Positions 1-64,000 of a stretch of DNA of 64,000 bases are shown here, piece by piece (the stretch's first letter is position 1; each line of letters opens with the position of its first letter). The position numbers and the translations under genes are program-made. Location of the stretch: positions 194,664-258,663 of the forward strand of contig CALVCV010000001.1 of NCBI GenBank assembly GCA_944326155.1, read 5' to 3'. The notes under the pieces are model-generated. The model saw nothing but the letters and a program-made list of their open reading frames with translations. It searched no databases and had not been told where the DNA came from. This DNA comes from an uncultured Bacilli bacterium. GTDB lineage: Bacteria; Bacillota_I; Bacilli_A; ML615J-28; CAG-313.

Positions 1-951
1 GATGAGACAAATGAAGTAATTTTAGGAAAAGAACCTAAAAAGAAAATTGATGAAAATGATTTTGAACAAATTGCTATTTCAACTGGTTTATTAAAGGAAA
101 TTTTCGGCTTAAGTCTTGAAGATTTAGGTGAGAATCCTTTTGGCGATGCCTCAATGGACTATGCTTTATTAAATCCAGAAACCGCAAGTCCTGCAACCTT
201 TAATTTTTATGGTTATCGACGTGTCACTACTAATTTTTCTTGTCAAGTAGTGGGCATCATTGAAAGCGATGAACCTACAATTTATTTTTGTAATCCACAA
301 GAAACCAATATGTATTTTAATTATTTAAGAACTTCTTTTTCTGATTACAATAATTCTTCTAAAAATTTTGGTGGTACATTAACTGTTTTAATAAGTGATA
401 ATCAAGAAGATAATATTTCATTATATCAATCATTAAGAGAAAATAATATTACAATTGATAATTTATCTTATATTAAACTACAAGTCGTGAATCAATTCAT
501 CAATGATAATTTAATTTTATTCTTAGCACTTTTCTTTGCACTTTGCGTATTTAGTGTTTTAATGATTTTTAACTTTATAGTAGTCACAATTAAAAATAGT
601 ACAAAAGATATTGGTATTTATATGTCCTTAGGTATGAATGGCTTACGAATTTCCTTTATCTATTTATTTCAAATTCTAGTTGTAAGTACTATCTCATTTA
701 TTATATCTTTAATAGGTGCAATTATTTTTTTAAATCTATTAGATACTAATTTAAGTGCTGAAGCATCTAACTTAATCAATCAATACTATAATTTAAATAT
801 ATTACCTATTGATTTCCAAACGTTCAAAGTAACTTCTACTGGTATTACTATATCTTTATTAATCGCATATATTGTTCCAACCTTATCAGTAATAATACCT
901 CTTATCAATTTATCCCGTAAACGGCCAATTGATGTTTTAAAGGTTTCATAG
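1..951 (+). CDS. ABC transporter permease, FtsX-like C-terminal portion (5' end lies outside window)
   Basis: Frame is open from nt 1 into ORF 154..951; hydrophobic multi-TM FtsX-type region; immediately followed by a MacB-like paralog. Confidence 0.6.
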   Translation, partial: DETNEVILGKEPKKKIDENDFEQIAISTGLLKEIFGLSLEDLGENPFGDASMDYALLNPETASPATFNFYGYRRVTTNFSCQVVGIIESDEPTIYFCNPQETNMYFNYLRTSFSDYNNSSKNFGGTLTVLISDNQEDNISLYQSLRENNITIDNLSYIKLQVVNQFINDNLILFLALFFALCVFSVLMIFNFIVVTIKNSTKDIGIYMSLGMNGLRISFIYLFQILVVSTISFIISLIGAIIFLNLLDTNLSAEASNLINQYYNLNILPIDFQTFKVTSTGITISLLIAYIVPTLSVIIPLINLSRKRPIDVLKVS

Positions 952-961
952 GTGATTCGTT

Positions 962-3415
962 ATGATAAAATTAATTAATGTTAATAAATATTATCAATCT
1001 GGCAGTGAAAAAGTTCACGTTATTCGTAATTTAAGTTATGAATTTCCAGATACAGGTCTAATTTTTATTTTAGGGCCAAGTGGTTCTGGTAAATCTACTT
1101 TGTTAAATCTATTAGGTGGTTTAGATAAACCTGATAGTGGTCAAATATGGATTGAAAATCGTGAAATTTCAACTTTTACAAAAAAAGAACATAACTATTA
1201 CCTAAATAGTTATTTAGGATTTGTTTTTCAAGAATATAATATCTTAAAAGATTTAAATTTAAAACAAAATATTAGCCTTTCACTAGAAATCCAAGGCGTT
1301 AAAAAAAGAATTGCTGATAAGAAAATTAATGAAATTATTCAAGAAGTTGAATTAATAGGTCTTGAAAAACGTAAAGTAAATCAATTATCAGGTGGTCAAA
1401 AACAACGAATTGCCATTGCAAGAGCATTAGTTAAGGATCCAAATCTTATTATTGCTGACGAACCAACAGGTAACTTGGATAGTGAAACAAGCAGTAAAAT
1501 TTTTGATTTATTTAAAAAATTATCTAAAAATCGCTTAATTATTATTGTTACACATGATGAAGAATCGGCCAATTTATATGGTGATGCTATTTTAAAAATT
1601 GATACAGCAAGTATTGATCAACATGATGATACCGTAAATGAGAGCGATACCAAAGTGTCTTTAAAAAATACTGATATAGAATTTACTCATAAACTAATTT
1701 TACAAAAAACAAGAATTCCTTTAAAAACGGTCTTAAAATTAGCTTTTAAAAATATTGGAAAAAAATTTTTTAGATATTTACTGATGCTTTTGATTACTGT
1801 AATGAGTCTTACTTTTCTATCTTTTTCAATTGAATTAAATGGTGATAAACTTTATCAAAATGTTTACACAACAATTAATAATGGTGTTAACTATGCTGAT
1901 ATCTATCAATTTACAGCCGATAGTTCTACTATTGTAGCAGATGATTTTTATTCAAAATATAAATTAGGTAACTTAATGGATAATGCTTATGATATAATTA
2001 AACGTTTTGCTCCCGATTTAACCCTTCATAAATATCAAGAAGTTTCTATTAATTATGCTAAATATGGTCTTGAAAAAGCAAATTTCTTATATAGTGGTAT
2101 TTTAAACACAATCATCTATTATGATGAAACAAATACATATAATCTACTAGCTGGAAGATTACCAAATACTAATGACCCTGAAATTCTTATAACTGACTTC
2201 TTGCTTGATTCACTTAAAAATTTTGGTGTCGTTGATACAAATGCTACAATCTATAGTATACTAAATCAATATCTTGATTTAGGTTATGCAACAGATTTTA
2301 AAATTGTCGGTGTTGTTGAAACAAATTATCGTAAATGGATGCATCTTGCTAAATATAAACCTAATTATGTTATTGATGAATATGATAAAGCAATGCAAGG
2401 TTTTAAATATGATTATTTGATAATGAATTCTATTATTGTCGGTAATGAATATTACCACTATATCTTAGATAATAAATTTGATAACACAACTATTAAAGTA
2501 AATTCTTGCGAATTAAGTAACAATGATATTTCAATTTATCAAAATCAAAATATTTATGTAGGATCTATACCTACAAATCCAAATGAAATTGTTTTACCAC
2601 TTTCTATTGGTGGCAAATTATATCCCTCTTTTAGTACAAATACTTGGTGGTTAAGAACTTACATTATAGAATCGGAAACTTATGTTGAATTATCTACTTC
2701 AATAAATGATATTCAAATTGAAGGTAATGAATATTCTATTGCAACATTGGGACATTATAAAGTTGTTGGTTTTACTGATTCACAAGATTTTTTAATGTCA
2801 CCTGAAGGATATGATAATTATAAAGCTGCAGTCAAAGAATCAAAAGTTGATAAGGATCAGGAAAAAGTAGTTGTTGAATTATCAAATAATCCTGCAACTA
2901 CTTTAGCCCAATTTAGAGAATTATACAATAATGATTACCATTTTATAATTGATATTTTTACATATCAAAATTATATTGATAGCTATAATGTAGATCCAAT
3001 GATTAACTTTGCATCAAAAGGTGGTTTAATTTTCTTTACTATCCTTGCAATTGGTATTATGTGGACAATCATTTCAATTGAAATCGTAGATTCTCGAAAA
3101 GAAATTGGTATTATGCGCTCGATTGGACTAAGTGGTTATAAGGTTTCTTCGATATTTATCATCCAGTCATTATTTATTAATTTATTAGCTTTTATTATTT
3201 CAATTCCAATTGCAATGAAGTTAATTGAATTATATGGTAGTAATATAACCGATCCCTTAGGTGAAATTAACCTATCGCTATATACTTTAACTTATCGTTC
3301 ACCTATCGTTTTATTAGCTTTCACAATTTGTGTAACTTTTATTTCGACATTTATTCCACTCATAAAAATTATGTCACAAAAAATTATAAATATTATTAAT
3401 GAACGTGATAAATAA
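962..3415 (+). CDS. MacB-like ABC transporter, fused ATP-binding domain + FtsX-type permease
   Basis: Walker A GPSGSGKST, signature LSGGQKQR, Walker B IIADEPT, H-loop VTHD in N-terminal 220 aa; long periplasmic-type loop and C-terminal 4 TM FtsX region. Confidence 0.85.
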   Translation: MIKLINVNKYYQSGSEKVHVIRNLSYEFPDTGLIFILGPSGSGKSTLLNLLGGLDKPDSGQIWIENREISTFTKKEHNYYLNSYLGFVFQEYNILKDLNLKQNISLSLEIQGVKKRIADKKINEIIQEVELIGLEKRKVNQLSGGQKQRIAIARALVKDPNLIIADEPTGNLDSETSSKIFDLFKKLSKNRLIIIVTHDEESANLYGDAILKIDTASIDQHDDTVNESDTKVSLKNTDIEFTHKLILQKTRIPLKTVLKLAFKNIGKKFFRYLLMLLITVMSLTFLSFSIELNGDKLYQNVYTTINNGVNYADIYQFTADSSTIVADDFYSKYKLGNLMDNAYDIIKRFAPDLTLHKYQEVSINYAKYGLEKANFLYSGILNTIIYYDETNTYNLLAGRLPNTNDPEILITDFLLDSLKNFGVVDTNATIYSILNQYLDLGYATDFKIVGVVETNYRKWMHLAKYKPNYVIDEYDKAMQGFKYDYLIMNSIIVGNEYYHYILDNKFDNTTIKVNSCELSNNDISIYQNQNIYVGSIPTNPNEIVLPLSIGGKLYPSFSTNTWWLRTYIIESETYVELSTSINDIQIEGNEYSIATLGHYKVVGFTDSQDFLMSPEGYDNYKAAVKESKVDKDQEKVVVELSNNPATTLAQFRELYNNDYHFIIDIFTYQNYIDSYNVDPMINFASKGGLIFFTILAIGIMWTIISIEIVDSRKEIGIMRSIGLSGYKVSSIFIIQSLFINLLAFIISIPIAMKLIELYGSNITDPLGEINLSLYTLTYRSPIVLLAFTICVTFISTFIPLIKIMSQKIINIINERDK

Positions 3416-3416
3416 T

Positions 3417-3484
3417 AAAAAAGTATTAATCAACTAGATTTCGAGTTTTTCCTCGATTTCAAGGATGATTAATACTTTTATTTT
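3417..3484. terminator. bidirectional rho-independent terminator between convergent ABC transporter and AEC genes
   Basis: aagtattaatca ... tgattaatactt inverted repeat with inner cgag/ctcg stem, flanked by A-run and T-run. Confidence 0.5.
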
Positions 3485-4540
3485 TTAAAAAATAGGCAAT
3501 CGTAATACAAGTTTAACAATTATAAATAAAATTGGAAAGGTAAAAATAGATAGGAGAGTTGATAGAAAACAAACTCTACTTGATAATTCCATCTCATTGC
3601 TAAATTTTGCACAATATGTTGTAACTATTGCAGAAACTGGTGCTCCAAAACCAATAACCAAAATCATAATTGTGTATTCATCAAGATGAATAAGATGAAT
3701 TATTTGAAGTAAGACTAAAATGACTAGTGTAAAAAAAGGTACTGCTATTGTTCTTGCAAACGCGATAGACCAAGATAATTTATCGTTAAATGCTTCTTTA
3801 ATGTGCGATTCTCCTAATATACAACCTATTATTATCATAGCAAGGGGAGTAGTCAACTTTTCAGCTGCTAAAATAATCATATAAAGAGCTGGCAAAGTTT
3901 TATCAATTCTAAATATTGAAACAATTTCATCATTAATAGTCACCTTGGGCATGATTCCTTGTGTCATCCAAATTACCATACCTAGAATCATTCCAACCAT
4001 AATAGGGTTAAAGAAAAGACTTTTTAGAGTTATCTTAATATCTTTTTTAGTAAATTTCAAATGAGAAATTGCAAAATAACAATATACGTATACGATAATT
4101 CTAAAAGATAATGTCATCATATTAGCTGGAATCATAATTTGTGAATAATTATTACTATAAATTGTTTTCAAAACAGGAATGGAAAAAAAAGTGAGTTGAC
4201 CAACAGCCATAAATATGGCAATGACAGTTCTTCTATTATTCTCCATTTTGAATAAAACAAAACGTCCGATAATAATAAAGAAAATATAGAATAATAATGA
4301 AATAATAAAAACTAAAAAATCATCTACAAAATGATCACTATTAAATTCTGTCATAAATGCAGAAAAAGCAAGAGCAGGTAAAGCTATTTTTAAAACAATC
4401 GTCGTTAAAACTTCTTTACCATCATTATTTATTATATTTTTTTTTCTAAAAATAAATCCTAACAAAATAAAGCTAAGTGAAGTTAAAAAAGCACCTATAA
4501 AGTTTTCATCTGTTAGAATATTTTTTATAATTTCAATCAT
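3485..4540 (-). CDS. AEC (auxin efflux carrier) family membrane transporter
   Basis: 351 aa, ~10 TM, two-repeat permease topology typical of AEC/malate permease family. Confidence 0.6.
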   Translation of the reverse strand: MIEIIKNILTDENFIGAFLTSLSFILLGFIFRKKNIINNDGKEVLTTIVLKIALPALAFSAFMTEFNSDHFVDDFLVFIISLLFYIFFIIIGRFVLFKMENNRRTVIAIFMAVGQLTFFSIPVLKTIYSNNYSQIMIPANMMTLSFRIIVYVYCYFAISHLKFTKKDIKITLKSLFFNPIMVGMILGMVIWMTQGIMPKVTINDEIVSIFRIDKTLPALYMIILAAEKLTTPLAMIIIGCILGESHIKEAFNDKLSWSIAFARTIAVPFFTLVILVLLQIIHLIHLDEYTIMILVIGFGAPVSAIVTTYCAKFSNEMELSSRVCFLSTLLSIFTFPILFIIVKLVLRLPIF

Positions 4541-4580
4541 TCTTTCACCATGCTATTTGAATTTATTTTAAAAAAATTTT

Positions 4581-5525
4581 TTATTCATTTGTCATCATTT
4601 TATATTGCAAAACTTTAATTTTGTTTCTACTATTAATAATCATAAATATTGCCATAATAATAATCGCTATACTTACAACTGATCCAGTTGCCATATTTAA
4701 TGCCTTCATATCTGAATTATTTGAAAAAGTAGCAATTAAGGCAACTTGCAAAGACAAAATGGACATTGCAGCATCTGCTAAATTAATATTTCTAATTGAT
4801 TGCCATATCGGTTGATAATATTTTTGTACTTTAAAAATATTCAATATAGCAATAGTAATTTTATAAAAAGTATATGCAGAAACAACATAAATCAACATTC
4901 CAGCATAAATATGGTGTCTATTAGAAAATATCATTTCCCAAATAGAAATACTAATGCTTGGTACGATAATTAAAAAATCAATTCCAATATTTTGATATAC
5001 ACGCCATTTTTTAATTTCGCCAAGAATAGTTCCATCTAATTTAATATCATGCGTTTTGTAAATTATACCATCTTTTTTTAAAGCATTATAACGCATAAAC
5101 CATAAAATAGAGTGATACGCACAAAGTGAAGCATACCAAATTGACCTACCAATTAATGCCATTACGCCCTCAAAAATTGCATATGCTGCATTTGTAATAA
5201 AAGCTATAGTTGTTGTAATTCTTAGTCTAAATCCATAATCTGTTACATATCTTTTTGTAATAGGTGTAACACTTAATATTCTAATAATACATTTTTTAAT
5301 TTTGCGCTTATTTAAAATAAAGGTAAAAATAGTATAAAATACAGTTATTCCTGCAAATACGAAAATAATATTACTCAAAATTTCATTTATATCAATAATT
5401 AAAAAAACAATTGATATCATACAAAAGCCAAAAGTTATTAAATATATAAAAAATAAAAATAGTATAGGAGGATTTTTTAAAAATTTCCATATTTTTTTCA
5501 TATGTTTTCTCCTTTCTATTTTCAT
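4581..5525 (-). CDS. hypothetical polytopic membrane protein
   Basis: 314 aa, ~8 predicted TM helices, no recognisable motif. Confidence 0.45.
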   Translation of the reverse strand: MKIERRKHMKKIWKFLKNPPILFLFFIYLITFGFCMISIVFLIIDINEILSNIIFVFAGITVFYTIFTFILNKRKIKKCIIRILSVTPITKRYVTDYGFRLRITTTIAFITNAAYAIFEGVMALIGRSIWYASLCAYHSILWFMRYNALKKDGIIYKTHDIKLDGTILGEIKKWRVYQNIGIDFLIIVPSISISIWEMIFSNRHHIYAGMLIYVVSAYTFYKITIAILNIFKVQKYYQPIWQSIRNINLADAAMSILSLQVALIATFSNNSDMKALNMATGSVVSIAIIIMAIFMIINSRNKIKVLQYKMMTNE

Positions 5526-5736
5526 ATTTTTCCTTTTTTTGTCAAAATATATATTTATTATATCATATTTTATACAAAAATTTAATTTTTTAGTTTTATT
5601 TTTTAATATTTTTTCGTAAAATATATCTATATAAAAGTTATTTTAAAAATTTTACTTATGTTTTTTTGCTACTAAGTGTATCTTTGATCATTACAATTGT
5701 ACTAAATATCATCATTATAAGTGATATATAAAACTG

Positions 5737-6544
5737 CTAGTTTAATTGTTCACCCAAAATAATAAAACTAAAAGTTACTCCAAGAAAAGGTGCTATAGCA
5801 TAAAAAGCACTTGTTTTGGCAGTACCTAAATCATTTTGAGCCATTACATAAAAATTAATGCTTAAACCATAAGCAATAAAGCCAAGTAACATTATTACTA
5901 AGATATAAATTAAGTTAGGAATTGTTTCTTTTATTAGCATTGCAACGATGATACTTCCTATACCAGAAAAAATTCCCTTTATCAAAACAATTTCCATTGA
6001 ACTTTTATCACTAATATTTTTCGTACAATTATTTTCAATACCCCAGCAGATGCAAGCACCTATCACAAATAATGACCCTTTACTAAATGTAAGTGCTTCA
6101 TTACCTTCAAATTCTAGAATAACACTAGCCAAACTCACCATCAAAATTGCAAGCCATAAGCGTTCTGAGATTTTTTCTTTAAAAATTAATAAAGCAATAA
6201 TTGAAGTTGTAACAATTTCAAAATTATTCAATAATGAAACATTAGTTGCAGCTGTATTAGCTACACCATACATCAAAAGAATTGGCGCTATTATATCCAA
6301 TATGACCATAATAATCGCATGAGGTATATCTTTTTTGGCTAACCAACACTCATTATCAAACTTGAAAAAAACAATGTTTTGCCACCAACATAATACCCAT
6401 TCCAACACCAGCTCCTAGATATAAAAATCCAGCCATCATTGCTGGTTGTACTTCTTCTAATATTAATTTTGAAATTGGTACATTAATTGCATATAATGCT
6501 GCTGCCATAATGACAAAGAAAATTGCAAATTTCTTTTTACTCAT
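5737..6544 (-). pseudogene. EamA/DMT family transporter, disrupted by frameshift (two overlapping ORFs 6356..6544 and 5737..6408)
   Basis: N-terminal fragment (62 aa, 2 TM) and remainder (223 aa) are in different frames and overlap at a homopolymer A7 tract at 6365..6371. Confidence 0.5.
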
Positions 6545-6825
6545 ATCAAAAAATACTTCTTCTTAAATTTGTATATATTTTATAAACAATTAACCTTATT
6601 ATGATGTTATGATTAAATAAATATTAACTCTATTAGTTCTCACATATTTTAAGTTTTTTATAAAAGAGACTACTATTTGATTTATACTTTTTCATATTTA
6701 AATAGAATTTATTATGCTTCTCGTAGATATTCTATAACCATAATTCCAAAAATTATCAATAGTTTTTATTTTTATTTGCTTCAACAATTTTTTTAGGGAT
6801 ATTCTATCTTCGACGACTCTCAAAC

Positions 6826-8001
6826 TTATAACTTTTTACATAAAAACCGCTCTTTTTTAGAAAGCAGTATAACTGTCTCAATGTGATTGGTCCAACAAAA
6901 CATATCAACACATAAACCCGTCACAATATCATATTTTTTTTTAAGTATGTTTAAATCTCTAATCAATGTTTCAGGATTGCATGATACATAAATAATTTTT
7001 TTAGGTTTGATGGCAAGTACTGATTTCAAAAAATCACTAGTTGAACCACTCCTCGGAGGATCCATTATAATTGCATCAAGTTTTACTTTATTTTTTTCTA
7101 AATCTTGTAAAAAATGAGTAGCATCGTCGCATTTAAAATAGATATTAGTAATTTTATTCATCTTCGCATTTAAAATACCGGCTAAAACAGCTTGTTTATT
7201 GTTTTCAACACTGATTACTTCTTTTACATCTTGAGAAAGAATCATACCAATTGTACCAACTCCACTATAAGCATCAACAATTATTTCATCACCTTTAAAC
7301 TTGGCAAGTTCTCTAACTTTATTATATAATTTTAACGTTTGATATGGATTGACTTGATAAAAAGATTTTGATGTAATTCTAAAAAATAAATTTCCAATCT
7401 TATCAGTTATAAATCCTTCACCATATAATATTTGTTCTTTTTCGCCCAATACAATACTTGTTTTACGTGGATTTATATTTTGAATAATAGTCTTAATTTT
7501 AGGTGAAATACTACGAATTTTTTTCACAACAAGTGATCTAGAAGGAAAAATTTCACTTGCAGTAACAATTGTTATTAAAATTTCATTTGTAAAAAAAGCT
7601 TCTCTAATAATAACATATCTAAGTAATCCATTTTTTGAATCCTCATCATATGCCATAATATTCAGATTATGAAATATCTCTTTTAATTTTCGAAAAATTT
7701 CATTCTGTATATCAGTATGCATGATGCAATTATCAATATCTACTACTCTATGTGAATTTTCTTCATAAAAACCACTAAATAATTTCCCATTTTTATAGCG
7801 GTAACTAATAATCATTTTATTACGATATTTAATATTTTCATCTGCTGATATTAATTGAGAAACTTTGAATTGGAAATTGTTTTTTTTAAATAAATTGTTA
7901 ACTAAATTTTTTTTCAAACTTAATGTATCACTATAATGCTTATTTAATAATTGGCAATTTCCACATTTACTAAAATGTTTGCAAAAAACTTTTTTTACCA
8001 T
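6826..8001 (-). CDS. 23S rRNA (uracil-C5)-methyltransferase, RlmD/RumA family (class I SAM MTase with Fe-S cysteine cluster)
   Basis: CKHFSKCGNCQ cysteine cluster, SAM motif DAYSGVGTIG, MDPPRSG; ATG at 7999..8001 preferred over the TTG start (8047..8049) that begins the 6826..8049 ORF in the supplied track, which would overlap the upstream gene. Confidence 0.85.
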   Translation of the reverse strand: MVKKVFCKHFSKCGNCQLLNKHYSDTLSLKKNLVNNLFKKNNFQFKVSQLISADENIKYRNKMIISYRYKNGKLFSGFYEENSHRVVDIDNCIMHTDIQNEIFRKLKEIFHNLNIMAYDEDSKNGLLRYVIIREAFFTNEILITIVTASEIFPSRSLVVKKIRSISPKIKTIIQNINPRKTSIVLGEKEQILYGEGFITDKIGNLFFRITSKSFYQVNPYQTLKLYNKVRELAKFKGDEIIVDAYSGVGTIGMILSQDVKEVISVENNKQAVLAGILNAKMNKITNIYFKCDDATHFLQDLEKNKVKLDAIIMDPPRSGSTSDFLKSVLAIKPKKIIYVSCNPETLIRDLNILKKKYDIVTGLCVDMFCWTNHIETVILLSKKERFLCKKL

Positions 8002-8002
8002 G

Positions 8003-9244
8003 CTATTTCTCATTCCGAAGTTTTGTGAAAGCATCAATGGCTTGCGCAAATTGTGTTATAATTGTTGCTGTTTGGCCTTCTGTAGGTTTGAACTCAAAAT
8101 ATCCTTCATCATCAGGTATATCAAAATGACTTCTTACATCAAATGGAATTTGATGAATTGCGTTTAATTTAAAATCTTTTTTAATCTGGTTACCATTCAA
8201 TGTTCCTTCATAATACAATTCAGTAGCTGTTAAAACTACTTTCCCAGTACCTACTTTATTTAGGACATATTTAGTACTATCACCTAAATATAAATAAAAA
8301 TTTCCCTCCAAATGTAAGTTTTTTTCTTTTATTTGGGATATAATTTTATTTTCCTCATAATTATACCATACTTCTTCATTATCCATAGCAATATAATTAT
8401 CTCCAATACCTTCAAAACGACCATATTGATTCATTTTTACCATATTAGAACAATTTGTACATATTAATCTATCTTTGTCCGATATTATCCTATTCATTGA
8501 TTCACATTTTGGACACAAATATAACATATCCTCAAGTCCCGCAACGAGTGCTTTAGAACGAATCTTATATCCTAATTGTTTTATTACTTTTCTATCATCA
8601 ACACTGATAGAGGCAATCGTTTTTTCATAAAGTTCTTCATCAGTCAATTGTGTTAACTCTTCTTTATTAAATACTTTAATAAATTTTATGAATATGCGAC
8701 TTTTTCTAGGAAATTTACGCCATTTGGGATAAGCTAAATATGCGCCACATATTTGAATTGCATATACATCAACATTGCATAGTTTAATTAATTTTACAAT
8801 AGATTTATCAATAAAGAGGCTACCACCATGCATGGTTGTTTGTCCAGCTGGAGCAATAGTAACAGGTAATTTTTGTTGTAATGCTTTTTTAATCTTTTTA
8901 ATTGTTCCTATATCTGGTTTAAATTGATCTTTAGATATAGCACTTGCAAGTCGCAAAATTCTTTTTAATTTTTTGTTATAATAAAAATGACTTGAAACAA
9001 CATAAGCAGTACGTGTCAAACCAAATCCTATAGTAGCTAAAAAGTGATCTTGATTAGAAGCATGATTATAAATTACCAAACAACCTTCTTTTTTATTTCT
9101 TTTTTTAAATGCTTTTTTATCAACCTTTATACGATTTCGAAAAAACATATAAATTCTACTTCCTATAGAATATATAAACCATGCAAAAACATTCGGTTTT
9201 AAATTTTCATTCTTCTTACTTTTCTTTGGCATTTTCATCTCCAT
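8003..9244 (-). CDS. lysophospholipid acyltransferase (LPLAT/PlsC superfamily) with ~200 aa C-terminal extension containing a Cys4 zinc ribbon
   Basis: HxxxxD motif NHASNQDH; later CPKC...CTNC; 413 aa. Confidence 0.6.
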   Translation of the reverse strand: MEMKMPKKSKKNENLKPNVFAWFIYSIGSRIYMFFRNRIKVDKKAFKKRNKKEGCLVIYNHASNQDHFLATIGFGLTRTAYVVSSHFYYNKKLKRILRLASAISKDQFKPDIGTIKKIKKALQQKLPVTIAPAGQTTMHGGSLFIDKSIVKLIKLCNVDVYAIQICGAYLAYPKWRKFPRKSRIFIKFIKVFNKEELTQLTDEELYEKTIASISVDDRKVIKQLGYKIRSKALVAGLEDMLYLCPKCESMNRIISDKDRLICTNCSNMVKMNQYGRFEGIGDNYIAMDNEEVWYNYEENKIISQIKEKNLHLEGNFYLYLGDSTKYVLNKVGTGKVVLTATELYYEGTLNGNQIKKDFKLNAIHQIPFDVRSHFDIPDDEGYFEFKPTEGQTATIITQFAQAIDAFTKLRNEK

Positions 9245-9327
9245 ATATTTTTTATTTCGCGCTATTTATAGATTATACCATATATTAGTTTAAAAGTAAA
9301 CTAATCCGATTTTTAATAATTAGCCAT

Positions 9328-9360
9328 TTGCTTGCTTTTTTTTTGTTTTTATAATATAAT
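9328..9360 (+). promoter_or_regulatory. sigma-A-type promoter for tRNA-Leu
   Basis: TTGCTT (9328..9333 or 9332..9337) and TATAAT (9350..9355 / 9355..9360) 10-20 nt upstream of tRNA. Confidence 0.4.
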
Positions 9361-9370
9361 TAATTAAAAT

Positions 9371-9456
9371 GCCACTGTGGTGAAATGGTAGACGCGCTGG
9401 ACTCAAAATCCAGTGGTAGCAATACCGTGTCGGTTCGAGTCCGACCAGTGGCACCA
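9371..9456 (+). tRNA. tRNA-Leu (anticodon CAA), CCA encoded
   Basis: 7-bp acceptor stem GCCACTG/CAGTGGC, anticodon stem CTGGA/TCCAG with loop CTCAAAA, long variable arm, T-arm GGTTCGAGTCC, 3' ACCA. Confidence 0.85.
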
Positions 9457-9475
9457 TTTTCTATACTATTCGATT

Positions 9476-9507
9476 AAAAAGGTTTCTTTAAAAAGAAACC
9501 TTTTTTA
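9476..9507. terminator. bidirectional rho-independent terminator (tRNA-Leu / degV)
   Basis: aaaaaGGTTTCTTtaaaAAGAAACCtttttt. Confidence 0.6.
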
Positions 9508-9549
9508 TTTCATTTATAATTTTTTAACATGGTTTTCACAATTATCAAT

Positions 9550-10458
9550 TTATGCTTTTTTTATTCTATCAAATTTTTTAATAAATCCAACACCTAGTGG
9601 ATATGGTCCTGTGTGAACACCAATCGTTGCGCCAATTTGAATCAATAGAATGTCATCACGCTTAAATATTTCTTTTGATTTTTCATTATACGCCATGCCT
9701 TCTTCAATATCATATCCAAATCCTGTAATGAATTGATAGTCATCTGGATTTTCATTGTTTTCTTTAAAATAAGAAAGAGCAGCATCAGTTGCTTTTAAGA
9801 AAGATTTCTTTCTTGTAAAAGCAATGCCTGATGAAAAAATTTCTCCATCTTTTAATACAATGATTGGTTTAATTCGTAAAGTTGCACCAACGATTCCCGC
9901 AAGTTTACCAATTCTACCACCTTTTCGTAAATATTCTAAATTACCAACTGTAAAAAAGATTCGACCAGTCTTCTTAATTTCTTCAATTAATTGGATAGTT
10001 TCTTCATATGTTTTTCCCTCTTGACGCATTCTTGCAATTTCTAATACTAACAGACCTTGTACACCTGTATTAACCATTGAATCAATAACTGTAATTTTGG
10101 CATTAGGAAATTTTTCTAAACAATTATTTTTTGCAATGGATGCACTATTATAAGATCCACTAAATTTTGTTGTTATACAAACACAAATAATATCTTTTTT
10201 CTCTCTAATAAGATCTTTAAAAACTGTTTCATAATCAGCTACTGTTGGTAATGTAGTTTTTGGAAATAAATTCGTATCACCTACTAATTTCTCATAAAAA
10301 TCTCTAACGCCTAAGTCAACTTTTTCTTTTAAATATGTTTGCCCATCTAATGATACATAGAAAGGAACAATTTTGATGTCATATTTGCTAACTAATTCCT
10401 CCGGTAAATCACATGAACCATCACTAACAATTGCATAATTTAATTTTTTGTCTTTCAT
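9550..10458 (-). CDS. DegV family fatty-acid-binding protein
   Basis: 302 aa, N-terminal IVSDGSCDLP motif characteristic of DegV/FakB. Confidence 0.85.
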   Translation of the reverse strand: MKDKKLNYAIVSDGSCDLPEELVSKYDIKIVPFYVSLDGQTYLKEKVDLGVRDFYEKLVGDTNLFPKTTLPTVADYETVFKDLIREKKDIICVCITTKFSGSYNSASIAKNNCLEKFPNAKITVIDSMVNTGVQGLLVLEIARMRQEGKTYEETIQLIEEIKKTGRIFFTVGNLEYLRKGGRIGKLAGIVGATLRIKPIIVLKDGEIFSSGIAFTRKKSFLKATDAALSYFKENNENPDDYQFITGFGYDIEEGMAYNEKSKEIFKRDDILLIQIGATIGVHTGPYPLGVGFIKKFDRIKKA

Positions 10459-10904
10459 TGATTTTCTCCTTTTTTTGATATTTGATTAATATCATTTAGT
10501 ATTTCAACTAAAATTTTGCTTTTTTCGGTACCAAGTATTTCTATCAACTTTATAATTTTATTATCTAATAATAAAAGTTTTTTCGTAATTTCTTTCGTTC
10601 CTTTTTCAGTAAGTACAACTATAACCTTTCGGCGATCATCTTTTTTACGATTTATTTTGACTAATTCTTTCTCTAATAAAGCATCTAAAATAGCTGTAAC
10701 TCTTGCTTTTGTGATACCTATTGTATGACTAATATCAGTAGGTGTTACTCCATGACTTTCCTTAAAAAGATAACTTAACACAGCTTGCTCTCCTTCTAAT
10801 AATTCTAGAAAGTTGCCCACAGTATCGCTTTCATATAGTTGTAATAATACTTCTAATAATTTATTTTTTAAGTCTATATACAATTCCATAATTTTATTCC
10901 CCAA
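10455..10904 (-). CDS. MarR family transcriptional regulator
   Basis: 149 aa winged-helix; overlaps degV start by 4 nt (operon). Confidence 0.8.
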   Translation of the reverse strand: MGNKIMELYIDLKNKLLEVLLQLYESDTVGNFLELLEGEQAVLSYLFKESHGVTPTDISHTIGITKARVTAILDALLEKELVKINRKKDDRRKVIVVLTEKGTKEITKKLLLLDNKIIKLIEILGTEKSKILVEILNDINQISKKGENQ

Positions 10905-10972
10905 TTAGTTAATAGTATTAAAAATTAATACCATTAACATTTTACAATAAAAAGAAATTTTTTTCAATTGTA

Positions 10973-11000
10973 TTGCAAATAAATTAAAATATGATATAAT
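10973..11000 (+). promoter_or_regulatory. sigma-A promoter with extended -10 upstream of pepT
   Basis: TTGCAA-16-TGaTATAAT; ~145 nt leader before pepT ATG. Confidence 0.5.
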
Positions 11001-11145
11001 TATTTCATAAATAAAGATTATCTTTGTAGAATATTTTTATTGGTAAATAATTTATATTCTAAGGTTATGTTGTACTCATAGCCAATAAAAATTTAATAGA
11101 AAGGGTTATATATAATGAAAGTACAATAAATTATATGAAAAAAAG

Positions 11146-12369
11146 ATGACTATTATTGAAAGATTTCTAAACTATATCAAGTTTGATACGCAGTCCAATC
11201 CTTACACAAAAACAACACCAAGTACCAAGGGTCAACTTGAACTTGCAAAGTACCTTATTGAAGAATTAAAACAAATTGGTATTGCTAATGCTTATATGGA
11301 TCAATTTGGATATGTTTATGGCTATATAGAAAGCAACACCCCAACAACTATAACAGTAGGATTAATCGCCCACATGGATACAAGTTACGATTCATCAGGA
11401 AAAAATATTATGCCTATAGTTCTTGAAAATTATGATGGTACAGATATTTTATTAAATAAAGATTTAAAGATGATTTTATCTCCTATTGAATTTCCATCAT
11501 TAAAGCAAAAAATAGGACATACTCTTATTCATACTGATGGCACTACATTATTAGGCGCTGATGATAAAGCAGGAATTGCAATTATTATTGGTGCTGTAGA
11601 AAAAATTTTGAAAGAAAAATTACCACACCCAAATATTATTATTACCTTTACACCCGATGAAGAAATTGGCGAAGGTCCCAAAAACTTTGATTATAATTAT
11701 TATAAAAAACATAATTGCCAATTTGCCTATACACTTGATGGTGGTAAAATTGACGAAATAAATTTTGAAAATTTCAATGCTGCAAGTGCAACTATTACAA
11801 TAAAGGGTAAATCTATCCATCCAGGTAGTGCTAAAGGTAAGATGATCAATAGTATTTTGGTAGCAATGGAATTTCAAACCATGCTTCCTCAAAATCAAAT
11901 ACCTGCACTTACTGAAGGTTATGAAGGTTTCTTCCATTTAAATAGGATAAAAGGAGGAGTTGAACAAACAACTTTAGAATATATTATTCGCAACCATAAT
12001 AGAGATTTATTTGAAAAACAAAAAGAGTTAATTTTAGAAATAAAGAACTATTTAAATAAAAAATATAGACAAGATTTAGTGACTGTCAATGTCGAAGATT
12101 CTTATCGCAATATGCGTGAAATTATTTTACAACATCCAGAAGTATTAGAATATGCTATTAAAGCTCTTAAACGTAATAATATTGAACCAGTTTTTGTACC
12201 AATTAGAGGCGGTACAGATGGTGCAGAAATTACTTATCATGGTATATACACACCTAATTTAGGATCAGCAGGCGAAAACTTTCATGGTCCTTTTGAATAT
12301 TTGGATATAACTGATTTAAATAAAATGATAGATGTAGTTATTACACTTTTAAAAATTGTAACTGAATAA
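11146..12369 (+). CDS. pepT: peptidase T (tripeptide aminopeptidase, M20B)
   Basis: N-terminus IIERFLNYIKFDTQS, HMDT zinc ligand, 407 aa. Confidence 0.9.
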   Translation: MTIIERFLNYIKFDTQSNPYTKTTPSTKGQLELAKYLIEELKQIGIANAYMDQFGYVYGYIESNTPTTITVGLIAHMDTSYDSSGKNIMPIVLENYDGTDILLNKDLKMILSPIEFPSLKQKIGHTLIHTDGTTLLGADDKAGIAIIIGAVEKILKEKLPHPNIIITFTPDEEIGEGPKNFDYNYYKKHNCQFAYTLDGGKIDEINFENFNAASATITIKGKSIHPGSAKGKMINSILVAMEFQTMLPQNQIPALTEGYEGFFHLNRIKGGVEQTTLEYIIRNHNRDLFEKQKELILEIKNYLNKKYRQDLVTVNVEDSYRNMREIILQHPEVLEYAIKALKRNNIEPVFVPIRGGTDGAEITYHGIYTPNLGSAGENFHGPFEYLDITDLNKMIDVVITLLKIVTE

Positions 12370-12408
12370 AAAAACTCTTACTTAAGACTTCTTAAGTAAG
12401 AGTTTTTT
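12369..12408. terminator. bidirectional rho-independent terminator between pepT and pdp
   Basis: aaaaaaCTCTTACTTAAGacttCTTAAGTAAGAGttttttt perfect 12-bp stem. Confidence 0.7.
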
Positions 12409-13715
12409 TATTTTATCGTTTTGATAATAATATTTTTTGTATTTACTTTTTGATTACTCATAATATATGCATCGAGAATCATTTCAATAGCCTCATCAGT
12501 GTTTTTGCCATTTGTATAAACAGTTGCTAAAACATCACCCTTGGTAATTTTATCACCAACTTTTTTATGTAATACAACACCTACAGCAAAATCAATTTTA
12601 TCTTCCAGTGTTGCTCGTCCTGCACCAAGTAACATTGCAGCCTCACCTATTTTTAAGGCATTAATGGATTCTACATACACATCTTTATCATGTTTGTATT
12701 CTAAATCAATAGTCTGTGTTGCAAGAGGTAGAAAACTATAATCATCTACTACGCGTGAATCTCCATGCTGATAGGCAATCATTGCTTGTAATTTTGCAAG
12801 TCCCAATCCCTCAGAAATCGCTTTTTCAACTAACTTTTTTGCTTCATCATAACTAGAAGCATTTTTACATACAAGCAAAATTTCAATAGTTAATTCAGTA
12901 CAAAGCGTCTGAAAATCTTTAGGTCCATGGCCTTTTAAGGTCTCAATAGCTTCAATGACCTCTAAAGCATTACCAATAGCAAAACCTAGTGGTTGTGACA
13001 TATCGGTAATTGTTGCTACAACATCTTTACCAGCCTTTTTACCAAGTGAGACCATAAGTTTAGATAATTCTATAGCAGAATTAATATCTTTCATAAAAGC
13101 GCCACTACCGACTTTAACATCTAAAACAATGTGATCGGCACCACTAGCTAATTTTTTAGACATAATAGATGAGGCAATTAATGGTATTGAATCAACTGTA
13201 CCAGTTACATCACGAAGTGCGTATAACTTTTTATCAGCAGGAACAATATTTTTACTTTGTCCAATGATGGCAATGCCAATATCATTTACTTGCTTCAAAA
13301 AATCTTCTGATGAAATCTCAATTTGAAAACCAGGAATGGCTTCTAATTTATCAAGCGTACCACCTGTATGTCCAAGACCACGCCCACTCATTTTTGCTAT
13401 TTTTACACCTAATGCACTTGCAAGTGGACCAACAACTAAACTAGTCTTGTCACCTACCCCACCGGTTGAATGTTTATCACATTTTATTCCCTTAATTTCT
13501 GATAAATCAACGACTTCTCCACTATTTAACATTTCCTGTGTCAAATAATATACTTCATCATCAGTCATTCCATTAAAATAAATTGCCATTAATAAAGCAC
13601 TAATTTGATAATCTGGAATATTACCTTTAATATATTCTTGGATAATATATGAAATTTCTTCTTGTGTTAAACTAATATTTTGCTTTTTCTTTTCGATTAA
13701 TTCTATCATTGTCAT
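12408..13715 (-). CDS. pdp: pyrimidine-nucleoside (thymidine) phosphorylase
   Basis: KHSTGGVGDKTS phosphate-binding motif; start chosen at MTMIELI (GGGAG RBS) rather than ORF-track start that overlaps plsC. Confidence 0.9.
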   Translation of the reverse strand: MTMIELIEKKKQNISLTQEEISYIIQEYIKGNIPDYQISALLMAIYFNGMTDDEVYYLTQEMLNSGEVVDLSEIKGIKCDKHSTGGVGDKTSLVVGPLASALGVKIAKMSGRGLGHTGGTLDKLEAIPGFQIEISSEDFLKQVNDIGIAIIGQSKNIVPADKKLYALRDVTGTVDSIPLIASSIMSKKLASGADHIVLDVKVGSGAFMKDINSAIELSKLMVSLGKKAGKDVVATITDMSQPLGFAIGNALEVIEAIETLKGHGPKDFQTLCTELTIEILLVCKNASSYDEAKKLVEKAISEGLGLAKLQAMIAYQHGDSRVVDDYSFLPLATQTIDLEYKHDKDVYVESINALKIGEAAMLLGAGRATLEDKIDFAVGVVLHKKVGDKITKGDVLATVYTNGKNTDEAIEMILDAYIMSNQKVNTKNIIIKTIK

Positions 13716-13752
13716 ATAAGCAATTCTCCCATCTTTTTTAGATAAATTATTT

Positions 13753-14646
13753 TTAAAAAACATCTTCTTTTTGTTGTTGCAGGATGAATTTTCGTAGCAT
13801 TTTATTGCTAATTTTCATATGCTTGTGTTCTTTTCTAATTCCTTCAATGGCTTCTTTCACTCTTAATTCAAAAAAACTAGCCAATTCTTTGGTTGATGAT
13901 TGCAAGCATTCCTCGCTTGTCATAACTTCCACGATCTTTATATAAACAGGCGTATAAAGAAAAGGAATACTCAATCTTTTACGATATGAACCATCAATAG
14001 CACATAATACTAGTTTAGCATTCGTTTTATGCATAATCTTAAATGAACCTGCTTTAAAATGGTGCATGCCAATTCCTCTAGAACGGGTACCCTCAGGAAA
14101 GATAAAGAAATTTACTCCATTATTGATTTCTTTAATAATTTGAATAATCGATTTCATTGCACTACGATCATCACTTCGATTAATAGAAACACCACCTAAA
14201 GCTTTGGCCATTCCTGAAGCAAGTTGAAATTTTGAAATGGACTCTTTATACATCGTACCATGTGGTATTTTATGTAAAACTGTATAGTAAATCAAAGGAT
14301 CAATATAACTTTGATGATTAGAATAGAAAACTAATGTTTTATTTTCATCTAATTTTTCTAATCCTTCTATTTTGACACAGATTCCTAACCAAAAACAAGA
14401 AAAACGTGCTACATCAACCATAAAATTCCAACGTTTTTGGTCTTTAGGATGATAGGTTTTGGCAAAATAATTACCTAGAATCGGTAGTAAAATAATAATA
14501 AGTAAACAAAATATCGCAAGTGAAGCAAAAAAGATAAGTATTGTATATAGAATTGTAAATATTATGCTTAAATCATTGAACAAAAAGACAATAGGAAATA
14601 CAATTAAGCTACCAAAGCAAACAATTAAAGATGTAATAAAAATCAT
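13753..14646 (-). CDS. plsC: 1-acyl-sn-glycerol-3-phosphate acyltransferase
   Basis: N-terminal TM anchor, HxxxxD motif NHQSYID, FPEGTRS motif. Confidence 0.8.
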   Translation of the reverse strand: MIFITSLIVCFGSLIVFPIVFLFNDLSIIFTILYTILIFFASLAIFCLLIIILLPILGNYFAKTYHPKDQKRWNFMVDVARFSCFWLGICVKIEGLEKLDENKTLVFYSNHQSYIDPLIYYTVLHKIPHGTMYKESISKFQLASGMAKALGGVSINRSDDRSAMKSIIQIIKEINNGVNFFIFPEGTRSRGIGMHHFKAGSFKIMHKTNAKLVLCAIDGSYRKRLSIPFLYTPVYIKIVEVMTSEECLQSSTKELASFFELRVKEAIEGIRKEHKHMKISNKMLRKFILQQQKEDVF

Positions 14647-15116
14647 TTTTTTATCCTTTCATAAACTTCAAATGTTAAATTATCATTCGTCTTTGTACTC
14701 AGCAAGATAAATTCATTAAAGTTAATTCTAGGAAAATAGATATTTCCTTCATGGATACCTTTAATTCTTGTTAAATATAATCGTTCGACTCTTGGCAATA
14801 AAGACTCATATACCGACTTCCCACCAATAACAAACAATTCACTATCTTGATAACTAGCAATAAGACTATCCAAATTATCTACAATAATACCACCTGCAGG
14901 CAACTTTTTTTCATAGGTTAAAACATAATTGATTCTTCTAGGAAGTGGTCGGCCGAGGCGCTTTATAATAGATAAATATGTATTATATCCCATTAAAACT
15001 GCTTTATTCAATGTTATTTGCTTAAAATATTTTAAATCATTCGGTTCATACCAAGGTAATTCATTCCCATTACCAATAAGAAAGTTATCATCAACAGCTA
15101 CAATTAATGCTAACAT
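14643..15116 (-). CDS. folA: dihydrofolate reductase
   Basis: 157 aa, LIVAVDDNFLIGNGNELPW N-terminus; overlaps plsC start and thyA stop. Confidence 0.9.
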   Translation of the reverse strand: MLALIVAVDDNFLIGNGNELPWYEPNDLKYFKQITLNKAVLMGYNTYLSIIKRLGRPLPRRINYVLTYEKKLPAGGIIVDNLDSLIASYQDSELFVIGGKSVYESLLPRVERLYLTRIKGIHEGNIYFPRINFNEFILLSTKTNDNLTFEVYERIKK

Positions 15117-15994
15117 TAGACAGCCACCTTCCCTTTAATTCCTTTATATGGATTATAGTCTATTAATTCAAAATCTTCATATATGAAATCTTCAATATTT
15201 TCAGTTTCACGATTAATTTTCATTTTTGGTAAGGGGCGTGGTATTCTTGTAAGTTGCTTATGAATCTGTTCTAAATGATTATTGTAAATATGCACATCAC
15301 CAAGAGTATGTACAAATTCGCCTAATTGTAAATGACATACTTTAGCAACCATCATCGTTAAAAGGGCATAGGATGCAATATTAAATGGAACACCTAAAAA
15401 TAAGTCAGCAGAACGTTGATATAACATACAAGATAATTTACCATCATTAACATAAAATTGAAATAATGAGTGACATGGTGGTAAAGCCATTTGGTCTACT
15501 TCAAGTGGATTCCAAGCACAAACAATTAAACGTCTTGAATAAGGATTTTTCTTAATTTCATCAATAACACTTTTCAGTTGATCAACATGATACTCATTAA
15601 TACCAAAATTACGCCACTGTTTGCCATATACAGGTCCTAAATCACCATGTTTTTTTGCAAATGTTTCATCTTCTTTGATTTTAGCAACAAACTCATCAAT
15701 AGTTTCACCTTTAAAATCTTCACTTTTTTTAAACTTTTCATATGGCCATTCATTCCAAATTCGTACATTATGATCAACCAAATATTTGATATTTGTATCA
15801 CCTTTAATAAACCATAATAGCTCATAAATAACTGATTTTAAATGGACTTTTTTCGTTGTAAGAAGGGGAAAGCCATTATTTAAATCAAAACGCATCTGCG
15901 CACCAAAATATGAAATAGTACCAGTACCTGTGCGATCATTTTTTGTCTTACCTTCATATAAAACTTTTTCACATAATTCTAAATATTGTTTCAT
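15116..15994 (-). CDS. thyA: thymidylate synthase (ThyA type)
   Basis: 292 aa, conserved RTGTGT and catalytic PCH motifs. Confidence 0.95.
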
Positions 15995-16072
15995 ATCATA
16001 CTCCTATGTTTTTAATAATTATATCATAAAACTTCTGATTTTTCCCTTTTTTAACTAAATATTTTATCTTGT

Positions 16073-16450
16073 TTAATCAAATTGCTCTTTTTGTGCTTGA
16101 TTATACTTTGCTTTTGAATGAATAAAAATAACTCTTTCGCCAATGATTTCAAGTGAAGATATTTTCTTTTTAAAAATTTGGTTTTGTTCATTAAAAACTA
16201 CTTCATTATCTTTTACCATAAGTCGCCCTTTTACCCCTACAATATCCCCTTTTTGAGTATAATCACATGTCGTTTGGGCAATGGCATTCCATAAAGTTAT
16301 TTTGATAAAATCCGTTTCATAGTTACCTTCCATATTCTTAAATGGTCTTGTAACTGCAAGTGTTAATGTGGCAACATTAATATTATTTTCAAAAGAACGT
16401 AGAATTGGTTTTTCAACAATTCTACCTACTAAAGTGACTTGATTTATCAT
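16073..16450 (-). CDS. ssb: single-stranded DNA-binding protein (short SsbB-like form)
   Basis: OB-fold N-terminus MINQVTLVGRIV; start at 16450 preceded by AGGAGG. Confidence 0.8.
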   Translation of the reverse strand: MINQVTLVGRIVEKPILRSFENNINVATLTLAVTRPFKNMEGNYETDFIKITLWNAIAQTTCDYTQKGDIVGVKGRLMVKDNEVVFNEQNQIFKKKISSLEIIGERVIFIHSKAKYNQAQKEQFD

Positions 16451-16688
16451 AATTTTCCTCCTTAAAGTTTGATAAATCAAGTATATAATAAAAGTCATCT
16501 TTAACAAAATATCCTATTTTATACTTTTAAAAATTTTCTTGCTATTTTTAATATTTTTTGCTTTATTTTTAAACATTTAAATTAGATTTTAAATTGATTT
16601 TTTACATAATTGACAAATCCTTATTTTTAATTACATTCTAGTATTTTTTTCAATTTTTTGTTCACAATAACAATATATGGAGGAAAAT

Positions 16689-17693
16689 ATGAAAAATAAC
16701 ACTTTTCAATTTTTATTTTTTACTGGTTTTTTATTAATAGGCGCCGCATCTCTTGTTACTTCTAATAATATTATGGCCAATTTTTCTAACAATGGTTATC
16801 TAGTTTATCTTTTTTTATTACCACTAATATTACTACTACCATTATTACTATCAAATCATAAAGTTACCCTCAAAATATGCTTTACTCATCCTATTTTAAA
16901 AATATTGTTTTTATCATATCAAATATTGAGCAATTTTATACTTATTACTTCTTATTTAAAAGTAACTAATGATTACTACTATAGTCTTACTTCACCTACA
17001 ATTATTTTTATTATTTTTCTCTTTGCAAGTCTTTTTTTTACAAATTATGGAATTAGAAATATATTGCATATCGGTTTTGTCTTATCTTGTATTACTCTAA
17101 CGTTAATGTTATTCCCTCTCACATCAAATGCAGATTATGATTTTGTTTTATTAAACAATACTTCTTTAGAATTAAATTTGGATATATCTATTTTAGGATT
17201 TTTATTTATTTATTTAGATAGTTTTCTTCTACTTGTTTTTAATCCTTCATCTAATATTTCAAAAAAACATTTTTTTATACTTTTTTTAATTATTTCTTTA
17301 ATTAATACAGGATTAATTTTACAAAATTATCTTTTATTTGACTTTCAATATTTTTTAACTAGAAAGTTCCCTTATATTACAAAATATTTAGTTTTTAGCA
17401 ATTATTATCATTATCTTCATCTAGATTTATTTTATTTAATTTTTATTACTATTTATTTTTTATTTAAATTAAGTATTAATATTGAATATTCTAGAATTAT
17501 TTTAGAAATTAAAAGAAATTCTTATAAAATTTTTTTGATACCACTTTTTTTATTTGTTTTGATTTATATTTCACCATATTTTGATTTGACTGTGAAAAAC
17601 TTAAATTGGTTAATGTTTTATTGCACACTAATTATTTTTAGTTTTTTTATTTTATTAAAAATATTTATTTTTAAAAGGAGAAAAAATGAATAG
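16689..17693 (+). CDS. spore germination protein, GerAB-like (APC-superfamily permease subunit)
   Basis: ~10 TM; first gene of B-A-C receptor operon; GGAGGA RBS 6 nt upstream of ATG 16689. Confidence 0.7.
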   Translation: MKNNTFQFLFFTGFLLIGAASLVTSNNIMANFSNNGYLVYLFLLPLILLLPLLLSNHKVTLKICFTHPILKILFLSYQILSNFILITSYLKVTNDYYYSLTSPTIIFIIFLFASLFFTNYGIRNILHIGFVLSCITLTLMLFPLTSNADYDFVLLNNTSLELNLDISILGFLFIYLDSFLLLVFNPSSNISKKHFFILFLIISLINTGLILQNYLLFDFQYFLTRKFPYITKYLVFSNYYHYLHLDLFYLIFITIYFLFKLSINIEYSRIILEIKRNSYKIFLIPLFLFVLIYISPYFDLTVKNLNWLMFYCTLIIFSFFILLKIFIFKRRKNE

Positions 17694-19056
17694 TTATATA
17701 GAATCTTTTATCAAAAAAGCTGAATCTACTGATGATATTTGTGTGGCTAACTGTAGAGTGCAGCAATTAAAATATAAAATAATTTATATGATTGATTATG
17801 TAGATATTAAAAACTTTGATTTGCAAGTCAAACCTCTAATAAACCTTGAAAATTTAGACCATCTTCAATTTCTTTTCAATGGTCTTTGTAAAAAAATTAC
17901 TGATATTACTCAATCAAATTTAGAATTTCTTTTATATAGTGGGAAAATTTTAGTATTTTTTGATTCCTATTACTATTCTTTTGAGTTTGGTAATCGTCCC
18001 AAGCGATCACTAGGTGCTAGTAAAATTGATCCTGAAGATCCAATGGCTAGTGTTGAATCACTTATAGAAGATTTAAATGTTAATCTTGCATTAATTAAAA
18101 AAAGACTAAAAACTACAGATTTAAAAGTTAATAAATATCAACTTGGAATTTTTTCTAAAACTGAATGCGCTGTACTTTATCTTGAATCTTTTCATGATAA
18201 AAATAGTCTTAAAAAGACTTTAAATTCTTTAAAATCAATGAAAAACCAATTTGTCACTTCAATAGATGATATTAATATTTTATATGATAACAATTCTTTA
18301 TTACCACAAGTTTTTAATACAAGTTCACCAGAAATTATTATAGATGCTATCATTAAAGGAAAAATTGTCATATTATTAGATAATGCACCTATTGCGAGTA
18401 TTGTGCCAGCAAATTTATCTACCTTTACTACTTCAAAATCTTATGTCAATACTCCTAAATTTTTTGCAAAATTTAATCACATTCTAATATCTATTTTTTT
18501 CTTTATCTCTCTTTTTATGATTGGTTTAATAATTGCCATTATTAATTTTCATCCTAGCATTCTTTCCATACCTTTGCTTGCCAATATTAAAATTACTGAA
18601 AGAGGAACAAATTGGTCAATGTTTTACGAAGTTTTAATTGTCTACTTTTTATTTGAATTTTATCGTTTTGCTACTAGCAGATCTACTAGCAATTATATTC
18701 AAAATATTATTATTATTCTAGGAGGTCTTTTCATCGGACAAAACGCAATCCAATCTGGTACCATTGGTTCAACTGTCCTATTTATGACTTCTATTTCTTA
18801 TATTGCAGTTTTTGCGGTTACAAGTAATGTATATATGATTACAACGATAAATATTTTACGTGTTTTTATTTTAATTATGTCTTATGCTATGGGGATACTT
18901 GGTTTTTTAGTGGCCTCACTCATTACTATTTTTTATTTGTACAAACAGCAAAATAATTCTAATTACTATTTATATCCTTTTATTCCTTTTAATAAAGAGG
19001 ATATATTACGTTTTTTTGTACCTGAACGAAAAGCAAAAACGAAGGTGACAAAATGA
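17686..19056 (+). CDS. spore germination protein, GerAA-like (A subunit)
   Basis: DLNVNLALIKKRLKT and IVILLDNAPIASIVPANL match conserved GerA-family blocks; C-terminal 4-5 TM. Confidence 0.8.
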   Translation: MNSYIESFIKKAESTDDICVANCRVQQLKYKIIYMIDYVDIKNFDLQVKPLINLENLDHLQFLFNGLCKKITDITQSNLEFLLYSGKILVFFDSYYYSFEFGNRPKRSLGASKIDPEDPMASVESLIEDLNVNLALIKKRLKTTDLKVNKYQLGIFSKTECAVLYLESFHDKNSLKKTLNSLKSMKNQFVTSIDDINILYDNNSLLPQVFNTSSPEIIIDAIIKGKIVILLDNAPIASIVPANLSTFTTSKSYVNTPKFFAKFNHILISIFFFISLFMIGLIIAIINFHPSILSIPLLANIKITERGTNWSMFYEVLIVYFLFEFYRFATSRSTSNYIQNIIIILGGLFIGQNAIQSGTIGSTVLFMTSISYIAVFAVTSNVYMITTINILRVFILIMSYAMGILGFLVASLITIFYLYKQQNNSNYYLYPFIPFNKEDILRFFVPERKAKTKVTK

Positions 19057-20093
19057 AAAAAATTATCATTACCTTCATAATCATTTTTTCATTTATACCT
19101 TTTATAACCAAAAAAAATGATTATAAAGATATTAGTAATATTGTTTATGTAAGTAGTATTGGATTAGATTATGATAATGTAACTAATGAATATATTATTT
19201 ATTACTATATTTTAAATAATTTTAATTTAACTAGTGCCCAAATTTCCTCAAGTAATATTGATGATTTATCCTATACCGTAAAAGTTCAAGAAAAAAATTT
19301 TGCTGAAGCCTTTAGTTCAATCAAAAAAAAGATTAATAATAGTATTAATTACACACATTTGAATACTATTATTTTATCAAGGAATTTTATTGGTAAAGAC
19401 CATCTACTCCATCTTTATCATTATATTCGAGATTTAACATCAATTTATTTAGATTTTTATATTTTTACGACAGATTCTGAAATAGAAGATTTGTATAATA
19501 TTCGAAATTTTTCGGATGTTTCAGCTTATCATACAATTCTTGTTACCCCTAATCTTATTAAAACTTACAAATTAATTACATTTGTACATTTTGCAAAACT
19601 AATTTTAAAGCCTAATTATACTCTTCTCATCCCTCATCTTACAAGTGTGATGGATACTTTTTCCAAACAAGATAGTGATTTTTTATCATTAGAAATTGAT
19701 GGCTATAGTATATTAAAAAATGATTTTAGTTATAAAACATATCTTGCTAAAGATTATCCACAACTTTTATTATTAATTAATTTACAAGATCAAACCTTTA
19801 GTATAGACGAGTATGAACTATATTTAAAAGATGGTAAATATAAAATAAAAAAACTAAATAATGATATTTTAATTTATTATAAAATATACGCTGTAATTAA
19901 TCTTAATCCAAACGATGAAAATTTAGTTAATATTAAAGAAAAACTAGAGCCAAAAATACAAACAATAATTAAAGATTTAATAAATGCTACAAAACAAGAT
20001 AATATCGATATTTTTAACATAAATTATATAATTGGTCCAGAATCATTAACAAACAAAAAGATTAAAATTATTGTAGATTTAGATTTAAATTAA
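19053..20093 (+). CDS. spore germination protein, Ger(x)C-like, N-terminal TM anchor instead of lipobox
   Basis: SSIGLDYD block typical of GerC N-domain; 346 aa; no cysteine in signal region. Confidence 0.6.
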   Translation: MKKIIITFIIIFSFIPFITKKNDYKDISNIVYVSSIGLDYDNVTNEYIIYYYILNNFNLTSAQISSSNIDDLSYTVKVQEKNFAEAFSSIKKKINNSINYTHLNTIILSRNFIGKDHLLHLYHYIRDLTSIYLDFYIFTTDSEIEDLYNIRNFSDVSAYHTILVTPNLIKTYKLITFVHFAKLILKPNYTLLIPHLTSVMDTFSKQDSDFLSLEIDGYSILKNDFSYKTYLAKDYPQLLLLINLQDQTFSIDEYELYLKDGKYKIKKLNNDILIYYKIYAVINLNPNDENLVNIKEKLEPKIQTIIKDLINATKQDNIDIFNINYIIGPESLTNKKIKIIVDLDLN

Positions 20094-20130
20094 AAAATTC
20101 GCAAATTAATTTTTGCGAATTTTATTTTTT
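20094..20130. terminator. bidirectional rho-independent terminator between convergent ger operon and M16 peptidase gene
   Basis: aaaaAATTCGCAAAttaatTTTGCGAATTttatttttt. Confidence 0.55.
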
Positions 20131-21408
20131 AGGAAAAATAGTAAAAGTAGCCACACTATTTATATTGAAATACTTTCTTTGATTTTTAATATCTTCACAT
20201 TTAATTGATTCTAAAATGTCTATTGCATCAAAAATTGTCAATTGATCCAAATCTGATTCAATCATATAATTGGCAATATATTCTAAAGAATTAAAACGAC
20301 GAATTGTCCTTGATAAATATAATTTTTTAGTTCTTACAAAATCTTTTTCATCAATATCATTTATCTTTATAATATTGATTATCTCCCTTATTTTACTTAT
20401 AAAACTTTCTGGATTTTCAGTATCCAAATTAAATAATAAGTGACCATATGTTTCATCATAATATAATGCATACTCAAAACTATTATTAATAATGTTTTTA
20501 TTTATTAATTCTTCATAATAATTAGATGATTCTGAAAAATATAAATCAACCAATATTTCTAATGATATAAATTTTTTAAGAAACTCTTGTGGTGTATTTT
20601 TTTCACATGGAAATTTAAGGCCAACTGAAACTTTTGGTGAATTGACACTCATTTCAATAAAACTATTTTCTTCATTTACTGTTACATCCTCAATATAATA
20701 TTTTCGGTTAATATTTGAGGGCTTAGGAAAAATTTTTTTAGCTTGATTTTCTTTGATAAGTTGTAAAATAATATCTAAATCAAAATTTCCTACAATAGCA
20801 AGTGTCATATTATTTGGCTGATAAAAAGTCTGATAGCATGTATATAACAAATCTTCATTAATTTGTTTGATTGAATCTATTGTGCCACCAATTTCATTTC
20901 GTATATTGTTGTATTTATATAATCCTTTCAAAATACCATAATACTGAATATTTTGAGGTTGATCAAGATACATTAACAATTCTTGTTCAATAATACCTCT
21001 TTCTTTTTCAATACCTTCTTTATTGAAATAGGGCTTCTGAACAAAATCCAACAATAATATAACATTTTTTTCTACATCTGATGTTGTTGAAAATAGATAA
21101 GCTGTTTGATAATTTGTTGTAAAAGCATTCACTTCTGCGCCAAGAGCAGCAAATAAGTTAGAAGCGTCTGTCCCATCTTCATTTTCAAATAGTTTATGTT
21201 CTAAAAAATGGGCAATTCCTTCAGGCGTTTTAATATAGTCTTTTTTTCCAATGGGAATAAATTCAATATCACGTGAACCATATTTAGTAGAAAAAATAGC
21301 ATACGTTTTATGAAAATCTTTTTTTGGCATTAAGTAAACTTTAAGACCGTTTTCTAAAACTTCAAAATAATACCTTTCATTTAATTTTTTATTTTCCACT
21401 AATCTCAT
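20122..21408 (-). CDS. M16 family zinc peptidase (insulinase-like), catalytic HxxEH subunit
   Basis: HFLEHKLFE inverted zinc-binding motif; ATG overlaps TGA of upstream gene (ATGA). Confidence 0.8.
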   Translation of the reverse strand: MRLVENKKLNERYYFEVLENGLKVYLMPKKDFHKTYAIFSTKYGSRDIEFIPIGKKDYIKTPEGIAHFLEHKLFENEDGTDASNLFAALGAEVNAFTTNYQTAYLFSTTSDVEKNVILLLDFVQKPYFNKEGIEKERGIIEQELLMYLDQPQNIQYYGILKGLYKYNNIRNEIGGTIDSIKQINEDLLYTCYQTFYQPNNMTLAIVGNFDLDIILQLIKENQAKKIFPKPSNINRKYYIEDVTVNEENSFIEMSVNSPKVSVGLKFPCEKNTPQEFLKKFISLEILVDLYFSESSNYYEELINKNIINNSFEYALYYDETYGHLLFNLDTENPESFISKIREIINIIKINDIDEKDFVRTKKLYLSRTIRRFNSLEYIANYMIESDLDQLTIFDAIDILESIKCEDIKNQRKYFNINSVATFTIFPKK

Positions 21409-22664
21409 AATGTTCCCTCTAACATATAAATCGTATCTAATTTCAAACATTGAGCAGCTTTGATAACTTCTTCTTTCGTTATATTAGAAATAGATGCAAC
21501 CTTTTCATCAAGAGTCTTTTCTTTTTCATCATTAATATCTTTAATAATTGCATTCGATCCATATGATGGTTGATCTGCTAATTTATATTGGGCATTAATT
21601 AACATTTTTTTCGTTAAATTCATCGTCTCATCATCAAAAAAACCATTTTGATAATCTCTGATAATTTTATTAATAATAGTTTTAAACTTATTAAATTGTT
21701 TTGCACTAATACCTGCATTAATTACAAAGGTTCCTTTCTTTGCGTTATAATCACTATTAATAGAATATGCTAGACTATTTTTTTCTCTTACTTCTTGAAA
21801 AAGTGTAGAATGAAAAAAGCCTCCTAGCATTTGATTTAGTAAATACATGCCATTATATAATATATCATTTTCACGAATTTCACTTCGATACCCAACAAGT
21901 ACAATCGATTGTTTATTTTCTTGCTTTTCAATCACTTCATTAATTTTTTCTATTTGTTTTGTTTCATAGTCCAAAAACTGTAATTTATAATCATTATTTT
22001 TGAAGCAAATACTTAAAAATGTTTGATTAAATATTGACTTTACATATTCAAAATCAAAATCACCAATTACATAAAATACTTTTTTAGCCATCATTAAATC
22101 TTGATATTCATTTTTGATATCATCAAGCGTTACTTGAATTGCTTCATTATACGAGGAAGCAACAGAATATTTACAAGTTTCATTTGCATACATAAGATCA
22201 ATAAACTTTAATGTTGCATACTGTGTTTTATTATCATATACCCTTTCAATATCTTCAATTAATAATGATTTTTCCAAATTAAAGTACTCGCTATCAAAAT
22301 AGGGAAGCATGATTGTGTCATGTAAAAGTTGAATTGATTCAGTTAATAAATTAATTTTTGAATTATCTATATACTTATCATCAATTGAACGAATCACAAA
22401 ATTCATATTATTTACAAGACCGATTCGACTAAATCCAACATATAAACTCATGCCATATAAATCTTCTAAATGATGACTTAACTTTTGTTCAGATGGATAT
22501 TTTTGATTATATTTCATTAACATGTTAGAAAGAATTGAACTTTCAATCAAACCTTTTTTTTCTAAAGGCCTAAAGAAGTATGCACCCACAGTAAATGTTT
22601 TAAATTTTTTGTTCGGTATGTGATAAAGCGTATAACCGTTTATTTCAATTTTATTTATTTCCAT
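21405..22664 (-). CDS. M16 family peptidase, probable non-catalytic partner subunit
   Basis: M16B-like fold and length, no HxxEH; start at MEINKIE with GGAGGT RBS. Confidence 0.7.
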   Translation of the reverse strand: MEINKIEINGYTLYHIPNKKFKTFTVGAYFFRPLEKKGLIESSILSNMLMKYNQKYPSEQKLSHHLEDLYGMSLYVGFSRIGLVNNMNFVIRSIDDKYIDNSKINLLTESIQLLHDTIMLPYFDSEYFNLEKSLLIEDIERVYDNKTQYATLKFIDLMYANETCKYSVASSYNEAIQVTLDDIKNEYQDLMMAKKVFYVIGDFDFEYVKSIFNQTFLSICFKNNDYKLQFLDYETKQIEKINEVIEKQENKQSIVLVGYRSEIRENDILYNGMYLLNQMLGGFFHSTLFQEVREKNSLAYSINSDYNAKKGTFVINAGISAKQFNKFKTIINKIIRDYQNGFFDDETMNLTKKMLINAQYKLADQPSYGSNAIIKDINDEKEKTLDEKVASISNITKEEVIKAAQCLKLDTIYMLEGTL

Positions 22665-22762
22665 TTTTTTACCTCCTAAAAGGTCATTTTTATTATATCC
22701 AAAAAGTTCTTTAATAAACAATGAAATAATAATAGACAAAAGAAACCACTTTTAAGTGGTTT

Positions 22763-23479
22763 CTATTTTGCTAAATTTAAAGCAATTTCAATCATTTGAT
22801 TAAAAGAAGTTTGTCTTTGTTCAGATGTCGTTTCTTCATGAGTAACAAGTGAGTCAGATATTGTTAAAATACAGGCAGCTTCTTTACCAAGAACATTGGC
22901 ATTATGAAATAAAGCAAATGACTCCATTTCAACACAAACGCAGTCTAAATCTTCATACATATGTTTGACAATTGATGGACCTTCCCGATAAAAAATATCT
23001 GATGAATGAATTCGCTTATATTGTGTTTTAATATTTAATTGATTGGCAATATCAATAATTTCTTTTGATAGTTCATTACTAGATGATAAAATATCACGAT
23101 TTTCACCATTTTGCGTTTTAGCAAAAGATGATTCACTATATGCTTCTTTTACGACTACAATATCAAATAATTTTAAAGATGGATCATAAGCACCAGCAGA
23201 CCCAATTCTAATAATTTTTTCTACACCATAAAATTTAAATAGTTCATATGAATAAATACCAATACTTGGCATACCCATACCAGAACCCATAACAGATATT
23301 TTATGACCTTTATAAGTACCTGTAAAACCATACATACCACGAACTTTATTAAAGCATTCCACATTTTCTAAATACTGATTTGCAATATATTCAGCCCGTA
23401 AGGGATCACCTGGCATTAAAACAATTTTAGCAATTTTATCTTCTTCATTTACTTCAATATGAGGGGTCTTTTTTAACAT
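22763..23479 (-). CDS. deoD: purine nucleoside phosphorylase, DeoD type
   Basis: 238 aa, hexameric PNP motifs GDPLRAEYIA, SVMGSGMGMPS. Confidence 0.9.
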   Translation of the reverse strand: MLKKTPHIEVNEEDKIAKIVLMPGDPLRAEYIANQYLENVECFNKVRGMYGFTGTYKGHKISVMGSGMGMPSIGIYSYELFKFYGVEKIIRIGSAGAYDPSLKLFDIVVVKEAYSESSFAKTQNGENRDILSSSNELSKEIIDIANQLNIKTQYKRIHSSDIFYREGPSIVKHMYEDLDCVCVEMESFALFHNANVLGKEAACILTISDSLVTHEETTSEQRQTSFNQMIEIALNLAK

Positions 23480-23488
23480 ATTTCTCTC

Positions 23489-24151
23489 CTAATATTCACT
23501 TTTACTTGCGGAATTCTCCATAATTGCAACACCACTAGAAGCACCAATTCTAGTAGCACCATTTTCAACCATTAATTCAAGATCTTCTAAACTACGAATA
23601 CCACCACTTGCTTTTACACCCATATCAGGTCCTACTGTCTCACGCATTAACTTAATGTCATTTGTGGTGGCACCACCTGTTCCAAAACCAGTTGATGTCT
23701 TAACAAATGTAGCATTGGCGTTTTTTGCGGCAAGACAACAATTTACTTTTTCTTCATCTGTTAAATAACAAGTTTCAATAATAACTTTTGTGGTTTTTCC
23801 GGTACTTGCGGCAACAACCATTTTAACTTCATCTTCAATATATTTATAATCGTGCTCTTTTGCCTTACCAATATTGATAACCATATCGATTTCATCCGTA
23901 CCATTTTTAATTGCATCAATCGTTTCTAATGCTTTAATTTCTTTTGTATTAGCACCAAGAGGAAAACCTATGACAGTGCATACCAATACATCACTGCCTT
24001 CTAAACATTCTTTTGCAAGAGCTACATTAGCAGGGTTTACACAAACACTTTTAAAATTATATTTTTTGGCTTCCTCACAAAGTTTACGAATCTCATCACT
24101 CGTTGCAAAAGCTTTTAACATTGTATGATCAATAAGTTTGTTTATTTGCAT
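23489..24151 (-). CDS. deoC: deoxyribose-phosphate aldolase
   Basis: 220 aa, IDHTMLKA, Schiff-base lysine region FVKTSTGF. Confidence 0.9.
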
Positions 24152-24159
24152 ATTATCTC

Positions 24160-25017
24160 CTATTTTTCAATTAAATCAGTAATTTCAATTACTTCATAGT
24201 TATAAGTTGACAAAACTGATTTACGCATTTTTTTAATAAACTTTTTAGCCTTTAGACTACCATTTTCATTTAAATATCTAATTTTAATACCAATTGAGCC
24301 ATCTTTTATTTCATACATAATTTTTTCTACATATTTATAAAATACTTGAATAGGTACAAGATTTACTAAATTTTCCTCTTCTTCAACATGTACAAAATCG
24401 AGATGAGGTGGAAATGTAGTTGGTAAACCAACATGCCAATTAATACTAAAATATACATGACTATCACTGTCTTTTAAGACAATATAAGGATTTGCCACAA
24501 TATCATCTTTTACAACACTCGGTAATTCATCAATCATAGATTGATAAGTGCATACTTCATTTAGTAAATCTTGATCTACTGGATATTTAATTATCTCAGG
24601 ATGTTCATTTAAATATTTTGTTCTTTCCTTAGCAAGAATTGCGATGAGTTCAAACATATTAAACTCTTTAATATTATCAATCTTATCATGATATATTGCA
24701 AATTCAAATATTCGGCACAATTCATCTACTTGTTTTAATATTAAACGTGTTATAAATAGGGGAATATCCTCAGGAAATTCACATAATAAAAATGTATTAA
24801 CATAATTAGGATTTAATCGATATAAACTAGAAACTCGTGAACGTTTTGTAATCAAATAACGATAAGAACAATTAAAATGTGAGATATTAAAAGTGGCAAT
24901 AAATTCATCGTCATTCGAGGTAATTGTAGTATTTTCAAGTTTGTCAAAATATTCATCAATTAATTGAGTAAAATTAACTCTTTCTTTACTACGATCTTTG
25001 AAAAAATATATTATCAT
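24160..25017 (-). CDS. hypothetical cytoplasmic protein (285 aa), embedded between ileS and deoC
   Basis: long ORF with gene-like composition, tightly spaced in operon; no recognisable motif. Confidence 0.5.
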
Positions 25018-25046
25018 ATCACAAGTCTCCTTCTATATATAAACTT

Positions 25047-27797
25047 TTACTCGTTTTTATTTTTTAAATTTTTTACTACTTCAGCACATCTATCACAAAG
25101 TTCATCTTCATTAATTGAAGGAACAATTTGCCAACATCTGCTACAAGTACATCCTACTGCAGGCTCAATTTTAATTTTGCCAGATGGATATACTTTGGCT
25201 TGAAAATCATTTGGAGAAATCGTAAATTTATATACAATAAAAATTTGTTTTAAATCAGCTTCAATTGTTGTTAATAATTTAGCAACTTTATCAGTCGGAT
25301 AAATTAAAACATGAGCGTTAAGACTCTTACCAATTACCTTTTCACTACGTGCTTCTTCCAAAGCTTTTAACACATCATCTCTAACATTCATTAAATCTTC
25401 ATATTTTGTAAGAATTTCATCGCTACCTTTTAAGATAGTTGGTTGATACATTTCTTCTAAATAAATGCTTTCTTTTTTGTCCCCAGGCATATAAGAATAT
25501 ACTTCTTCTGCTGTATGAGGAATAATTGGATTGAATAAAGTTGTTAAAGCTTTTAAATTTTCATATAGAATGGTTTGAATACTTCTTCTTGATAAAGCAT
25601 CAGCATCTTCAATATATAAAATATCTTTCGTAAAATCCAAATAAAAACTAGATAGTTCATTTGTCATATAATTAAGAATTGTTCTAAATACTTCTGAAAA
25701 TTCATAATTTTTATATGCATTATGAACGTTCTTTACGACTTCATTTAATTTACACATTATATACTGATTGATTTCAGACATTTTATCATAGGAAATAGCA
25801 TCAGTCTTAGGATTAAAATCAAATAAATTACCAAGCATAAATCTAAATGTATTTCTAATCTTTCTATATGAGTCACTAACTTGTCTTAATAATTCTTTAC
25901 TCATTCTAAAATCAGCTTGATATTCAACACTAGCAACCCAAAGTCTAAAGATATCAGCACCAAACTCATTGCATGAAGCTACTGGATCTATGGTATTTCC
26001 TAATGATTTACTCATCTTACGGCCTTCACCATCTAGTGTAAAACCATGACTAATAACTGTTTTGTATGGCGCTTTCCCTGTGAGAGCAACACCAGTTGTG
26101 AGACTTGAATTGAACCATCCACGATATTGGTCAGAACCCTCAAGATAAACGTCAGCTTGATCAACACCATAGCGAAGTTTTAATGCCCCATGATGACTAG
26201 TACCAGAATCAAACCACACATCCATGATGTCATTTTCTTTGGTAAATTTATCATTTGGACTATTTGGATGTGTATAATCTTCTGGTAATAATTCTTTTGC
26301 TTCTTTTTCAAACCATATATTTGAACCATATTGTTCAAATAAACTTGCAACATGATTAATAATATCTTGATCAATAATTGGTGTACCATCTTCAGCATAA
26401 AAAATTGGAATAGGCACACCCCATACTCTTTGACGCGAAATACACCAATCACTTCGATCTTTAATCATATTAGAAATTCGTACTTCACCCCAACTGGGTA
26501 CCCAAGTAACATTTTTAATGGCATTTAGGATTTCTTCTTTAAAATTATTGATTGAAGCAAACCATTGTGCTGTTGCTCTAAAAATAATAGGTTTTTTGGT
26601 ACGCCAATCATGAGGATAACTATGTACAATCTTAATTTCTTTTAATAAGGCATTTTCTTCATTTAAACGATTAATAATAATCGGATTTGCGTCTTCATAG
26701 AATAGGCCTGCAAATTCACCTGCCTCTTTGGTCAAATATCCTCTTTCATCAACTGGGCATAAAATATCTAAATCATATTTTTTACCTACAATAAAGTCAT
26801 CTTCGCCATGCCCTGGTGCAGTGTGTACTAATCCAGTACCTGCATCAAGAGTTACATGCTCACCTAGAATAACTGGTGAAATTCGCTCATATAATGGATG
26901 TTTATAAGTTATTCCTTCTAATTCTACCCCTAACATTCTTTTAACAACGGAATAATGTTCAAATCCTAAAGTTTGACATACATCGTTAATCAACTCAGTT
27001 GCCATAACAAAGAATCTATCTTCTACTTCAACTACTGAATATTCAATTGTAGGTGATACACAAATTGCTAAGTTTGCTGGCATAGTCCACGGAGTAGTTG
27101 TCCAAATTACTAGTTCACAATTATTGGATAAAACATTTTTTCCATCAACAACTTTGAAAGCAACATAAATTGAACTACTTTTTACATCATGATATTCAAT
27201 TTCAGCTTCAGCTAAAGCTGTTTCTGATGAAGGTGACCAATAAACGGGTTTTAATCCTTTAAAAATTAAATTTTTAGAAGCCATGATACCAAAGCAACGA
27301 ATTTGTTCTGCTTCATAATGTTTATCAAGCGTAATATAAGGATGATCCCATTCACCTAAAATGCCCAATCTTTTGAAACCTTCTTTTTGTAATTCAACTT
27401 GTTCTAAAGCATATTTTTCGCAAAGATTTCTAAACTCTGAAACTGGCATTTCTTTACGATTAATCTTTTTATTTTTAGAAAGAGCAGTTTCAATTGGAAG
27501 TCCATGTGTATCCCAACCTGGTAAATAAGGTGCATAAAAACCATTCATTGATTTATAACGAATTAAGATATCTTTTAAAACTTTATTCATGGCATGGCCA
27601 ACATGAATTTTACCATTTGCATATGGTGGTCCATCATGTAAATAGAAAGTAGGTTTACCCTCATTTTTACTAAGTACCTTTTCATAAATTTTTTGTTTTT
27701 CCCAATTCTTTTGAATTGGAATTTCATTAACACCTAAATTTCCACGCATTGGAAAATCAGTTTTCGGCATTAACAGCGTATTTTTATACTCTTTCAT
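25047..27797 (-). CDS. ileS: isoleucine--tRNA ligase
   Basis: 916 aa, [12 protein letters not shown] (HIGH) and KMSKSLGN (KMSKS), C-terminal zinc-binding cysteines. Confidence 0.95.
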
Positions 27798-27806
27798 ATT
27801 TTTCTC

Positions 27807-28532
27807 CTAATGTTTTACGCCAACTTTTATACTAAGGCGATCTTTTTTAGTTGTCTTAATATTATCCAAAATCGTAATTCTTCCAAATTTACGAACACTT
27901 ATAATTTCATTTAAATTACATTTTTTTGTAATATTTTCACAAATTATGTGATTAATCGCAACCATCTTATTCTCAATCATCTCTACAGCTTTTGCCCTAC
28001 TTATATTAAGTGTTCTAGCAATCACAGCATCTAAACGTAAACTTGCAACATTAATCGTCTTTATAATATCTCCTTTTTGATTAAAGTTTTCAAAAGAATC
28101 TATCTTTTGAAATTTAACATTTTGATGATTAATTTCTATTAAGTTACTCACTAAGTACTTTTCAATTTCTCTAGTTACAAAAATAAAAATTTTATTGTCT
28201 ACAATATTAATATCTCCAAAGGTACTTCTCTCTATTCCTAAACTCATAATTGTGCCAAGAACATTCCGATGATGAATAGGACGATGTCTAGGATTATACT
28301 CAGCACAATATATACTAATTTTGAAATCGTCAAAAGTAGGTTCTTCATAGTTTTCTAATTGAATAATTGCTCTTAAGCGTTCGGCATTTTCAAATCCACC
28401 TTCAAAATATACTTTTAACCTCTCCTTATTAAGGGCTTTAATTTGGCTAATTTGCGCTAAATCTAAAAATTTTGTCAACACAATTTTGCCGTCTTGTGCA
28501 TCGTGATAATAATCATTTAAGCGATTAATCAT
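27807..28532 (-). CDS. ylmH: YlmH-like S4-domain RNA-binding protein
   Basis: C-terminal S4 motif LRLDAVIARTLNISRAKAVEMI; position after sepF. Confidence 0.75.
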   Translation of the reverse strand: MINRLNDYYHDAQDGKIVLTKFLDLAQISQIKALNKERLKVYFEGGFENAERLRAIIQLENYEEPTFDDFKISIYCAEYNPRHRPIHHRNVLGTIMSLGIERSTFGDINIVDNKIFIFVTREIEKYLVSNLIEINHQNVKFQKIDSFENFNQKGDIIKTINVASLRLDAVIARTLNISRAKAVEMIENKMVAINHIICENITKKCNLNEIISVRKFGRITILDNIKTTKKDRLSIKVGVKH

Positions 28533-28537
28533 CTTTT

Positions 28538-28870
28538 TTATTCGTCAATTCCAAAATCTTTAATATATTTTTTTAACGTTCCGTCTTCAAAAGCTTTTCC
28601 AGTCGCAAACAATCTTGTTTCATTACCTAAGCGATATACAGAGCCATCTAAAGCATAAACCACACCTGATAAAAAAGCAATCGCATGATTGACTTCACTC
28701 ACACTTGTAATTTCCTCAAAATTAGCAAGTAATGGTCTATTATTTATTACAATATCTGCTAAATCTAACAACTGAACATTAATATCTTCATCTGGTTTAA
28801 AAGTATAATTCAATAACCGATCAAAAGCAGAGCCTATTTTTCTTTCTTGTTTTTTTTGCCTTCCAAACAT
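28538..28870 (-). CDS. sepF: cell division protein SepF
   Basis: conserved SepF core IAFLSGVVYALDGSVYRLG. Confidence 0.75.
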   Translation of the reverse strand: MFGRQKKQERKIGSAFDRLLNYTFKPDEDINVQLLDLADIVINNRPLLANFEEITSVSEVNHAIAFLSGVVYALDGSVYRLGNETRLFATGKAFEDGTLKKYIKDFGIDE

Positions 28871-28884
28871 ACCTATCTCCTATT

Positions 28885-29544
28885 TTATTTTGATAATAGG
28901 GTACCAATTCTAATCATGGTAGCGCCATATTTTACAGCTATTTGATAATCATTACTCATACCCATGGACAATTCAGTACATGGGGCATATGATAAATTCA
29001 ACGCTTGTACTTCTTGTTGTAATTCTTTCATTGTTTTAAAATATTTTTCCAAAATTTCATGATCAAAAGTATATGTTGCAATGGTCATTAAACCAACTAC
29101 TTTGATTTTATCATATTTAGCCAAACTTTTAATAAAAGGGATTACTCTTGACTCATGAAGACCTGTTTTATTAGCATTATTAGATAGATTTACTTGTACA
29201 AAACATTTTAATGGCTCAATTTTTTTTCTTGCTTTATTAATGGCATTGGCAAGATCAATTGAATCTAGCGAATGAAGGTAATCAATACTATCAATAAAAG
29301 TAGGTGATAATTTAGGCGGAATCTTAATCACACCAAAATAGTGCCAAGTAATTCCTAAATTTTTAAATGCATCATATTTTGCTAAAAAAGTATCTTTTCG
29401 ATTTTCACCAATATCTTTGATTCCAGCATTTATAATTTCTTTGGTTTTTGCGATATCAAAATATTTTGTTGCAGCAACAATTTTTACATTTGGATAGTCT
29501 TTAATACTATCTTTGATTTTTGCAAGCTGCACTTCTACAGACAC
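28885..29544 (-). CDS. yggS: YggS/PLPBP family pyridoxal-phosphate homeostasis protein
   Basis: 219 aa, KIVAATKY PLP-lysine motif. Confidence 0.85.
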   Translation of the reverse strand: MSVEVQLAKIKDSIKDYPNVKIVAATKYFDIAKTKEIINAGIKDIGENRKDTFLAKYDAFKNLGITWHYFGVIKIPPKLSPTFIDSIDYLHSLDSIDLANAINKARKKIEPLKCFVQVNLSNNANKTGLHESRVIPFIKSLAKYDKIKVVGLMTIATYTFDHEILEKYFKTMKELQQEVQALNLSYAPCTELSMGMSNDYQIAVKYGATMIRIGTLLSK

Positions 29545-29635
29545 ATTATCACCTTCTTTACATATTTATTTTATTATACCATATTTTTCTTTTTTTTTCA
29601 AGTTTTTTTGTTTTTGTTTTTTTAAGTTAAATTTT

Positions 29636-29664
29636 TTTATTTTTTAATTACTTTATGTTATAAT
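29636..29664 (+). promoter_or_regulatory. extended -10 promoter for tRNA-Arg
   Basis: TGtTATAAT at 29656..29664, weak -35 TTTATT-like 17 nt upstream. Confidence 0.4.
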
Positions 29665-29673
29665 ATTGTATAT

Positions 29674-29748
29674 GTCCTTATAGTTTAATGGATAAAATAC
29701 AAGATTCCGATTCTTGTGATAAAGGTTCGATTCCTTTTAAGGGCGCCA
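29674..29748 (+). tRNA. tRNA-Arg (anticodon CCG), CCA encoded
   Basis: acceptor GTCCTTA/TAAGGGC, anticodon stem CAAGA/TCTTG with loop TTCCGAT, T-arm GGTTCGATTCC. Confidence 0.85.
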
Positions 29749-29765
29749 TATATAATTTTTTTATT

Positions 29766-29790
29766 CTGATACTGCAATATCAGTTTTTTT
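29766..29790 (+). terminator. rho-independent terminator after tRNA-Arg
   Basis: CTGATActgcaaTATCAGttttttt. Confidence 0.5.
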
Positions 29791-29834
29791 ATTGTCTTCA
29801 TATGAGGAATAAAGCATTCAATGACTTGAATGCT

Positions 29835-31496
29835 TTACATTTTTTCTGGAGTGCTTACGCCAATAAGCGTCAATGCATCTTTTAATACAATTTTAATTGC
29901 TGATAAAACAGTCAATTTTTCCATCACTAATTGTGTATCATTAGTAAGTACTTTTTGATCATTATAGTAACTATGTAGTTGATATGCAAGTTCATTGATA
30001 TAATGAGTAAGTTTATGAACTAGTTTTTTTTCTGCAGCCTCTAATAGCACATTAGGATATTGTAACAATGAAAAACAAATATCATTAACACTATCAAAAT
30101 TAATTTTTTCAAATTTTGTCACAGGTTCAAATTTAATTCCAACATCTTGCGCATTTTTAAAAATGCTACAAATTCGTGCATAAGCATATTGGGAGTAAAA
30201 AACAGGATTATCATTTGATTTTTGTTTCATCAAATCGAGATCTAAATCCATATGTGTACTAAGTGATTTATCAACATAGAAGTATCTTAAAGCATCTGTT
30301 CCTACTTCAGCAATTAAATCATTTAGAGTAATTGCCTTTCCACTTCTTTTACTCATTTTAACTTCTTCTCCATTTTCAATAACTCTTACCATTTGCAAGA
30401 TTTCAACATCAATTAAATTAGAATTGCCACCTATCATACTTACAGCAGCTTTTAATCGATTAATATATCCATGATGGTCAGCACCTAAAACATCAATTAA
30501 ATAATTATATCCACGATCTAATTTATTGGCATGATACGCAATATCAGGTAGTAAATAAGTATAACTTCCATCATGTTTTATAATTACACGATCTTTCTCA
30601 TCTTCAAAATCAGTTGTTTTAAGCCAAAGAGCACCATCTTTTTCGTATGTAAAACCAGCTTTTTTTAACTTATCTATAACTTGTTCAACGGCTTTATTTT
30701 GATAAAGACTTTTTTCACTAAACCATGTATCAAAGTTAACATTAAATTTTTCTAAATCCTTTTTCAAATTATCTAATAACTTATTTGTTCCATAATTTTT
30801 AAAGAATTCTAAATCAAATGCATCTAAGAATTTATCACCATATTCTTCTTGAATAGTTTTTGCAACTTCAATGATTTCTTTACCAAAATAATAATCATTT
30901 TTCATTTCAATTTCATAACCAAATAATTCTTTATAACGTTCATAAACACTATAAGCCATATTGGTGATTTGGTTACCTGCATCATTGACATAATATTCTC
31001 TATGTACATTGTATCCTACTTTTTTCATAATTCTTGCTAAAGAGTCTCCATAAGCAGCTCCTCTACCATGGCCTACATGGAGATAACCAGTAGGATTAGC
31101 AGAAACATATTCTAAACAAACTCTTTCATTTTTACCAAAATCAGCGTTTCCATAAGCATCTTGTTCTTTATTAATTTTCAAAATAATGTTTAATAAATAT
31201 TTCTTATCAATTGTTAAATTAATAAAACCAGGTACTGCAACACTAATATCGGAAAGATTTAACTCTTTCATATTTAATTTTTCAACAATTTCATGTGCGA
31301 TATCAAGAGGTTTTTTTTTGGCAACCCGTGCAAGGCGCATAGCGGTATTAGTAGAATAATCTCCATTAGCTTTATCCTTAGGAATTTCAAGAACAATATC
31401 ATCTTGTGATTTGATAATTGATTCATCTACATACTCAAGTTCAACAATTGCATTAAAAATTTTATTTTTAATTAACTCTTTCAATTCATTTATCAT
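29835..31496 (-). CDS. argS: arginine--tRNA ligase
   Basis: 553 aa, HVGHGRGAAYGD (HIGH) region, class I synthetase. Confidence 0.95.
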   Translation of the reverse strand: MINELKELIKNKIFNAIVELEYVDESIIKSQDDIVLEIPKDKANGDYSTNTAMRLARVAKKKPLDIAHEIVEKLNMKELNLSDISVAVPGFINLTIDKKYLLNIILKINKEQDAYGNADFGKNERVCLEYVSANPTGYLHVGHGRGAAYGDSLARIMKKVGYNVHREYYVNDAGNQITNMAYSVYERYKELFGYEIEMKNDYYFGKEIIEVAKTIQEEYGDKFLDAFDLEFFKNYGTNKLLDNLKKDLEKFNVNFDTWFSEKSLYQNKAVEQVIDKLKKAGFTYEKDGALWLKTTDFEDEKDRVIIKHDGSYTYLLPDIAYHANKLDRGYNYLIDVLGADHHGYINRLKAAVSMIGGNSNLIDVEILQMVRVIENGEEVKMSKRSGKAITLNDLIAEVGTDALRYFYVDKSLSTHMDLDLDLMKQKSNDNPVFYSQYAYARICSIFKNAQDVGIKFEPVTKFEKINFDSVNDICFSLLQYPNVLLEAAEKKLVHKLTHYINELAYQLHSYYNDQKVLTNDTQLVMEKLTVLSAIKIVLKDALTLIGVSTPEKM

Positions 31497-31629
31497 TTTA
31501 TCACCATTTACATTTTATTTATTCACATTTTTTTATTATACCAAAAAAGCATTTCATTTTCAAGAAAAGTATTTTATAGAATATAAAACCAAAAAGAGTA
31601 GGTGCTTAACATCTACTTTTTTTGGTTTT

Positions 31630-32625
31630 TTAAAATTGTTGTTGATATTCATTTATACTATAAATAATTTTATTTTTCAAATCTTGGCTAGGAAATTTAC
31701 CAGTAGCAAGTTCAATTGCCCAAAGGATAGCACCCAATACTGGTGGTTCTTTTAAGACTAGAAAATCACATTGTTTTTTGGTCAAATCTAATACAACTTC
31801 TTTAAAGCGATTTAGCATATCAAAATTAGTAGCCTTTGCCCAAACAGAACCTGCTAAAATAATTTGAATAGGTTCTTGAATATTAATTTCAGAAATTGTT
31901 CCCGCAATTGATTTTCCCATACTTTCACCTGAAACTTGTAAGATGTTCATGGCCACAATATCTTTTTGGTTTGCTCTATAAAATAATCTTTTGATAAGAA
32001 AAGTTGAATCTACTTTTTTTTGAACAATTGCATTACTAAAATCTTTTTTATCTTTAATTTTATACATTTCAAAAACATCTTCAGTAATGAGTGTTTTAGG
32101 GCCAAAGCGATAGCATTCATCATAAGCTGATCGAATTGCAGCTCTAGCAAGATAGGAGCCTCCTCCTTCATCACCAGCAACATATCCAATTCCACCAATT
32201 TGCATTTCTTTTCCTGTCTCATCAATACCTACATTAACTGTGCCTGTTCCATTAATTGAGCAAACACCCGTACCAGTTTTAGATGCTGCTTTAATACCTA
32301 AAAAACCATCATTAACAACAATAAATTTTTTAAATCCTAGTTTTGCTACAACTTCCTCTAAAGCTTTTTTTTGATAGGATACATCAACTCCTGCAAGTCC
32401 AAAAACACCTGCTTCCACATCATCAATCGATAATTGATGAATACTTAACAATTTATCAATATTTTCTTTCATAATGTGATAAGAGCCTTCAAATCCACCA
32501 ACACTTGGAACTTCATGACTACACGTTCCACTTCTTATACCATCGAAAAAGTTGCCTTCAATGTCATATAATAAATAATCAGTTTTGGTATTTCCACCAT
32601 CTACACCAATGACAAATTTTTTCAT
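31630..32625 (-). CDS. BadF/BadG/BcrA/BcrD-type ATPase (N-acetylglucosamine-kinase-like sugar kinase)
   Basis: N-terminal VIGVDGGNTKTDY phosphate-1 motif; 331 aa. Confidence 0.7.
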   Translation of the reverse strand: MKKFVIGVDGGNTKTDYLLYDIEGNFFDGIRSGTCSHEVPSVGGFEGSYHIMKENIDKLLSIHQLSIDDVEAGVFGLAGVDVSYQKKALEEVVAKLGFKKFIVVNDGFLGIKAASKTGTGVCSINGTGTVNVGIDETGKEMQIGGIGYVAGDEGGGSYLARAAIRSAYDECYRFGPKTLITEDVFEMYKIKDKKDFSNAIVQKKVDSTFLIKRLFYRANQKDIVAMNILQVSGESMGKSIAGTISEINIQEPIQIILAGSVWAKATNFDMLNRFKEVVLDLTKKQCDFLVLKEPPVLGAILWAIELATGKFPSQDLKNKIIYSINEYQQQF

Positions 32626-33912
32626 CTATTTATTTCCCTTAAAAAATTGTGGTAAATATTCTTTATGAGCTTCTAACAACTCATCAAAACATGCTGATGC
32701 AGTATTTAAATCAGCAACTAATGGATTAGACATAAGCGCACGCATTGCTTCAGTTTTATCACCATTAATAGCAGCTTTAACTGCATGTTTTTCATATGCT
32801 TTTACTTGCTTAATGTATTCTTTAATGTGATCATTTACTTTTCCTGTAACAGGAAGCGTCTTTGCACCATCCTTACCAATAATTGCTCTTACTTCAACAA
32901 CATCATTATCATCTAAGAAATCTAAAGCACCATTATTTTTAACATTAACAACTTGAACATCTTGTTTATCATTCCAAATTGAATCTACCAACGAGATAGC
33001 TACTTCGCTATATCTTGCGCCACCCCTTTTTGAAAGTTGTTCAGGTTTTACATGTAAAGCATTATTTTGATAAATATTCAATAATTCCTCTTCAATTTCC
33101 ATACAAATCTCTCCTCTTGTTTTAGGAGAATTTTTTAATTTTTCTAATTTACTATTTTTAAAATAATAATATTCTAGATAACTAGTTGGAATGGCACCAA
33201 TATATTGAATTTGTTCTTTCGTAAAGCCACTTGCAGGAATATTTTTCATTGATTCACTATTTATACCTGCTGCAAGTGCATCTTCAAGATAATCCTTACC
33301 ATCTTGTTCAATCTTTGTAATATAAGCAAAATGATTAAGTCCCATATATTCAACTTCAGCATTAGGTAAATTCATACTTTTTTTAATACCATCAATTGTA
33401 TTAATAGGAACATTACATAGACCCATCATTTTAACATTTGTATAGTTTAGAAGTGCTTCTGCAATCATACCAGATGGATTTGTAAAATTAATCAGCCAAG
33501 CATTAGGACAAAATTCTTCCATCATTTTTACTATTTGCATCATAACAGGAATTGTTCTTAGTCCTTTAAACATACCACCAATACCACAAGTTTCTTGGCC
33601 AATTAAATTATACTTTAATGGAATTTTTTCATCTTTAACACGAGCTGGCAATTTACCAACTCTAATCTGTGCTAATACAAAATCAGCTCCTCTTAATGCA
33701 TGTTGATAGTCATTTAATACCAATTCAGTTTTGCAATTTAAACCTGCCGCAACAATCATTCTTTGGCATAACCCCCCAACAATATTTAACTTTCTTTCAT
33801 CAATATCCATAAAACTAATTTCAGTAACAGGAAGTGAATCTCTTTTGTTAATTACTCCTTCGATTAATTCTGGTGTATAAGTACTACCTGCACCAATAAT
33901 ACAAATCTTCAT
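32626..33912 (-). CDS. glycoside hydrolase family 4 (NAD/Mn-dependent 6-phospho-glucosidase type)
   Basis: MKICIIGAGSTYTPEL Rossmann N-terminus, 428 aa typical GH4. Confidence 0.85.
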   Translation of the reverse strand: MKICIIGAGSTYTPELIEGVINKRDSLPVTEISFMDIDERKLNIVGGLCQRMIVAAGLNCKTELVLNDYQHALRGADFVLAQIRVGKLPARVKDEKIPLKYNLIGQETCGIGGMFKGLRTIPVMMQIVKMMEEFCPNAWLINFTNPSGMIAEALLNYTNVKMMGLCNVPINTIDGIKKSMNLPNAEVEYMGLNHFAYITKIEQDGKDYLEDALAAGINSESMKNIPASGFTKEQIQYIGAIPTSYLEYYYFKNSKLEKLKNSPKTRGEICMEIEEELLNIYQNNALHVKPEQLSKRGGARYSEVAISLVDSIWNDKQDVQVVNVKNNGALDFLDDNDVVEVRAIIGKDGAKTLPVTGKVNDHIKEYIKQVKAYEKHAVKAAINGDKTEAMRALMSNPLVADLNTASACFDELLEAHKEYLPQFFKGNK

Positions 33913-33931
33913 AATTATCTCCTTATTTAAT

Positions 33932-35086
33932 TTATAAATATTTTTTTAAATCTTGAACTTTATCTAATTTTTCCCAAGGAAAATCTAAATCATGTCTACC
34001 GAAATGTCCATATGTTGCCGTTTGACGATAAATTGGTCTTCGTAAATTTAATTTTTCAATGATTCCTTTGGGTGTTAAATCAAAATTATTTTTTACAACA
34101 TCAATCAAATAACTTTCACTATACTTAGATGTTCCAAATGTGTCAATACAAATCGAAATGGGTTCTCTCATACCAATTGCATAAGATAATTGAATTTGTA
34201 ATTTATCCGCAAATTCTGCAGCCACCATGTTTTTAGCAACATATCTTGCCATATATGACGCACTTCTATCAACTTTAGTTGGATCTTTGCCACTAAAAGC
34301 GCCACCACCATGTGGTGCATAGCCACCATAAGTATCAACAATAATCTTACGTCCAGTTAGTCCTGAATCACCTTTTGGACCACCAATGACAAATCTTCCA
34401 GTTGGATTAACATATATTTTAGTATTTTCATCCATTAATTTTTTAGGAATAATAGGATTAATAACATCCTCAATGATAATTTTACGTAAGTTATCTTGAG
34501 TAATATCTTCATCATGTTGCGTAGAAACAACTATTGTATCCACACGTAATACTTTACCCTTTTCATCATATTCAACTGAGACTTGTGTTTTACCATCAGG
34601 ACGCAGTTCTTTATGCATACCATTTTTTCTGATTTCCGCAAGTCTTTTTGCCAACTTATGTGCAAGCATAATTGGCATTGGCATAAATTCATCAGTTTCA
34701 TTACATGCATAACCAAACATCATTCCTTGGTCACCTGCACCATCTATATCAACCCCTAAAGCAATATCAGGTGATTGCTCTTTTAGTGATACTAATACTG
34801 CTAAATTTTCACTATCAAAGCCAAATTTACCACGATTATAGCCAATTTCATCAACTGTACTACGTACAATTTTTTGTACATCGCAATATCCATCGGTTGT
34901 GATTTCACCCATAACTAATACTAATCCAGTCGTCGCACATACTTCGCAAGCAACTCTTGCATTTGGATCTTGTGCTAAAATATCATCTAAAATAGCATCA
35001 CTAATTTGGTCACATATTTTATCAGGATGACCTTCTGTTACCGATTCAGATGTAAAAATTCTTCTATTTACTTTTTTATTTTCCAT
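33932..35086 (-). CDS. metK: S-adenosylmethionine synthase
   Basis: [24 protein letters not shown] and [17 protein letters not shown] motifs. Confidence 0.95.
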
Positions 35087-35111
35087 ATTTCACCAAATCT
35101 TTCTAGTACCT

Positions 35112-35140
35112 ATTATACCCCTTTTTCGTTTATTTTTCAA
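35112..35140 (-). promoter_or_regulatory. sigma-A promoter for metK located in the 3' end of the rluA-family gene; only ~18-nt 5' UTR
   Basis: minus-strand TTGAAA-17-TATAAT (plus-strand tttcaa 35135..35140, attata 35112..35117). Confidence 0.5.
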
Positions 35141-35151
35141 GAAACATTATT

Positions 35152-35817
35152 TTAAATTTCTTCATTATTTAAAAATTTGTTCCATAGTTCTCCTGTAGGT
35201 TTTTTTACAAACTCTAAACGCTCTTTGGTAATTGGATGAAGAAAAGAAATTTTATATGCATATAACATCATTTTATCACCTCGTTTACATCCATATAAAT
35301 GGTCTCCTATTAGAGGATGATGAATATTTGCAAATTGTACCCTAATTTGATGATGTCTTCCCGTTTTTAAATTAATATCAACAAGAGTCATACCTTCGCA
35401 TTTTTTTACAATATGATAGTCTAAGACTGCCAATTTACCATTATGAACATTACCTATATATGATTTTACTTCTTTTTCATCTTTGACCAAATAATTTTCA
35501 AGCGTACCATCTTCTTCAATATTGCCGTCTACTATAGCATAATATTTCTTAAAGAATTCTTTGTCTTGAATTTGTTTGTTTAATCTTGCTGCAGACTTTG
35601 ACGTTTTGGCAAAAACCATTATCCCCCCTGTCATACGGTCTAGGCGATGTATAAGTCCTAAATATACATTACCTAATTTTTGATATTTATTTTTTATATA
35701 ATTTTTAAGTAGCGTTAACATATCAGGATCATGTGTAGAATCTTCTTGTGATAAAATACCTACTGATTTGACAACTACGATGATATGATTGTCTTCATAT
35801 AATATCTCTATACTCAT
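35152..35817 (-). CDS. RluA family pseudouridine synthase
   Basis: HRLDRMTGGIMVFAKT catalytic Asp motif; start at MSIEILYEDNHIIVV with AGGTGA RBS. Confidence 0.85.
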   Translation of the reverse strand: MSIEILYEDNHIIVVVKSVGILSQEDSTHDPDMLTLLKNYIKNKYQKLGNVYLGLIHRLDRMTGGIMVFAKTSKSAARLNKQIQDKEFFKKYYAIVDGNIEEDGTLENYLVKDEKEVKSYIGNVHNGKLAVLDYHIVKKCEGMTLVDINLKTGRHHQIRVQFANIHHPLIGDHLYGCKRGDKMMLYAYKISFLHPITKERLEFVKKPTGELWNKFLNNEEI

Positions 35818-35924
35818 ATTATCACCTATATTATTATAACATTTTATCAATTTTTTTGATTGATTTTTGCAATTAAGATAACATTTACCATATAAATATT
35901 TCCTATTCTAATAATTCAAATTAT

Positions 35925-35953
35925 TTGATAATAATCGCTAATTATGATATAAT
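35925..35953 (+). promoter_or_regulatory. near-consensus sigma-A promoter for the HTH ORF
   Basis: TTGATA-17-TATAAT, ~22 nt before AAGGAG RBS and ATG 35976. Confidence 0.55.
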
Positions 35954-35975
35954 AAAATAAGAAAGGAGAACAGTT

Positions 35976-36548
35976 ATGGTTGAACAAGAAAATACAAATA
36001 CTCAGACTATTCAACAACTCCCTATAGAAGAAAACACTGAACTACAAAATCCACTAGCTTTTCTGGATGAAAAACCAAAAAAGAAACTCTCTAAAGGAGA
36101 AAGAAAAAAACTCCGTGTTATCAAAAAATTATTGCTTGGTGAAATTAATGGCACAGAAGCTGCTAAAAAACTAAATATTACAACTAGACAAGTTCGTAAT
36201 TTAAAAAGGCAAGTTTTAAATGAAGGTACTGAAGGAGTAATTCATAAAAATAAAAATTATAAACCTTACAATACATATGATAGTGAAATAAGTACTTTTG
36301 TATGTAAACTATATCGAAGAGAATATCGTGGCACAAATTTTAGCGAATTTGCTAGAATTTGTAAAGATCAATATGATATCGAAGCATCAAGAAGTACAAT
36401 TTATAATTTTTTACGCCGTGGTCGTATTCGTTCACCACAACGAAAAACCAAAAAGAAAAAAGTTGTTGAAACAGTAATTTTAAGTGATAGTACAAAAGTT
36501 ACTGAAAAAAAATTTTCTTCTACTACTATTAAAAATAAAAAACTCTAA
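35976..36548 (+). CDS. Lys-rich helix-turn-helix protein resembling the N-terminal HTH domain of IS-family transposases (truncated remnant or domesticated fragment)
   Basis: EAAKKLNITTRQVRNLKRQV...GVIHKNKNYKPYN pattern (HTH followed by HKN.G.KP.N) as in N-termini of ISNCY/IS-type transposases; no DDE domain follows. Confidence 0.45.
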   Translation: MVEQENTNTQTIQQLPIEENTELQNPLAFLDEKPKKKLSKGERKKLRVIKKLLLGEINGTEAAKKLNITTRQVRNLKRQVLNEGTEGVIHKNKNYKPYNTYDSEISTFVCKLYRREYRGTNFSEFARICKDQYDIEASRSTIYNFLRRGRIRSPQRKTKKKKVVETVILSDSTKVTEKKFSSTTIKNKKL

Positions 36549-36568
36549 ATTATAATTTAGAGTTTTTT
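36541..36568 (+). terminator. short hairpin plus T-run immediately after HTH ORF stop and directly abutting ispG RBS
   Basis: aACTCTAAATtataATTTAGAGTtttttt. Confidence 0.45.
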
Positions 36569-36581
36569 AAAAGGAGTTATT

Positions 36582-37634
36582 ATGAGAAAAACGAAAGAAA
36601 TAAGTGTTGGTAATGTAATTATTGGAAATAATTATCCAATAGTTATTCAATCAATGACAAACACCAAAACAAGTGATATTTCTTCTACTGTTAAGCAAAT
36701 TAACGATTTGGCAAATTTAGGCGCTCAAATTGTGCGTCTTAGTGTTTCTGATGAAAAAGATGCCTTAGCTATTTCTGAAATTAAAAAACATGTTCATGTA
36801 CCTCTTGTTGCTGATATTCACTTTAGTTATAAACTTGCCCTTCTTGCAATTACATCAGGAGCCGATAAAATTCGTATTAACCCCGGAAACTTAGGAATTG
36901 AAGGAATTACACAAATTGTTCAAAAATGTAAAGAGAAAAAAATTCCTATTCGAATTGGTATCAATTCTGGCTCTCTTGAAAAAGAATTATATGAAAAATA
37001 CCATGGTGTAACTGCTCAAGCCCTTTTAGAAAGCATGGAAAAACATATCAGGTTGTTAGAAACGCTTGATTTTCATGATATTGTTTTAAGTATTAAAGCG
37101 ACGAATATTAAAACTACGATTGAGGCAAATCGCATGATTGCAGAAAAATTTAACTATCCTATCCATATTGGTCTAACAGAAGCAGGAACTATTAACGGAG
37201 GTACTATTAGATCTAGTTATGTTCTTGGTACTTTACTCAATGATGGTATTGGTGATACTATTCGAGTTTCGTTAACAGGAAACCCTTTAAAGGAAATTCC
37301 GATTGCCAAAGAAATTTTATCAATGTTTGATTTATATCAAAAACCAACTTTAATCAGTTGCCCCACATGTGGAAGAACTGCTTACCATATGGAACCTATT
37401 GTAAATGAAATTGAAGAGTTTTTAAATCAATTTAATTTTAGGATTAAAGTTGCCATAATGGGCTGTGCCGTTAATGGTCCAGGTGAGGCAAAAGATGCTG
37501 ATATTGGTGTAGCAGGTGGAAAAGGAGAGGCCATTTTATTTAAAAAAGGTAAAATTATTAAAAAATTACCAGAATCAGAAATTATTACTGAACTTAAAAA
37601 AGAAATTTTAAAAATGATAGATATGAATAATTAA
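36582..37634 (+). CDS. ispG: 4-hydroxy-3-methylbut-2-en-1-yl diphosphate synthase (flavodoxin)
   Basis: 350 aa; IVIQSMTNT N-terminus; C-terminal CPTCGRT...GCAVNGPGE Fe-S motif. Confidence 0.95.
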   Translation: MRKTKEISVGNVIIGNNYPIVIQSMTNTKTSDISSTVKQINDLANLGAQIVRLSVSDEKDALAISEIKKHVHVPLVADIHFSYKLALLAITSGADKIRINPGNLGIEGITQIVQKCKEKKIPIRIGINSGSLEKELYEKYHGVTAQALLESMEKHIRLLETLDFHDIVLSIKATNIKTTIEANRMIAEKFNYPIHIGLTEAGTINGGTIRSSYVLGTLLNDGIGDTIRVSLTGNPLKEIPIAKEILSMFDLYQKPTLISCPTCGRTAYHMEPIVNEIEEFLNQFNFRIKVAIMGCAVNGPGEAKDADIGVAGGKGEAILFKKGKIIKKLPESEIITELKKEILKMIDMNN

Positions 37635-37643
37635 ATAATACCT

Positions 37644-37682
37644 AAAAAACCGCTAAACTTAAATTGCTTAGCGGTTTTATTT
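37644..37682. terminator. bidirectional rho-independent terminator between ispG and nfo
   Basis: aaaAACCGCTAAacttaaattgcTTAGCGGTTttatttt. Confidence 0.6.
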
Positions 37683-37695
37683 TATTATAATTATA

Positions 37696-38595
37696 CTAGA
37701 TCATTTTTATCTTATCTATTAAATCCGGATCAAAAATTCCGCTTTTAATCATTGCAATTTCATATTTGTAAGGCGGAAATGAAACATTTTTATCTACATT
37801 AACATACGGCGTTTCTAAAATTTTAGGAATATTCATAAAACGCGAATCATTGCATACTTTGCAAATTGTTTCAAAACCAATATTACCAAAACCAATATTT
37901 TCATGTCGATCTTTATGTGCTCCACACACATTTTTTGAATCATTTATATGAATTACTTTTAGATATTTTAGTCCAATAACTTGTTCAAATTTCTCTATAA
38001 CGTCTTCATAATGATTAACAATGTCATATCCGCCATCGTGAATATGACATGTATCAAGGCATACACCTATTCGTGACTTATCATTTACTTCTTCAATAAT
38101 ACCTTTTACTTCTTCAAAAGTTTTTCCACATTCAGTTCCTTTACCAGCCATTAATTCAATTACTATAACAGTTTGGCAATTTTTTGTTAATTCTAATATT
38201 TTATTTATTCCCTCAGCAATTCTTTCGACACCAACTTTTGGACCATTTCCCATGTGTGCACCTGGATGCAAAACTAAATATCTAGCACCAATTTGGTCTA
38301 CGCCTTCTACTTCTTGCGCAATAAAATGAATCGCAAAATTAAATTTTTCATCATCCATTTGTGCAAGATTTACAATGTAGGGCGCATGAACAATAATGTC
38401 ATCACTACTAATACCATTTTTATGGGCAAGTGCAATTGCTTCTTTAGCATTTTGCTTTTCTATTGGCTTTCTAAATGTATTTTGCGGAGCCCCTAAATAT
38501 ACCATTAAACAATTAGCGTTGTAAGAAATTGCTTCTTCCACACTGCCAATTAACATTTTTGTTCCATTATTGGAAACATGTGAACCTATTTTCAT
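37696..38595 (-). CDS. nfo: deoxyribonuclease IV (endonuclease IV)
   Basis: 299 aa TIM-barrel AP endonuclease, HAPY and HxHDG motifs. Confidence 0.9.
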   Translation of the reverse strand: MKIGSHVSNNGTKMLIGSVEEAISYNANCLMVYLGAPQNTFRKPIEKQNAKEAIALAHKNGISSDDIIVHAPYIVNLAQMDDEKFNFAIHFIAQEVEGVDQIGARYLVLHPGAHMGNGPKVGVERIAEGINKILELTKNCQTVIVIELMAGKGTECGKTFEEVKGIIEEVNDKSRIGVCLDTCHIHDGGYDIVNHYEDVIEKFEQVIGLKYLKVIHINDSKNVCGAHKDRHENIGFGNIGFETICKVCNDSRFMNIPKILETPYVNVDKNVSFPPYKYEIAMIKSGIFDPDLIDKIKMI

Positions 38596-39935
38596 TTTTG
38601 TCCTCTTTCTATCTGAGCTTTTTTACGATATATTTTACTAATATATTCTTTCTTGACTTTTTTGATTTTTTTATTAATTGCTTCAAGTCTTTTTTTTCGA
38701 TAACCAGGCTTTACCTTCTTAGGCATCTTTGTAGTACTATGTATTTGTTCTTCAATAATCTTAGTAAAACTTTTTTGTTTTTTCGTATAATTGAATTTTG
38801 TTTCAACTATTTCATTGTTTTTAATTTTAACAAATTTTGGTTTTAGTCCCTTACTTTGCAAATTTTTAACATATTCATCATCTTCATAAGCATAAAGTGA
38901 ATACGCATATCCAGTATTATTATATCTTGCGGTACGACCTGTTCTATGAATATAAAATTCAATATCATTTGGTAGATCAAAATTAATAATATGGCTAACA
39001 CCTTTAATATCAATACCTCTTGCTGCAATATCACTAGCAACTACATATTGATATTCAAGAGAATCAATTCTTTTTAACATTTGTCTACGAATTCTATCGT
39101 CCATTGCACCATGCAATTTGCCAATTTTAAAACCTTGTTTAGATAGGAATAAAGCAAGTCTATCCACCTCTTCTTTTGTGTTAACAAAAATAATGGTTAA
39201 ATATGGATTGATTATGTGCAAAAGCTCTAATAATACTTCTTCTTTATTTCTTGTTTTACATTGCAACATCAAATGTTCAATATTAGCAGCTGTAAAATTC
39301 TTTTCTTGAATTGTTATGGTTTTTACATTATCTAAGTATTTATTTAAAAAATGTCTTAGACTTTGTGGTATTGTTGCACTAAAAATTAAAAATTGCGGTT
39401 TACCTTGTACTTTTCCCATTATTTTATCAACATCAAGTAATTCTTTTTTTTCAAAAATCATATCGGCTTCATCAATAACAACTGTCTTTGCATGATGAAT
39501 TTTTAAAACATTTGTATCAATGACTAAATCAATTAACCGACCAATTGTTCCAATTACAATTTGCGGTTGTTTTTTTTCATATTTTTTTATTTCGGATTCA
39601 CGATCCATTCCACCAATTACTTTTACAACTTCAATTTTTTTATTGCAAAATTTAGTAAGCTCTGCGCACACTTTATATAATTGTATTGCAAGTTCTCTAG
39701 TTGGAGAAATAATAACTACTTGAACCTCTTGATTATTCTCATCTAATTTTTGTAAAATTGGAATTAAAAAAGCGTGTGTTTTGCCACTACCAGTAGCACT
39801 TTCCACCATTAAACTTTCTCCTGCTATTGCAATTGGAATAACTAATTCTTGTACCTTTGTTGGTGTTTTAAAATGAATATGATCTAAAGCTTGATTTAAA
39901 TATGGTTTTAAATTGTATTTTTTAAAATCATTCAT
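38592..39935 (-). CDS. DEAD-box ATP-dependent RNA helicase
   Basis: Q-motif, ATGSGKTHAF (motif I), VIDEADMI (DEAD), SAT, HRTGRTAR; Lys-rich C-tail. Confidence 0.9.
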   Translation of the reverse strand: MNDFKKYNLKPYLNQALDHIHFKTPTKVQELVIPIAIAGESLMVESATGSGKTHAFLIPILQKLDENNQEVQVVIISPTRELAIQLYKVCAELTKFCNKKIEVVKVIGGMDRESEIKKYEKKQPQIVIGTIGRLIDLVIDTNVLKIHHAKTVVIDEADMIFEKKELLDVDKIMGKVQGKPQFLIFSATIPQSLRHFLNKYLDNVKTITIQEKNFTAANIEHLMLQCKTRNKEEVLLELLHIINPYLTIIFVNTKEEVDRLALFLSKQGFKIGKLHGAMDDRIRRQMLKRIDSLEYQYVVASDIAARGIDIKGVSHIINFDLPNDIEFYIHRTGRTARYNNTGYAYSLYAYEDDEYVKNLQSKGLKPKFVKIKNNEIVETKFNYTKKQKSFTKIIEEQIHSTTKMPKKVKPGYRKKRLEAINKKIKKVKKEYISKIYRKKAQIERGQK

Positions 39936-41233
39936 TATGCTTCTCCTTCAATTGTGGCGTATAATTTGCCTTTTTCAAATCTAGTTATTTTACACTCTTT
40001 CACTTCATTTAAAATCGTATTGTCTTTATACATGCAATATATTTCTAGATAATTACTGGAATGCCCAGTATAATATTGTCCTTTTTTTTGTTCAAATAAA
40101 ACTTTGACCGTTTTGCCAACAAATTTTTGGTCATATTCATTCTTCATTTTTGCAGCAAGTACTAGTAATTCTTTCGTTCTATTTTTTATAATTTGACTAT
40201 CTAAATGACCATCCATTGAATCAGCAGCCGTTCCTTTTCTTCTTGAATAAGGAAATATATGCATATTGGCAAAATGAATTTCTTCAACAAATTTTTTGGT
40301 TTGCATAAATTCTTCTTCAGTTTCACATACAAATCCTGCCAAACAATCTGTTGTAATAGCAATGTCGGGAAATAGATTTCTTATTTTAAAAATAAGTTTA
40401 CGATAATCATCTGTCAAATATTTTCTTTTCATTCTCATTAACGTTTTATCATTACCACCTTGTAAAGGAATATGAAGATGGTTAGCAATTCTATTTTGAT
40501 ATTTTTTCATAATATTCAATAATTCATCCGTTACTTCCATCACTTCAATTGATGATAGTCTTAAACGGTTTATAGAAGTTTTTTCCATAATTAGTTTAAT
40601 TAATTTTGCTAAGTTAATATTTCCTAAATCTTGACCATATGTACCTGTATTAATACCTGATAAAATTATCTCTTTGGTACCAAACATAATCAATTGTTCT
40701 ATTTCACCAATTACATCTTCTGGCTTGCGACTTTTAATTTTACCCCTTGCATAAGGAATTAAGCAATAGCTACAAAAGTTTTCACATCCATCCTGAATTT
40801 TAACAAAACCTCTCGTGTGGGTTGTAAGTCTTGTTAATTTCATTTCTTCATATTCAATGAAATTCTCTAATATATTAACATGATTAATCTTTTCGTTATT
40901 CTTTTGATAGTCAGTTACTAAGTCATAAATTTTTAAACGGTCACTTGTGCCAACAATAATATCGGCAATATTTAAAGCATCTTCCATATGGGTTTGAACA
41001 AAGCATCCCATAGCAACCACAATATTATGAGGATTATTTCGTTTGGCTTTATGAATCATTTGACGACTTTTTTGATCTGATGTGGCTGTGACCGTGCAAG
41101 TGTTGATAATAACAACATCTACATCAGTACGATCTTTTTCATATTGCCAACCTCTTTGTTCTAAAAACTCTACTAAGGCTTCCGTTTCATATAAATTTAC
41201 TTTGCAGCCTAAAGTTATTGTTGAAAAATTCAT
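39935..41233 (-). CDS. mtaB: tRNA (t6A37) methylthiotransferase MtaB (radical SAM, MiaB-like)
   Basis: UPF0004 N-domain cysteines, radical-SAM CENFCSYC, C-terminal TRAM; adjacent to rsmE as yqeU-yqeV in Bacillus. Confidence 0.8.
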   Translation of the reverse strand: MNFSTITLGCKVNLYETEALVEFLEQRGWQYEKDRTDVDVVIINTCTVTATSDQKSRQMIHKAKRNNPHNIVVAMGCFVQTHMEDALNIADIIVGTSDRLKIYDLVTDYQKNNEKINHVNILENFIEYEEMKLTRLTTHTRGFVKIQDGCENFCSYCLIPYARGKIKSRKPEDVIGEIEQLIMFGTKEIILSGINTGTYGQDLGNINLAKLIKLIMEKTSINRLRLSSIEVMEVTDELLNIMKKYQNRIANHLHIPLQGGNDKTLMRMKRKYLTDDYRKLIFKIRNLFPDIAITTDCLAGFVCETEEEFMQTKKFVEEIHFANMHIFPYSRRKGTAADSMDGHLDSQIIKNRTKELLVLAAKMKNEYDQKFVGKTVKVLFEQKKGQYYTGHSSNYLEIYCMYKDNTILNEVKECKITRFEKGKLYATIEGEA

Positions 41234-41234
41234 T

Positions 41235-41975
41235 TTATTCCTCCAACTCATATGAAATTACCGAAAGAATATAACTAGGCGCTGTTTCGGTTCTTAAAAT
41301 TCTTGGGCCTAAACTCACAGGTATAAAGTGATGTTCATCAAGCAATTTTGCTTCTTCATCACTAATTCCTCCTTCCGGACCAATTAAAATTAAAATTTTT
41401 TCATATTTCTTATTTGAAAATATTTCTTTTAATGTCTTTGTTGTTTCATGCTTTTCGTAAGCATATAAACACAAGTCATATTGAGTATTTAGTTTTAACA
41501 TATCCATAAAACTAACTGGATAATTTACTCTAAGCAATTGGGTTCTATGGCATTGTTCAGATGCTTCTTTAGCAATTTTGTTCATTCTTTCTATTTTTTT
41601 ATCTAGTTTGTCTTCATTTATTTTAACATTACAACGTTCCATTTGAACAGGCAGGTAATATAATGCACCTAATTGCGTAATTTTGTCAATCACTTCTTCC
41701 ATTTTTTCTCTACGTATAATTCCTTGCGCAATAGATACTTCTATAGGTAATTCCTTTTTTTCGGCTATTTCTTCTAAAATATTTAAAATGACTGTATCTT
41801 TGGTAATTTCTTGGATAGAACAAAGCCAAGACTTTTTTTCATCGCAAACTATAACTAAATCATTTATTTTCATACGCATTACTTTTGTAATATGATAATA
41901 ATCTTCTTTCATTATTCTAATTCTATTACCTATGATAGCATTATTTTTTATAAAATATCGTTGCATAAATTTCAC
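41235..41975 (-). CDS. rsmE: 16S rRNA (uracil1498-N3)-methyltransferase RsmE
   Basis: 246 aa SPOUT-class MTase, PUA-like N-domain, LLIGPEGG motif. Confidence 0.85.
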   Translation of the reverse strand: MKFMQRYFIKNNAIIGNRIRIMKEDYYHITKVMRMKINDLVIVCDEKKSWLCSIQEITKDTVILNILEEIAEKKELPIEVSIAQGIIRREKMEEVIDKITQLGALYYLPVQMERCNVKINEDKLDKKIERMNKIAKEASEQCHRTQLLRVNYPVSFMDMLKLNTQYDLCLYAYEKHETTKTLKEIFSNKKYEKILILIGPEGGISDEEAKLLDEHHFIPVSLGPRILRTETAPSYILSVISYELEE

Positions 41976-42060
41976 CGACTTTCTTTTCTAATTATATCAA
42001 ATTTTGTATTTTTTTGCAAGCAAAAATTTTAATGTAAGTATAAAAGGTAAAGTCAAAAAA

Positions 42061-42096
42061 ACACTATAGAAATCATTGATTCTATAGTGTTTTTTA
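42061..42096 (-). terminator. rho-independent terminator of the giant lipoprotein gene
   Basis: ACACTATAGAAatcattgaTTCTATAGTGT followed on minus strand by T-run (plus-strand aaaaaa 42055..42060). Confidence 0.6.
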
Positions 42097-42165
42097 TCAA
42101 GTATTTTTTGTTTTGAGCTTTGAAGAATTACATGTTCAAACTTAAATACCTATATTTTTTTTTAT

Positions 42166-42205
42166 GAATACTCTATTTTTGATTATTGTTCCAAATAGAG
42201 TATTC
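42166..42205. terminator. 13-bp perfect stem-loop immediately 3' of giant gene stop codon (possible 3'-end stabiliser/secondary terminator)
   Basis: GAATACTCTATTTttgattattgttccAAATAGAGTATTC. Confidence 0.3.
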
Positions 42206-42217
42206 TTAATAGTTTTA

Positions 42218-45200
42218 TTATCTTGCAAAAACGCCATTATTCCAAATTCTACTTGCAGGATATGTTCCATCCCATTGTTCCCAAGTAGTTGTACCAGGAA
42301 TAACACTATGCAATGTAATTGATCTTGTTTCGCCATTTAACTCAACTGTTAATACATATGACACGGTTGTAGTTTCTTCAGGTGCATTAATAACGCGTCC
42401 AGTATTATCAACAATATCAGGATTATTAGATAAGATAGAAATATTCGCTTCTGAATAATTCTTTTGAATCTCATATTGTAATTCTACCATTTCCATAAAC
42501 GTATCCCAATATGAACCAGCAATCATAGTTTGTGGACAATTTTTCCCACTCCAAGTATTATGCATCTTAACTCTTGTTGTGTCTAAATCATTTCTTAACA
42601 AGATATCAGCTACAAGTTGTGCTGTTCTTTGGAACGTATCATAAATATCTCCAGATAAATTAGAACACATTTCAATACCTATTGAATTGTTATTACCACC
42701 ACGTGAGCCAATTTGGTTATAACTAAACCATAATGGACCACCAATATAGTAATATCCATCAATAACATCCCAAACAGGTCCTAAAATTGTGAAATTTTCT
42801 GCAGTAGGAGCAGCACCATTAATTAAAGGAGCCTCAACTGTTGTTGTAACACCATTTACAGTTACATAATATTTAGAACCATTTTGAGCGATACCAAATG
42901 TAGGTGCTACTTTTTCAGTTGCAACAGCATTTGTTTTAACCCATTCAAATGTAGATGATGTGCCATCACCAGCATGGTATGCAATATATTTTTCAGGAAC
43001 AACGCCATATATTGCATCATTACCTACTGTGTAATGAATTGATGTTTCGCCACTAGACATACCAGAGGCAATTGAAACTACTGTACCAGTAAGAGTTGCT
43101 GTATCATGAACAGTAACAAATTCAATTGTATCTTGAGGTCTACGTTCTTTATGGTTATTTGGATTACTTTCTGTAGTTGCATAATATGTTTCATCAACTA
43201 CAAATTCATCAAATAAATACTTATTAACACTTCCATATGTAGGAACATAAACTCTTTCAGTACCATCATTATATAATGAGATATTACCAGTTTCTACTAC
43301 CGCGAAATTGCTATTTACAAGTAAAGCAAGTAATTTATCAATAGCAGTATCACCACTTATTGCACCAACCTTAATGCAAACTGTTATGTTAATATCAGTA
43401 CCCTCGATACTTACTTTTACAGTAGCTTCACCATTAGCAACAGCAGTTACAAGTCCTGTATCAGAAACAGTTAAAATATCAGTATCACTAGATTCATATT
43501 TAATTGTAGAACCTTCCATATCTTTTCCATGTGCAGTAGCAATAATTTGAAGTGTATCATCGATATTAATTGTACCATTATATTGTTCTTCAAATGTTAC
43601 ATCAATTGTGTTAAGTGAATATACAGTAATATCATGACTATATGATACTTTATTCAAGTAATCATAAATTGTGATTGTTGCTGTACCTTCATTAACTGCT
43701 GTAACTAAGCCAGTACTTGATACTGTAAGAATATCGGTATTATTTGAAGAATAGAATAAATCTTTAAAATAAGCATCTGCAGGTTCAACACTTGCTACAA
43801 TTTGGAAAGTTTGACCTTTAGTTAATTCATCACAAATCGCATCAACTTTTATACCTGTAACAGGATTTAATTCTTTCCATTTTGCAGTAAGTTTTAAATC
43901 ACCACTAATAGTTTCTAAACTTTCATATAAAATATCATTTTCATCGTACCAACCTAAGAATTCATATCCTAAGTTTCCAGGAACAATAAGAGGTGTACTA
44001 TATCTTGAAGGAACAACTAATGTATCACCAGCAGGTACTTCATTGAAAAAGTACACTGTTGCTGGATTATCAGCTGATATATCTTCAATTGGAATGTCAA
44101 AAGCAACCATTTGTCCTACAGCTATTTTACTAATAGCGCTCGAAACACTACCATAACTACCGTATGAACTTGAAATTGTAATTACATATTCAGCACCTTC
44201 TGCCCAACTAGATGGACCAGAATTAAGTACAGAAAGTACTTCATAAATACCAGTTTCTATATTCTTTGCAATATAGATACGATCAGAGAATGTTGCTAAT
44301 GGATCATATTGATTTGTACCAATAAATATGTCACTAGTATATCTTCCTCCCCAGAAAGTACCATTATTATAATTGTAATTATTAACTGACAATTGTGTAG
44401 TAGCACTAGTACCATTTGCAACTAATAATTCTTCTGAATATCCACCATTAAAATCATAAGTTACATCATATATTTCACCTTCAAGTACTTCCCATTCAGC
44501 TACTAATATAATATTACCTTTAGATGTAGCAGGAATTTCTGCAACATAATCACCATTTAATGCCCAACCTAAGAATACAAAATTCAATCTTGTTGGTGTA
44601 GGTAATGCAATTGGTTCTGTATTGTAACTATTATAAGCTGTTGGATAAGTACCTTTTAAAGTACCACCATTTAATTCATAAGTAATCGTATAGAATTCAA
44701 GAGGTGTAGCTTCTTCAGTAGTTGGTGCAGTACTTAATGTAGTACCATAAGTCTTAAGGTGTTTAAATAATGCTGCATGAACACTTAAATCAGTTATTAC
44801 TTGTCCATCATTATCTTCATAATAGTTAGCACCAAATTCTGCTAAATGTGGATTAGTTGTTTCAGTATCAGAACCACTATAACTACCAAAGTAATGAGTA
44901 GCAGGAAGACCTAAAAATTGATTATTTTCAACTTTACAACTCCAAATAGAAGCTGTAGCACCATTATTACGTAAGTATAGATAATTGTAGCAATCGTCAA
45001 ATACATTATCAGTAATTTCCCATGCTGTCTTTTGTTCTTGATATACATGAGCTGCGATAGCACCATTGTATGGAGCTGCACTAGGATCAGAATTACCAAG
45101 TTGCTTAAATGTATTATTTGTTACATAAACAGTTGTACTTGTTCCTGCAGGACCAGATAGTGCATATAAGAAAATTGCATTATAGCCATTATCAGCAACA

Positions 45201-48200
45201 GTTTGTTCAAAATGATTGTTTGTGAATGAAATCAAGCCTTGATTATATCCACCCTCTGCTCTAATTGCGTCACGATCAAAATCAACAAATGTATTTCCTT
45301 CAACTGAAATATTAACAATTCTATTTACTAAAATATTAACATCACTAACATTTGTAAATTTATTATTTGCAAAATAGAAATCATTTGTAGAACCACCATT
45401 AGGTAAATTAAAATCAATAAATCCTTTCATTTGATAACGATTAATTACCCAAGGAGTTGTAGATTCAGTTGTATCATAAACTAAATTATTAATAAATGCA
45501 AAATTATAATAATTAGCACTTTCATTAGCCACAATTCTAGCATCACCAGTAAATGATAATCCATCAATTGTTAAATTAGTTGCTTCATTTGGAAGAGTAA
45601 TAACACCTGTTAAAACTGCTTCCTCTTCTCTTAAATCAGAATTAGCATCAACACCAGCGTTAGGTCCAGCAATTGTAATATTAGCTAATGAAATTGTAAC
45701 ATCTTCATCATATGTACCAACTAATAAAATAATCTTAGTGCCATCTTCAGCATCTGCTAAAGCTGCTGCTAATGTTGGATAATAATAATCTTCTCCTACA
45801 CCTACATATAATGCATCTTCACGCCATCTTGCTGTGAGAGTTACATCTGCACTTGTACCAGCTACAATTGCTTCAACTTTTTGATCATCTAGATACCAAC
45901 CAACAAATATTAAATCACCATTTGTAGGAACTGGAAGTCTATCTAAACCTAATGCATTATCATACATAGTTGGAGCATCTGATGGTAAATTTCCACCATT
46001 CAATACATATTTAATTGCATATGTTTCAGCTTCATCATCAATATATGCTGGAACATCTTCTTCATTTTCATAGTATGTTTCCCAACCATCTGTACCTATA
46101 AATTTTCCTTCAACAGGAGTAACATCATAATAGTTATTAGAACCATCAACTGTAAATGAGTTGTCATTCTTAATATAATATGTAGCAAGGCAGTTTAATA
46201 ATTTATTATAGTTAATATGAACATCGAAGTTATCAGCAATAGCATTAGAATTAGCATTCATTCTAACTAACATATATGAATCATTAACTGTATTATATTG
46301 GAATTCAAGAACTACTTTATCATCTTCACCACCATTATAAGTAGCAAGTGTGATAGCAGCATGGCTTCCTGGAGTTTGACCGCAATCAACAAATGTATTA
46401 TTCTTGATTTCATATGTACCACCAGCATAAGATAACAACCAAATTACGTATTGAGAGTATTTTTCAAAATAGTTATTAACAATCTTAACATCACCTTTTA
46501 CACCAAATGCTGCTTTGTTATCAATCTTAATACCATCATTGTAATTTGTTCCACTACCAACGAATGAACAATCTTTGATAGTTAAGTTAACGATTTGCAT
46601 ACCATATAAAATCATTGGTCTACCAGTTGAACCTTCATACTTAATATTTGATAATTCTAAATTTTCAAATAAGGCATTTGTATTACCAGTTTCTGGTACA
46701 AAATAAATTGGAGCAGTAGCACTGTCAGTAGCAGTTGCGTTAACTGTTGATGCATAACTGTAAATATTTGTTAATTTTGTATTGCTAACACCAGTAGGTG
46801 AACCACAAATACGTCCTTTTTCAGTTAATGCAATACCATCAATTACTACATTGTTTGCAGCAATAACAACATCGCTTGTAAAAATTGTTTCTTCTAATCT
46901 ACTTTGTTCAACAGGATTAATTCCCCAATTAGCACCTTTAATAGTTACTTCTTTAGAAATAGTAAATCCTTGATATGTTCCTGCAACAATTAAAATTTCA
47001 TCACCATCGTTTGCAGCTTCCAATGCAGCTTCAATTGTAGCATAAGCTTCAGGATCATTAGAATCAACAACTAATTCTTTTGGTTCAGCGCCAACTTCCT
47101 TCCATTCAGCAACAAGTGTAATATCACCTCTTTGATCGGGACCAATTTCAGTAACAACTTCACCATCTAATAACCAACCTACAAATTCAAATCCTTCTTT
47201 AGTTGGAACTGGAAGTGTAGTTGTTTGGTTAATTGCATATTCAGTAGGTAAATTATCGCATTCACCACCATCTAATTCAAAAGTAATTGCATATGTAGCT
47301 TGCTCCCATTTTGCATAATATTTACCTGCGCCTACAACAGTAGTTACAGCTTCACCTGCAAAAGTTTCATCAAGATACCAGCCAGCAAATACATAACCAT
47401 CTTTTGTTGGAGTTGGTAATATTTCACCTACTGCCATTTCTTGAGTAGTTAAACCTTCGGCATTTACAAACTCAACTTCTACTTTTTCAATTTCCCAACC
47501 AGCATATAATCTAACATTGCCAACTGTATCAGCACTAATTTCAGTTATAACTTGTGTACATTCAGGATCTAAGAACCAACCCTTAAATACATAACCATTC
47601 TTTGTAGCTGTAGCAGTTAATGTTAAAACTGTACCTGCAACATATTCAACTGGAGCATCAACTGAAAGTGTACCACCATCTAATTCATAACTAATAGCAT
47701 ATTTTACATCTTCATCAATATTTAAGTACTTAGCATATAAAGTTAAGTCACCCATTGTACCAGTAGGTACTTCAAACCATACATCACCAGTAAATTCAGC
47801 ATTTTGATACCAACCTACAAATTTCTTACCTTCAGCTGGAACTGGAGTTGGAAGTACAAATGGTAATGTTTCTAATGTATAAGTAGAAGTAACAGGCTTT
47901 TCTTCATAAACAGCTTCTGGTGCAAAGTCTAAAACTTTATTTACAACTGCTTCATCAGCAAAGTTTGCAGTCTCCCAATATTGATTACCAGCACGATATT
48001 GCATTTTTTGAACAAAGCCTTTAAATGCATAATAGAATGCATAATTATCATCAGCAACCTCAACATACGTTGGATCTTTATACTTAGTTAAAATTCTATT
48101 ATATTCACCAACAGTATTGACATCTAACAAGTATTCTAAGAACCAAGCATATTTTTCATACATCTTGACACCATTAACAGTTGATAAATAGAATGTACCA

Positions 48201-51200
48201 AAGTTAAGATCAGCTGCAGAAGGCCATGCTGAAGTACCTAATTCACTAGGTTCAGTATATGTTACACCGTCAAATGCTGAATAATCTTTTAATAGATCTT
48301 CAACAATTTGTTCAACAGTATCATAACCGCTTACTCTAACAGTTTCAACAGGAAGTTCACCATCTCCTACTTCATAAGTAATGGTATAAGTAACTGCTTC
48401 CCAACAAGCATATACAATCTTATCGCCTTTATCGCTAGCAGTAAATTCACTAACAGCTTGTGTACATTCAGGATCTAAGAACCAACCAACAAAAGTATAG
48501 CCAGGTTTTGTTGCGCCCATAAGAACTACACCAGTTTCTTCAACATATGAAGTAGGTGCACCTTCCTCTAATGTACCACCATCTAATTCATAATTAATAT
48601 TATAAGTATCATAATTAATTACTGAATCTGACCATCTAGCATATAATTTTATATTACCAATATTTTCAATAGTCAATTGCTCAATCTTGCCATTTTTAAG
48701 ATCAGGATTTGTATACCAACCAACAAATGTAGCCCCTTCTTTATTAGGTGTTGCAATTTCTAGAGGTAATTCTAAAACAGTATAACTATATTTTGCTTCA
48801 ATACCTACTTGAATATCTTTAGTAGGACATGCAGCCCATAAAGCATCACCATCAACATCTGAAAAATTCATTGATAATGGTGAAATTTTAGTTAAAAGTG
48901 TTTGTTGCAATAATGATGCAAAATTACTTCTTGCATACTTATTGAAATTAGCAGCACCAGCATTTAAAGTTAAATAAGCTTTGCCAGCATAATCAACTTC
49001 TTGTGCTTTATCATTAATGAAATCTAGTAACCAATTCCATTTAGCTGCCATTTCTTCATTTTTAAAGAATCCATATAAACCATATTGATTTGATTTACCA
49101 TAGAATGATTCTGCTGTAACACCAGTTAAGCCAGTGAAACTTGCATAATCATTTACAAATGCAGCAACTAAATCATCAAATGTGTCATATAATGGAGCAA
49201 CACTTGCAGTTAAAAATTGACCGCCATTAGTTTCATATTCAATTGTATAAGTTTCTAATTCCCAAGATGCATATAATGTAACTACTGTATCATCGGCTAA
49301 TCCACTAGGAATACTAGTTACAGCTTTTGTACATTCTACATCTTCAAACCAACCTTTAAATAAATAACCTACTTTAGTTGGAGTTGGAAGAGTAGTTAAT
49401 CCATCTTTTGCAATAAATGTTAATGGATCACTTGCTGTAAGAACACCACCATCTAATTGATAATCTATTTCTAATTCTGCTTCTGGATTATACCATTTTG
49501 CTACAAGAACTAAATTACCAGTGGTACCTTGTGAAATTTTATTTACTTGTGTTCCGTCTAAGAACCATCCTATAAATTCACAACCAGCCTTAACTGGAAT
49601 TACTAATAATACTTCATCATTTACTGTATAAGTATCTTGAGGTTCAGCACCATTAGATAAATAATCCCAGAAACCATTTGCTAGTGCATCATCAGTATAG
49701 TCTTGGCTTGCAGGCCAACTTGAACGGAAATCTTCAAATAGGAATGCACCTAATGAATATCTCCAATATGATTCATTACCAGTTTCTAAATATTCTTTAT
49801 TTGCATCAGTAGCAGTTGCAAGAATGTAATCTTTTAACCATGCCCATTTAGCAGCATAATCTTCACTACTAAAGATACCATAAATTGCTGTAAATACATC
49901 GGCAAAACCAATTCCATCAGTAGTGCCTTTAACCATACAATTTGGTTTAGAAGTCTTACCATAGAATGCCATTGCATCATTTAAGAAATCATCAACCATT
50001 TCCTCACGACTGATATATGGATAAATATCAAATAATCCATCATTTAAATCATAAGTAATCGTATATTCAACTATTGCCCATTCAGCTACAAAAGTAAGAT
50101 CTCCAGTTGTGCCTTTAGTAATTGTTTCAACTAATTCACCATCTAACATCCAACCAACAAATTCATAACCAGTCTTATATAGAACAGAAGGTAAAACAAC
50201 TTCATCCTCCACTGTATAAGTAGTAGGAATATTAGGTTCTGGTAAATCAACTGTATATAACCAGAAATCATTTCCACCAACTTCAGGTGAATAATCACAT
50301 CCATATGCCGCATTTCCACCTTTTTCACCAGGTGCACAGGCATTTAAAAAATTATGAATTTCACCTCGTGCTTCAGCTTGTCCATCTGCTGCACTTAACA
50401 CTGCTTTGCCATTAGCTAAACGAGTATCATTAATGAAGTCTAATAACCAACCCCATTTTGCGCCATATTCAGTACTTACTAAGAAATTATAGCCAGCGCT
50501 TGAATTATCAGCCATCCAACTTCTTGCGAAGAAATCTGATCCATCAGCAGCAACAGTTTTACCACTATGTGCATTAAAATCTACAACAAAATCAGCAACC
50601 ATTGCAGCACGATCTTTATTGTAAGGCCATACAACACCTGTTAAATCTTGCCAAGCTCCACCTACTGTATCAAATGTAATATTATAAGTGATAACTTCCC
50701 ATTCAGCAACAAGTGTAACAGCACCTGTTGTACCACTAACAATCTCTTCAACCTTAGTACCATCTAATGTCCAACCTAGGAACTTATAGCCAAGTTTTGT
50801 AGGTTCAGCTAATTTTAATGGTAATTTGTTGATATCATATTGAGCAGGATTTTCATCTGCATTTTGACCACCATTAAGCTCATAAGTAATATCAAAAATT
50901 GATACTTCCCATTTAGCATATAATGTGATATCACCAGTTGAATTAGCAGCAATTTCTTCAATTGGATTACCTGTGAATTCAGGATTATCATACCAACCTA
51001 AGAAATTATATCCAAATTTGGTTGCGGCTTTAATTGCAATTGGAAGATTTAAAACATTATATCCAACAGGATTAGATGGATCATTTGTTCCACCATTAAG
51101 CTCATATTGAATCGCAAAATCAGCTTCTAATACTTCAATAACGAAAGTATAATCACGATATTGTGTTTCATCTAATTCATCAGTCGCACGTACAATAATA

Positions 51201-51724
51201 ACTGCAGTACCTTTTGCTACTCCTGTAATTACTCCATCTTCATCTACTGTTGCAATTTCAGGATTAGCAGACGTAAAACTCATTAAAGCATTTGCATATT
51301 CTGGAACAAACTTATATGTTAAAGTTTGTGTAGTACCTTTTAACATTGTAAGTTGTAATGGTTCAAATTCGACTTCTGGAAGCGAATTTGCCACTACTCT
51401 TACTGTTGCAATATCATATGCAACAGGATGTTCAGAACATACAACTTTAATTATCGTCTCCCCTGGTTGTAAACCTGTTAGTTTACCATCAGAGTAGGAT
51501 GCAATTTGATTGTCATATGATGTGTATTCAATAGTTACAACACCAACGTTTGACCCTTTGTTAACTATTGGGGAAACATCAATGGTTTGACCAACATTTA
51601 CTTCATATACGTCATTGTCAAATGTTAATCTTACATAATCATTATTGTTTGTACATGAGGCAATACCAAATAGTAGTCCCACAACAGTTAATAATAAGAA
51701 AAATCTTTTTCTAATGTTTAACAT
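42218..51724 (-). CDS. giant (3168 aa) cell-surface lipoprotein with a C-terminal split Amidase_2 (N-acetylmuramoyl-L-alanine amidase) module
   Basis: Domain order from N to C: signal peptide + lipobox LFGIASC, 2 Big_2 domains, ~14 Listeria-Bacteroides (Flg_new) repeats of which 4 carry inserted modules, 2 right-handed beta-helix modules, 2 Big_2 domains, then the amidase module. Amidase motifs VTVHDTA, SIHYTVGNDAIYGVV, AYHAG, NSIGIEM, SGKNCPQTM. Confidence 0.85.
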   Translation of the reverse strand: MLNIRKRFFLLLTVVGLLFGIASCTNNNDYVRLTFDNDVYEVNVGQTIDVSPIVNKGSNVGVVTIEYTSYDNQIASYSDGKLTGLQPGETIIKVVCSEHPVAYDIATVRVVANSLPEVEFEPLQLTMLKGTTQTLTYKFVPEYANALMSFTSANPEIATVDEDGVITGVAKGTAVIIVRATDELDETQYRDYTFVIEVLEADFAIQYELNGGTNDPSNPVGYNVLNLPIAIKAATKFGYNFLGWYDNPEFTGNPIEEIAANSTGDITLYAKWEVSIFDITYELNGGQNADENPAQYDINKLPLKLAEPTKLGYKFLGWTLDGTKVEEIVSGTTGAVTLVAEWEVITYNITFDTVGGAWQDLTGVVWPYNKDRAAMVADFVVDFNAHSGKTVAADGSDFFARSWMADNSSAGYNFLVSTEYGAKWGWLLDFINDTRLANGKAVLSAADGQAEARGEIHNFLNACAPGEKGGNAAYGCDYSPEVGGNDFWLYTVDLPEPNIPTTYTVEDEVVLPSVLYKTGYEFVGWMLDGELVETITKGTTGDLTFVAEWAIVEYTITYDLNDGLFDIYPYISREEMVDDFLNDAMAFYGKTSKPNCMVKGTTDGIGFADVFTAIYGIFSSEDYAAKWAWLKDYILATATDANKEYLETGNESYWRYSLGAFLFEDFRSSWPASQDYTDDALANGFWDYLSNGAEPQDTYTVNDEVLLVIPVKAGCEFIGWFLDGTQVNKISQGTTGNLVLVAKWYNPEAELEIDYQLDGGVLTASDPLTFIAKDGLTTLPTPTKVGYLFKGWFEDVECTKAVTSIPSGLADDTVVTLYASWELETYTIEYETNGGQFLTASVAPLYDTFDDLVAAFVNDYASFTGLTGVTAESFYGKSNQYGLYGFFKNEEMAAKWNWLLDFINDKAQEVDYAGKAYLTLNAGAANFNKYARSNFASLLQQTLLTKISPLSMNFSDVDGDALWAACPTKDIQVGIEAKYSYTVLELPLEIATPNKEGATFVGWYTNPDLKNGKIEQLTIENIGNIKLYARWSDSVINYDTYNINYELDGGTLEEGAPTSYVEETGVVLMGATKPGYTFVGWFLDPECTQAVSEFTASDKGDKIVYACWEAVTYTITYEVGDGELPVETVRVSGYDTVEQIVEDLLKDYSAFDGVTYTEPSELGTSAWPSAADLNFGTFYLSTVNGVKMYEKYAWFLEYLLDVNTVGEYNRILTKYKDPTYVEVADDNYAFYYAFKGFVQKMQYRAGNQYWETANFADEAVVNKVLDFAPEAVYEEKPVTSTYTLETLPFVLPTPVPAEGKKFVGWYQNAEFTGDVWFEVPTGTMGDLTLYAKYLNIDEDVKYAISYELDGGTLSVDAPVEYVAGTVLTLTATATKNGYVFKGWFLDPECTQVITEISADTVGNVRLYAGWEIEKVEVEFVNAEGLTTQEMAVGEILPTPTKDGYVFAGWYLDETFAGEAVTTVVGAGKYYAKWEQATYAITFELDGGECDNLPTEYAINQTTTLPVPTKEGFEFVGWLLDGEVVTEIGPDQRGDITLVAEWKEVGAEPKELVVDSNDPEAYATIEAALEAANDGDEILIVAGTYQGFTISKEVTIKGANWGINPVEQSRLEETIFTSDVVIAANNVVIDGIALTEKGRICGSPTGVSNTKLTNIYSYASTVNATATDSATAPIYFVPETGNTNALFENLELSNIKYEGSTGRPMILYGMQIVNLTIKDCSFVGSGTNYNDGIKIDNKAAFGVKGDVKIVNNYFEKYSQYVIWLLSYAGGTYEIKNNTFVDCGQTPGSHAAITLATYNGGEDDKVVLEFQYNTVNDSYMLVRMNANSNAIADNFDVHINYNKLLNCLATYYIKNDNSFTVDGSNNYYDVTPVEGKFIGTDGWETYYENEEDVPAYIDDEAETYAIKYVLNGGNLPSDAPTMYDNALGLDRLPVPTNGDLIFVGWYLDDQKVEAIVAGTSADVTLTARWREDALYVGVGEDYYYPTLAAALADAEDGTKIILLVGTYDEDVTISLANITIAGPNAGVDANSDLREEEAVLTGVITLPNEATNLTIDGLSFTGDARIVANESANYYNFAFINNLVYDTTESTTPWVINRYQMKGFIDFNLPNGGSTNDFYFANNKFTNVSDVNILVNRIVNISVEGNTFVDFDRDAIRAEGGYNQGLISFTNNHFEQTVADNGYNAIFLYALSGPAGTSTTVYVTNNTFKQLGNSDPSAAPYNGAIAAHVYQEQKTAWEITDNVFDDCYNYLYLRNNGATASIWSCKVENNQFLGLPATHYFGSYSGSDTETTNPHLAEFGANYYEDNDGQVITDLSVHAALFKHLKTYGTTLSTAPTTEEATPLEFYTITYELNGGTLKGTYPTAYNSYNTEPIALPTPTRLNFVFLGWALNGDYVAEIPATSKGNIILVAEWEVLEGEIYDVTYDFNGGYSEELLVANGTSATTQLSVNNYNYNNGTFWGGRYTSDIFIGTNQYDPLATFSDRIYIAKNIETGIYEVLSVLNSGPSSWAEGAEYVITISSSYGSYGSVSSAISKIAVGQMVAFDIPIEDISADNPATVYFFNEVPAGDTLVVPSRYSTPLIVPGNLGYEFLGWYDENDILYESLETISGDLKLTAKWKELNPVTGIKVDAICDELTKGQTFQIVASVEPADAYFKDLFYSSNNTDILTVSSTGLVTAVNEGTATITIYDYLNKVSYSHDITVYSLNTIDVTFEEQYNGTINIDDTLQIIATAHGKDMEGSTIKYESSDTDILTVSDTGLVTAVANGEATVKVSIEGTDINITVCIKVGAISGDTAIDKLLALLVNSNFAVVETGNISLYNDGTERVYVPTYGSVNKYLFDEFVVDETYYATTESNPNNHKERRPQDTIEFVTVHDTATLTGTVVSIASGMSSGETSIHYTVGNDAIYGVVPEKYIAYHAGDGTSSTFEWVKTNAVATEKVAPTFGIAQNGSKYYVTVNGVTTTVEAPLINGAAPTAENFTILGPVWDVIDGYYYIGGPLWFSYNQIGSRGGNNNSIGIEMCSNLSGDIYDTFQRTAQLVADILLRNDLDTTRVKMHNTWSGKNCPQTMIAGSYWDTFMEMVELQYEIQKNYSEANISILSNNPDIVDNTGRVINAPEETTTVSYVLTVELNGETRSITLHSVIPGTTTWEQWDGTYPASRIWNNGVFAR

Positions 51725-51756
51725 GTTATTCTCCTTTTCGCTTGAATTTACACTTT

Positions 51757-51785
51757 ATTATATCACTTTTTAAAAAAACACGCAA
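51757..51785 (-). promoter_or_regulatory. sigma-A promoter with extended -10 for giant lipoprotein gene
   Basis: minus-strand TTGCGT-17-TGaTATAAT, ~28 nt before AAGGAG RBS. Confidence 0.55.
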
Positions 51786-51871
51786 GCGTTTTCATATTTT
51801 AAATTGTTTTTTTTATATTTTTTTAAAATTTGACAATTTTTTAAAAATCTTGCTTTATTTTTTTTACATTA

Positions 51872-51915
51872 TTTTTATGTTTTTTTGGTCTATAAACATC
51901 AAAAAAACATAAAAA
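51872..51915. terminator. 15-bp perfect A/T-only inverted repeat between the two paralogous lipoprotein genes (weak terminator or operator-like palindrome)
   Basis: TTTTTATGTTTTTTTggtctataaacatcAAAAAAACATAAAAA. Confidence 0.35.
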
Positions 51916-51948
51916 TATAGCATAAATTTTTTATAAAATGTTTATTTT

Positions 51949-54231
51949 TTAACCAAATAAGAAATGGCAATTACCTGGAATAATAGTTGATAAGGTTATA
52001 GTTTTAGATACGCCATCTTTTGTGACAGTTACATTGTAACTAACCACTTTATCTTTTAAATCTTGTTTTATAACACGGCCATTATTTTTTACAAATTCTG
52101 CGTCTAAAGATTCAAAAGTAATTTCATAGTCACCAAAGTCTTTTAAAATGCGATATTCAAAAGAAACAAGAGTTAAGAAATTATCCCATAAGCCATTATC
52201 TCGCATTGTTTGTGGACAATTTTTTCCACTAAAATAATGATGAGGTTTTACATCGTCAAGAGTTAAATTATTATCAATTAATAAATGGGCTACTAATTTA
52301 GCAGTTTTTTGCCATGTTAAGTATAAATCAGATCCTTGATTCACCATTGTTTCGATGCCAATACTATTTACATTACCACCTGTATTTGCAACACGTTTGT
52401 AAGTTGAACTCCACCATGTATCACCAATATAATATTTACCATTTTGAACAACAACACGGATGCCAGCATCATTAATCTCTGATGTTGTTGGAATTTCTTC
52501 GTTGTCTTTAAGTGGAGCTTTTACTAATGATTTTTCGCCATCTATTTCAAAATAACCATCTTCAGAAATTGTAACTTCCATTTTTGCGTTTGGTTTTGCA
52601 ACTAAACCAGATTCATTCAAATGATATTCTCTTGAACCATCTCCAGCATGATATGCTCTTTCATTATCAGGAATTTGATGATAAATACCTGTATCACCCG
52701 CTGAATAGTGCCAACTTGTTCCACCACCACCTACTTGTACATATCTTGCATGAGTAAGTGCATCAGCAGTATTAGCACTAGAGGCTGTATCATGTACGCA
52801 AATATAATATTTTTCATGTGTATCGCCAGGTCTATTTTCATCATTTAATGGTGTCATATAATCTTCATTTACAACATGATCTGCAAATAAGTAATTAGAT
52901 ACACTGCCACGTAGACGTAATCCATACACAAATTGATATCCTGTTACTGTAATTTGTTTAGTAATAACTTCATCAGCATTTGCTTCAACTAGAAGTTGTA
53001 ATAATTCATCTAGGCCGTCTAAATCTTCAACTATTGTTATTCCTAATGTAATATTAACATCAGGAAAATCTTCCAAACTTGCCATAATAGTTGTATAGCC
53101 TGTCGAAACCGGTGTAATTATACCATTATTATCAATTGTTAAAATTTCATCATTCATTGTAGTAAATTGAATTTTTGATAAATTTTGTTCTTCACTAAAA
53201 TATTTTTTAACAACACTTATGGTTAAACTATCTTCTAAATCAATGACTGTTGTATCAGCATGTAATTCCATCCTTGTGTATCCAAACATTGGAGTTAATA
53301 TTAAATCTCCAGTTGTTCCTACAGGAATACTTTTCCAAAGTATACTTGTATCCCAAGATGCAACTGCCGTATTTTTATATTCATTAGCTATATCAGGTGT
53401 TGCCCATCCTAAAAATAAATATCCATCTTTAGTTGGAACTGGTAATTCAAGAGGTAATTGTGATTGTTTGTAACTCGTAATATCAGTTTCTGGCAAGATA
53501 ACATTTGCTTTAGAAGCATATTCAATATCAAATGTTTCTTCGCTTATTGTTAAAACTATTTGATCATATTCAGAATTATCAATTGTCTTAAAAGTAATTG
53601 TTACTTGACCTTCTTTTAATGCTTCTATTACACAAATATTTTCTGTTTGACTAACAACTTTTACCATTTTTTCAACATTAAATTCAAGTTGATATAACTT
53701 TCCACTAGTAAAATTTACTTCTATATTTTGTTGTTCACCAACCATCATTTCACTATTAGCAACAATTGCATCAATCTGCATAGATGGCAAAGGATTACCT
53801 TCTGTTTCACCACATCTTGAACATGTCTTTGGTGCTAGATAAGTTGCTTCAACCCAATCGTGACCTAACGCTTCAAGCGTTTCAATTATAATTTCATCAC
53901 AACGATTACAAGTAAACAATTTAGTACCTTCTTCTGTACAAGTTGGTTTATTTGTAATTACGCCTTCATTCCAATCATGACCTAACGCTTCACCATTAGT
54001 TGCTCCACATCTTATACATGTTTTTGATTTATCACATGTTGCATCAACCCAAATATGGCCCAAAGCCTCTCCTTCTGTAGCATTACAAACTGTACAAGTT
54101 TTAGGGGTGGTACAAGATGCTTCTTGCCAATGGTGTCCATTTTTTTCACATGTAGATTTTTTCTTACACGAAGCAAAACTGCATAACAGCACTATCATAA
54201 ATACGAATAAAATAGCTCTTCTAATTTTCAT
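51949..54231 (-). CDS. 760-aa lipoprotein paralog with a C-terminal split Amidase_2 module and an N-terminal Cys-rich GHxW repeat array
   Basis: Lipobox FASC; 4 GHxW repeats of pattern C..KTC..C....GEALGH.W; one Big_2, one Flg_new repeat, a second Big_2; C-terminal ~355 aa clearly paralogous to the giant gene C-terminus (ICVHDTA, SWHYS, AYHAG, NSIGIE, SGKNCPQTM). Confidence 0.85.
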   Translation of the reverse strand: MKIRRAILFVFMIVLLCSFASCKKKSTCEKNGHHWQEASCTTPKTCTVCNATEGEALGHIWVDATCDKSKTCIRCGATNGEALGHDWNEGVITNKPTCTEEGTKLFTCNRCDEIIIETLEALGHDWVEATYLAPKTCSRCGETEGNPLPSMQIDAIVANSEMMVGEQQNIEVNFTSGKLYQLEFNVEKMVKVVSQTENICVIEALKEGQVTITFKTIDNSEYDQIVLTISEETFDIEYASKANVILPETDITSYKQSQLPLELPVPTKDGYLFLGWATPDIANEYKNTAVASWDTSILWKSIPVGTTGDLILTPMFGYTRMELHADTTVIDLEDSLTISVVKKYFSEEQNLSKIQFTTMNDEILTIDNNGIITPVSTGYTTIMASLEDFPDVNITLGITIVEDLDGLDELLQLLVEANADEVITKQITVTGYQFVYGLRLRGSVSNYLFADHVVNEDYMTPLNDENRPGDTHEKYYICVHDTASSANTADALTHARYVQVGGGGTSWHYSAGDTGIYHQIPDNERAYHAGDGSREYHLNESGLVAKPNAKMEVTISEDGYFEIDGEKSLVKAPLKDNEEIPTTSEINDAGIRVVVQNGKYYIGDTWWSSTYKRVANTGGNVNSIGIETMVNQGSDLYLTWQKTAKLVAHLLIDNNLTLDDVKPHHYFSGKNCPQTMRDNGLWDNFLTLVSFEYRILKDFGDYEITFESLDAEFVKNNGRVIKQDLKDKVVSYNVTVTKDGVSKTITLSTIIPGNCHFLFG

Positions 54232-54268
54232 TTTCCTCTCCTTGTATAATTATTTAAAATACAATAAA

Positions 54269-54297
54269 ATTATACTAGTTATAAATCTATTTGTAAA
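54269..54297 (-). promoter_or_regulatory. sigma-A promoter for the 760-aa lipoprotein gene
   Basis: minus-strand TTTACA-17-TATAAT, followed by AGGAGAGG RBS. Confidence 0.5.
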
Positions 54298-54389
54298 TAA
54301 AACCGCTTACATTTTTTTACTTTAAATTCAATTTTTACTTAATTATTTTTTTCATTTTTCAATAAAAGTCATATTTAACTAAAATAGTT

Positions 54390-54447
54390 AAAAAAAAGCA
54401 TTTCTTTTTTAGACAATTTTCTTGCCCAATTAGAAATGCTTTTTTTG
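54390..54447 (-). terminator. putative terminator downstream of dnaJ
   Basis: GCATTTCT ... AGAAATGC 8-bp stem with long loop, then T8 run on minus strand. Confidence 0.45.
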
Positions 54448-54455
54448 ATTTTTAA

Positions 54456-55568
54456 TTAATTTTTTTGTTTAAAGAATTTTTTAATTCTATCAAAAATACT
54501 ATTATTTTTGGTCTCATCTGTATTAGATAGTTCAGCGAAAATTTCCTTTTGCTTTGTAGATAAATTAGTAGGTGTAATAACATTTACCGTTACAATTTGA
54601 TCACCTTTACGGCCATTAATTTTATTATCTATTCCTTTACCTGCTAATTTCAATTTTGTACCGCACTGTATTCCTGCAGGTATTTTTAAATTAACCAATC
54701 CATACAAAGTTTTTATTTCAATAGTTGCACCAAGTGCTGCTTGACTAAATGTTATCGGCAAATCAAGTAAGATATTATTTCCATCTCTTTCAAAAATCTC
54801 ATGTTTTTTAACATTAACATGGATTAATAAATCACCAGCTGAGCCGCCATTCACTCCTGCTTCACCTTCACCAGAAAGTCTGATTGTTTGATCATCAGCT
54901 ATACCTCCAGGAATTTTGACATTAAGAACTTTTGTCTTTCTTACACGACCGCTACCACCGCATTCAGAACAAACCTTTTTAATTTTTTTACCAGTACCAC
55001 CGCATTCTGGGCAAGTCGTTTCACTTCTCATCACACCAAGAATAGTACGTTGTTGGGTAACCACCGTACCACGACCATTACATCTTGAACAAGTGGAAAT
55101 ATCATTTTTTGATTCAGCACCTAAACCTGCACACTTTGAACAAGTATCCAATTTTGTGACATTTATTTTTTTATCCACACCAAAAGCAGCTTCTTCAAAA
55201 GTTAAAGTAACTTCAGCTTGTAAATCGCTACCCCTCCTTGCAGAAGAACGAGATCTACTGCTCGTTCCGCCGAAGCCTCCAAATATGTTGCTAAAAATAT
55301 CTTCAAAACCGAAACCTGCTTCTGATTGACCACTACTAAAGCCAGCCATATCTTCTGTACCAAATCTATCATAATTTGCTCTTTTCTCGGGGTCACTTAA
55401 ACAGTCATATGCCACTTGAATTTCAGCAAACTTCTCAGTAGCATTAGGTTCTTTTGATACATCTGGATGATATTTTTTTGCTAACGTACGATATGCTTTT
55501 TTTATTTCTTCTTGAGAGGCATCTTTTGATACCCCTAAGACTTCATAATAATCTCTTTTAGTTGCCAT
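54456..55568 (-). CDS. dnaJ: molecular chaperone DnaJ
   Basis: J-domain KKYHPD, G/F-rich linker, four CxxCxGxG zinc-finger repeats. Confidence 0.95.
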
Positions 55569-55611
55569 AGCAGGCTCCTTTCTTAATCATCTAACAATTT
55601 ATCAAAATTAT

Positions 55612-57441
55612 TTATTTATTAGTTTCTTCATAAGTTGCATCAACAGTACCATCACTATTTTGATGATTTCCATTATCTTGATTATTTGTTGTTTGTTCTT
55701 GTGCTTTTTGATAAGCCTTCATTGCAACACTTTGTGCGGCTTTTTCAAGAGCTTCTTTCTTAGCTTTGATGTCATCTAAGTTATTCTTGCTTAAAGCATC
55801 TTGTAATTCTTTAATTGCCGTTTCAATATTTGTTTTTTCTTCTTCAGTTACTTCTGTACCTAAATCTTCGACTGATTTCTTTGCAGCAAAAATGATTTGT
55901 TCACATTCGTTACGTAAATCAGCTTCTTCTTTTTTAGCTTTGTCACTTGCTGCATTAGCTTCAGCTTCTTTTACCATACGATCAATTTCGTCTTCACTTA
56001 ATCCAGAACCACCAGTAATGGTAATTGTTTGAACCTTACCAGTACCAAGATCTTTAGCGCTTACATGAACAATTCCATTAGCATCAATATCAAACTTAAC
56101 TTCAATTTGAGGAACACCTCTTGGAGCTAGTGGAATACCACTTAATTGAAAACGCCCAAGTGTCTTATTGTCAGCAGCCATTGCTCGTTCGCCTTGTAAT
56201 ACATGGATATCAACAGCTGGTTGATTATCAGCAGCAGTTGAGAAGATTTGCGATTTGGATGTAGGAATAGTTGTATTACGTGGAATTAAAACTGTAGATA
56301 CGCCACCTAATGTCTCAATACCTAGTGAAAGTGGAGTAACATCTAATAATAATACATCTTTAACATCACCTGCGAGAACGCCACCTTGAATAGCAGCACC
56401 CATAGCAACAACTTCATCTGGATTGATACTACGATTTGGTTCCTTACCTAATTCTTTTCTAACAAGATCTTGTACACAAGGAATACGTGTAGAACCACCT
56501 ACTAATAATACTTGGTCAATATCTGATGTTGTTAATCCAGCATCCTTTAAGGCCTGACGAACAGACTTTGTTGTAGAATCTACTAAATCACGAATTAATT
56601 CTTCAAATTTAGATCTTGTAAGCGTCATATCAAAGTGAACTGGATTACCTTCAGAATCCATTGCAATAAATGGAATATTAATATCAGTAGTTGTAATACC
56701 ACTTAAATCTTTCTTAGCTTTTTCAGCTTCAAGTTTTAATCTAAACATTGCGCTCTTATTGGTAGTTAAATCTATACCGTTTGTGCGTTTAAATTCTTTA
56801 ACCATATAATCAACAACACGATTATCAAAGTCATCTCCACCAAGACGATTATTACCGGCTGTTGCTAAAACTTCATATGTACCATCAGCTAATTCTAAGA
56901 CAGATACATCAAAAGTACCTCCACCAAGGTCATAAACTAAAATTTTTTGTTCTTTTGTATTATCTTTATCAATACCATAAGCAAGAGCAGCTGCTGTAGG
57001 TTCGTTGATAATACGCTTTACTTCAAGTCCAGCAATTTTACCAGCATCTTTAGTTGCTTGTCTTTCTGCATCATTAAAATATGCAGGGACAGTAATAACA
57101 GCTTCTGTAACTTTTTCACCTAAATATGCTTCAGCAGTAGCTTTCAAATTTTGAAGAATCATTGCTGAAATTTCTTGTGGTGTATAATCTTTATTAGTTG
57201 ATTTAATATGTACTTTATAATCAGTACCCATATGTCTTTTAATTGAAAACACAGTATCTAAATTTGTAGCCGCTTGACGTCTTGCACTTTCGCCAACGGC
57301 AATATCACCATTTTTAAATGCAACCACAGATGGAGTTGTTCTCATACCTTCAGCATTTACAATTACCTTAGATTCTCCTCCTTCCATAACAGCAACACAT
57401 GAATTTGTTGTACCAAGATCAATACCTATAATTTTACTCAT
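55612..57441 (-). CDS. dnaK: molecular chaperone DnaK (Hsp70)
   Basis: [33 protein letters not shown] signatures. Confidence 0.97.
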
Positions 57442-57457
57442 ATTTTTTACCTCCTAA

Positions 57458-58108
57458 TTATTTACTTACTTTGACCATACTAGGTCTCAATACGCGATCT
57501 TTATACATGTAGCCATCCATAACTACCTCAATTACAATATTGGATTCAACGCCTTCTTTTTCAACAGTTTCTAATGCTTGTTGACAAGACGGATTAAATT
57601 CTTTATTTAAACATTCAATTTTTTTAACACCATAATTTTCTAAAGTTTGTTTTAGTCTTGTATTTACCATCACAAACCCACTCAAATACTTCTTTAATTT
57701 TTCATCTTCTGTTTTGATGTTTACTGCTTTATCAAAAACATCAATCACATCAATTATTTCACTAAAAAAATCTTGCATGGCATATTTTCTTTCTTTGATT
57801 CTTTCTTCTGAAGTTCTTCGTTTAAAGTTTTCTAAGTCAGCTCGATTTCTCAATAGTTGATCTTTAGTTTGATTTAACTCATCAGTTAGTTTAAAAATTT
57901 CTTCTTCTAAATGTTTAACTTTCTTTTTTAATTTTTTATTTAATTTTTCATCATTTTTGAGCTCTTCTTCAGTTTTATTTAACTTTTCTTCAAGATTTTC
58001 TGCTAAATTTTCTTGATTTTCAATAGTTTCTTTTTTTTCAACTTTTGAAGCAGATTCTTCTAATTCTTTTTCTTCTTCTCGATAACGATTATTTTCCATA
58101 TTTTTCAC
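57458..58108 (-). CDS. grpE: nucleotide exchange factor GrpE
   Basis: coiled-coil N-terminus, RADLENFKRR motif. Confidence 0.9.
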   Translation of the reverse strand: MKNMENNRYREEEKELEESASKVEKKETIENQENLAENLEEKLNKTEEELKNDEKLNKKLKKKVKHLEEEIFKLTDELNQTKDQLLRNRADLENFKRRTSEERIKERKYAMQDFFSEIIDVIDVFDKAVNIKTEDEKLKKYLSGFVMVNTRLKQTLENYGVKKIECLNKEFNPSCQQALETVEKEGVESNIVIEVVMDGYMYKDRVLRPSMVKVSK

Positions 58109-59119
58109 CTATACAATTTTCTTCATATTTTTGGCAATATATTCAAGTAAAGGAATTACTTTATCATATTCCATTCTAGTTGGACCAAATACTGTAATTG
58201 CACCAACACTACCACTATTTGTTTCATAAGGAACTGTAATAACTGTGCAATCTTGCATTATCTTTAATTCATTTTCTTGACCAATTTTAATGTTAATGCC
58301 CATACTATCTGATTTGACAATCCTTAAGATATCTTTTTTTTCAATTGCATCTAAGAACGCCCGAGCCTTTGTTACATTTTGAAATTCAGGTTGCGACAAA
58401 ATATTATATTTACCACTAATATGATATTTATCTGAAACCATTTCTGTAAAAGCATTGACAAATGCATCAACTAAATCACTATGATAATGTATATAATCAC
58501 GAATTTCATCGTTTGTAATATCATCAAGTAGTTGATTTTGAATGTCACTTAAAAGACAATTATGTAAAACTTCATCTAAAATAGTAATTGTTTTTTCAAT
58601 TTCTCTAATACTAATTCCTGCCGGTACTATGATACGTTTACTTTCAACGTGGCCCTGATCAGTAATCATTAGGATGACTGCATAGTTTTCTTTTAATGAA
58701 ACAAATTCAAGTTTTTTAATTCTTGAATTATATGCGGTTTTCCCAAGTGCAATGGTTGCATAATTTGTAATTTCCGTTATAATTTCCATTGATTCACTAA
58801 TTGCTTCTTCTCGAGTAATATTTGGCCGATCAAATATTTCATCAATCATTGGAAAATTGGCGGTTTCCTCACTAGTTTTTTTCATAATTGTTTCTACATA
58901 GAATCGATAGCCTTTAACTGATGGAACACGGCCACTAGAAGTATGCGTTTTTTCTAGAAAGCCCATTTCCTCAAGTTGTGCCATATCATTACGTAACGTC
59001 GCAGATGAAAAGTTTAGTTCAGGCCTTTTAACTAACGCAAAAGATCCAACAGGTTCATTGGTTTTTACATATTCTTCAATTATTGCAATTAATACCAATT
59101 TTTGTCTTTCGCTTAACAC
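58109..59119 (-). CDS. hrcA: heat-inducible transcription repressor HrcA
   Basis: 336 aa, N-terminal winged helix LSERQKLVLIAIIEEY...GSFALV; first gene of hrcA-grpE-dnaK-dnaJ. Confidence 0.9.
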   Translation of the reverse strand: MLSERQKLVLIAIIEEYVKTNEPVGSFALVKRPELNFSSATLRNDMAQLEEMGFLEKTHTSSGRVPSVKGYRFYVETIMKKTSEETANFPMIDEIFDRPNITREEAISESMEIITEITNYATIALGKTAYNSRIKKLEFVSLKENYAVILMITDQGHVESKRIIVPAGISIREIEKTITILDEVLHNCLLSDIQNQLLDDITNDEIRDYIHYHSDLVDAFVNAFTEMVSDKYHISGKYNILSQPEFQNVTKARAFLDAIEKKDILRIVKSDSMGINIKIGQENELKIMQDCTVITVPYETNSGSVGAITVFGPTRMEYDKVIPLLEYIAKNMKKIV

Positions 59120-59132
59120 AATATTTGCCTCC

Positions 59133-59159
59133 TTAGCACTCTAAATTGTTTGCTGCTAA
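59133..59159. promoter_or_regulatory. CIRCE-like operator 1 (overlaps TSS/5' UTR of hrcA)
   Basis: TTAGCACTC-N9-tgcTGCTAA (consensus TTAGCACTC-N9-GAGTGCTAA; left half perfect). Confidence 0.55.
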
Positions 59160-59160
59160 T

Positions 59161-59189
59161 ATTATACCATCTTTTTTTAGCACTGTCAA
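59161..59189 (-). promoter_or_regulatory. consensus sigma-A promoter of the hrcA-dnaK operon
   Basis: minus-strand TTGACA-17-TATAAT (plus-strand tgtcaa 59184..59189, attata 59161..59166). Confidence 0.6.
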
Positions 59190-59203
59190 CAGTTTAGTGC
59201 TAT
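59177..59203. promoter_or_regulatory. CIRCE-like operator 2 (overlaps the -35 element)
   Basis: TTAGCACTg-N9-tAGTGCTAt, good inverted repeat TAGCACT/AGTGCTA. Confidence 0.55.
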
Positions 59204-59228
59204 TTTTTTATTTTTTTCATAAACTAGA

Positions 59229-59256
59229 AAAAGCATCCCGTAAACGGGATGCTTTA
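59229..59256 (-). terminator. rho-independent terminator of MBL-fold hydrolase gene
   Basis: AGCATCCCGtaaaCGGGATGCT followed by T-run on minus strand. Confidence 0.6.
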
Positions 59257-59259
59257 AAA

Positions 59260-59880
59260 TCATTTTTTTAAATAATAATTATTTTTTATTTCATAATCTA
59301 AAGTCGTAAATTCATTATGACCAGGGTAAATAAAATAATTTTGTTTTAAATTTTTAATATTCTTTAAAGACTCTATTTGTGCGATGATATTACCAGTTGC
59401 AAGATCTGTTCTTCCAACTGAACCTTTAAACAAAGTATCACCTGAAAAAAGCAAATTATCAATTATATAACAAACTGAATCATCCGTATGTCCTGGTGTA
59501 AATAAAATTTGAACATAAAAATTAGCAAATTGTAATTTTTCATTATCTTTTAGAAAAACAAATTTATTATCTTCAATATAAGGAAGTTTATCACATCCAA
59601 AATATTTTGCATAACTTGTATCCAAATCAAAAATTTTATCTTTAGCTTTTTTATGTAAATAACATTTTACATCATAGGTTTTGAGGACATCTTCTAACTC
59701 TTTAAAGTGATCATAATGACCATGTGTAAGAAAAACTGCACATAATATCTTATTTTCTAAAAATTGTTTTAATGTTTTAACATTATTTGCAGGATCAATA
59801 ACAATTGCATATTGATCTTGAGTTATCAAATAAGTATTACAATTTTCTTGACTATCGCAAAATACTTCAACGGATAACAT
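59260..59880 (-). CDS. MBL-fold metallo-hydrolase
   Basis: THGHYDH metal-binding motif, 206 aa. Confidence 0.8.
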   Translation of the reverse strand: MLSVEVFCDSQENCNTYLITQDQYAIVIDPANNVKTLKQFLENKILCAVFLTHGHYDHFKELEDVLKTYDVKCYLHKKAKDKIFDLDTSYAKYFGCDKLPYIEDNKFVFLKDNEKLQFANFYVQILFTPGHTDDSVCYIIDNLLFSGDTLFKGSVGRTDLATGNIIAQIESLKNIKNLKQNYFIYPGHNEFTTLDYEIKNNYYLKK

Positions 59881-61229
59881 TATTTTTTAAGTTCAGGAAG
59901 ACTCGCAGCAGCAATTGATTGGCCTACACGACGAGTCCATTCATCTGGCATCATAATTGTTATATCTTTATATTCAGGGAATTCGTCTTTTAATACTTCA
60001 TTGGCTTTAGCAATAATGATATCGCCACCTTCACCACTTGTTACACGACCAAGTAATAGTAAATATTTAATATCATAGAATTCAGCATAGTATGCGATAC
60101 TATAACCTAAATAAATACCAATATTTTCATAAATTTCTCTTGCACGTGGATCATTTTCTTTCATTAAGCCTTGAACAACTTTTAATTTTTCAGCAGGAGA
60201 TGCATTTTCGTCTAATTTTATTCCTGCAAAACCAGCTAATTTAATAACACTATCTTGACTAAAGTATTTAACGCCACAACCATAATCACCGCTCCATTCA
60301 TCAATCATTGCGTCTTTATTATAGTCTACTGGTACAAAAGCAAGTTCACTTAACCAACCATTGAGATTACCATCTTTATTAACATAACCTACAGCCTCAC
60401 TTGTACCCATAGCAATACCTAAAACACGGCCATCCTTTAGACTTAATGCTCCTGCTAATGCTGTAACGTCACCATCATTAGCAACGGTTAATGGTATGTC
60501 ACCAATTTCTTTAGCTGCACGAATATACATATCTCTAACTTTCTTTTCAAATAAATCTTGAGGTACTTTAAGAAATAAAGATGCTACACGAACTTCATTA
60601 TCAATATATATACCAGCGCTTGAAACACCAATTGCGTCTACTCTTGGCATTTTAGCAGCCGCACGTTTAAAACTATCTAAAATTCCTGCATAATGGTATT
60701 CAGGATCTTCATTAATTTTAGGAAACCAAACAACTTCTTCAGAATGAATAACTTCACCATTTACAACAGCACTTACTTTTCTATCCGAGCCGCCTGCATC
60801 AAAACCTATTCGGCATCCTTCAAGATGGCCACCTGCTGGAAGTGATGCTTCAATAGTAGTTGGCACTTCTGCTAATAAGCAAGCAATTACTTCAAATGGT
60901 TTGTCATAAACTCTTGACATAAAATCAACATCGAATCTTCTAGTTCCTTCTAAAGAGAAAACTTCTTGCATTTTTTTTGTAATAAAATCATTACCACCTA
61001 AGTAAATTTTAAATCCACCTACAACCCAAAGGATACTTTTAATTACTCTTTCAACCATTTCATAGTTTTCAACGTTATCCCCACGGAATACCTTCATATC
61101 GTAACGATAGCGATAACCATTTTGTCTTTCAACACAAATGGCAAAAGGTTCTGTTGCTTGTGCATTAAATTTTCTTAGTTCAAGAATCATTGGTTTAAAA
61201 GATTTTTCAAGACTTGGTACATATTTCAT
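59880..61229 (-). CDS. ASKHA-superfamily sugar-kinase-like protein (ROK/BadF-like core) with ~130-aa N-terminal extension
   Basis: GFDAGGSDRKV phosphate-1-like motif, VANDGDVTALAGA and GIAMGTSEAVGY ROK-like blocks; N-terminal domain unassigned. Confidence 0.45.
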   Translation of the reverse strand: MKYVPSLEKSFKPMILELRKFNAQATEPFAICVERQNGYRYRYDMKVFRGDNVENYEMVERVIKSILWVVGGFKIYLGGNDFITKKMQEVFSLEGTRRFDVDFMSRVYDKPFEVIACLLAEVPTTIEASLPAGGHLEGCRIGFDAGGSDRKVSAVVNGEVIHSEEVVWFPKINEDPEYHYAGILDSFKRAAAKMPRVDAIGVSSAGIYIDNEVRVASLFLKVPQDLFEKKVRDMYIRAAKEIGDIPLTVANDGDVTALAGALSLKDGRVLGIAMGTSEAVGYVNKDGNLNGWLSELAFVPVDYNKDAMIDEWSGDYGCGVKYFSQDSVIKLAGFAGIKLDENASPAEKLKVVQGLMKENDPRAREIYENIGIYLGYSIAYYAEFYDIKYLLLLGRVTSGEGGDIIIAKANEVLKDEFPEYKDITIMMPDEWTRRVGQSIAAASLPELKK

Positions 61230-61249
61230 AATTCTAACCTCTTTCCTTT

Positions 61250-61501
61250 TTATGTATCTTCTTTTATTTTTTGTCTATTTTCAACGATTACAACGTCACT
61301 ACCAATTTTTATGATGTTATCCCAAGGTATTTGAATGACATCTTTGTTAGAAAATAAGTGTAGTAATTTAAAATTACGATATACATGTACACTTACAATT
61401 TTGCCTGTAGCGACATCAATTTCCGCATCGACAATTTTACCTAAACGAGAACCATCTTCATCATTAATAATATCTTTTGTTGATATTTCTGATAACTTCA
61501 T
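61250..61501 (-). CDS. YlmC/YmxH family PRC-barrel sporulation protein
   Basis: MKLSEISTKDIINDEDGSRLGKIVDAEID...; ~83 aa from internal Met preferred. Confidence 0.7.
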   Translation of the reverse strand: MKLSEISTKDIINDEDGSRLGKIVDAEIDVATGKIVSVHVYRNFKLLHLFSNKDVIQIPWDNIIKIGSDVVIVENRQKIKEDT

Positions 61502-61554
61502 TTTTTCACCACTTTCAACATAATTATATGCACAAAGTGGCAAAATTAGTCAAT

Positions 61555-61881
61555 TTATTCTACTACTTTAATAGGACAATCTCCATACATGCCATCTAAA
61601 TTGTAGCGATATCTTTCTTCACCCACAAAAAGATGAACAACAATTTCATCTAAATCGATTAAAAACCAATTTGTCTCATTAGATGATGAGAAACTACGAA
61701 CATGATATCCAAGGTTTTCGGCTTCCTTTTTTAAATAATTGATAGCAGCCATACCTTGTCGTGCTGTATTTACACTACATATAATACTATAATCATAAAA
61801 TGGTGTCAATTTTTTCATATCATAAACTCTTATATTTTTAACAACCGCTTTATTTAAAATTTTTATCACTCTATTATACAT
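61555..61881 (-). CDS. rsfS: ribosome silencing factor RsfS (Iojap)
   Basis: 108 aa; YDMKKLTPFYDYSIICSV...WFLIDLDEIVVHLF. Confidence 0.85.
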   Translation of the reverse strand: MYNRVIKILNKAVVKNIRVYDMKKLTPFYDYSIICSVNTARQGMAAINYLKKEAENLGYHVRSFSSSNETNWFLIDLDEIVVHLFVGEERYRYNLDGMYGDCPIKVVE

Positions 61882-62472
61882 TTAATTTTCCTTTGCTAAA
61901 TAATAATCATAAGCTGCTTGAGTTAAATCATAAATTTTTTTATGAGTTTGCTTCAAATACATAATTGTATCTCCTAAAGTTTTACATACAGCAGAATCTA
62001 AATCCTTCAGTGCAATCTTTCTTGTTTCAATCATCGATGCTTCTTTTCGCGTAATTTTCTCTATATAATCACTTACAAAGATAATTTTTTCCAAATTTGT
62101 CATATTTGGGCGACCTGTCGTATGATATTTAATTGCTTGTAAAACTTTTTCATCATCAATATAATACTTTTCTTTGGCGTAAATTGGCCCAGCAAAACTA
62201 TGCCAAATTTGTGGATAATCAAGTAAGTTTTCCACTTCATTTGGATAATTTTTAACTAGTATATCGAGCATTTGGCTTTTATCTAATAATTTTGCAATAT
62301 CATGAAATCCTGCAGCAAGGATAATTTTTTCTTTTTCAATATGTAATTGGTGCACGTTATTTAAAGTCAATGCCATTTCAATTACACCAATCGTATGATA
62401 GTAGCGAGGATGAACTATTCCAGCTACTGTAAATTCCATTTTTATTTGATTAAGAATTTTTTTCATTGTCAT
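61882..62472 (-). CDS. yqeK: HD-domain bis(5'-nucleosyl)-tetraphosphatase YqeK
   Basis: H...HD metal motif (HTIGV, FHDIAK), 196 aa. Confidence 0.85.
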   Translation of the reverse strand: MTMKKILNQIKMEFTVAGIVHPRYYHTIGVIEMALTLNNVHQLHIEKEKIILAAGFHDIAKLLDKSQMLDILVKNYPNEVENLLDYPQIWHSFAGPIYAKEKYYIDDEKVLQAIKYHTTGRPNMTNLEKIIFVSDYIEKITRKEASMIETRKIALKDLDSAVCKTLGDTIMYLKQTHKKIYDLTQAAYDYYLAKEN

Positions 62473-63625
62473 AATTTATCATCTCTACATCAATCATTTC
62501 ATAAGTAGTTATTTTAATTTGTGCTTTGACAATTGAAAAATGAACAAAACCAATTCCACATATAAAGATATCAGTTGGTTTATCAATTTGAAAAATCATC
62601 GTTTTAAGTTTGTCTATTTTAGCTTTTTCTTCACTTGTATAGGGTGGTACAAGGAGTTTTGTTACATTTGTTTCAAATACTTTTTGAGCATTTTGTGTCT
62701 TTGTTCTATGTAAATATAATTCATTTGCAACGTAAAAACTTGCGTTTATCTTTTCATCACCAAAAAAATCAATTCTAACTAAGCCACCTAAAAAAATAGT
62801 TTGATTAGAATCCAACTGAAAAGTTCTTGTTTTGATGTATTTTTCGGCTATCAATACATTCAGTGACTGACTGGTTAAATAAGTACCAAAATGATGTGGT
62901 TCTATAATACCTGGCGTATCAACAATAAAATTTTTATCGTTTAGGGGCCATTTAATAAAATCAAGGGTCGTTTGTAATTGTGAACTAGTAGTAATTATAT
63001 CTGTTTTGTAATGTAAACAAATTTGGCCAATTTTATTCATTAAAGTAGATTTACCAACGTTTGACATACCAATTAAATAGCAATTATAAAAAGACGGTTC
63101 AATTTTATTCTTCTTGTCAAAAAAGCGAGGATATTTTAATTTGTTGATTTTACTGATAATTTGACTAACAAATGAATTTTTTTTTACACTACCAAATAAA
63201 GTATCTATTACTTCTAATTGATTATTAGTTGCAAGCAAATCAATTATTTTTTTAAATTTTATAACTTTCAAATCTTTTGGCAAAAGATCAATCTTGTTAA
63301 AAATAACTAAAATTTTATTCTTCCCAACACACATCTTAACACTTGCAAAAAAGTGATTTGAAATATTAAAGATATCTACAAGTACAATAACTAGCGCTTT
63401 TTCATATTGAATCTTTTTTAATTTTTCTAAATAGTTTGCTGATTGATTATCTACTCGATATTGAAAGTTATGATTTCGAATATCGTAACATCTTTTACAA
63501 TAAAATTCTTTAGGATGCGCAATTATTGTATTTTCAGGAACATATCCAGGTTTATCAGGAAAACTTGTTTGCACAATTATCCCACAGCCAATACATCTAT
63601 TCATCAATATCACTACTCTTTTCAA
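62450..63625 (-). CDS. yqeH: ribosome biogenesis GTPase YqeH
   Basis: N-terminal CxGCG...CxRC zinc ribbon, circularly permuted GTPase with GMSNVGKST. Confidence 0.85.
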   Translation of the reverse strand: MKRVVILMNRCIGCGIIVQTSFPDKPGYVPENTIIAHPKEFYCKRCYDIRNHNFQYRVDNQSANYLEKLKKIQYEKALVIVLVDIFNISNHFFASVKMCVGKNKILVIFNKIDLLPKDLKVIKFKKIIDLLATNNQLEVIDTLFGSVKKNSFVSQIISKINKLKYPRFFDKKNKIEPSFYNCYLIGMSNVGKSTLMNKIGQICLHYKTDIITTSSQLQTTLDFIKWPLNDKNFIVDTPGIIEPHHFGTYLTSQSLNVLIAEKYIKTRTFQLDSNQTIFLGGLVRIDFFGDEKINASFYVANELYLHRTKTQNAQKVFETNVTKLLVPPYTSEEKAKIDKLKTMIFQIDKPTDIFICGIGFVHFSIVKAQIKITTYEMIDVEMINYDNEKNS

Positions 63626-64000
63626 TCATTTTTTTTATCTGTTGAGTTTTTCCAATATCTATTTTTTCAAGCTGTTTTAAAATCTTTTTTTCTCTTAAAC
63701 GATTAAGTTTAGTATACCACTTTTCACTTTTACGAGATATAGATTGTACTAAAATACTTGTTACGCCTAATCTATTAGCACATGCAATATCCGTTAAAAG
63801 TTGATCACCAATCAAAATTATTTCTTCTTTTTTTAACTGTTCTTTTTGTATAAAATGATTCAACTTTTTCTTAAAAGGTTTTCTAGCATAAGTTATATAA
63901 CCATTAACCTTAAATTCTTTAACAAAACGACTTACTCTTTTTTTACCATTATTTGAGACAATATAAATTCGATACCCAATTTTAAGCAATTTTTGATTCA
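63597..64000 (-). CDS. yqeG: YqeG family HAD-IIIA phosphatase, C-terminal part (N-terminus beyond window end)
   Basis: IYIVSNNGKKRV and GDQLLTDIACANRLG HAD motifs; reading frame stays open to nt 64000. Confidence 0.75.
   Translation of the reverse strand, partial: NQKLLKIGYRIYIVSNNGKKRVSRFVKEFKVNGYITYARKPFKKKLNHFIQKEQLKKEEIILIGDQLLTDIACANRLGVTSILVQSISRKSEKWYTKLNRLREKKILKQLEKIDIGKTQQIKKMIEKSSDIDE

Follow-up and report, generated by a model that had tools for sequence, protein, structure and literature searches.

Two adjacent genes of an uncultured gut bacterium encode lipoproteins that, judging from sequence and structural models, are almost certainly zinc N-acetylmuramoyl-L-alanine amidases, enzymes predicted to cut the bacterial cell wall. 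The genes, here called BIG and SMALL, were analysed in a 64,000-nt stretch of DNA (the window; Table 1), and the ORF list agreed with the sizes and shared minus strand first reported for them. New here are a four-part module with an eight-strand insertion in its catalytic core, the mosaicism of BIG, and the existence of paralogues without signal peptides, one of them adjoining a GH3 gene.

Table 1. Positions of the two genes, their encoded domains and nearby transcription signals, numbered from the first nucleotide of the window.
Feature	Position	Strand	Basis
BIG lipoprotein gene, 3168 aa	42218..51724, stop included	-	ORF list, translation, Pfam
BIG signal peptide and lipobox, aa 1-24, Cys24, MLNIRKRFFLLLTVVGLLFGIASC	51653..51724	-	kept in L001-L003, L035
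BIG N-terminal Big_2 / Big-like pair, aa ~27-200, approximate boundaries	51125..51646	-	Pfam
BIG Flg_new (Listeria-Bacteroides repeat) array, aa ~203-1543	47096..51118	-	Pfam 7e-127, G.F.GW motif map
BIG beta-helix-like region 1, aa ~1548-1895	46040..47083	-	31% identity to region 2
BIG beta-helix-like region 2, aa ~1968-2345	44690..45823	-	31% identity to region 1
BIG Flg_new 13-14 with ~140-aa unannotated insert, aa ~2347-2620	43865..44686	-	motif map
BIG distal Big_2 pair, aa ~2622-2786	43367..43861	-	Pfam Big_2, best stretch 2622-2686
BIG amidase module, aa 2789-3168	42221..43360	-	accessory domain, Amidase_2 core, insertion, beta domain
88-aa stretch covering insertion in BIG amidase core, module aa 133-220	42701..42964	-	Pfam, PDB, PHROGs, model
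SMALL lipoprotein gene, 760 aa	51949..54231, stop included	-	ORF list, translation
SMALL signal peptide and lipobox, aa 1-22, Cys22, MKIRRAILFVFMIVLLCSFASC	54166..54231	-	translation
SMALL Cys/His-rich repeats x4 (GH.W..A.C..PKTC..C....GE.L), aa ~28-146	53794..54150	-	read from translation
SMALL Big-like / Flg_new / Big_2 spacer, aa ~150-394	53050..53784	-	sub-threshold Pfam
SMALL amidase module, aa 395-760	51952..53049	-	Pfam Amidase_2 45.2 bits; 36% identity to BIG module
Promoter-like site 5' of SMALL, TTTACA-17-TATAAT	54269..54297	-	11/12 matches, region's best
Promoter-like site 5' of BIG, TTGCGT-17 nt-TATAAT, spacer ending TG, extended -10	51757..51785	-	read from sequence
Intrinsic terminator 3' of dnaJ	54390..54446	-	hairpin -23 kcal/mol, then U8
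Intrinsic terminator 3' of BIG	42052..42095	-	~16 bp hairpin, -17.9 kcal/mol, then U-run

The Amidase Module and Its Family

The C-terminal module has the amidase fold with its active site intact. BLASTP aligned BIG with SMALL at 36% identity over 438 aa (E 6e-65), and Amidase_2 (PF01510) matched BIG at 57.1 bits and SMALL at 45.2 bits, both above the gathering score of 26. The motifs from which the initial annotation had recognized a shared Amidase_2 module (VHDTA, S.HY, AYHAGDG, NSIGIE and SGKNCPQTM) were all found in both translations. In matches to PDB sequences the His-His-Cys zinc ligands of both proteins (the His of VHDTA, the His of MHNTW and the Cys of GKNCP) aligned to those of XlyA and PlyL, the alignment on which the assignment had been said to depend, and the catalytic Glu and H..K.C were also in register. 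Across 73 sequences no variation was seen at H85, Y110 (within S.HY), E230 (within SIGIE), H267, K273 or C275, and SMALL has all of the catalytic residues; we take E230 to be equivalent to PlyL E90, and K273 and Y110 to T7 lysozyme K128 and Y46. An AF2 model of the module (pLDDT 92.2) showed the alpha/beta fold of T7 lysozyme and PGRP.

The module has four parts: an accessory domain at its N-terminus, the Amidase_2 core, an insertion and a C-terminal beta domain. The insertion, about 80 aa with eight beta strands seen in the model, interrupts the core: the Pfam match in BIG spans 200 aa for a 131-position profile, and the PDB and PHROGs matches come in two stretches. PHROGs endolysin families matched the module at 1e-25 to 1e-30 and, among solved structures, the autolysins AmiA and LytA are some of its nearest relatives; the complete four-part module was not found in viral structure predictions (TMq ~0.33).

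A word-indexed search gave 398 homologues, and the 88-aa stretch used as query recovered 46 representatives of 50%-identity clusters, mostly large lipoproteins, most of them 800-2411 aa long with the module C-terminal. A lipobox was present in 33 of 42 family representatives; all eight that were examined had Amidase_2, and nearly all of these had Flg_new and Big_2. One of the eight carries collagen repeats and one a GDSL esterase. BIG and SMALL belong to this large family of lipoproteins with an amidase tail, sizeable yet unstudied, which is lineage-wide in small-genome, uncultured gut Bacilli, and to describe the pair as a candidate uncharacterised system was an overstatement. One paralogue, P0111 (351 aa), is without a signal peptide and adjoins a GH3 enzyme that also has none. 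This adjacency occurs in another genome and with another module subtype.

Lipid Anchors and Spacers

Each protein begins with a basic n-region, a hydrophobic core and a lipobox, MLNIRKRFFLLLTVVGLLFGIAS preceding Cys24 in BIG (ending LLFGIAS before the Cys) and MKIRRAILFVFMIVLLCSFAS preceding Cys22 in SMALL (ending LLCSFAS). The assignment was made by pattern inspection only, and the N-terminal lipoprotein pattern is kept in the orthologues L001-L003 and L035, the signal peptide of the L035 SMALL orthologue ending in LFLTFTGC; by this pattern both proteins are lipoproteins, as originally proposed. The Phe at position -3 of the SMALL lipobox is unusual.

Between anchor and module the two differ greatly. 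In SMALL, the only Pfam match to the Cys/His-rich repeats was a borderline and probably spurious one to C1_1, and the spacer that follows scored below threshold for Big-like (1e-4), Big_2 (1.6e-4) and Flg_new (2.6e-4) domains and can be aligned to the distal Big_2 of BIG. The Pfam search that had been suggested for BIG found Flg_new x13 (7e-127), Big_2 x3 (5e-30) and Amidase_2. The BIG spacer is not the simple stalk first envisaged: four repeats of its Flg_new array are each interrupted by a helical insert of about 140 aa, forming four nested domains that are mutually alignable, and it also holds two pectin-lyase-fold-like regions and one further unannotated domain. The helical inserts belong to no Pfam family and a profile search with them returned only 6 fragments; likewise no Pfam family was found for the insert within Flg_new 13-14.

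The beta-helix predicted in the initial annotation is tentative, with a sub-threshold Pfam match in one of the two regions and a model of low confidence (pLDDT 48). Region 1 had no Pfam match of its own and no PDB sequence match. Among the fold matches of this low-confidence model a phage tailspike ranked first; next came an alpha-galactosidase, PfbA (an adhesin) and polysaccharide lyases.

An Old Locus with a Mosaic Gene

The pair is flanked by hrcA, grpE, dnaK and dnaJ on one side and by rsmE, mtaB, a DEAD helicase and nfo on the other, and the ORFs of at least 100 aa scanned in the window (the end-truncated ORF at 63597-63989 left out) gave no match to the PrmA family, in agreement with the initial placement of the genes between dnaJ and rsmE-mtaB where prmA was expected. 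That annotation had also considered them inserted, and had named the same genes in this interval in all relatives, with prmA encoded elsewhere, as the sign of an ancestral locus. This is largely what the synteny comparison found. The order dnaJ-SMALL-BIG-rsmE-mtaB recurs in L035, a relative with 78% DnaJ identity; BIG lies directly upstream of rsmE in L001-L004, with SMALL also present in L001; and amidase-tailed giant genes lie upstream of rsmE in L013, L014, L018 and L019. Giants of this kind were found at that position in eight relatives, with RsmE identities as low as ~50%, the same arrangement being kept down to ~60%, and in no relative examined was prmA found in the dnaJ-rsmE interval. 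In unrelated bacteria, dnaJ-(~300 aa ORF)-rsmE-mtaB or direct dnaJ-rsmE adjacency is frequent. GC content (0.31-0.33, against 0.29-0.33 in the flanks) and skew match the surroundings, the flanks are dnaJ and rsmE rather than phage genes, and no integrase or transposase adjoins the pair. The locus is an old feature of the lineage, conserved in relatives; by these sequence features it is not a recently inserted genomic island, and any insertion would be ancient. An identical copy of the BIG nucleotide sequence is present in two other metagenome assemblies, and the exact SMALL protein on 11 metagenome contigs.

Conservation within BIG is uneven. Over the first 1300 aa it is 70-88% identical to the orthologues, whereas over the distal half identity is only 22-46%, and the amidase is of a different subtype from that of its positional orthologues. 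As read from these alignments, BIG is a mosaic gene in which exchange has affected the distal half and, with it, the amidase subtype.

Because a strong terminator follows dnaJ and CIRCE-like elements occur solely at 59133-59203, upstream of hrcA, the two genes lie outside the heat-shock transcript, as had been proposed; membership in an HrcA/CIRCE heat-shock operon was rejected on the same grounds, the pair having no CIRCE of its own. The near-consensus promoters and separate terminators previously ascribed to each gene fared less evenly. Promoter-like sites are present 5' of both, but in this AT-rich region such sites are as frequent as expected by chance (78 observed, 77.6 by chance), and the site at BIG was not called by the scanner because its -35 matches only 3/6; BIG is followed by a hairpin and U-run, but SMALL's own terminator is weak.

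Proposed Function

We favor, at about even confidence, a reading in which these are tethered amidases acting at two distances, SMALL on the producer's own wall and BIG beyond it, with possible salvage of the products. Both proteins would be exported by Sec and tethered to lipid through the N-terminal Cys, leaving the catalytic module membrane-distal at the C-terminus. The ~370-aa spacer of SMALL would hold its amidase inside or just under the wall, where a role in wall turnover or cell separation is likely, while the ~2,760-aa spacer of BIG, with its Ig-like and Flg_new domains, helical inserts and two pectin-lyase-fold regions, would project the enzyme past the wall. At that distance the beta-helix and Flg_new parts may bind glycans, and the amidase may strip stem peptides from outer layers, wall debris or neighboring cells rather than from the inner wall of the producer. 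The mosaic distal half and the tailspike-like fold match of the low-confidence beta-helix model are what suggest an outward-facing role for BIG. Freed fragments may enter a muropeptide salvage route, hinted at by the paralogues without signal peptides, one of which adjoins a cytosolic GH3. In some related orders, which may not include the host, peptidoglycan precursor synthesis is predicted to be incomplete and sortases and most classical autolysins (lyt/cwl) to have been lost (PMC10868615). We infer the targets, own wall or foreign peptidoglycan, and also the reach, for which a folded chain of 3168 aa would have to extend through a Gram-positive wall. The roles suggested at first, cell separation, action at a distance or lysis of neighboring cells, are likewise inferences.

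A possible but somewhat unlikely alternative is that both are housekeeping autolysins confined to the producer's own wall, the N-terminal array of BIG being an unrelated adhesin or spacer. A gerA-type operon is encoded in the window, and SepF and YlmH are encoded as well; by its sequence, the host is a walled spore-former, so own-wall autolysis alone could account for both genes. Housekeeping neighbors, sigma-A-like promoters and long conservation of the locus fit a core physiological role, and AmiA and LytA are among the closest solved relatives. Housekeeping autolysins are usually not mosaic, however, and the distal half and amidase subtype of BIG have been exchanged relative to its positional orthologues; family tethers of ~0.8 to 3.2 kaa, some collagen-like, are also hard to square with an adjacent-wall target. 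Lipoprotein amidases could replace the lyt/cwl hydrolases that, along with sortases, are predicted to have been lost in related orders, which may not include the host (PMC10868615).

More doubtful still is a broader version of the outward-facing reading, "wall grazing" by small-genome, auxotrophic gut Bacilli, whose lipid-tethered, tip-mounted amidases would attack or harvest peptidoglycan of neighbors or debris, with the muropeptides imported and processed in the cytosol by a NagZ-like GH3 and a paralogue of the module without a signal peptide, the two working as NagZ and AmpD do. If true, this would be a contact-dependent lifestyle in which tailspike-like beta-helix and adhesin domains precede the amidase and distal halves are swapped by recombination.

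That the pair, as membrane-anchored amidases, serves sporulation or germination, whether by lysing the mother cell, in engulfment or in processing the cortex, appears improbable. The gerA-type operon would suit it, and in B. subtilis the mother cell is lysed with the Amidase_2 enzyme CwlH and amidases anchored in the membrane take part in engulfment and cortex processing, but the promoter-like sites resemble those of sigma-A rather than of sporulation sigma factors, and we know of no sporulation amidase with giant Flg_new / Big_2 arrays. It is about as improbable that the proteins are adhesins whose module serves as a PGRP-like, peptidoglycan-binding lectin: arrays of Flg_new and Big_2 are a typical adhesin feature and PfbA is among the fold matches of the low-confidence beta-helix model, but non-catalytic PGRPs typically lose the Cys ligand, and here zinc ligands and catalytic residues are invariant in 73 family members. 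Recent acquisition of endolysin genes, with an island or prophage remnant inserted between dnaJ and rsmE, to which the missing prmA and a catalytic core closest to phage and prophage endolysins might point, is largely refuted and barely credible given the signal peptides and lipoboxes, the phage-free flanks with matching GC and skew, the conservation of the arrangement among relatives and the absence of the four-part module from viral structure predictions.

Comparison with Known Systems

XlyA of B. subtilis PBSX and PlyL/PlyG of B. anthracis prophage and phage have ~150-aa cores followed by a wall-binding domain, lack signal peptides and are released by holins. In contrast, BIG and SMALL are predicted to be exported and lipid-anchored, have no phage context, and have a core that is split by the ~80-aa insertion of eight strands, with conserved accessory domains on its N- and C-terminal sides; a prophage lysis cassette was rejected on account of the dnaJ/rsmE flanks and the lipoprotein signal peptides. 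The autolysins Atl AmiA of S. aureus and LytA of S. pneumoniae are held on the wall by GW/R or choline-binding repeats and have an N-terminal amidase, whereas BIG and SMALL, in which wall-binding repeats were undetected, would be retained by lipid at the N-terminus, a very long spacer separating it from the amidase at the C-terminus. The Gram-negative outer-membrane Amidase_2 lipoproteins, E. coli AmiD and P. aeruginosa AmpDh2, are only distant relatives: they are short and face the periplasm of a different cell envelope, with neither a giant spacer nor such an insertion.

Phage tailspike depolymerases and S. pneumoniae PfbA resemble the beta-helix regions of BIG by the low-confidence model rather than by sequence membership, and no catalytic residues could be assigned in these regions from that model. 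A polymorphic toxin system was rejected, as no immunity ORF was found in the 242-bp intergenic region between BIG and rsmE, and no dedicated secretion system is present. Like polymorphic toxins and contact-dependent effectors, BIG combines a conserved N-terminal 1300 aa with an exchanged distal half, but the exchanged part is ~1800 aa rather than a short toxin tip.

Two lipoprotein genes between dnaJ and rsmE

Two adjacent minus-strand genes for a very long and a shorter lipoprotein, here called BIG and SMALL, lie between hrcA-grpE-dnaK-dnaJ and rsmE-mtaB-DEAD helicase-nfo, and their ORFs are exactly as the initial annotation described them. Both proteins begin with a basic n-region, a hydrophobic core and a lipobox (...GIAS/C24 in BIG, ...SFAS/C22 in SMALL). 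The C-terminal amidase region that they were said to share was borne out, with Pfam Amidase_2 scoring 57.1 bits in BIG and 45.2 bits in SMALL (cut-off 26) and BLASTP aligning a Big_2 domain plus the C-terminal module at 36% identity over 438 aa (E 6e-65). BIG also matched Flg_new thirteen times (7e-127) and Big_2 (5e-30).

Coordinates of features in the window and in loci of relatives
Feature	Sequence	Position	Strand	Description
BIG	window	42218-51724	-	3168 aa; ORF list and translation
BIG, distal ~1800 aa	window	42218-47500	-	from about aa 1400
BIG helical domains	window	47840-50677	-	four copies, aa ~350-1295
SMALL	window	51949-54231	-	760 aa; ORF list and translation
SMALL mini-repeats	window	53794-54150	-	four in tandem, aa ~28-146
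CIRCE-like repeat 1	window	59133-59159	+	upstream of hrcA; 3 mismatches vs consensus
CIRCE-like repeat 2	window	59177-59203	+	upstream of hrcA; 3 mismatches vs consensus
gerA-type operon	window	16677-20093	+	338-aa permease (10 predicted TM segments), GerAA (PF03323, 7e-69), GerAC
GH4-ATPase pair	window	31630-33912	-	GH4 glycosidase, BadF/BadG/BcrA/BcrD-family ATPase
449-aa ORF	window	59880-61229	-	between MBL-fold hydrolase and small PRC-barrel genes
GH5 cellulase	L006	8000-9409		upstream of rsmE
GH5 cellulase	L007	8007-9377		upstream of rsmE
GH5 cellulase	L010	8231-9850		upstream of rsmE
GH3-amidase pair	L026	4373-7056		515-aa GH3, 351-aa module paralogue
Flanking lipoprotein 1	L026	2994-4361		H.H.F..G.C.CG motifs behind lipobox
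Flanking lipoprotein 2	L026	10910-12229		H.H.F..G.C.CG motifs behind lipobox

From its N- to its C-terminus, BIG consists of the lipobox and a pair of Ig-like domains; some eleven Flg_new repeats, of which four are interrupted by one ~140-aa helical domain apiece; two ~350-aa regions separated by a single Flg_new repeat; two further Flg_new repeats, one with an insert of no known family; and two Big_2 domains followed by the amidase module. The helical domains, which carry the motif AKW.WLLDFIND, are mutually alignable; Pfam has no family for them, and searching with their profile gave just six short fragments. The two ~350-aa regions are 31% identical to each other and putatively beta-helix-like. 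Searching PDB sequences with both returned nothing meaningful, a homologue search with the first gave no match in an index that failed to retrieve even the window's own proteins, and a low-confidence model suggests a tailspike-like fold for these internal regions. In SMALL, the Cys/His-rich mini-repeats (GH.W..A.C..PKTC..C....GE.L) directly follow the lipobox; they correspond to no real Pfam family, giving a borderline C1_1 match only, and may form a zinc- or disulfide-stabilised extracellular module. Similar motifs occur in two lipoproteins that flank a GH3-amidase gene pair in a relative (L026).

Transcription signals bore out one part of the initial proposal, that these genes stand apart from the heat-shock transcript, better than the other, that each has its own promoter and terminator. 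A hairpin of -23 kcal/mol and U8 follow dnaJ, a hairpin of -17.9 kcal/mol and a U-run follow BIG, and CIRCE-like elements, with about 0.01 matches expected by chance, were found upstream of hrcA and nowhere else. Behind SMALL, however, lie no more than two hairpins, one AU-rich and lacking a U tract, the other weak (-5.9 kcal/mol), and although TTTACA-17-TATAAT lies upstream of SMALL and an extended -10 (TGATATAAT) upstream of BIG, the region holds no more promoter-like sites than chance would give. BIG and SMALL are likely transcribed separately from the dnaK operon, and may be partly co-transcribed with each other.

The amidase module and its family

The C-terminal amidase module (aa 2789-3168 in BIG, 395-760 in SMALL) is real and intact. 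A phmmer search of PDB sequences matched it to XlyA (2e-12) and PlyL/PlyG in two stretches either side of an insertion, which puts the VHDTA His, the SIGIE Glu and the H..GK.C motif in register; the zinc ligands (VHDTA His, MHNTW His and GKNCP Cys) align with those of XlyA and PlyL, and both BIG and SMALL have them. PHROGs endolysin and amidase families also matched in two stretches, at 1e-25 to 1e-30. Aligning 73 family members shows no variation at H85, Y110, E230, H267, K273 or C275 (module numbering), and from this alignment AlphaFold gave a model with a pLDDT of 92.2 and a pTM of 0.92. Four parts make up the module: a domain of ~70 aa at the N-terminus, the catalytic core, an insertion (~80 aa, eight beta strands, with an invariant Tyr, Y204) that separates the AYHAGD strand from the SIGIE strand, and a C-terminal beta domain. 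NCBIfam has no specific model for this four-part module and Pfam gives only the generic Amidase_2 domain; with the eight-strand insertion in its catalytic core it could be set up as a separate family. Its chemistry is ordinary, relatives already being named 'N-acetylmuramoyl-L-alanine amidase' in public annotation, and the high-confidence model and defined catalytic residues make it a testable enzyme unit. A prophage origin was rejected on the neighbouring genes and on matches to viral structure predictions, which are limited to the core (TMq ~0.33).

The two genes had been put forward as a candidate system in their own right, but they are members of a populated, uncharacterised architecture: the 88-aa insertion, used as query in an exhaustive search, recovered 46 cluster representatives, most of them 800-2411 aa long with the module at the C-terminal end, and a lipobox starts 33 of 42 insertion-bearing representatives. 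BIG is the longest member seen. Amidase_2 was present in all eight members examined, and Flg_new and Big_2 in nearly all. Among the best 120 module homologues, about half are proteins of 348-366 aa without a signal peptide, and 18 are lipoproteins. Of two amidase-tailed lipoproteins from outside the window, P0121 and P0126, one has collagen triple-helix repeats directly behind the lipobox and the other a GDSL/SGNH esterase domain that might remove O-acetyl groups from peptidoglycan.

Age and mosaicism of the locus

Direct dnaJ-rsmE junctions, or dnaJ followed by an ORF of ~300-315 aa and then rsmE-mtaB, are common in unrelated bacteria recovered with DnaJ, so the background synteny invoked by the initial annotation is real. 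Its report that prmA is missing also stands, as family scans of the window's ORFs of at least 100 aa, excepting an end-truncated one at 63597-63989, found no PrmA. The insertion that it read into this gene order does not, because relatives share the genes. Locus L035 (DnaJ 78%, RsmE 61%) has a SMALL-like gene (729 aa) and a BIG-like gene (2086 aa), in that order, between dnaJ and rsmE-mtaB; four other loci (L001-L004) have a BIG orthologue of 3005-3207 aa immediately upstream of rsmE, L001 with a SMALL orthologue as well; and at RsmE identities of ~50% the module HMM found amidase-tailed giants upstream of rsmE in L013, L014, L018 and L019. The locus is therefore ancestral in the clade and no fresh insertion; its GC content and skew are unremarkable.

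Across the lineage, the site upstream of rsmE is a variable surface/secreted-protein locus. Some other relatives have an ABC transporter in place there. GH5 cellulase genes (E ~1e-50) are found in more distant relatives, in one case (L007) preceded by a transglutaminase-like protein. Neither prmA nor dnaJ was found within 10 kb in these relatives, and displacement of prmA to just upstream of rsmE was rejected, the ~300-aa ORFs there being ABC-2 permeases and the other neighbours GH5 cellulases.

BIG itself is mosaic. Over aa 1-1300 it shares 70-88% identity with its positional orthologues in L001 and L002, equal to or above the 72-80% of the flanking housekeeping proteins, and from about aa 1400 on identity drops to 22-46%. 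Amidase modules sort into three types: type A in the window's BIG and in P0001-P0005, type B in all positional BIG orthologues, and type C in SMALL proteins, closest to ~355-aa proteins without a signal peptide. By this typing the window's BIG has a type-A tail where its positional orthologues have type B, and elsewhere type-A tails are found at other loci, a distribution that points to recombination among paralogous giant surface-protein genes as the probable origin of the mosaic. Phase variation at homopolymer tracts was rejected, since both intergenic regions are equal in length in six assemblies; the SMALL-BIG region is identical in all six, and the dnaJ-SMALL region has two substitutions in three.

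The host

Gut Bacilli of the RF39, RFN20 and ML615J-28 type are abundant, uncultured and metabolically dependent. By RsmE, the host's closest reference genomes are one named 'Staphylococcus sp. CAG:324' (72%) and one named 'uncultured Mollicutes UMGS116' (70%), with further MAGs labelled Bacilli; these matches point to a member of the uncultured gut Bacilli with ties to RF39, RFN20 and ML615J-28. The window encodes a complete gerA-type germinant receptor operon, SepF and YlmH, which indicates a walled, endospore-forming host and rules out a wall-less one, for which the amidases' target would have to be foreign peptidoglycan.

Elsewhere in the window, the GH4-ATPase pair, kept near the region in L006, L007 and L010, has a possible role in amino-sugar use; the BadF/BadG/BcrA/BcrD family includes sugar kinases. 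No Pfam family, TM segment or signal peptide was predicted for the 449-aa ORF, which has only very weak ROK-glucokinase similarity.

The orders of such gut Bacilli are predicted to mix walled and wall-less families, to have incomplete precursor pathways with possible reliance on scavenged muropeptides, and to have lost most lyt/cwl hydrolases, with sortases predicted lost in RFN20 and ML615J-28 (PMC10868615).

Predicted function

BIG and SMALL are very probably active surface amidases: each is a lipid-tethered chain whose membrane-distal end is an intact amidase of the endolysin type, and the two paralogues have very unlike spacer lengths. SMALL would act within or beneath the producer's own wall, and BIG would reach beyond it to peptidoglycan away from the membrane, possibly that of neighbours or debris, with its beta-helix and Flg_new parts as putative glycan-binding elements. 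We consider this division by distance an even bet. Plain autolysis by both proteins would suit a walled host, the loss of classical autolysins predicted for these orders, and the housekeeping gene context and old age of the locus; an outward role for BIG is favoured by its mosaic distal half, the varied tether lengths across the family, the tailspike-like fold modelled for its internal regions and the apparent cytosolic pairing of GH3 and amidase in a relative. True scavenging or predation is unlikely.

With sortases and classical autolysins predicted to be lost in these gut Bacilli, the question arises how such cells remodel their own wall. Lipid-anchored amidases of diverse tether length, found lineage-wide, together with cytosolic paralogues, are concrete candidates for that task, and candidates for taking wall precursors from others, too. 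In L026, and also in L027 and L028, the module paralogue lies immediately downstream of the GH3 gene, both products being without a signal peptide, and further genes near the L026 pair encode a second GH3, a pyroglutamyl peptidase (C15) and a CN-hydrolase. By analogy, the two seem to form a muropeptide-processing pair in the cytosol of a related gut bacterium, an arrangement reminiscent of NagZ plus AmpD.

Follow-up and report, generated by a model that had tools for sequence, protein, structure and literature searches.

A predicted all-helical domain nested within Flg_new repeats of a giant surface lipoprotein from gut Bacilli, with a putative role in target recognition

The stretch of DNA analyzed here (the window, 64,000 nucleotides) carries an open, uninterrupted reading frame for a giant surface lipoprotein (Table 1). 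The protein has an N-terminal signal peptide with a lipobox (GIAS/C), Big_2/Big-like domains, 13 stretches of Flg_new repeats (PF09479, E = 7e-127 in the Pfam scan; TIGR02543, E = 3e-81 in the NCBIfam scan) and a C-terminal Amidase_2 domain. Directly upstream lies another Amidase_2 gene (760/774 aa), which is conserved in the window and in locus L002. The giant protein shares its layout with stalk ("periscope") or fibrillar surface proteins: an N-terminal membrane anchor (lipobox) is followed by long Big_2 and Flg_new arrays, and the functional domains lie away from the anchor. Surface proteins of gut bacteria and archaea often contain Flg_new repeats, which are usually regarded as inert stalk. 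The Flg_new (Listeria-Bacteroides) repeat is the same as the InlB B-repeat (PF09479, TIGR02543; PDB 2Y5P), a β-grasp stalk domain (bioRxiv 10.1101/2024.12.31.630911), and it is this repeat that hosts the inserts described below.

Table 1. Positions of the giant lipoprotein gene, its split repeats and their nested modules in the window
Feature	Residues	Position	Strand	Length	Motif (residue)	Basis
Giant surface lipoprotein gene		42218..51724	-	3168 aa		ORF and domain scans; lipobox read from sequence
Amidase_2 (N-acetylmuramoyl-L-alanine amidase-type) domain	2865-3065	42530..43132	-			domain scan
Split Flg_new unit R1	345-550	50075..50692	-			repeat mapping and HMM of rejoined flanks
Nested helical module I1	357-500	50225..50656	-	144 aa	AKWGWLLDFI (422)	
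Split Flg_new unit R2 (unit modelled)	552-745	49490..50071	-			mapping, HMM, AlphaFold2
Nested helical module I2	564-696	49637..50035	-	133 aa	(625)	
Split Flg_new unit R3	824-1032	48629..49255	-			repeat mapping and HMM of rejoined flanks
Nested helical module I3	837-977	48794..49216	-	141 aa	AAKWNWLLDFI (894)	
Split Flg_new unit R4	1111-1334	47723..48394	-			repeat mapping and HMM of rejoined flanks
Nested helical module I4	1123-1279	47888..48358	-	157 aa	EKYAWFLEYLL (1190)	

Four of the Flg_new units (R1-R4) are interrupted by long inserts (I1-I4), and the window has no further copies. The initial annotation had described four repeats split in two and arranged in tandem, at coordinates that do map to residues 360-1290 of the protein. 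The units are indeed interrupted, but not into halves, as ~12 aa precede each insert and ~50 aa follow it; nor are they strictly in tandem, since canonical repeats lie between R2 and R3 and between R3 and R4. The interruption falls after the first strand and the YxLNGG turn, and the repeat resumes at strand 2. A canonical Flg_new repeat is ~65-70 aa long with a short turn between strands 1 and 2, whereas in R1-R4 this turn holds a predicted eight-helix domain of 133-158 aa. When compared with an HMM built from six canonical repeats of the giant lipoprotein, the sequence directly after each insert matches only positions ~14-19 to 69. Rejoining the flanks without the insert raises the score in all four units and gives a full-length repeat match for R3 (positions 1-69) and R2 (2-69); in R1 and R4 the alignment still starts only at position 14-18. 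The post-insert part also matches the InlB B-repeat profile (E = 6e-5). Foldseek aligned the model of the R2 unit with the structures 2y5p, 9qr4 and 10qf at an E of only 0.9-3.1, because ~50 residues align.

The motif that had been noted in each insert was located in all four (Table 1), and the inserts are homologous to one another, with a similarity well beyond chance. I1-I3 match one another pairwise in BLASTP (E from 1e-6 to 9e-5 for a database size of 1e6), and I4, a divergent subtype, is connected to the others by hhalign, in which its subtype profile matches that of I2 with a probability of 99.0% (E = 6e-18). Positional orthologs of the inserts are 70-77% identical (77% for I1 and its counterpart in protein P0009) and paralogs within the giant lipoprotein ~30% identical; thus the four copies appear to be old paralogous subtypes, each retained at its own position in orthologs. 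Similarity at the DNA level is short only and confined to the conserved motifs.

AlphaFold2 predicts that the I2 insert alone forms a compact structure of eight helices (pLDDT 92.8, pTM 0.87). In the model of the whole R2 unit (pLDDT 94.3, pTM only 0.76) the order is strand 1, helical domain, strands 2-5, and the strands follow one another around the insert as a β-grasp repeat would predict. The initial annotation had raised the question of an independent fold, and the insert is predicted with confidence to be a separate helical domain. These models indicate that the insert is a discrete, independently folding all-α domain of ~130-155 aa and eight helices nested in the repeat. Foldseek searches against the PDB and BFVD gave no match at E ≤ 0.001 (TM ≤ 0.28).

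The suggestion that the inserts resemble no described domain was borne out by searches of family databases. The best match of the four inserts in Pfam has an E of only 0.065 and there is none in NCBIfam; the insert profile matches no PDB sequence; and among 65 module-family members scanned against Pfam (E ≤ 1) no family is matched by more than one. No description of a nested Flg_new variant was found in Pfam, in NCBIfam or in the literature searched on Flg_new and B-repeats, and a preprint on "giant genes" mentions the Flg_new repeat in passing only. The inserts are thus a previously unannotated domain family and the host unit is a new form of Flg_new. NCBI names the module proteins only as "InlB B-repeat-containing protein", and hundreds of large proteins so labelled therefore carry an unrecognized functional part; a Flg_new repeat can house a nested, conserved domain that has no name in current databases.

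The size of the family was revealed by a full HMMER scan and not by word-index protein searches. Among 1.84 billion representatives the scan found 321 module proteins at E ≤ 1e-3 (128 at E ≤ 1e-10), in Bacilli and Bacteroidota, with up to eight module copies per protein. The nesting, which had been singled out as unusual, is real, but it is not peculiar to the giant lipoprotein. An HMM match to the C-terminal part of Flg_new follows at once in 219 of 278 near-full modules, and a strict C-side Flg_new motif is present after the module in 195 of 244 judgeable cases, or about 80%, compared with none of 244 shuffled flanks; Flg_new was also found in 51 of the 57 full-length module proteins scanned. 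A looser regular expression for the flanks, which counted 238 of 244 cases as nested, was dropped since shuffled flanks also match it in 180 of 244. The Flg_new repeat with its nested helical domain is an old unit, conserved as a component of multidomain proteins that are secreted or anchored at the surface. The word-index search for the module had returned eight fragments, and its repetition with a 65-sequence profile only two, both already known.

The nested arrangement is retained in a syntenic ortholog of the giant gene, at a locus whose DnaK is 95% identical. In this single ortholog pair, the inserts have a dN/dS of 0.21, the host strands 0.29 and the canonical repeats 0.35, and the inserts are therefore under stronger purifying selection than the stalk repeats. 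Four charged positions of the module are conserved across all subtypes (D20, 98%; K63, 97%; R92, 83%; D112, 82%), and the positions in I2 that are most conserved in the family are D583, K626, W627, W629, Y633, R655, F661 and D675. The inserts are acidic (pI ~4.1-4.3; family median 4.7).

The module is always seen in extracytoplasmic proteins, alongside hydrolases. Family members carry it fused with Amidase_2, GH18, GHL10, GDPD or GDSL domains, Amidase_2 being the commonest catalytic partner, and the amidase region of the giant lipoprotein is common to 30 of 157 module proteins. In the Bacteroidota and small Bacilli members there is only one module, and it is fused to the protein's own enzyme or β-rich domains. 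In one case a GH18/EndoS-like gene follows directly downstream of a module unit, and a conserved Bacteroidota locus has the order SusD-like, PKD, GHL10, module protein, NAGPA. Such fusion with, or proximity to, glycan- or wall-active domains recurs in part of the family; the association with enzymes is partial because most of the 57 scanned members have no recognizable catalytic domain. In Clostridioides difficile Cwp19, the domain with peptidoglycan lytic transglycosylase activity is GHL10, which is accompanied there by CWB2 (PMC6016235), and the module beside GHL10, Amidase_2, GDPD, GH18 or GDSL occupies a position that matches the targeting position of CWB2. Unlike CWB2, to which (as to the other named wall-binding modules) it has no sequence or fold similarity, the module is acidic and its binding is putative.

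These domain partners and gene neighbors, together with the stronger purifying selection, suggest that the module may recognize targets for surface enzymes that act on glycans or the cell wall. The nested all-α domains in the strand 1-strand 2 loop of Flg_new are probably recognition heads on a stalk, with target binding as their putative function. The Flg_new repeats would form the stalk of the lipid-anchored protein and the helical domains would stick out sideways from it. The heads might bind a glycan or a cell-envelope polymer, either in the wall of another bacterium or in host or dietary glycans, and the four different subtypes could make the attachment multivalent or multispecific. Attachment through the modules would then place the catalytic portions of the protein, in this case the Amidase_2 domain at its C terminus, on their substrate. 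In "periscope" proteins the head is at the tip, but the candidate heads of the giant lipoprotein are lateral, in four separate stalk repeats, and belong to distinct paralogous subtypes. No single ligand is indicated, because the partner enzymes suggest peptidoglycan, N-glycans and phosphodiester-linked glycans. The acidity of the modules counts against this reading in so far as it does not favor charge-based binding to anionic wall polymers. Characterized carbohydrate-binding modules are mostly β-sandwiches and not helical bundles, which also counts against a glycan ligand. A broader proposal, possible but doubtful, is that the module founds a new all-α family for glycan or cell-envelope recognition with a fold absent from solved structures, and that the giant lipoprotein is a "lectin array" whose four specificity subtypes, displayed from within stalk repeats, guide a peptidoglycan amidase, together with the other catalytic portions of the protein, to other gut microbes or to glycans of the host. 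If the module is a recognition domain, it would add a helical family to the modules that target glycans and cell walls, and would help to explain to what the giant lipoproteins in uncultured low-GC Bacilli of the gut are attached.

The helical domains could instead have a purely architectural, "periscope" role, in which they make the Flg_new stalk stiffer, space it or introduce kinks, with no binding. This would agree with the view of Flg_new or B-repeat domains as stalk or spacer (bioRxiv 10.1101/2024.12.31.630911), with the many module proteins that have no catalytic domain, and with the largely aromatic or hydrophobic nature of the top conserved residues, which could be core. However, the inserts are more constrained than the stalk repeats (dN/dS given above), the four old subtypes with their stable positions in orthologs are more than a spacer requires, and the near-invariant D20, K63, R92 and D112 are charged, so that a purely architectural role seems rather unlikely. 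If the domains are structural only, they still amount to a new family of the Pfam type and to a well-defined case of one domain nested in another.

A role of the modules in protein-protein docking, like that of cohesin and dockerin, is considerably less probable; they might, for example, recruit the neighboring 760-aa Amidase_2 protein to the giant scaffold. The conserved position of that gene directly upstream and the presence of several subtypes on a single scaffold, which resembles scaffoldin logic, would fit such docking, but no partner motif was identified, and the single modules fused to their own enzyme or β-rich domains better fit substrate targeting. A small enzyme with the conserved Asp, Lys, Arg and Asp as its catalytic site on a surface polymer is even less probable; the conservation of these residues across all subtypes and the constant extracytoplasmic company of hydrolases are consistent with it, but no sequence or fold similarity to any enzyme was found, and divergent subtypes with as many as eight copies in one protein are typical of binding modules and not of catalysts.

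It is extremely improbable that the inserts are ordinary expanded Flg_new loops, that they are an intein or a domain already known to Pfam, or that an assembly error or a frameshift produced them, since nothing beyond the flanking Flg_new signal speaks for it and against it stand the confident predicted fold of the insert alone, the 321-representative family with no Pfam or NCBIfam match, the uninterrupted reading frame, the arrangement kept in the syntenic ortholog and the shortness of the DNA similarity. A long-loop variant of Flg_new, which the initial annotation had allowed for, as it had a known Pfam domain, is ruled out by the failure of the excised inserts to match Flg_new at a threshold as loose as E ≤ 10, and by the all-helical predicted fold; the same fold and the lack of Hint or intein similarity in the Pfam scans rule out an intein. 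The hosts of the composite unit are gut and rumen Bacilli, together with Bacteroidota.

The four interrupted repeats of the giant surface lipoprotein carry members of a new, unnamed all-alpha domain family which, we conclude with high confidence, occurs obligately as an insert nested within the first hairpin of a Flg_new repeat; the repeat is the known part, and the nested family it carries is the new part. The initial annotation placed four split Flg_new units at residues 360-1290, and both the sequence and an HMM built from six of the protein's canonical repeats bear this out. The first strand and turn of each unit are normal (ITYNITFDTVGG, VEYTITYDLNDG, ETYTIEYETNGG and VTYTITYEVGDG) and are followed by 144, 133, 141 and 157 unrelated residues, respectively, after which TYTV.., the G(Y)xFxGW motif and a final LYAKW-type strand complete the repeat. 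The HMM aligns over positions 1-70 on canonical repeats but only from ~14-19 to 69 after each insert, and once the insert is removed in silico, the match again covers 1-69 in the third unit (R3) and 2-69 in the second (R2), with a higher score in all four. The AAKW-type motifs cited by that annotation lie at residues 422, 625, 894 and 1190. Its description needs amending in two respects: the part ahead of the insert is about 12 residues long rather than half a repeat, and the four units are not strictly tandem, as canonical repeats lie between R2 and R3 and between R3 and R4. DNA similarity among the inserts is short, diverged and present only at the conserved motifs, and a search for long DNA repeats among them found none, which rules out both a recent duplication and an artefact of assembly.

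Coordinates of the split units and of other features of the giant gene, its surroundings and related loci
Feature	Nucleotides (strand)	Residues	Remarks
Giant ORF	42218..51724 (-)		9.5 kb, 3168 aa
Split unit R1; insert I1		345-550; 357-500
Split unit R2; insert I2		552-745; 564-696
Split unit R3; insert I3		824-1032; 837-977
Split unit R4; insert I4		1111-1334; 1123-1279
Second kind of insert	44000-44452 (-)	~2425-2575	~150 aa
Amidase_2 match, giant protein	42530-43132 (-)	2865-3065	131-position profile over about 200 residues
Two regions between Flg_new blocks	~44740-47060 (-)	~1555-2330	no Pfam match
Amidase_2 protein upstream	51949-54231 (-)		760 aa; one weak Flg_new match
Amidase_2 pattern of the 760-aa protein		476-674	stretched
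ORF near hrcA operon	59880-61229 (-)		449 aa; no Pfam match at E<=1e-5
Single-unit ORF and GH18/EndoS-like gene, locus L008	5584-7578		ORF of 194 aa; one split Flg_new unit with module
PUL-like row, Bacteroidota locus L003	522-14432

Inserts I1, I2 and I3 match one another by BLASTP (E 1e-6 to 9e-5, database size 1e6). I4 is weak in pairwise comparison, but an HMM for which only I2-type modules found in other proteins were used aligns to almost all of it; hhalign of the I4-type against the I2-type profile gives a probability of 99.0% and E 6e-18. A HMMER search of 1.84 billion cluster representatives with a profile of the inserts alone found 321 proteins at E<=1e-3 (128 at E<=1e-10), mostly long and with up to 8 module copies each. 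Directly after 219 of 278 near-full-length modules (in 158 proteins) comes a match to the C-part Flg_new HMM. The strict C-side motif is present in 195 of 244 judgeable modules versus 0 of 244 shuffled flanks, and the strict N-side YxLNGG-type motif in 120 of the 244 versus 6; by eye, the remaining flanks are diverged Flg_new too. The insertion point is always the turn between strands 1 and 2, and no clear case of a module outside a Flg_new unit was seen among the family modules examined. The most conserved positions (I2 numbering) are D20 (98%), K63 (97%), W64 (95%), W66 (94%) and F98 (88%), followed by Y7, Y70 and R92 (83% each) and D112 (82%).

An AlphaFold2 model of the R2 unit (residues 552-745, 53-sequence family alignment; mean pLDDT 94.3, pTM 0.76) runs from strand 1 through eight helices to the remaining repeat strands. 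Modeled alone with a 65-sequence alignment, I2 is again confident (pLDDT 92.8, pTM 0.87) and its eight helices are unchanged; the prediction is thus of a domain that stands on its own. With neither model did Foldseek retrieve a PDB structure at E<=0.001 (best E 4.3 and TM <=0.18 for the insert; only weak matches to the InlB B-repeat and a sialidase Flg_new domain for the whole unit), and a search of BFVD was negative. The excised inserts reached at best E 0.065 against Pfam-A and matched nothing in NCBIfam, no Pfam family was matched by more than one of 65 diverse members at E<=1, and the family profile has no match among PDB sequences; a whole-unit profile finds there only the InlB B-repeat and a Treponema sialidase, via its Flg_new part. 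These results support the earlier view of a separate domain, not recognised before, that is nested within a repeat unit. Profile and structure-prediction tests exclude a long Flg_new variant, the Pfam-A result excludes a known Pfam domain, and the tests run also exclude an intein. Members are publicly named "InlB B-repeat-containing protein", "uncharacterized repeat protein (TIGR02543 family)" or after a fused enzyme, and full-text literature searches found no account of such an insert.

A second kind of segment interrupts a Flg_new unit further along the protein, between YDFNGG and GYEFLGW; beyond it, the canonical HMM picks up again from its position 27 (residue 2577). Neither Pfam nor the PDB sequences gave a match to this segment, which has relatives in 11 other family proteins; in the ortholog at related locus L007 a similar segment apparently follows the GW motif instead. 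Nested domains in Flg_new may thus be of more than one kind.

The chromosomal surroundings of the giant gene, in DNA of low G+C (about 0.22-0.33), are ordinary: hrcA-grpE-dnaK-dnaJ upstream, then the 760-aa Amidase_2 protein, the giant gene, and rsmE-, mtaB- and DEAD-helicase-like genes, with tRNA synthetases, metK and the like elsewhere. The syntenic locus L002 (a "Staphylococcus sp. CAG:324" scaffold) has the matching order dnaK, dnaJ, 774 aa, 3005 aa, so that the pair formed by the giant gene and its upstream neighbor is conserved downstream of dnaK-dnaJ. DnaK is 95% identical between the two, whereas identity over residues 1-1479 of the giant protein is 73%; the giant protein therefore evolves much faster than housekeeping genes, and despite this all four modules are kept. 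It follows that the window derives from a near relative of that uncultured gut bacterium. In this single pairwise comparison dN/dS is 0.21 for the four inserts together (range 0.18-0.30), 0.29 for the host strands of split units, 0.35 for canonical repeats and 0.13 for the N-terminal Big-like region, which argues for constraint on the inserts no weaker than that on their carrier repeats. I1, I2 and I3 are each 70-77% identical to their positional orthologs in the related giant protein P0009, whereas paralogous modules within one protein are only about 30% identical, and unrelated members contain I4-type modules of 26-31% identity, from which it follows that the subtypes are old and that each is maintained separately.

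The giant protein has an N-terminal signal peptide that closes with a lipobox (..LLFGIAS|C, as judged from the sequence). Pfam places in it Big_2/Big-like domains, 13 Flg_new stretches (E 7e-127) and, at the C terminus, Amidase_2; NCBIfam finds only TIGR02543. The amidase-type C-terminal region of the giant protein recurs in 30 of 157 family proteins. Genome matches include an "uncultured Mollicutes bacterium", "Staphylococcus sp. CAG:324", a rumen Firmicutes MAG, an Erysipelotrichaceae MAG (2736-aa ortholog) and three Bacteroidota MAGs. Lipoprotein signals are found at the start of many members, and T9SS sorting domains at the end of those from Bacteroidota. Among 57 full-length members compared with Pfam, 51 have Flg_new, four a GDSL-type esterase, and two each GH18, GHL10, GDPD and Amidase_2. 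At L008 the single-unit ORF, which has no signal peptide, lies 30 nt upstream of a GH18/EndoS-like gene, and the two may be a split or frameshifted version of a module-GH18 fusion such as P0049. The three Bacteroidota genomes (L003, L004 and L005) share a PUL-like row of SusD-like, 295-aa, PKD, GHL10 (T9SS tail) and module proteins followed by one or two NAGPA-type phosphodiester glycosidases, also with T9SS tails; L003 has a DDE transposase insertion behind the module gene. The peptidoglycan lytic transglycosylase Cwp19 has GHL10 as its catalytic domain (PMC6016235).

Partner domains and neighbors make the ligand-binding proposal of the initial annotation plausible, and we tentatively regard recognition of a target polymer, on which the modules would position the attached enzymes, as their most likely role. 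The catalytic partners that can be recognised all act on extracellular glycans or on polymers of the cell envelope, the proteins are secreted or anchored at the surface, and the modules are multiple, diversified and, in the one-pair dN/dS, more constrained than the stalk repeats. Counting against binding are the helical fold, unusual among glycan-binding modules, the acidic charge, partner enzymes that suggest heterogeneous substrates, and the many members with no recognised enzyme. A purely architectural module is a less likely reading that deserves some weight; a protein docking site is improbable, and a catalyst more improbable still. The module would gain in significance if its binding specificity and the novelty of its fold were confirmed.

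Two other parts of the giant protein deserve mention. Its Amidase_2 domain itself seems to hold an insertion, and the 760-aa neighbor has an equivalent stretched pattern. In the two long regions between Flg_new blocks N/G/T-containing repeats abound, and to the eye these regions resemble right-handed beta-helix (pectate-lyase-like) domains.
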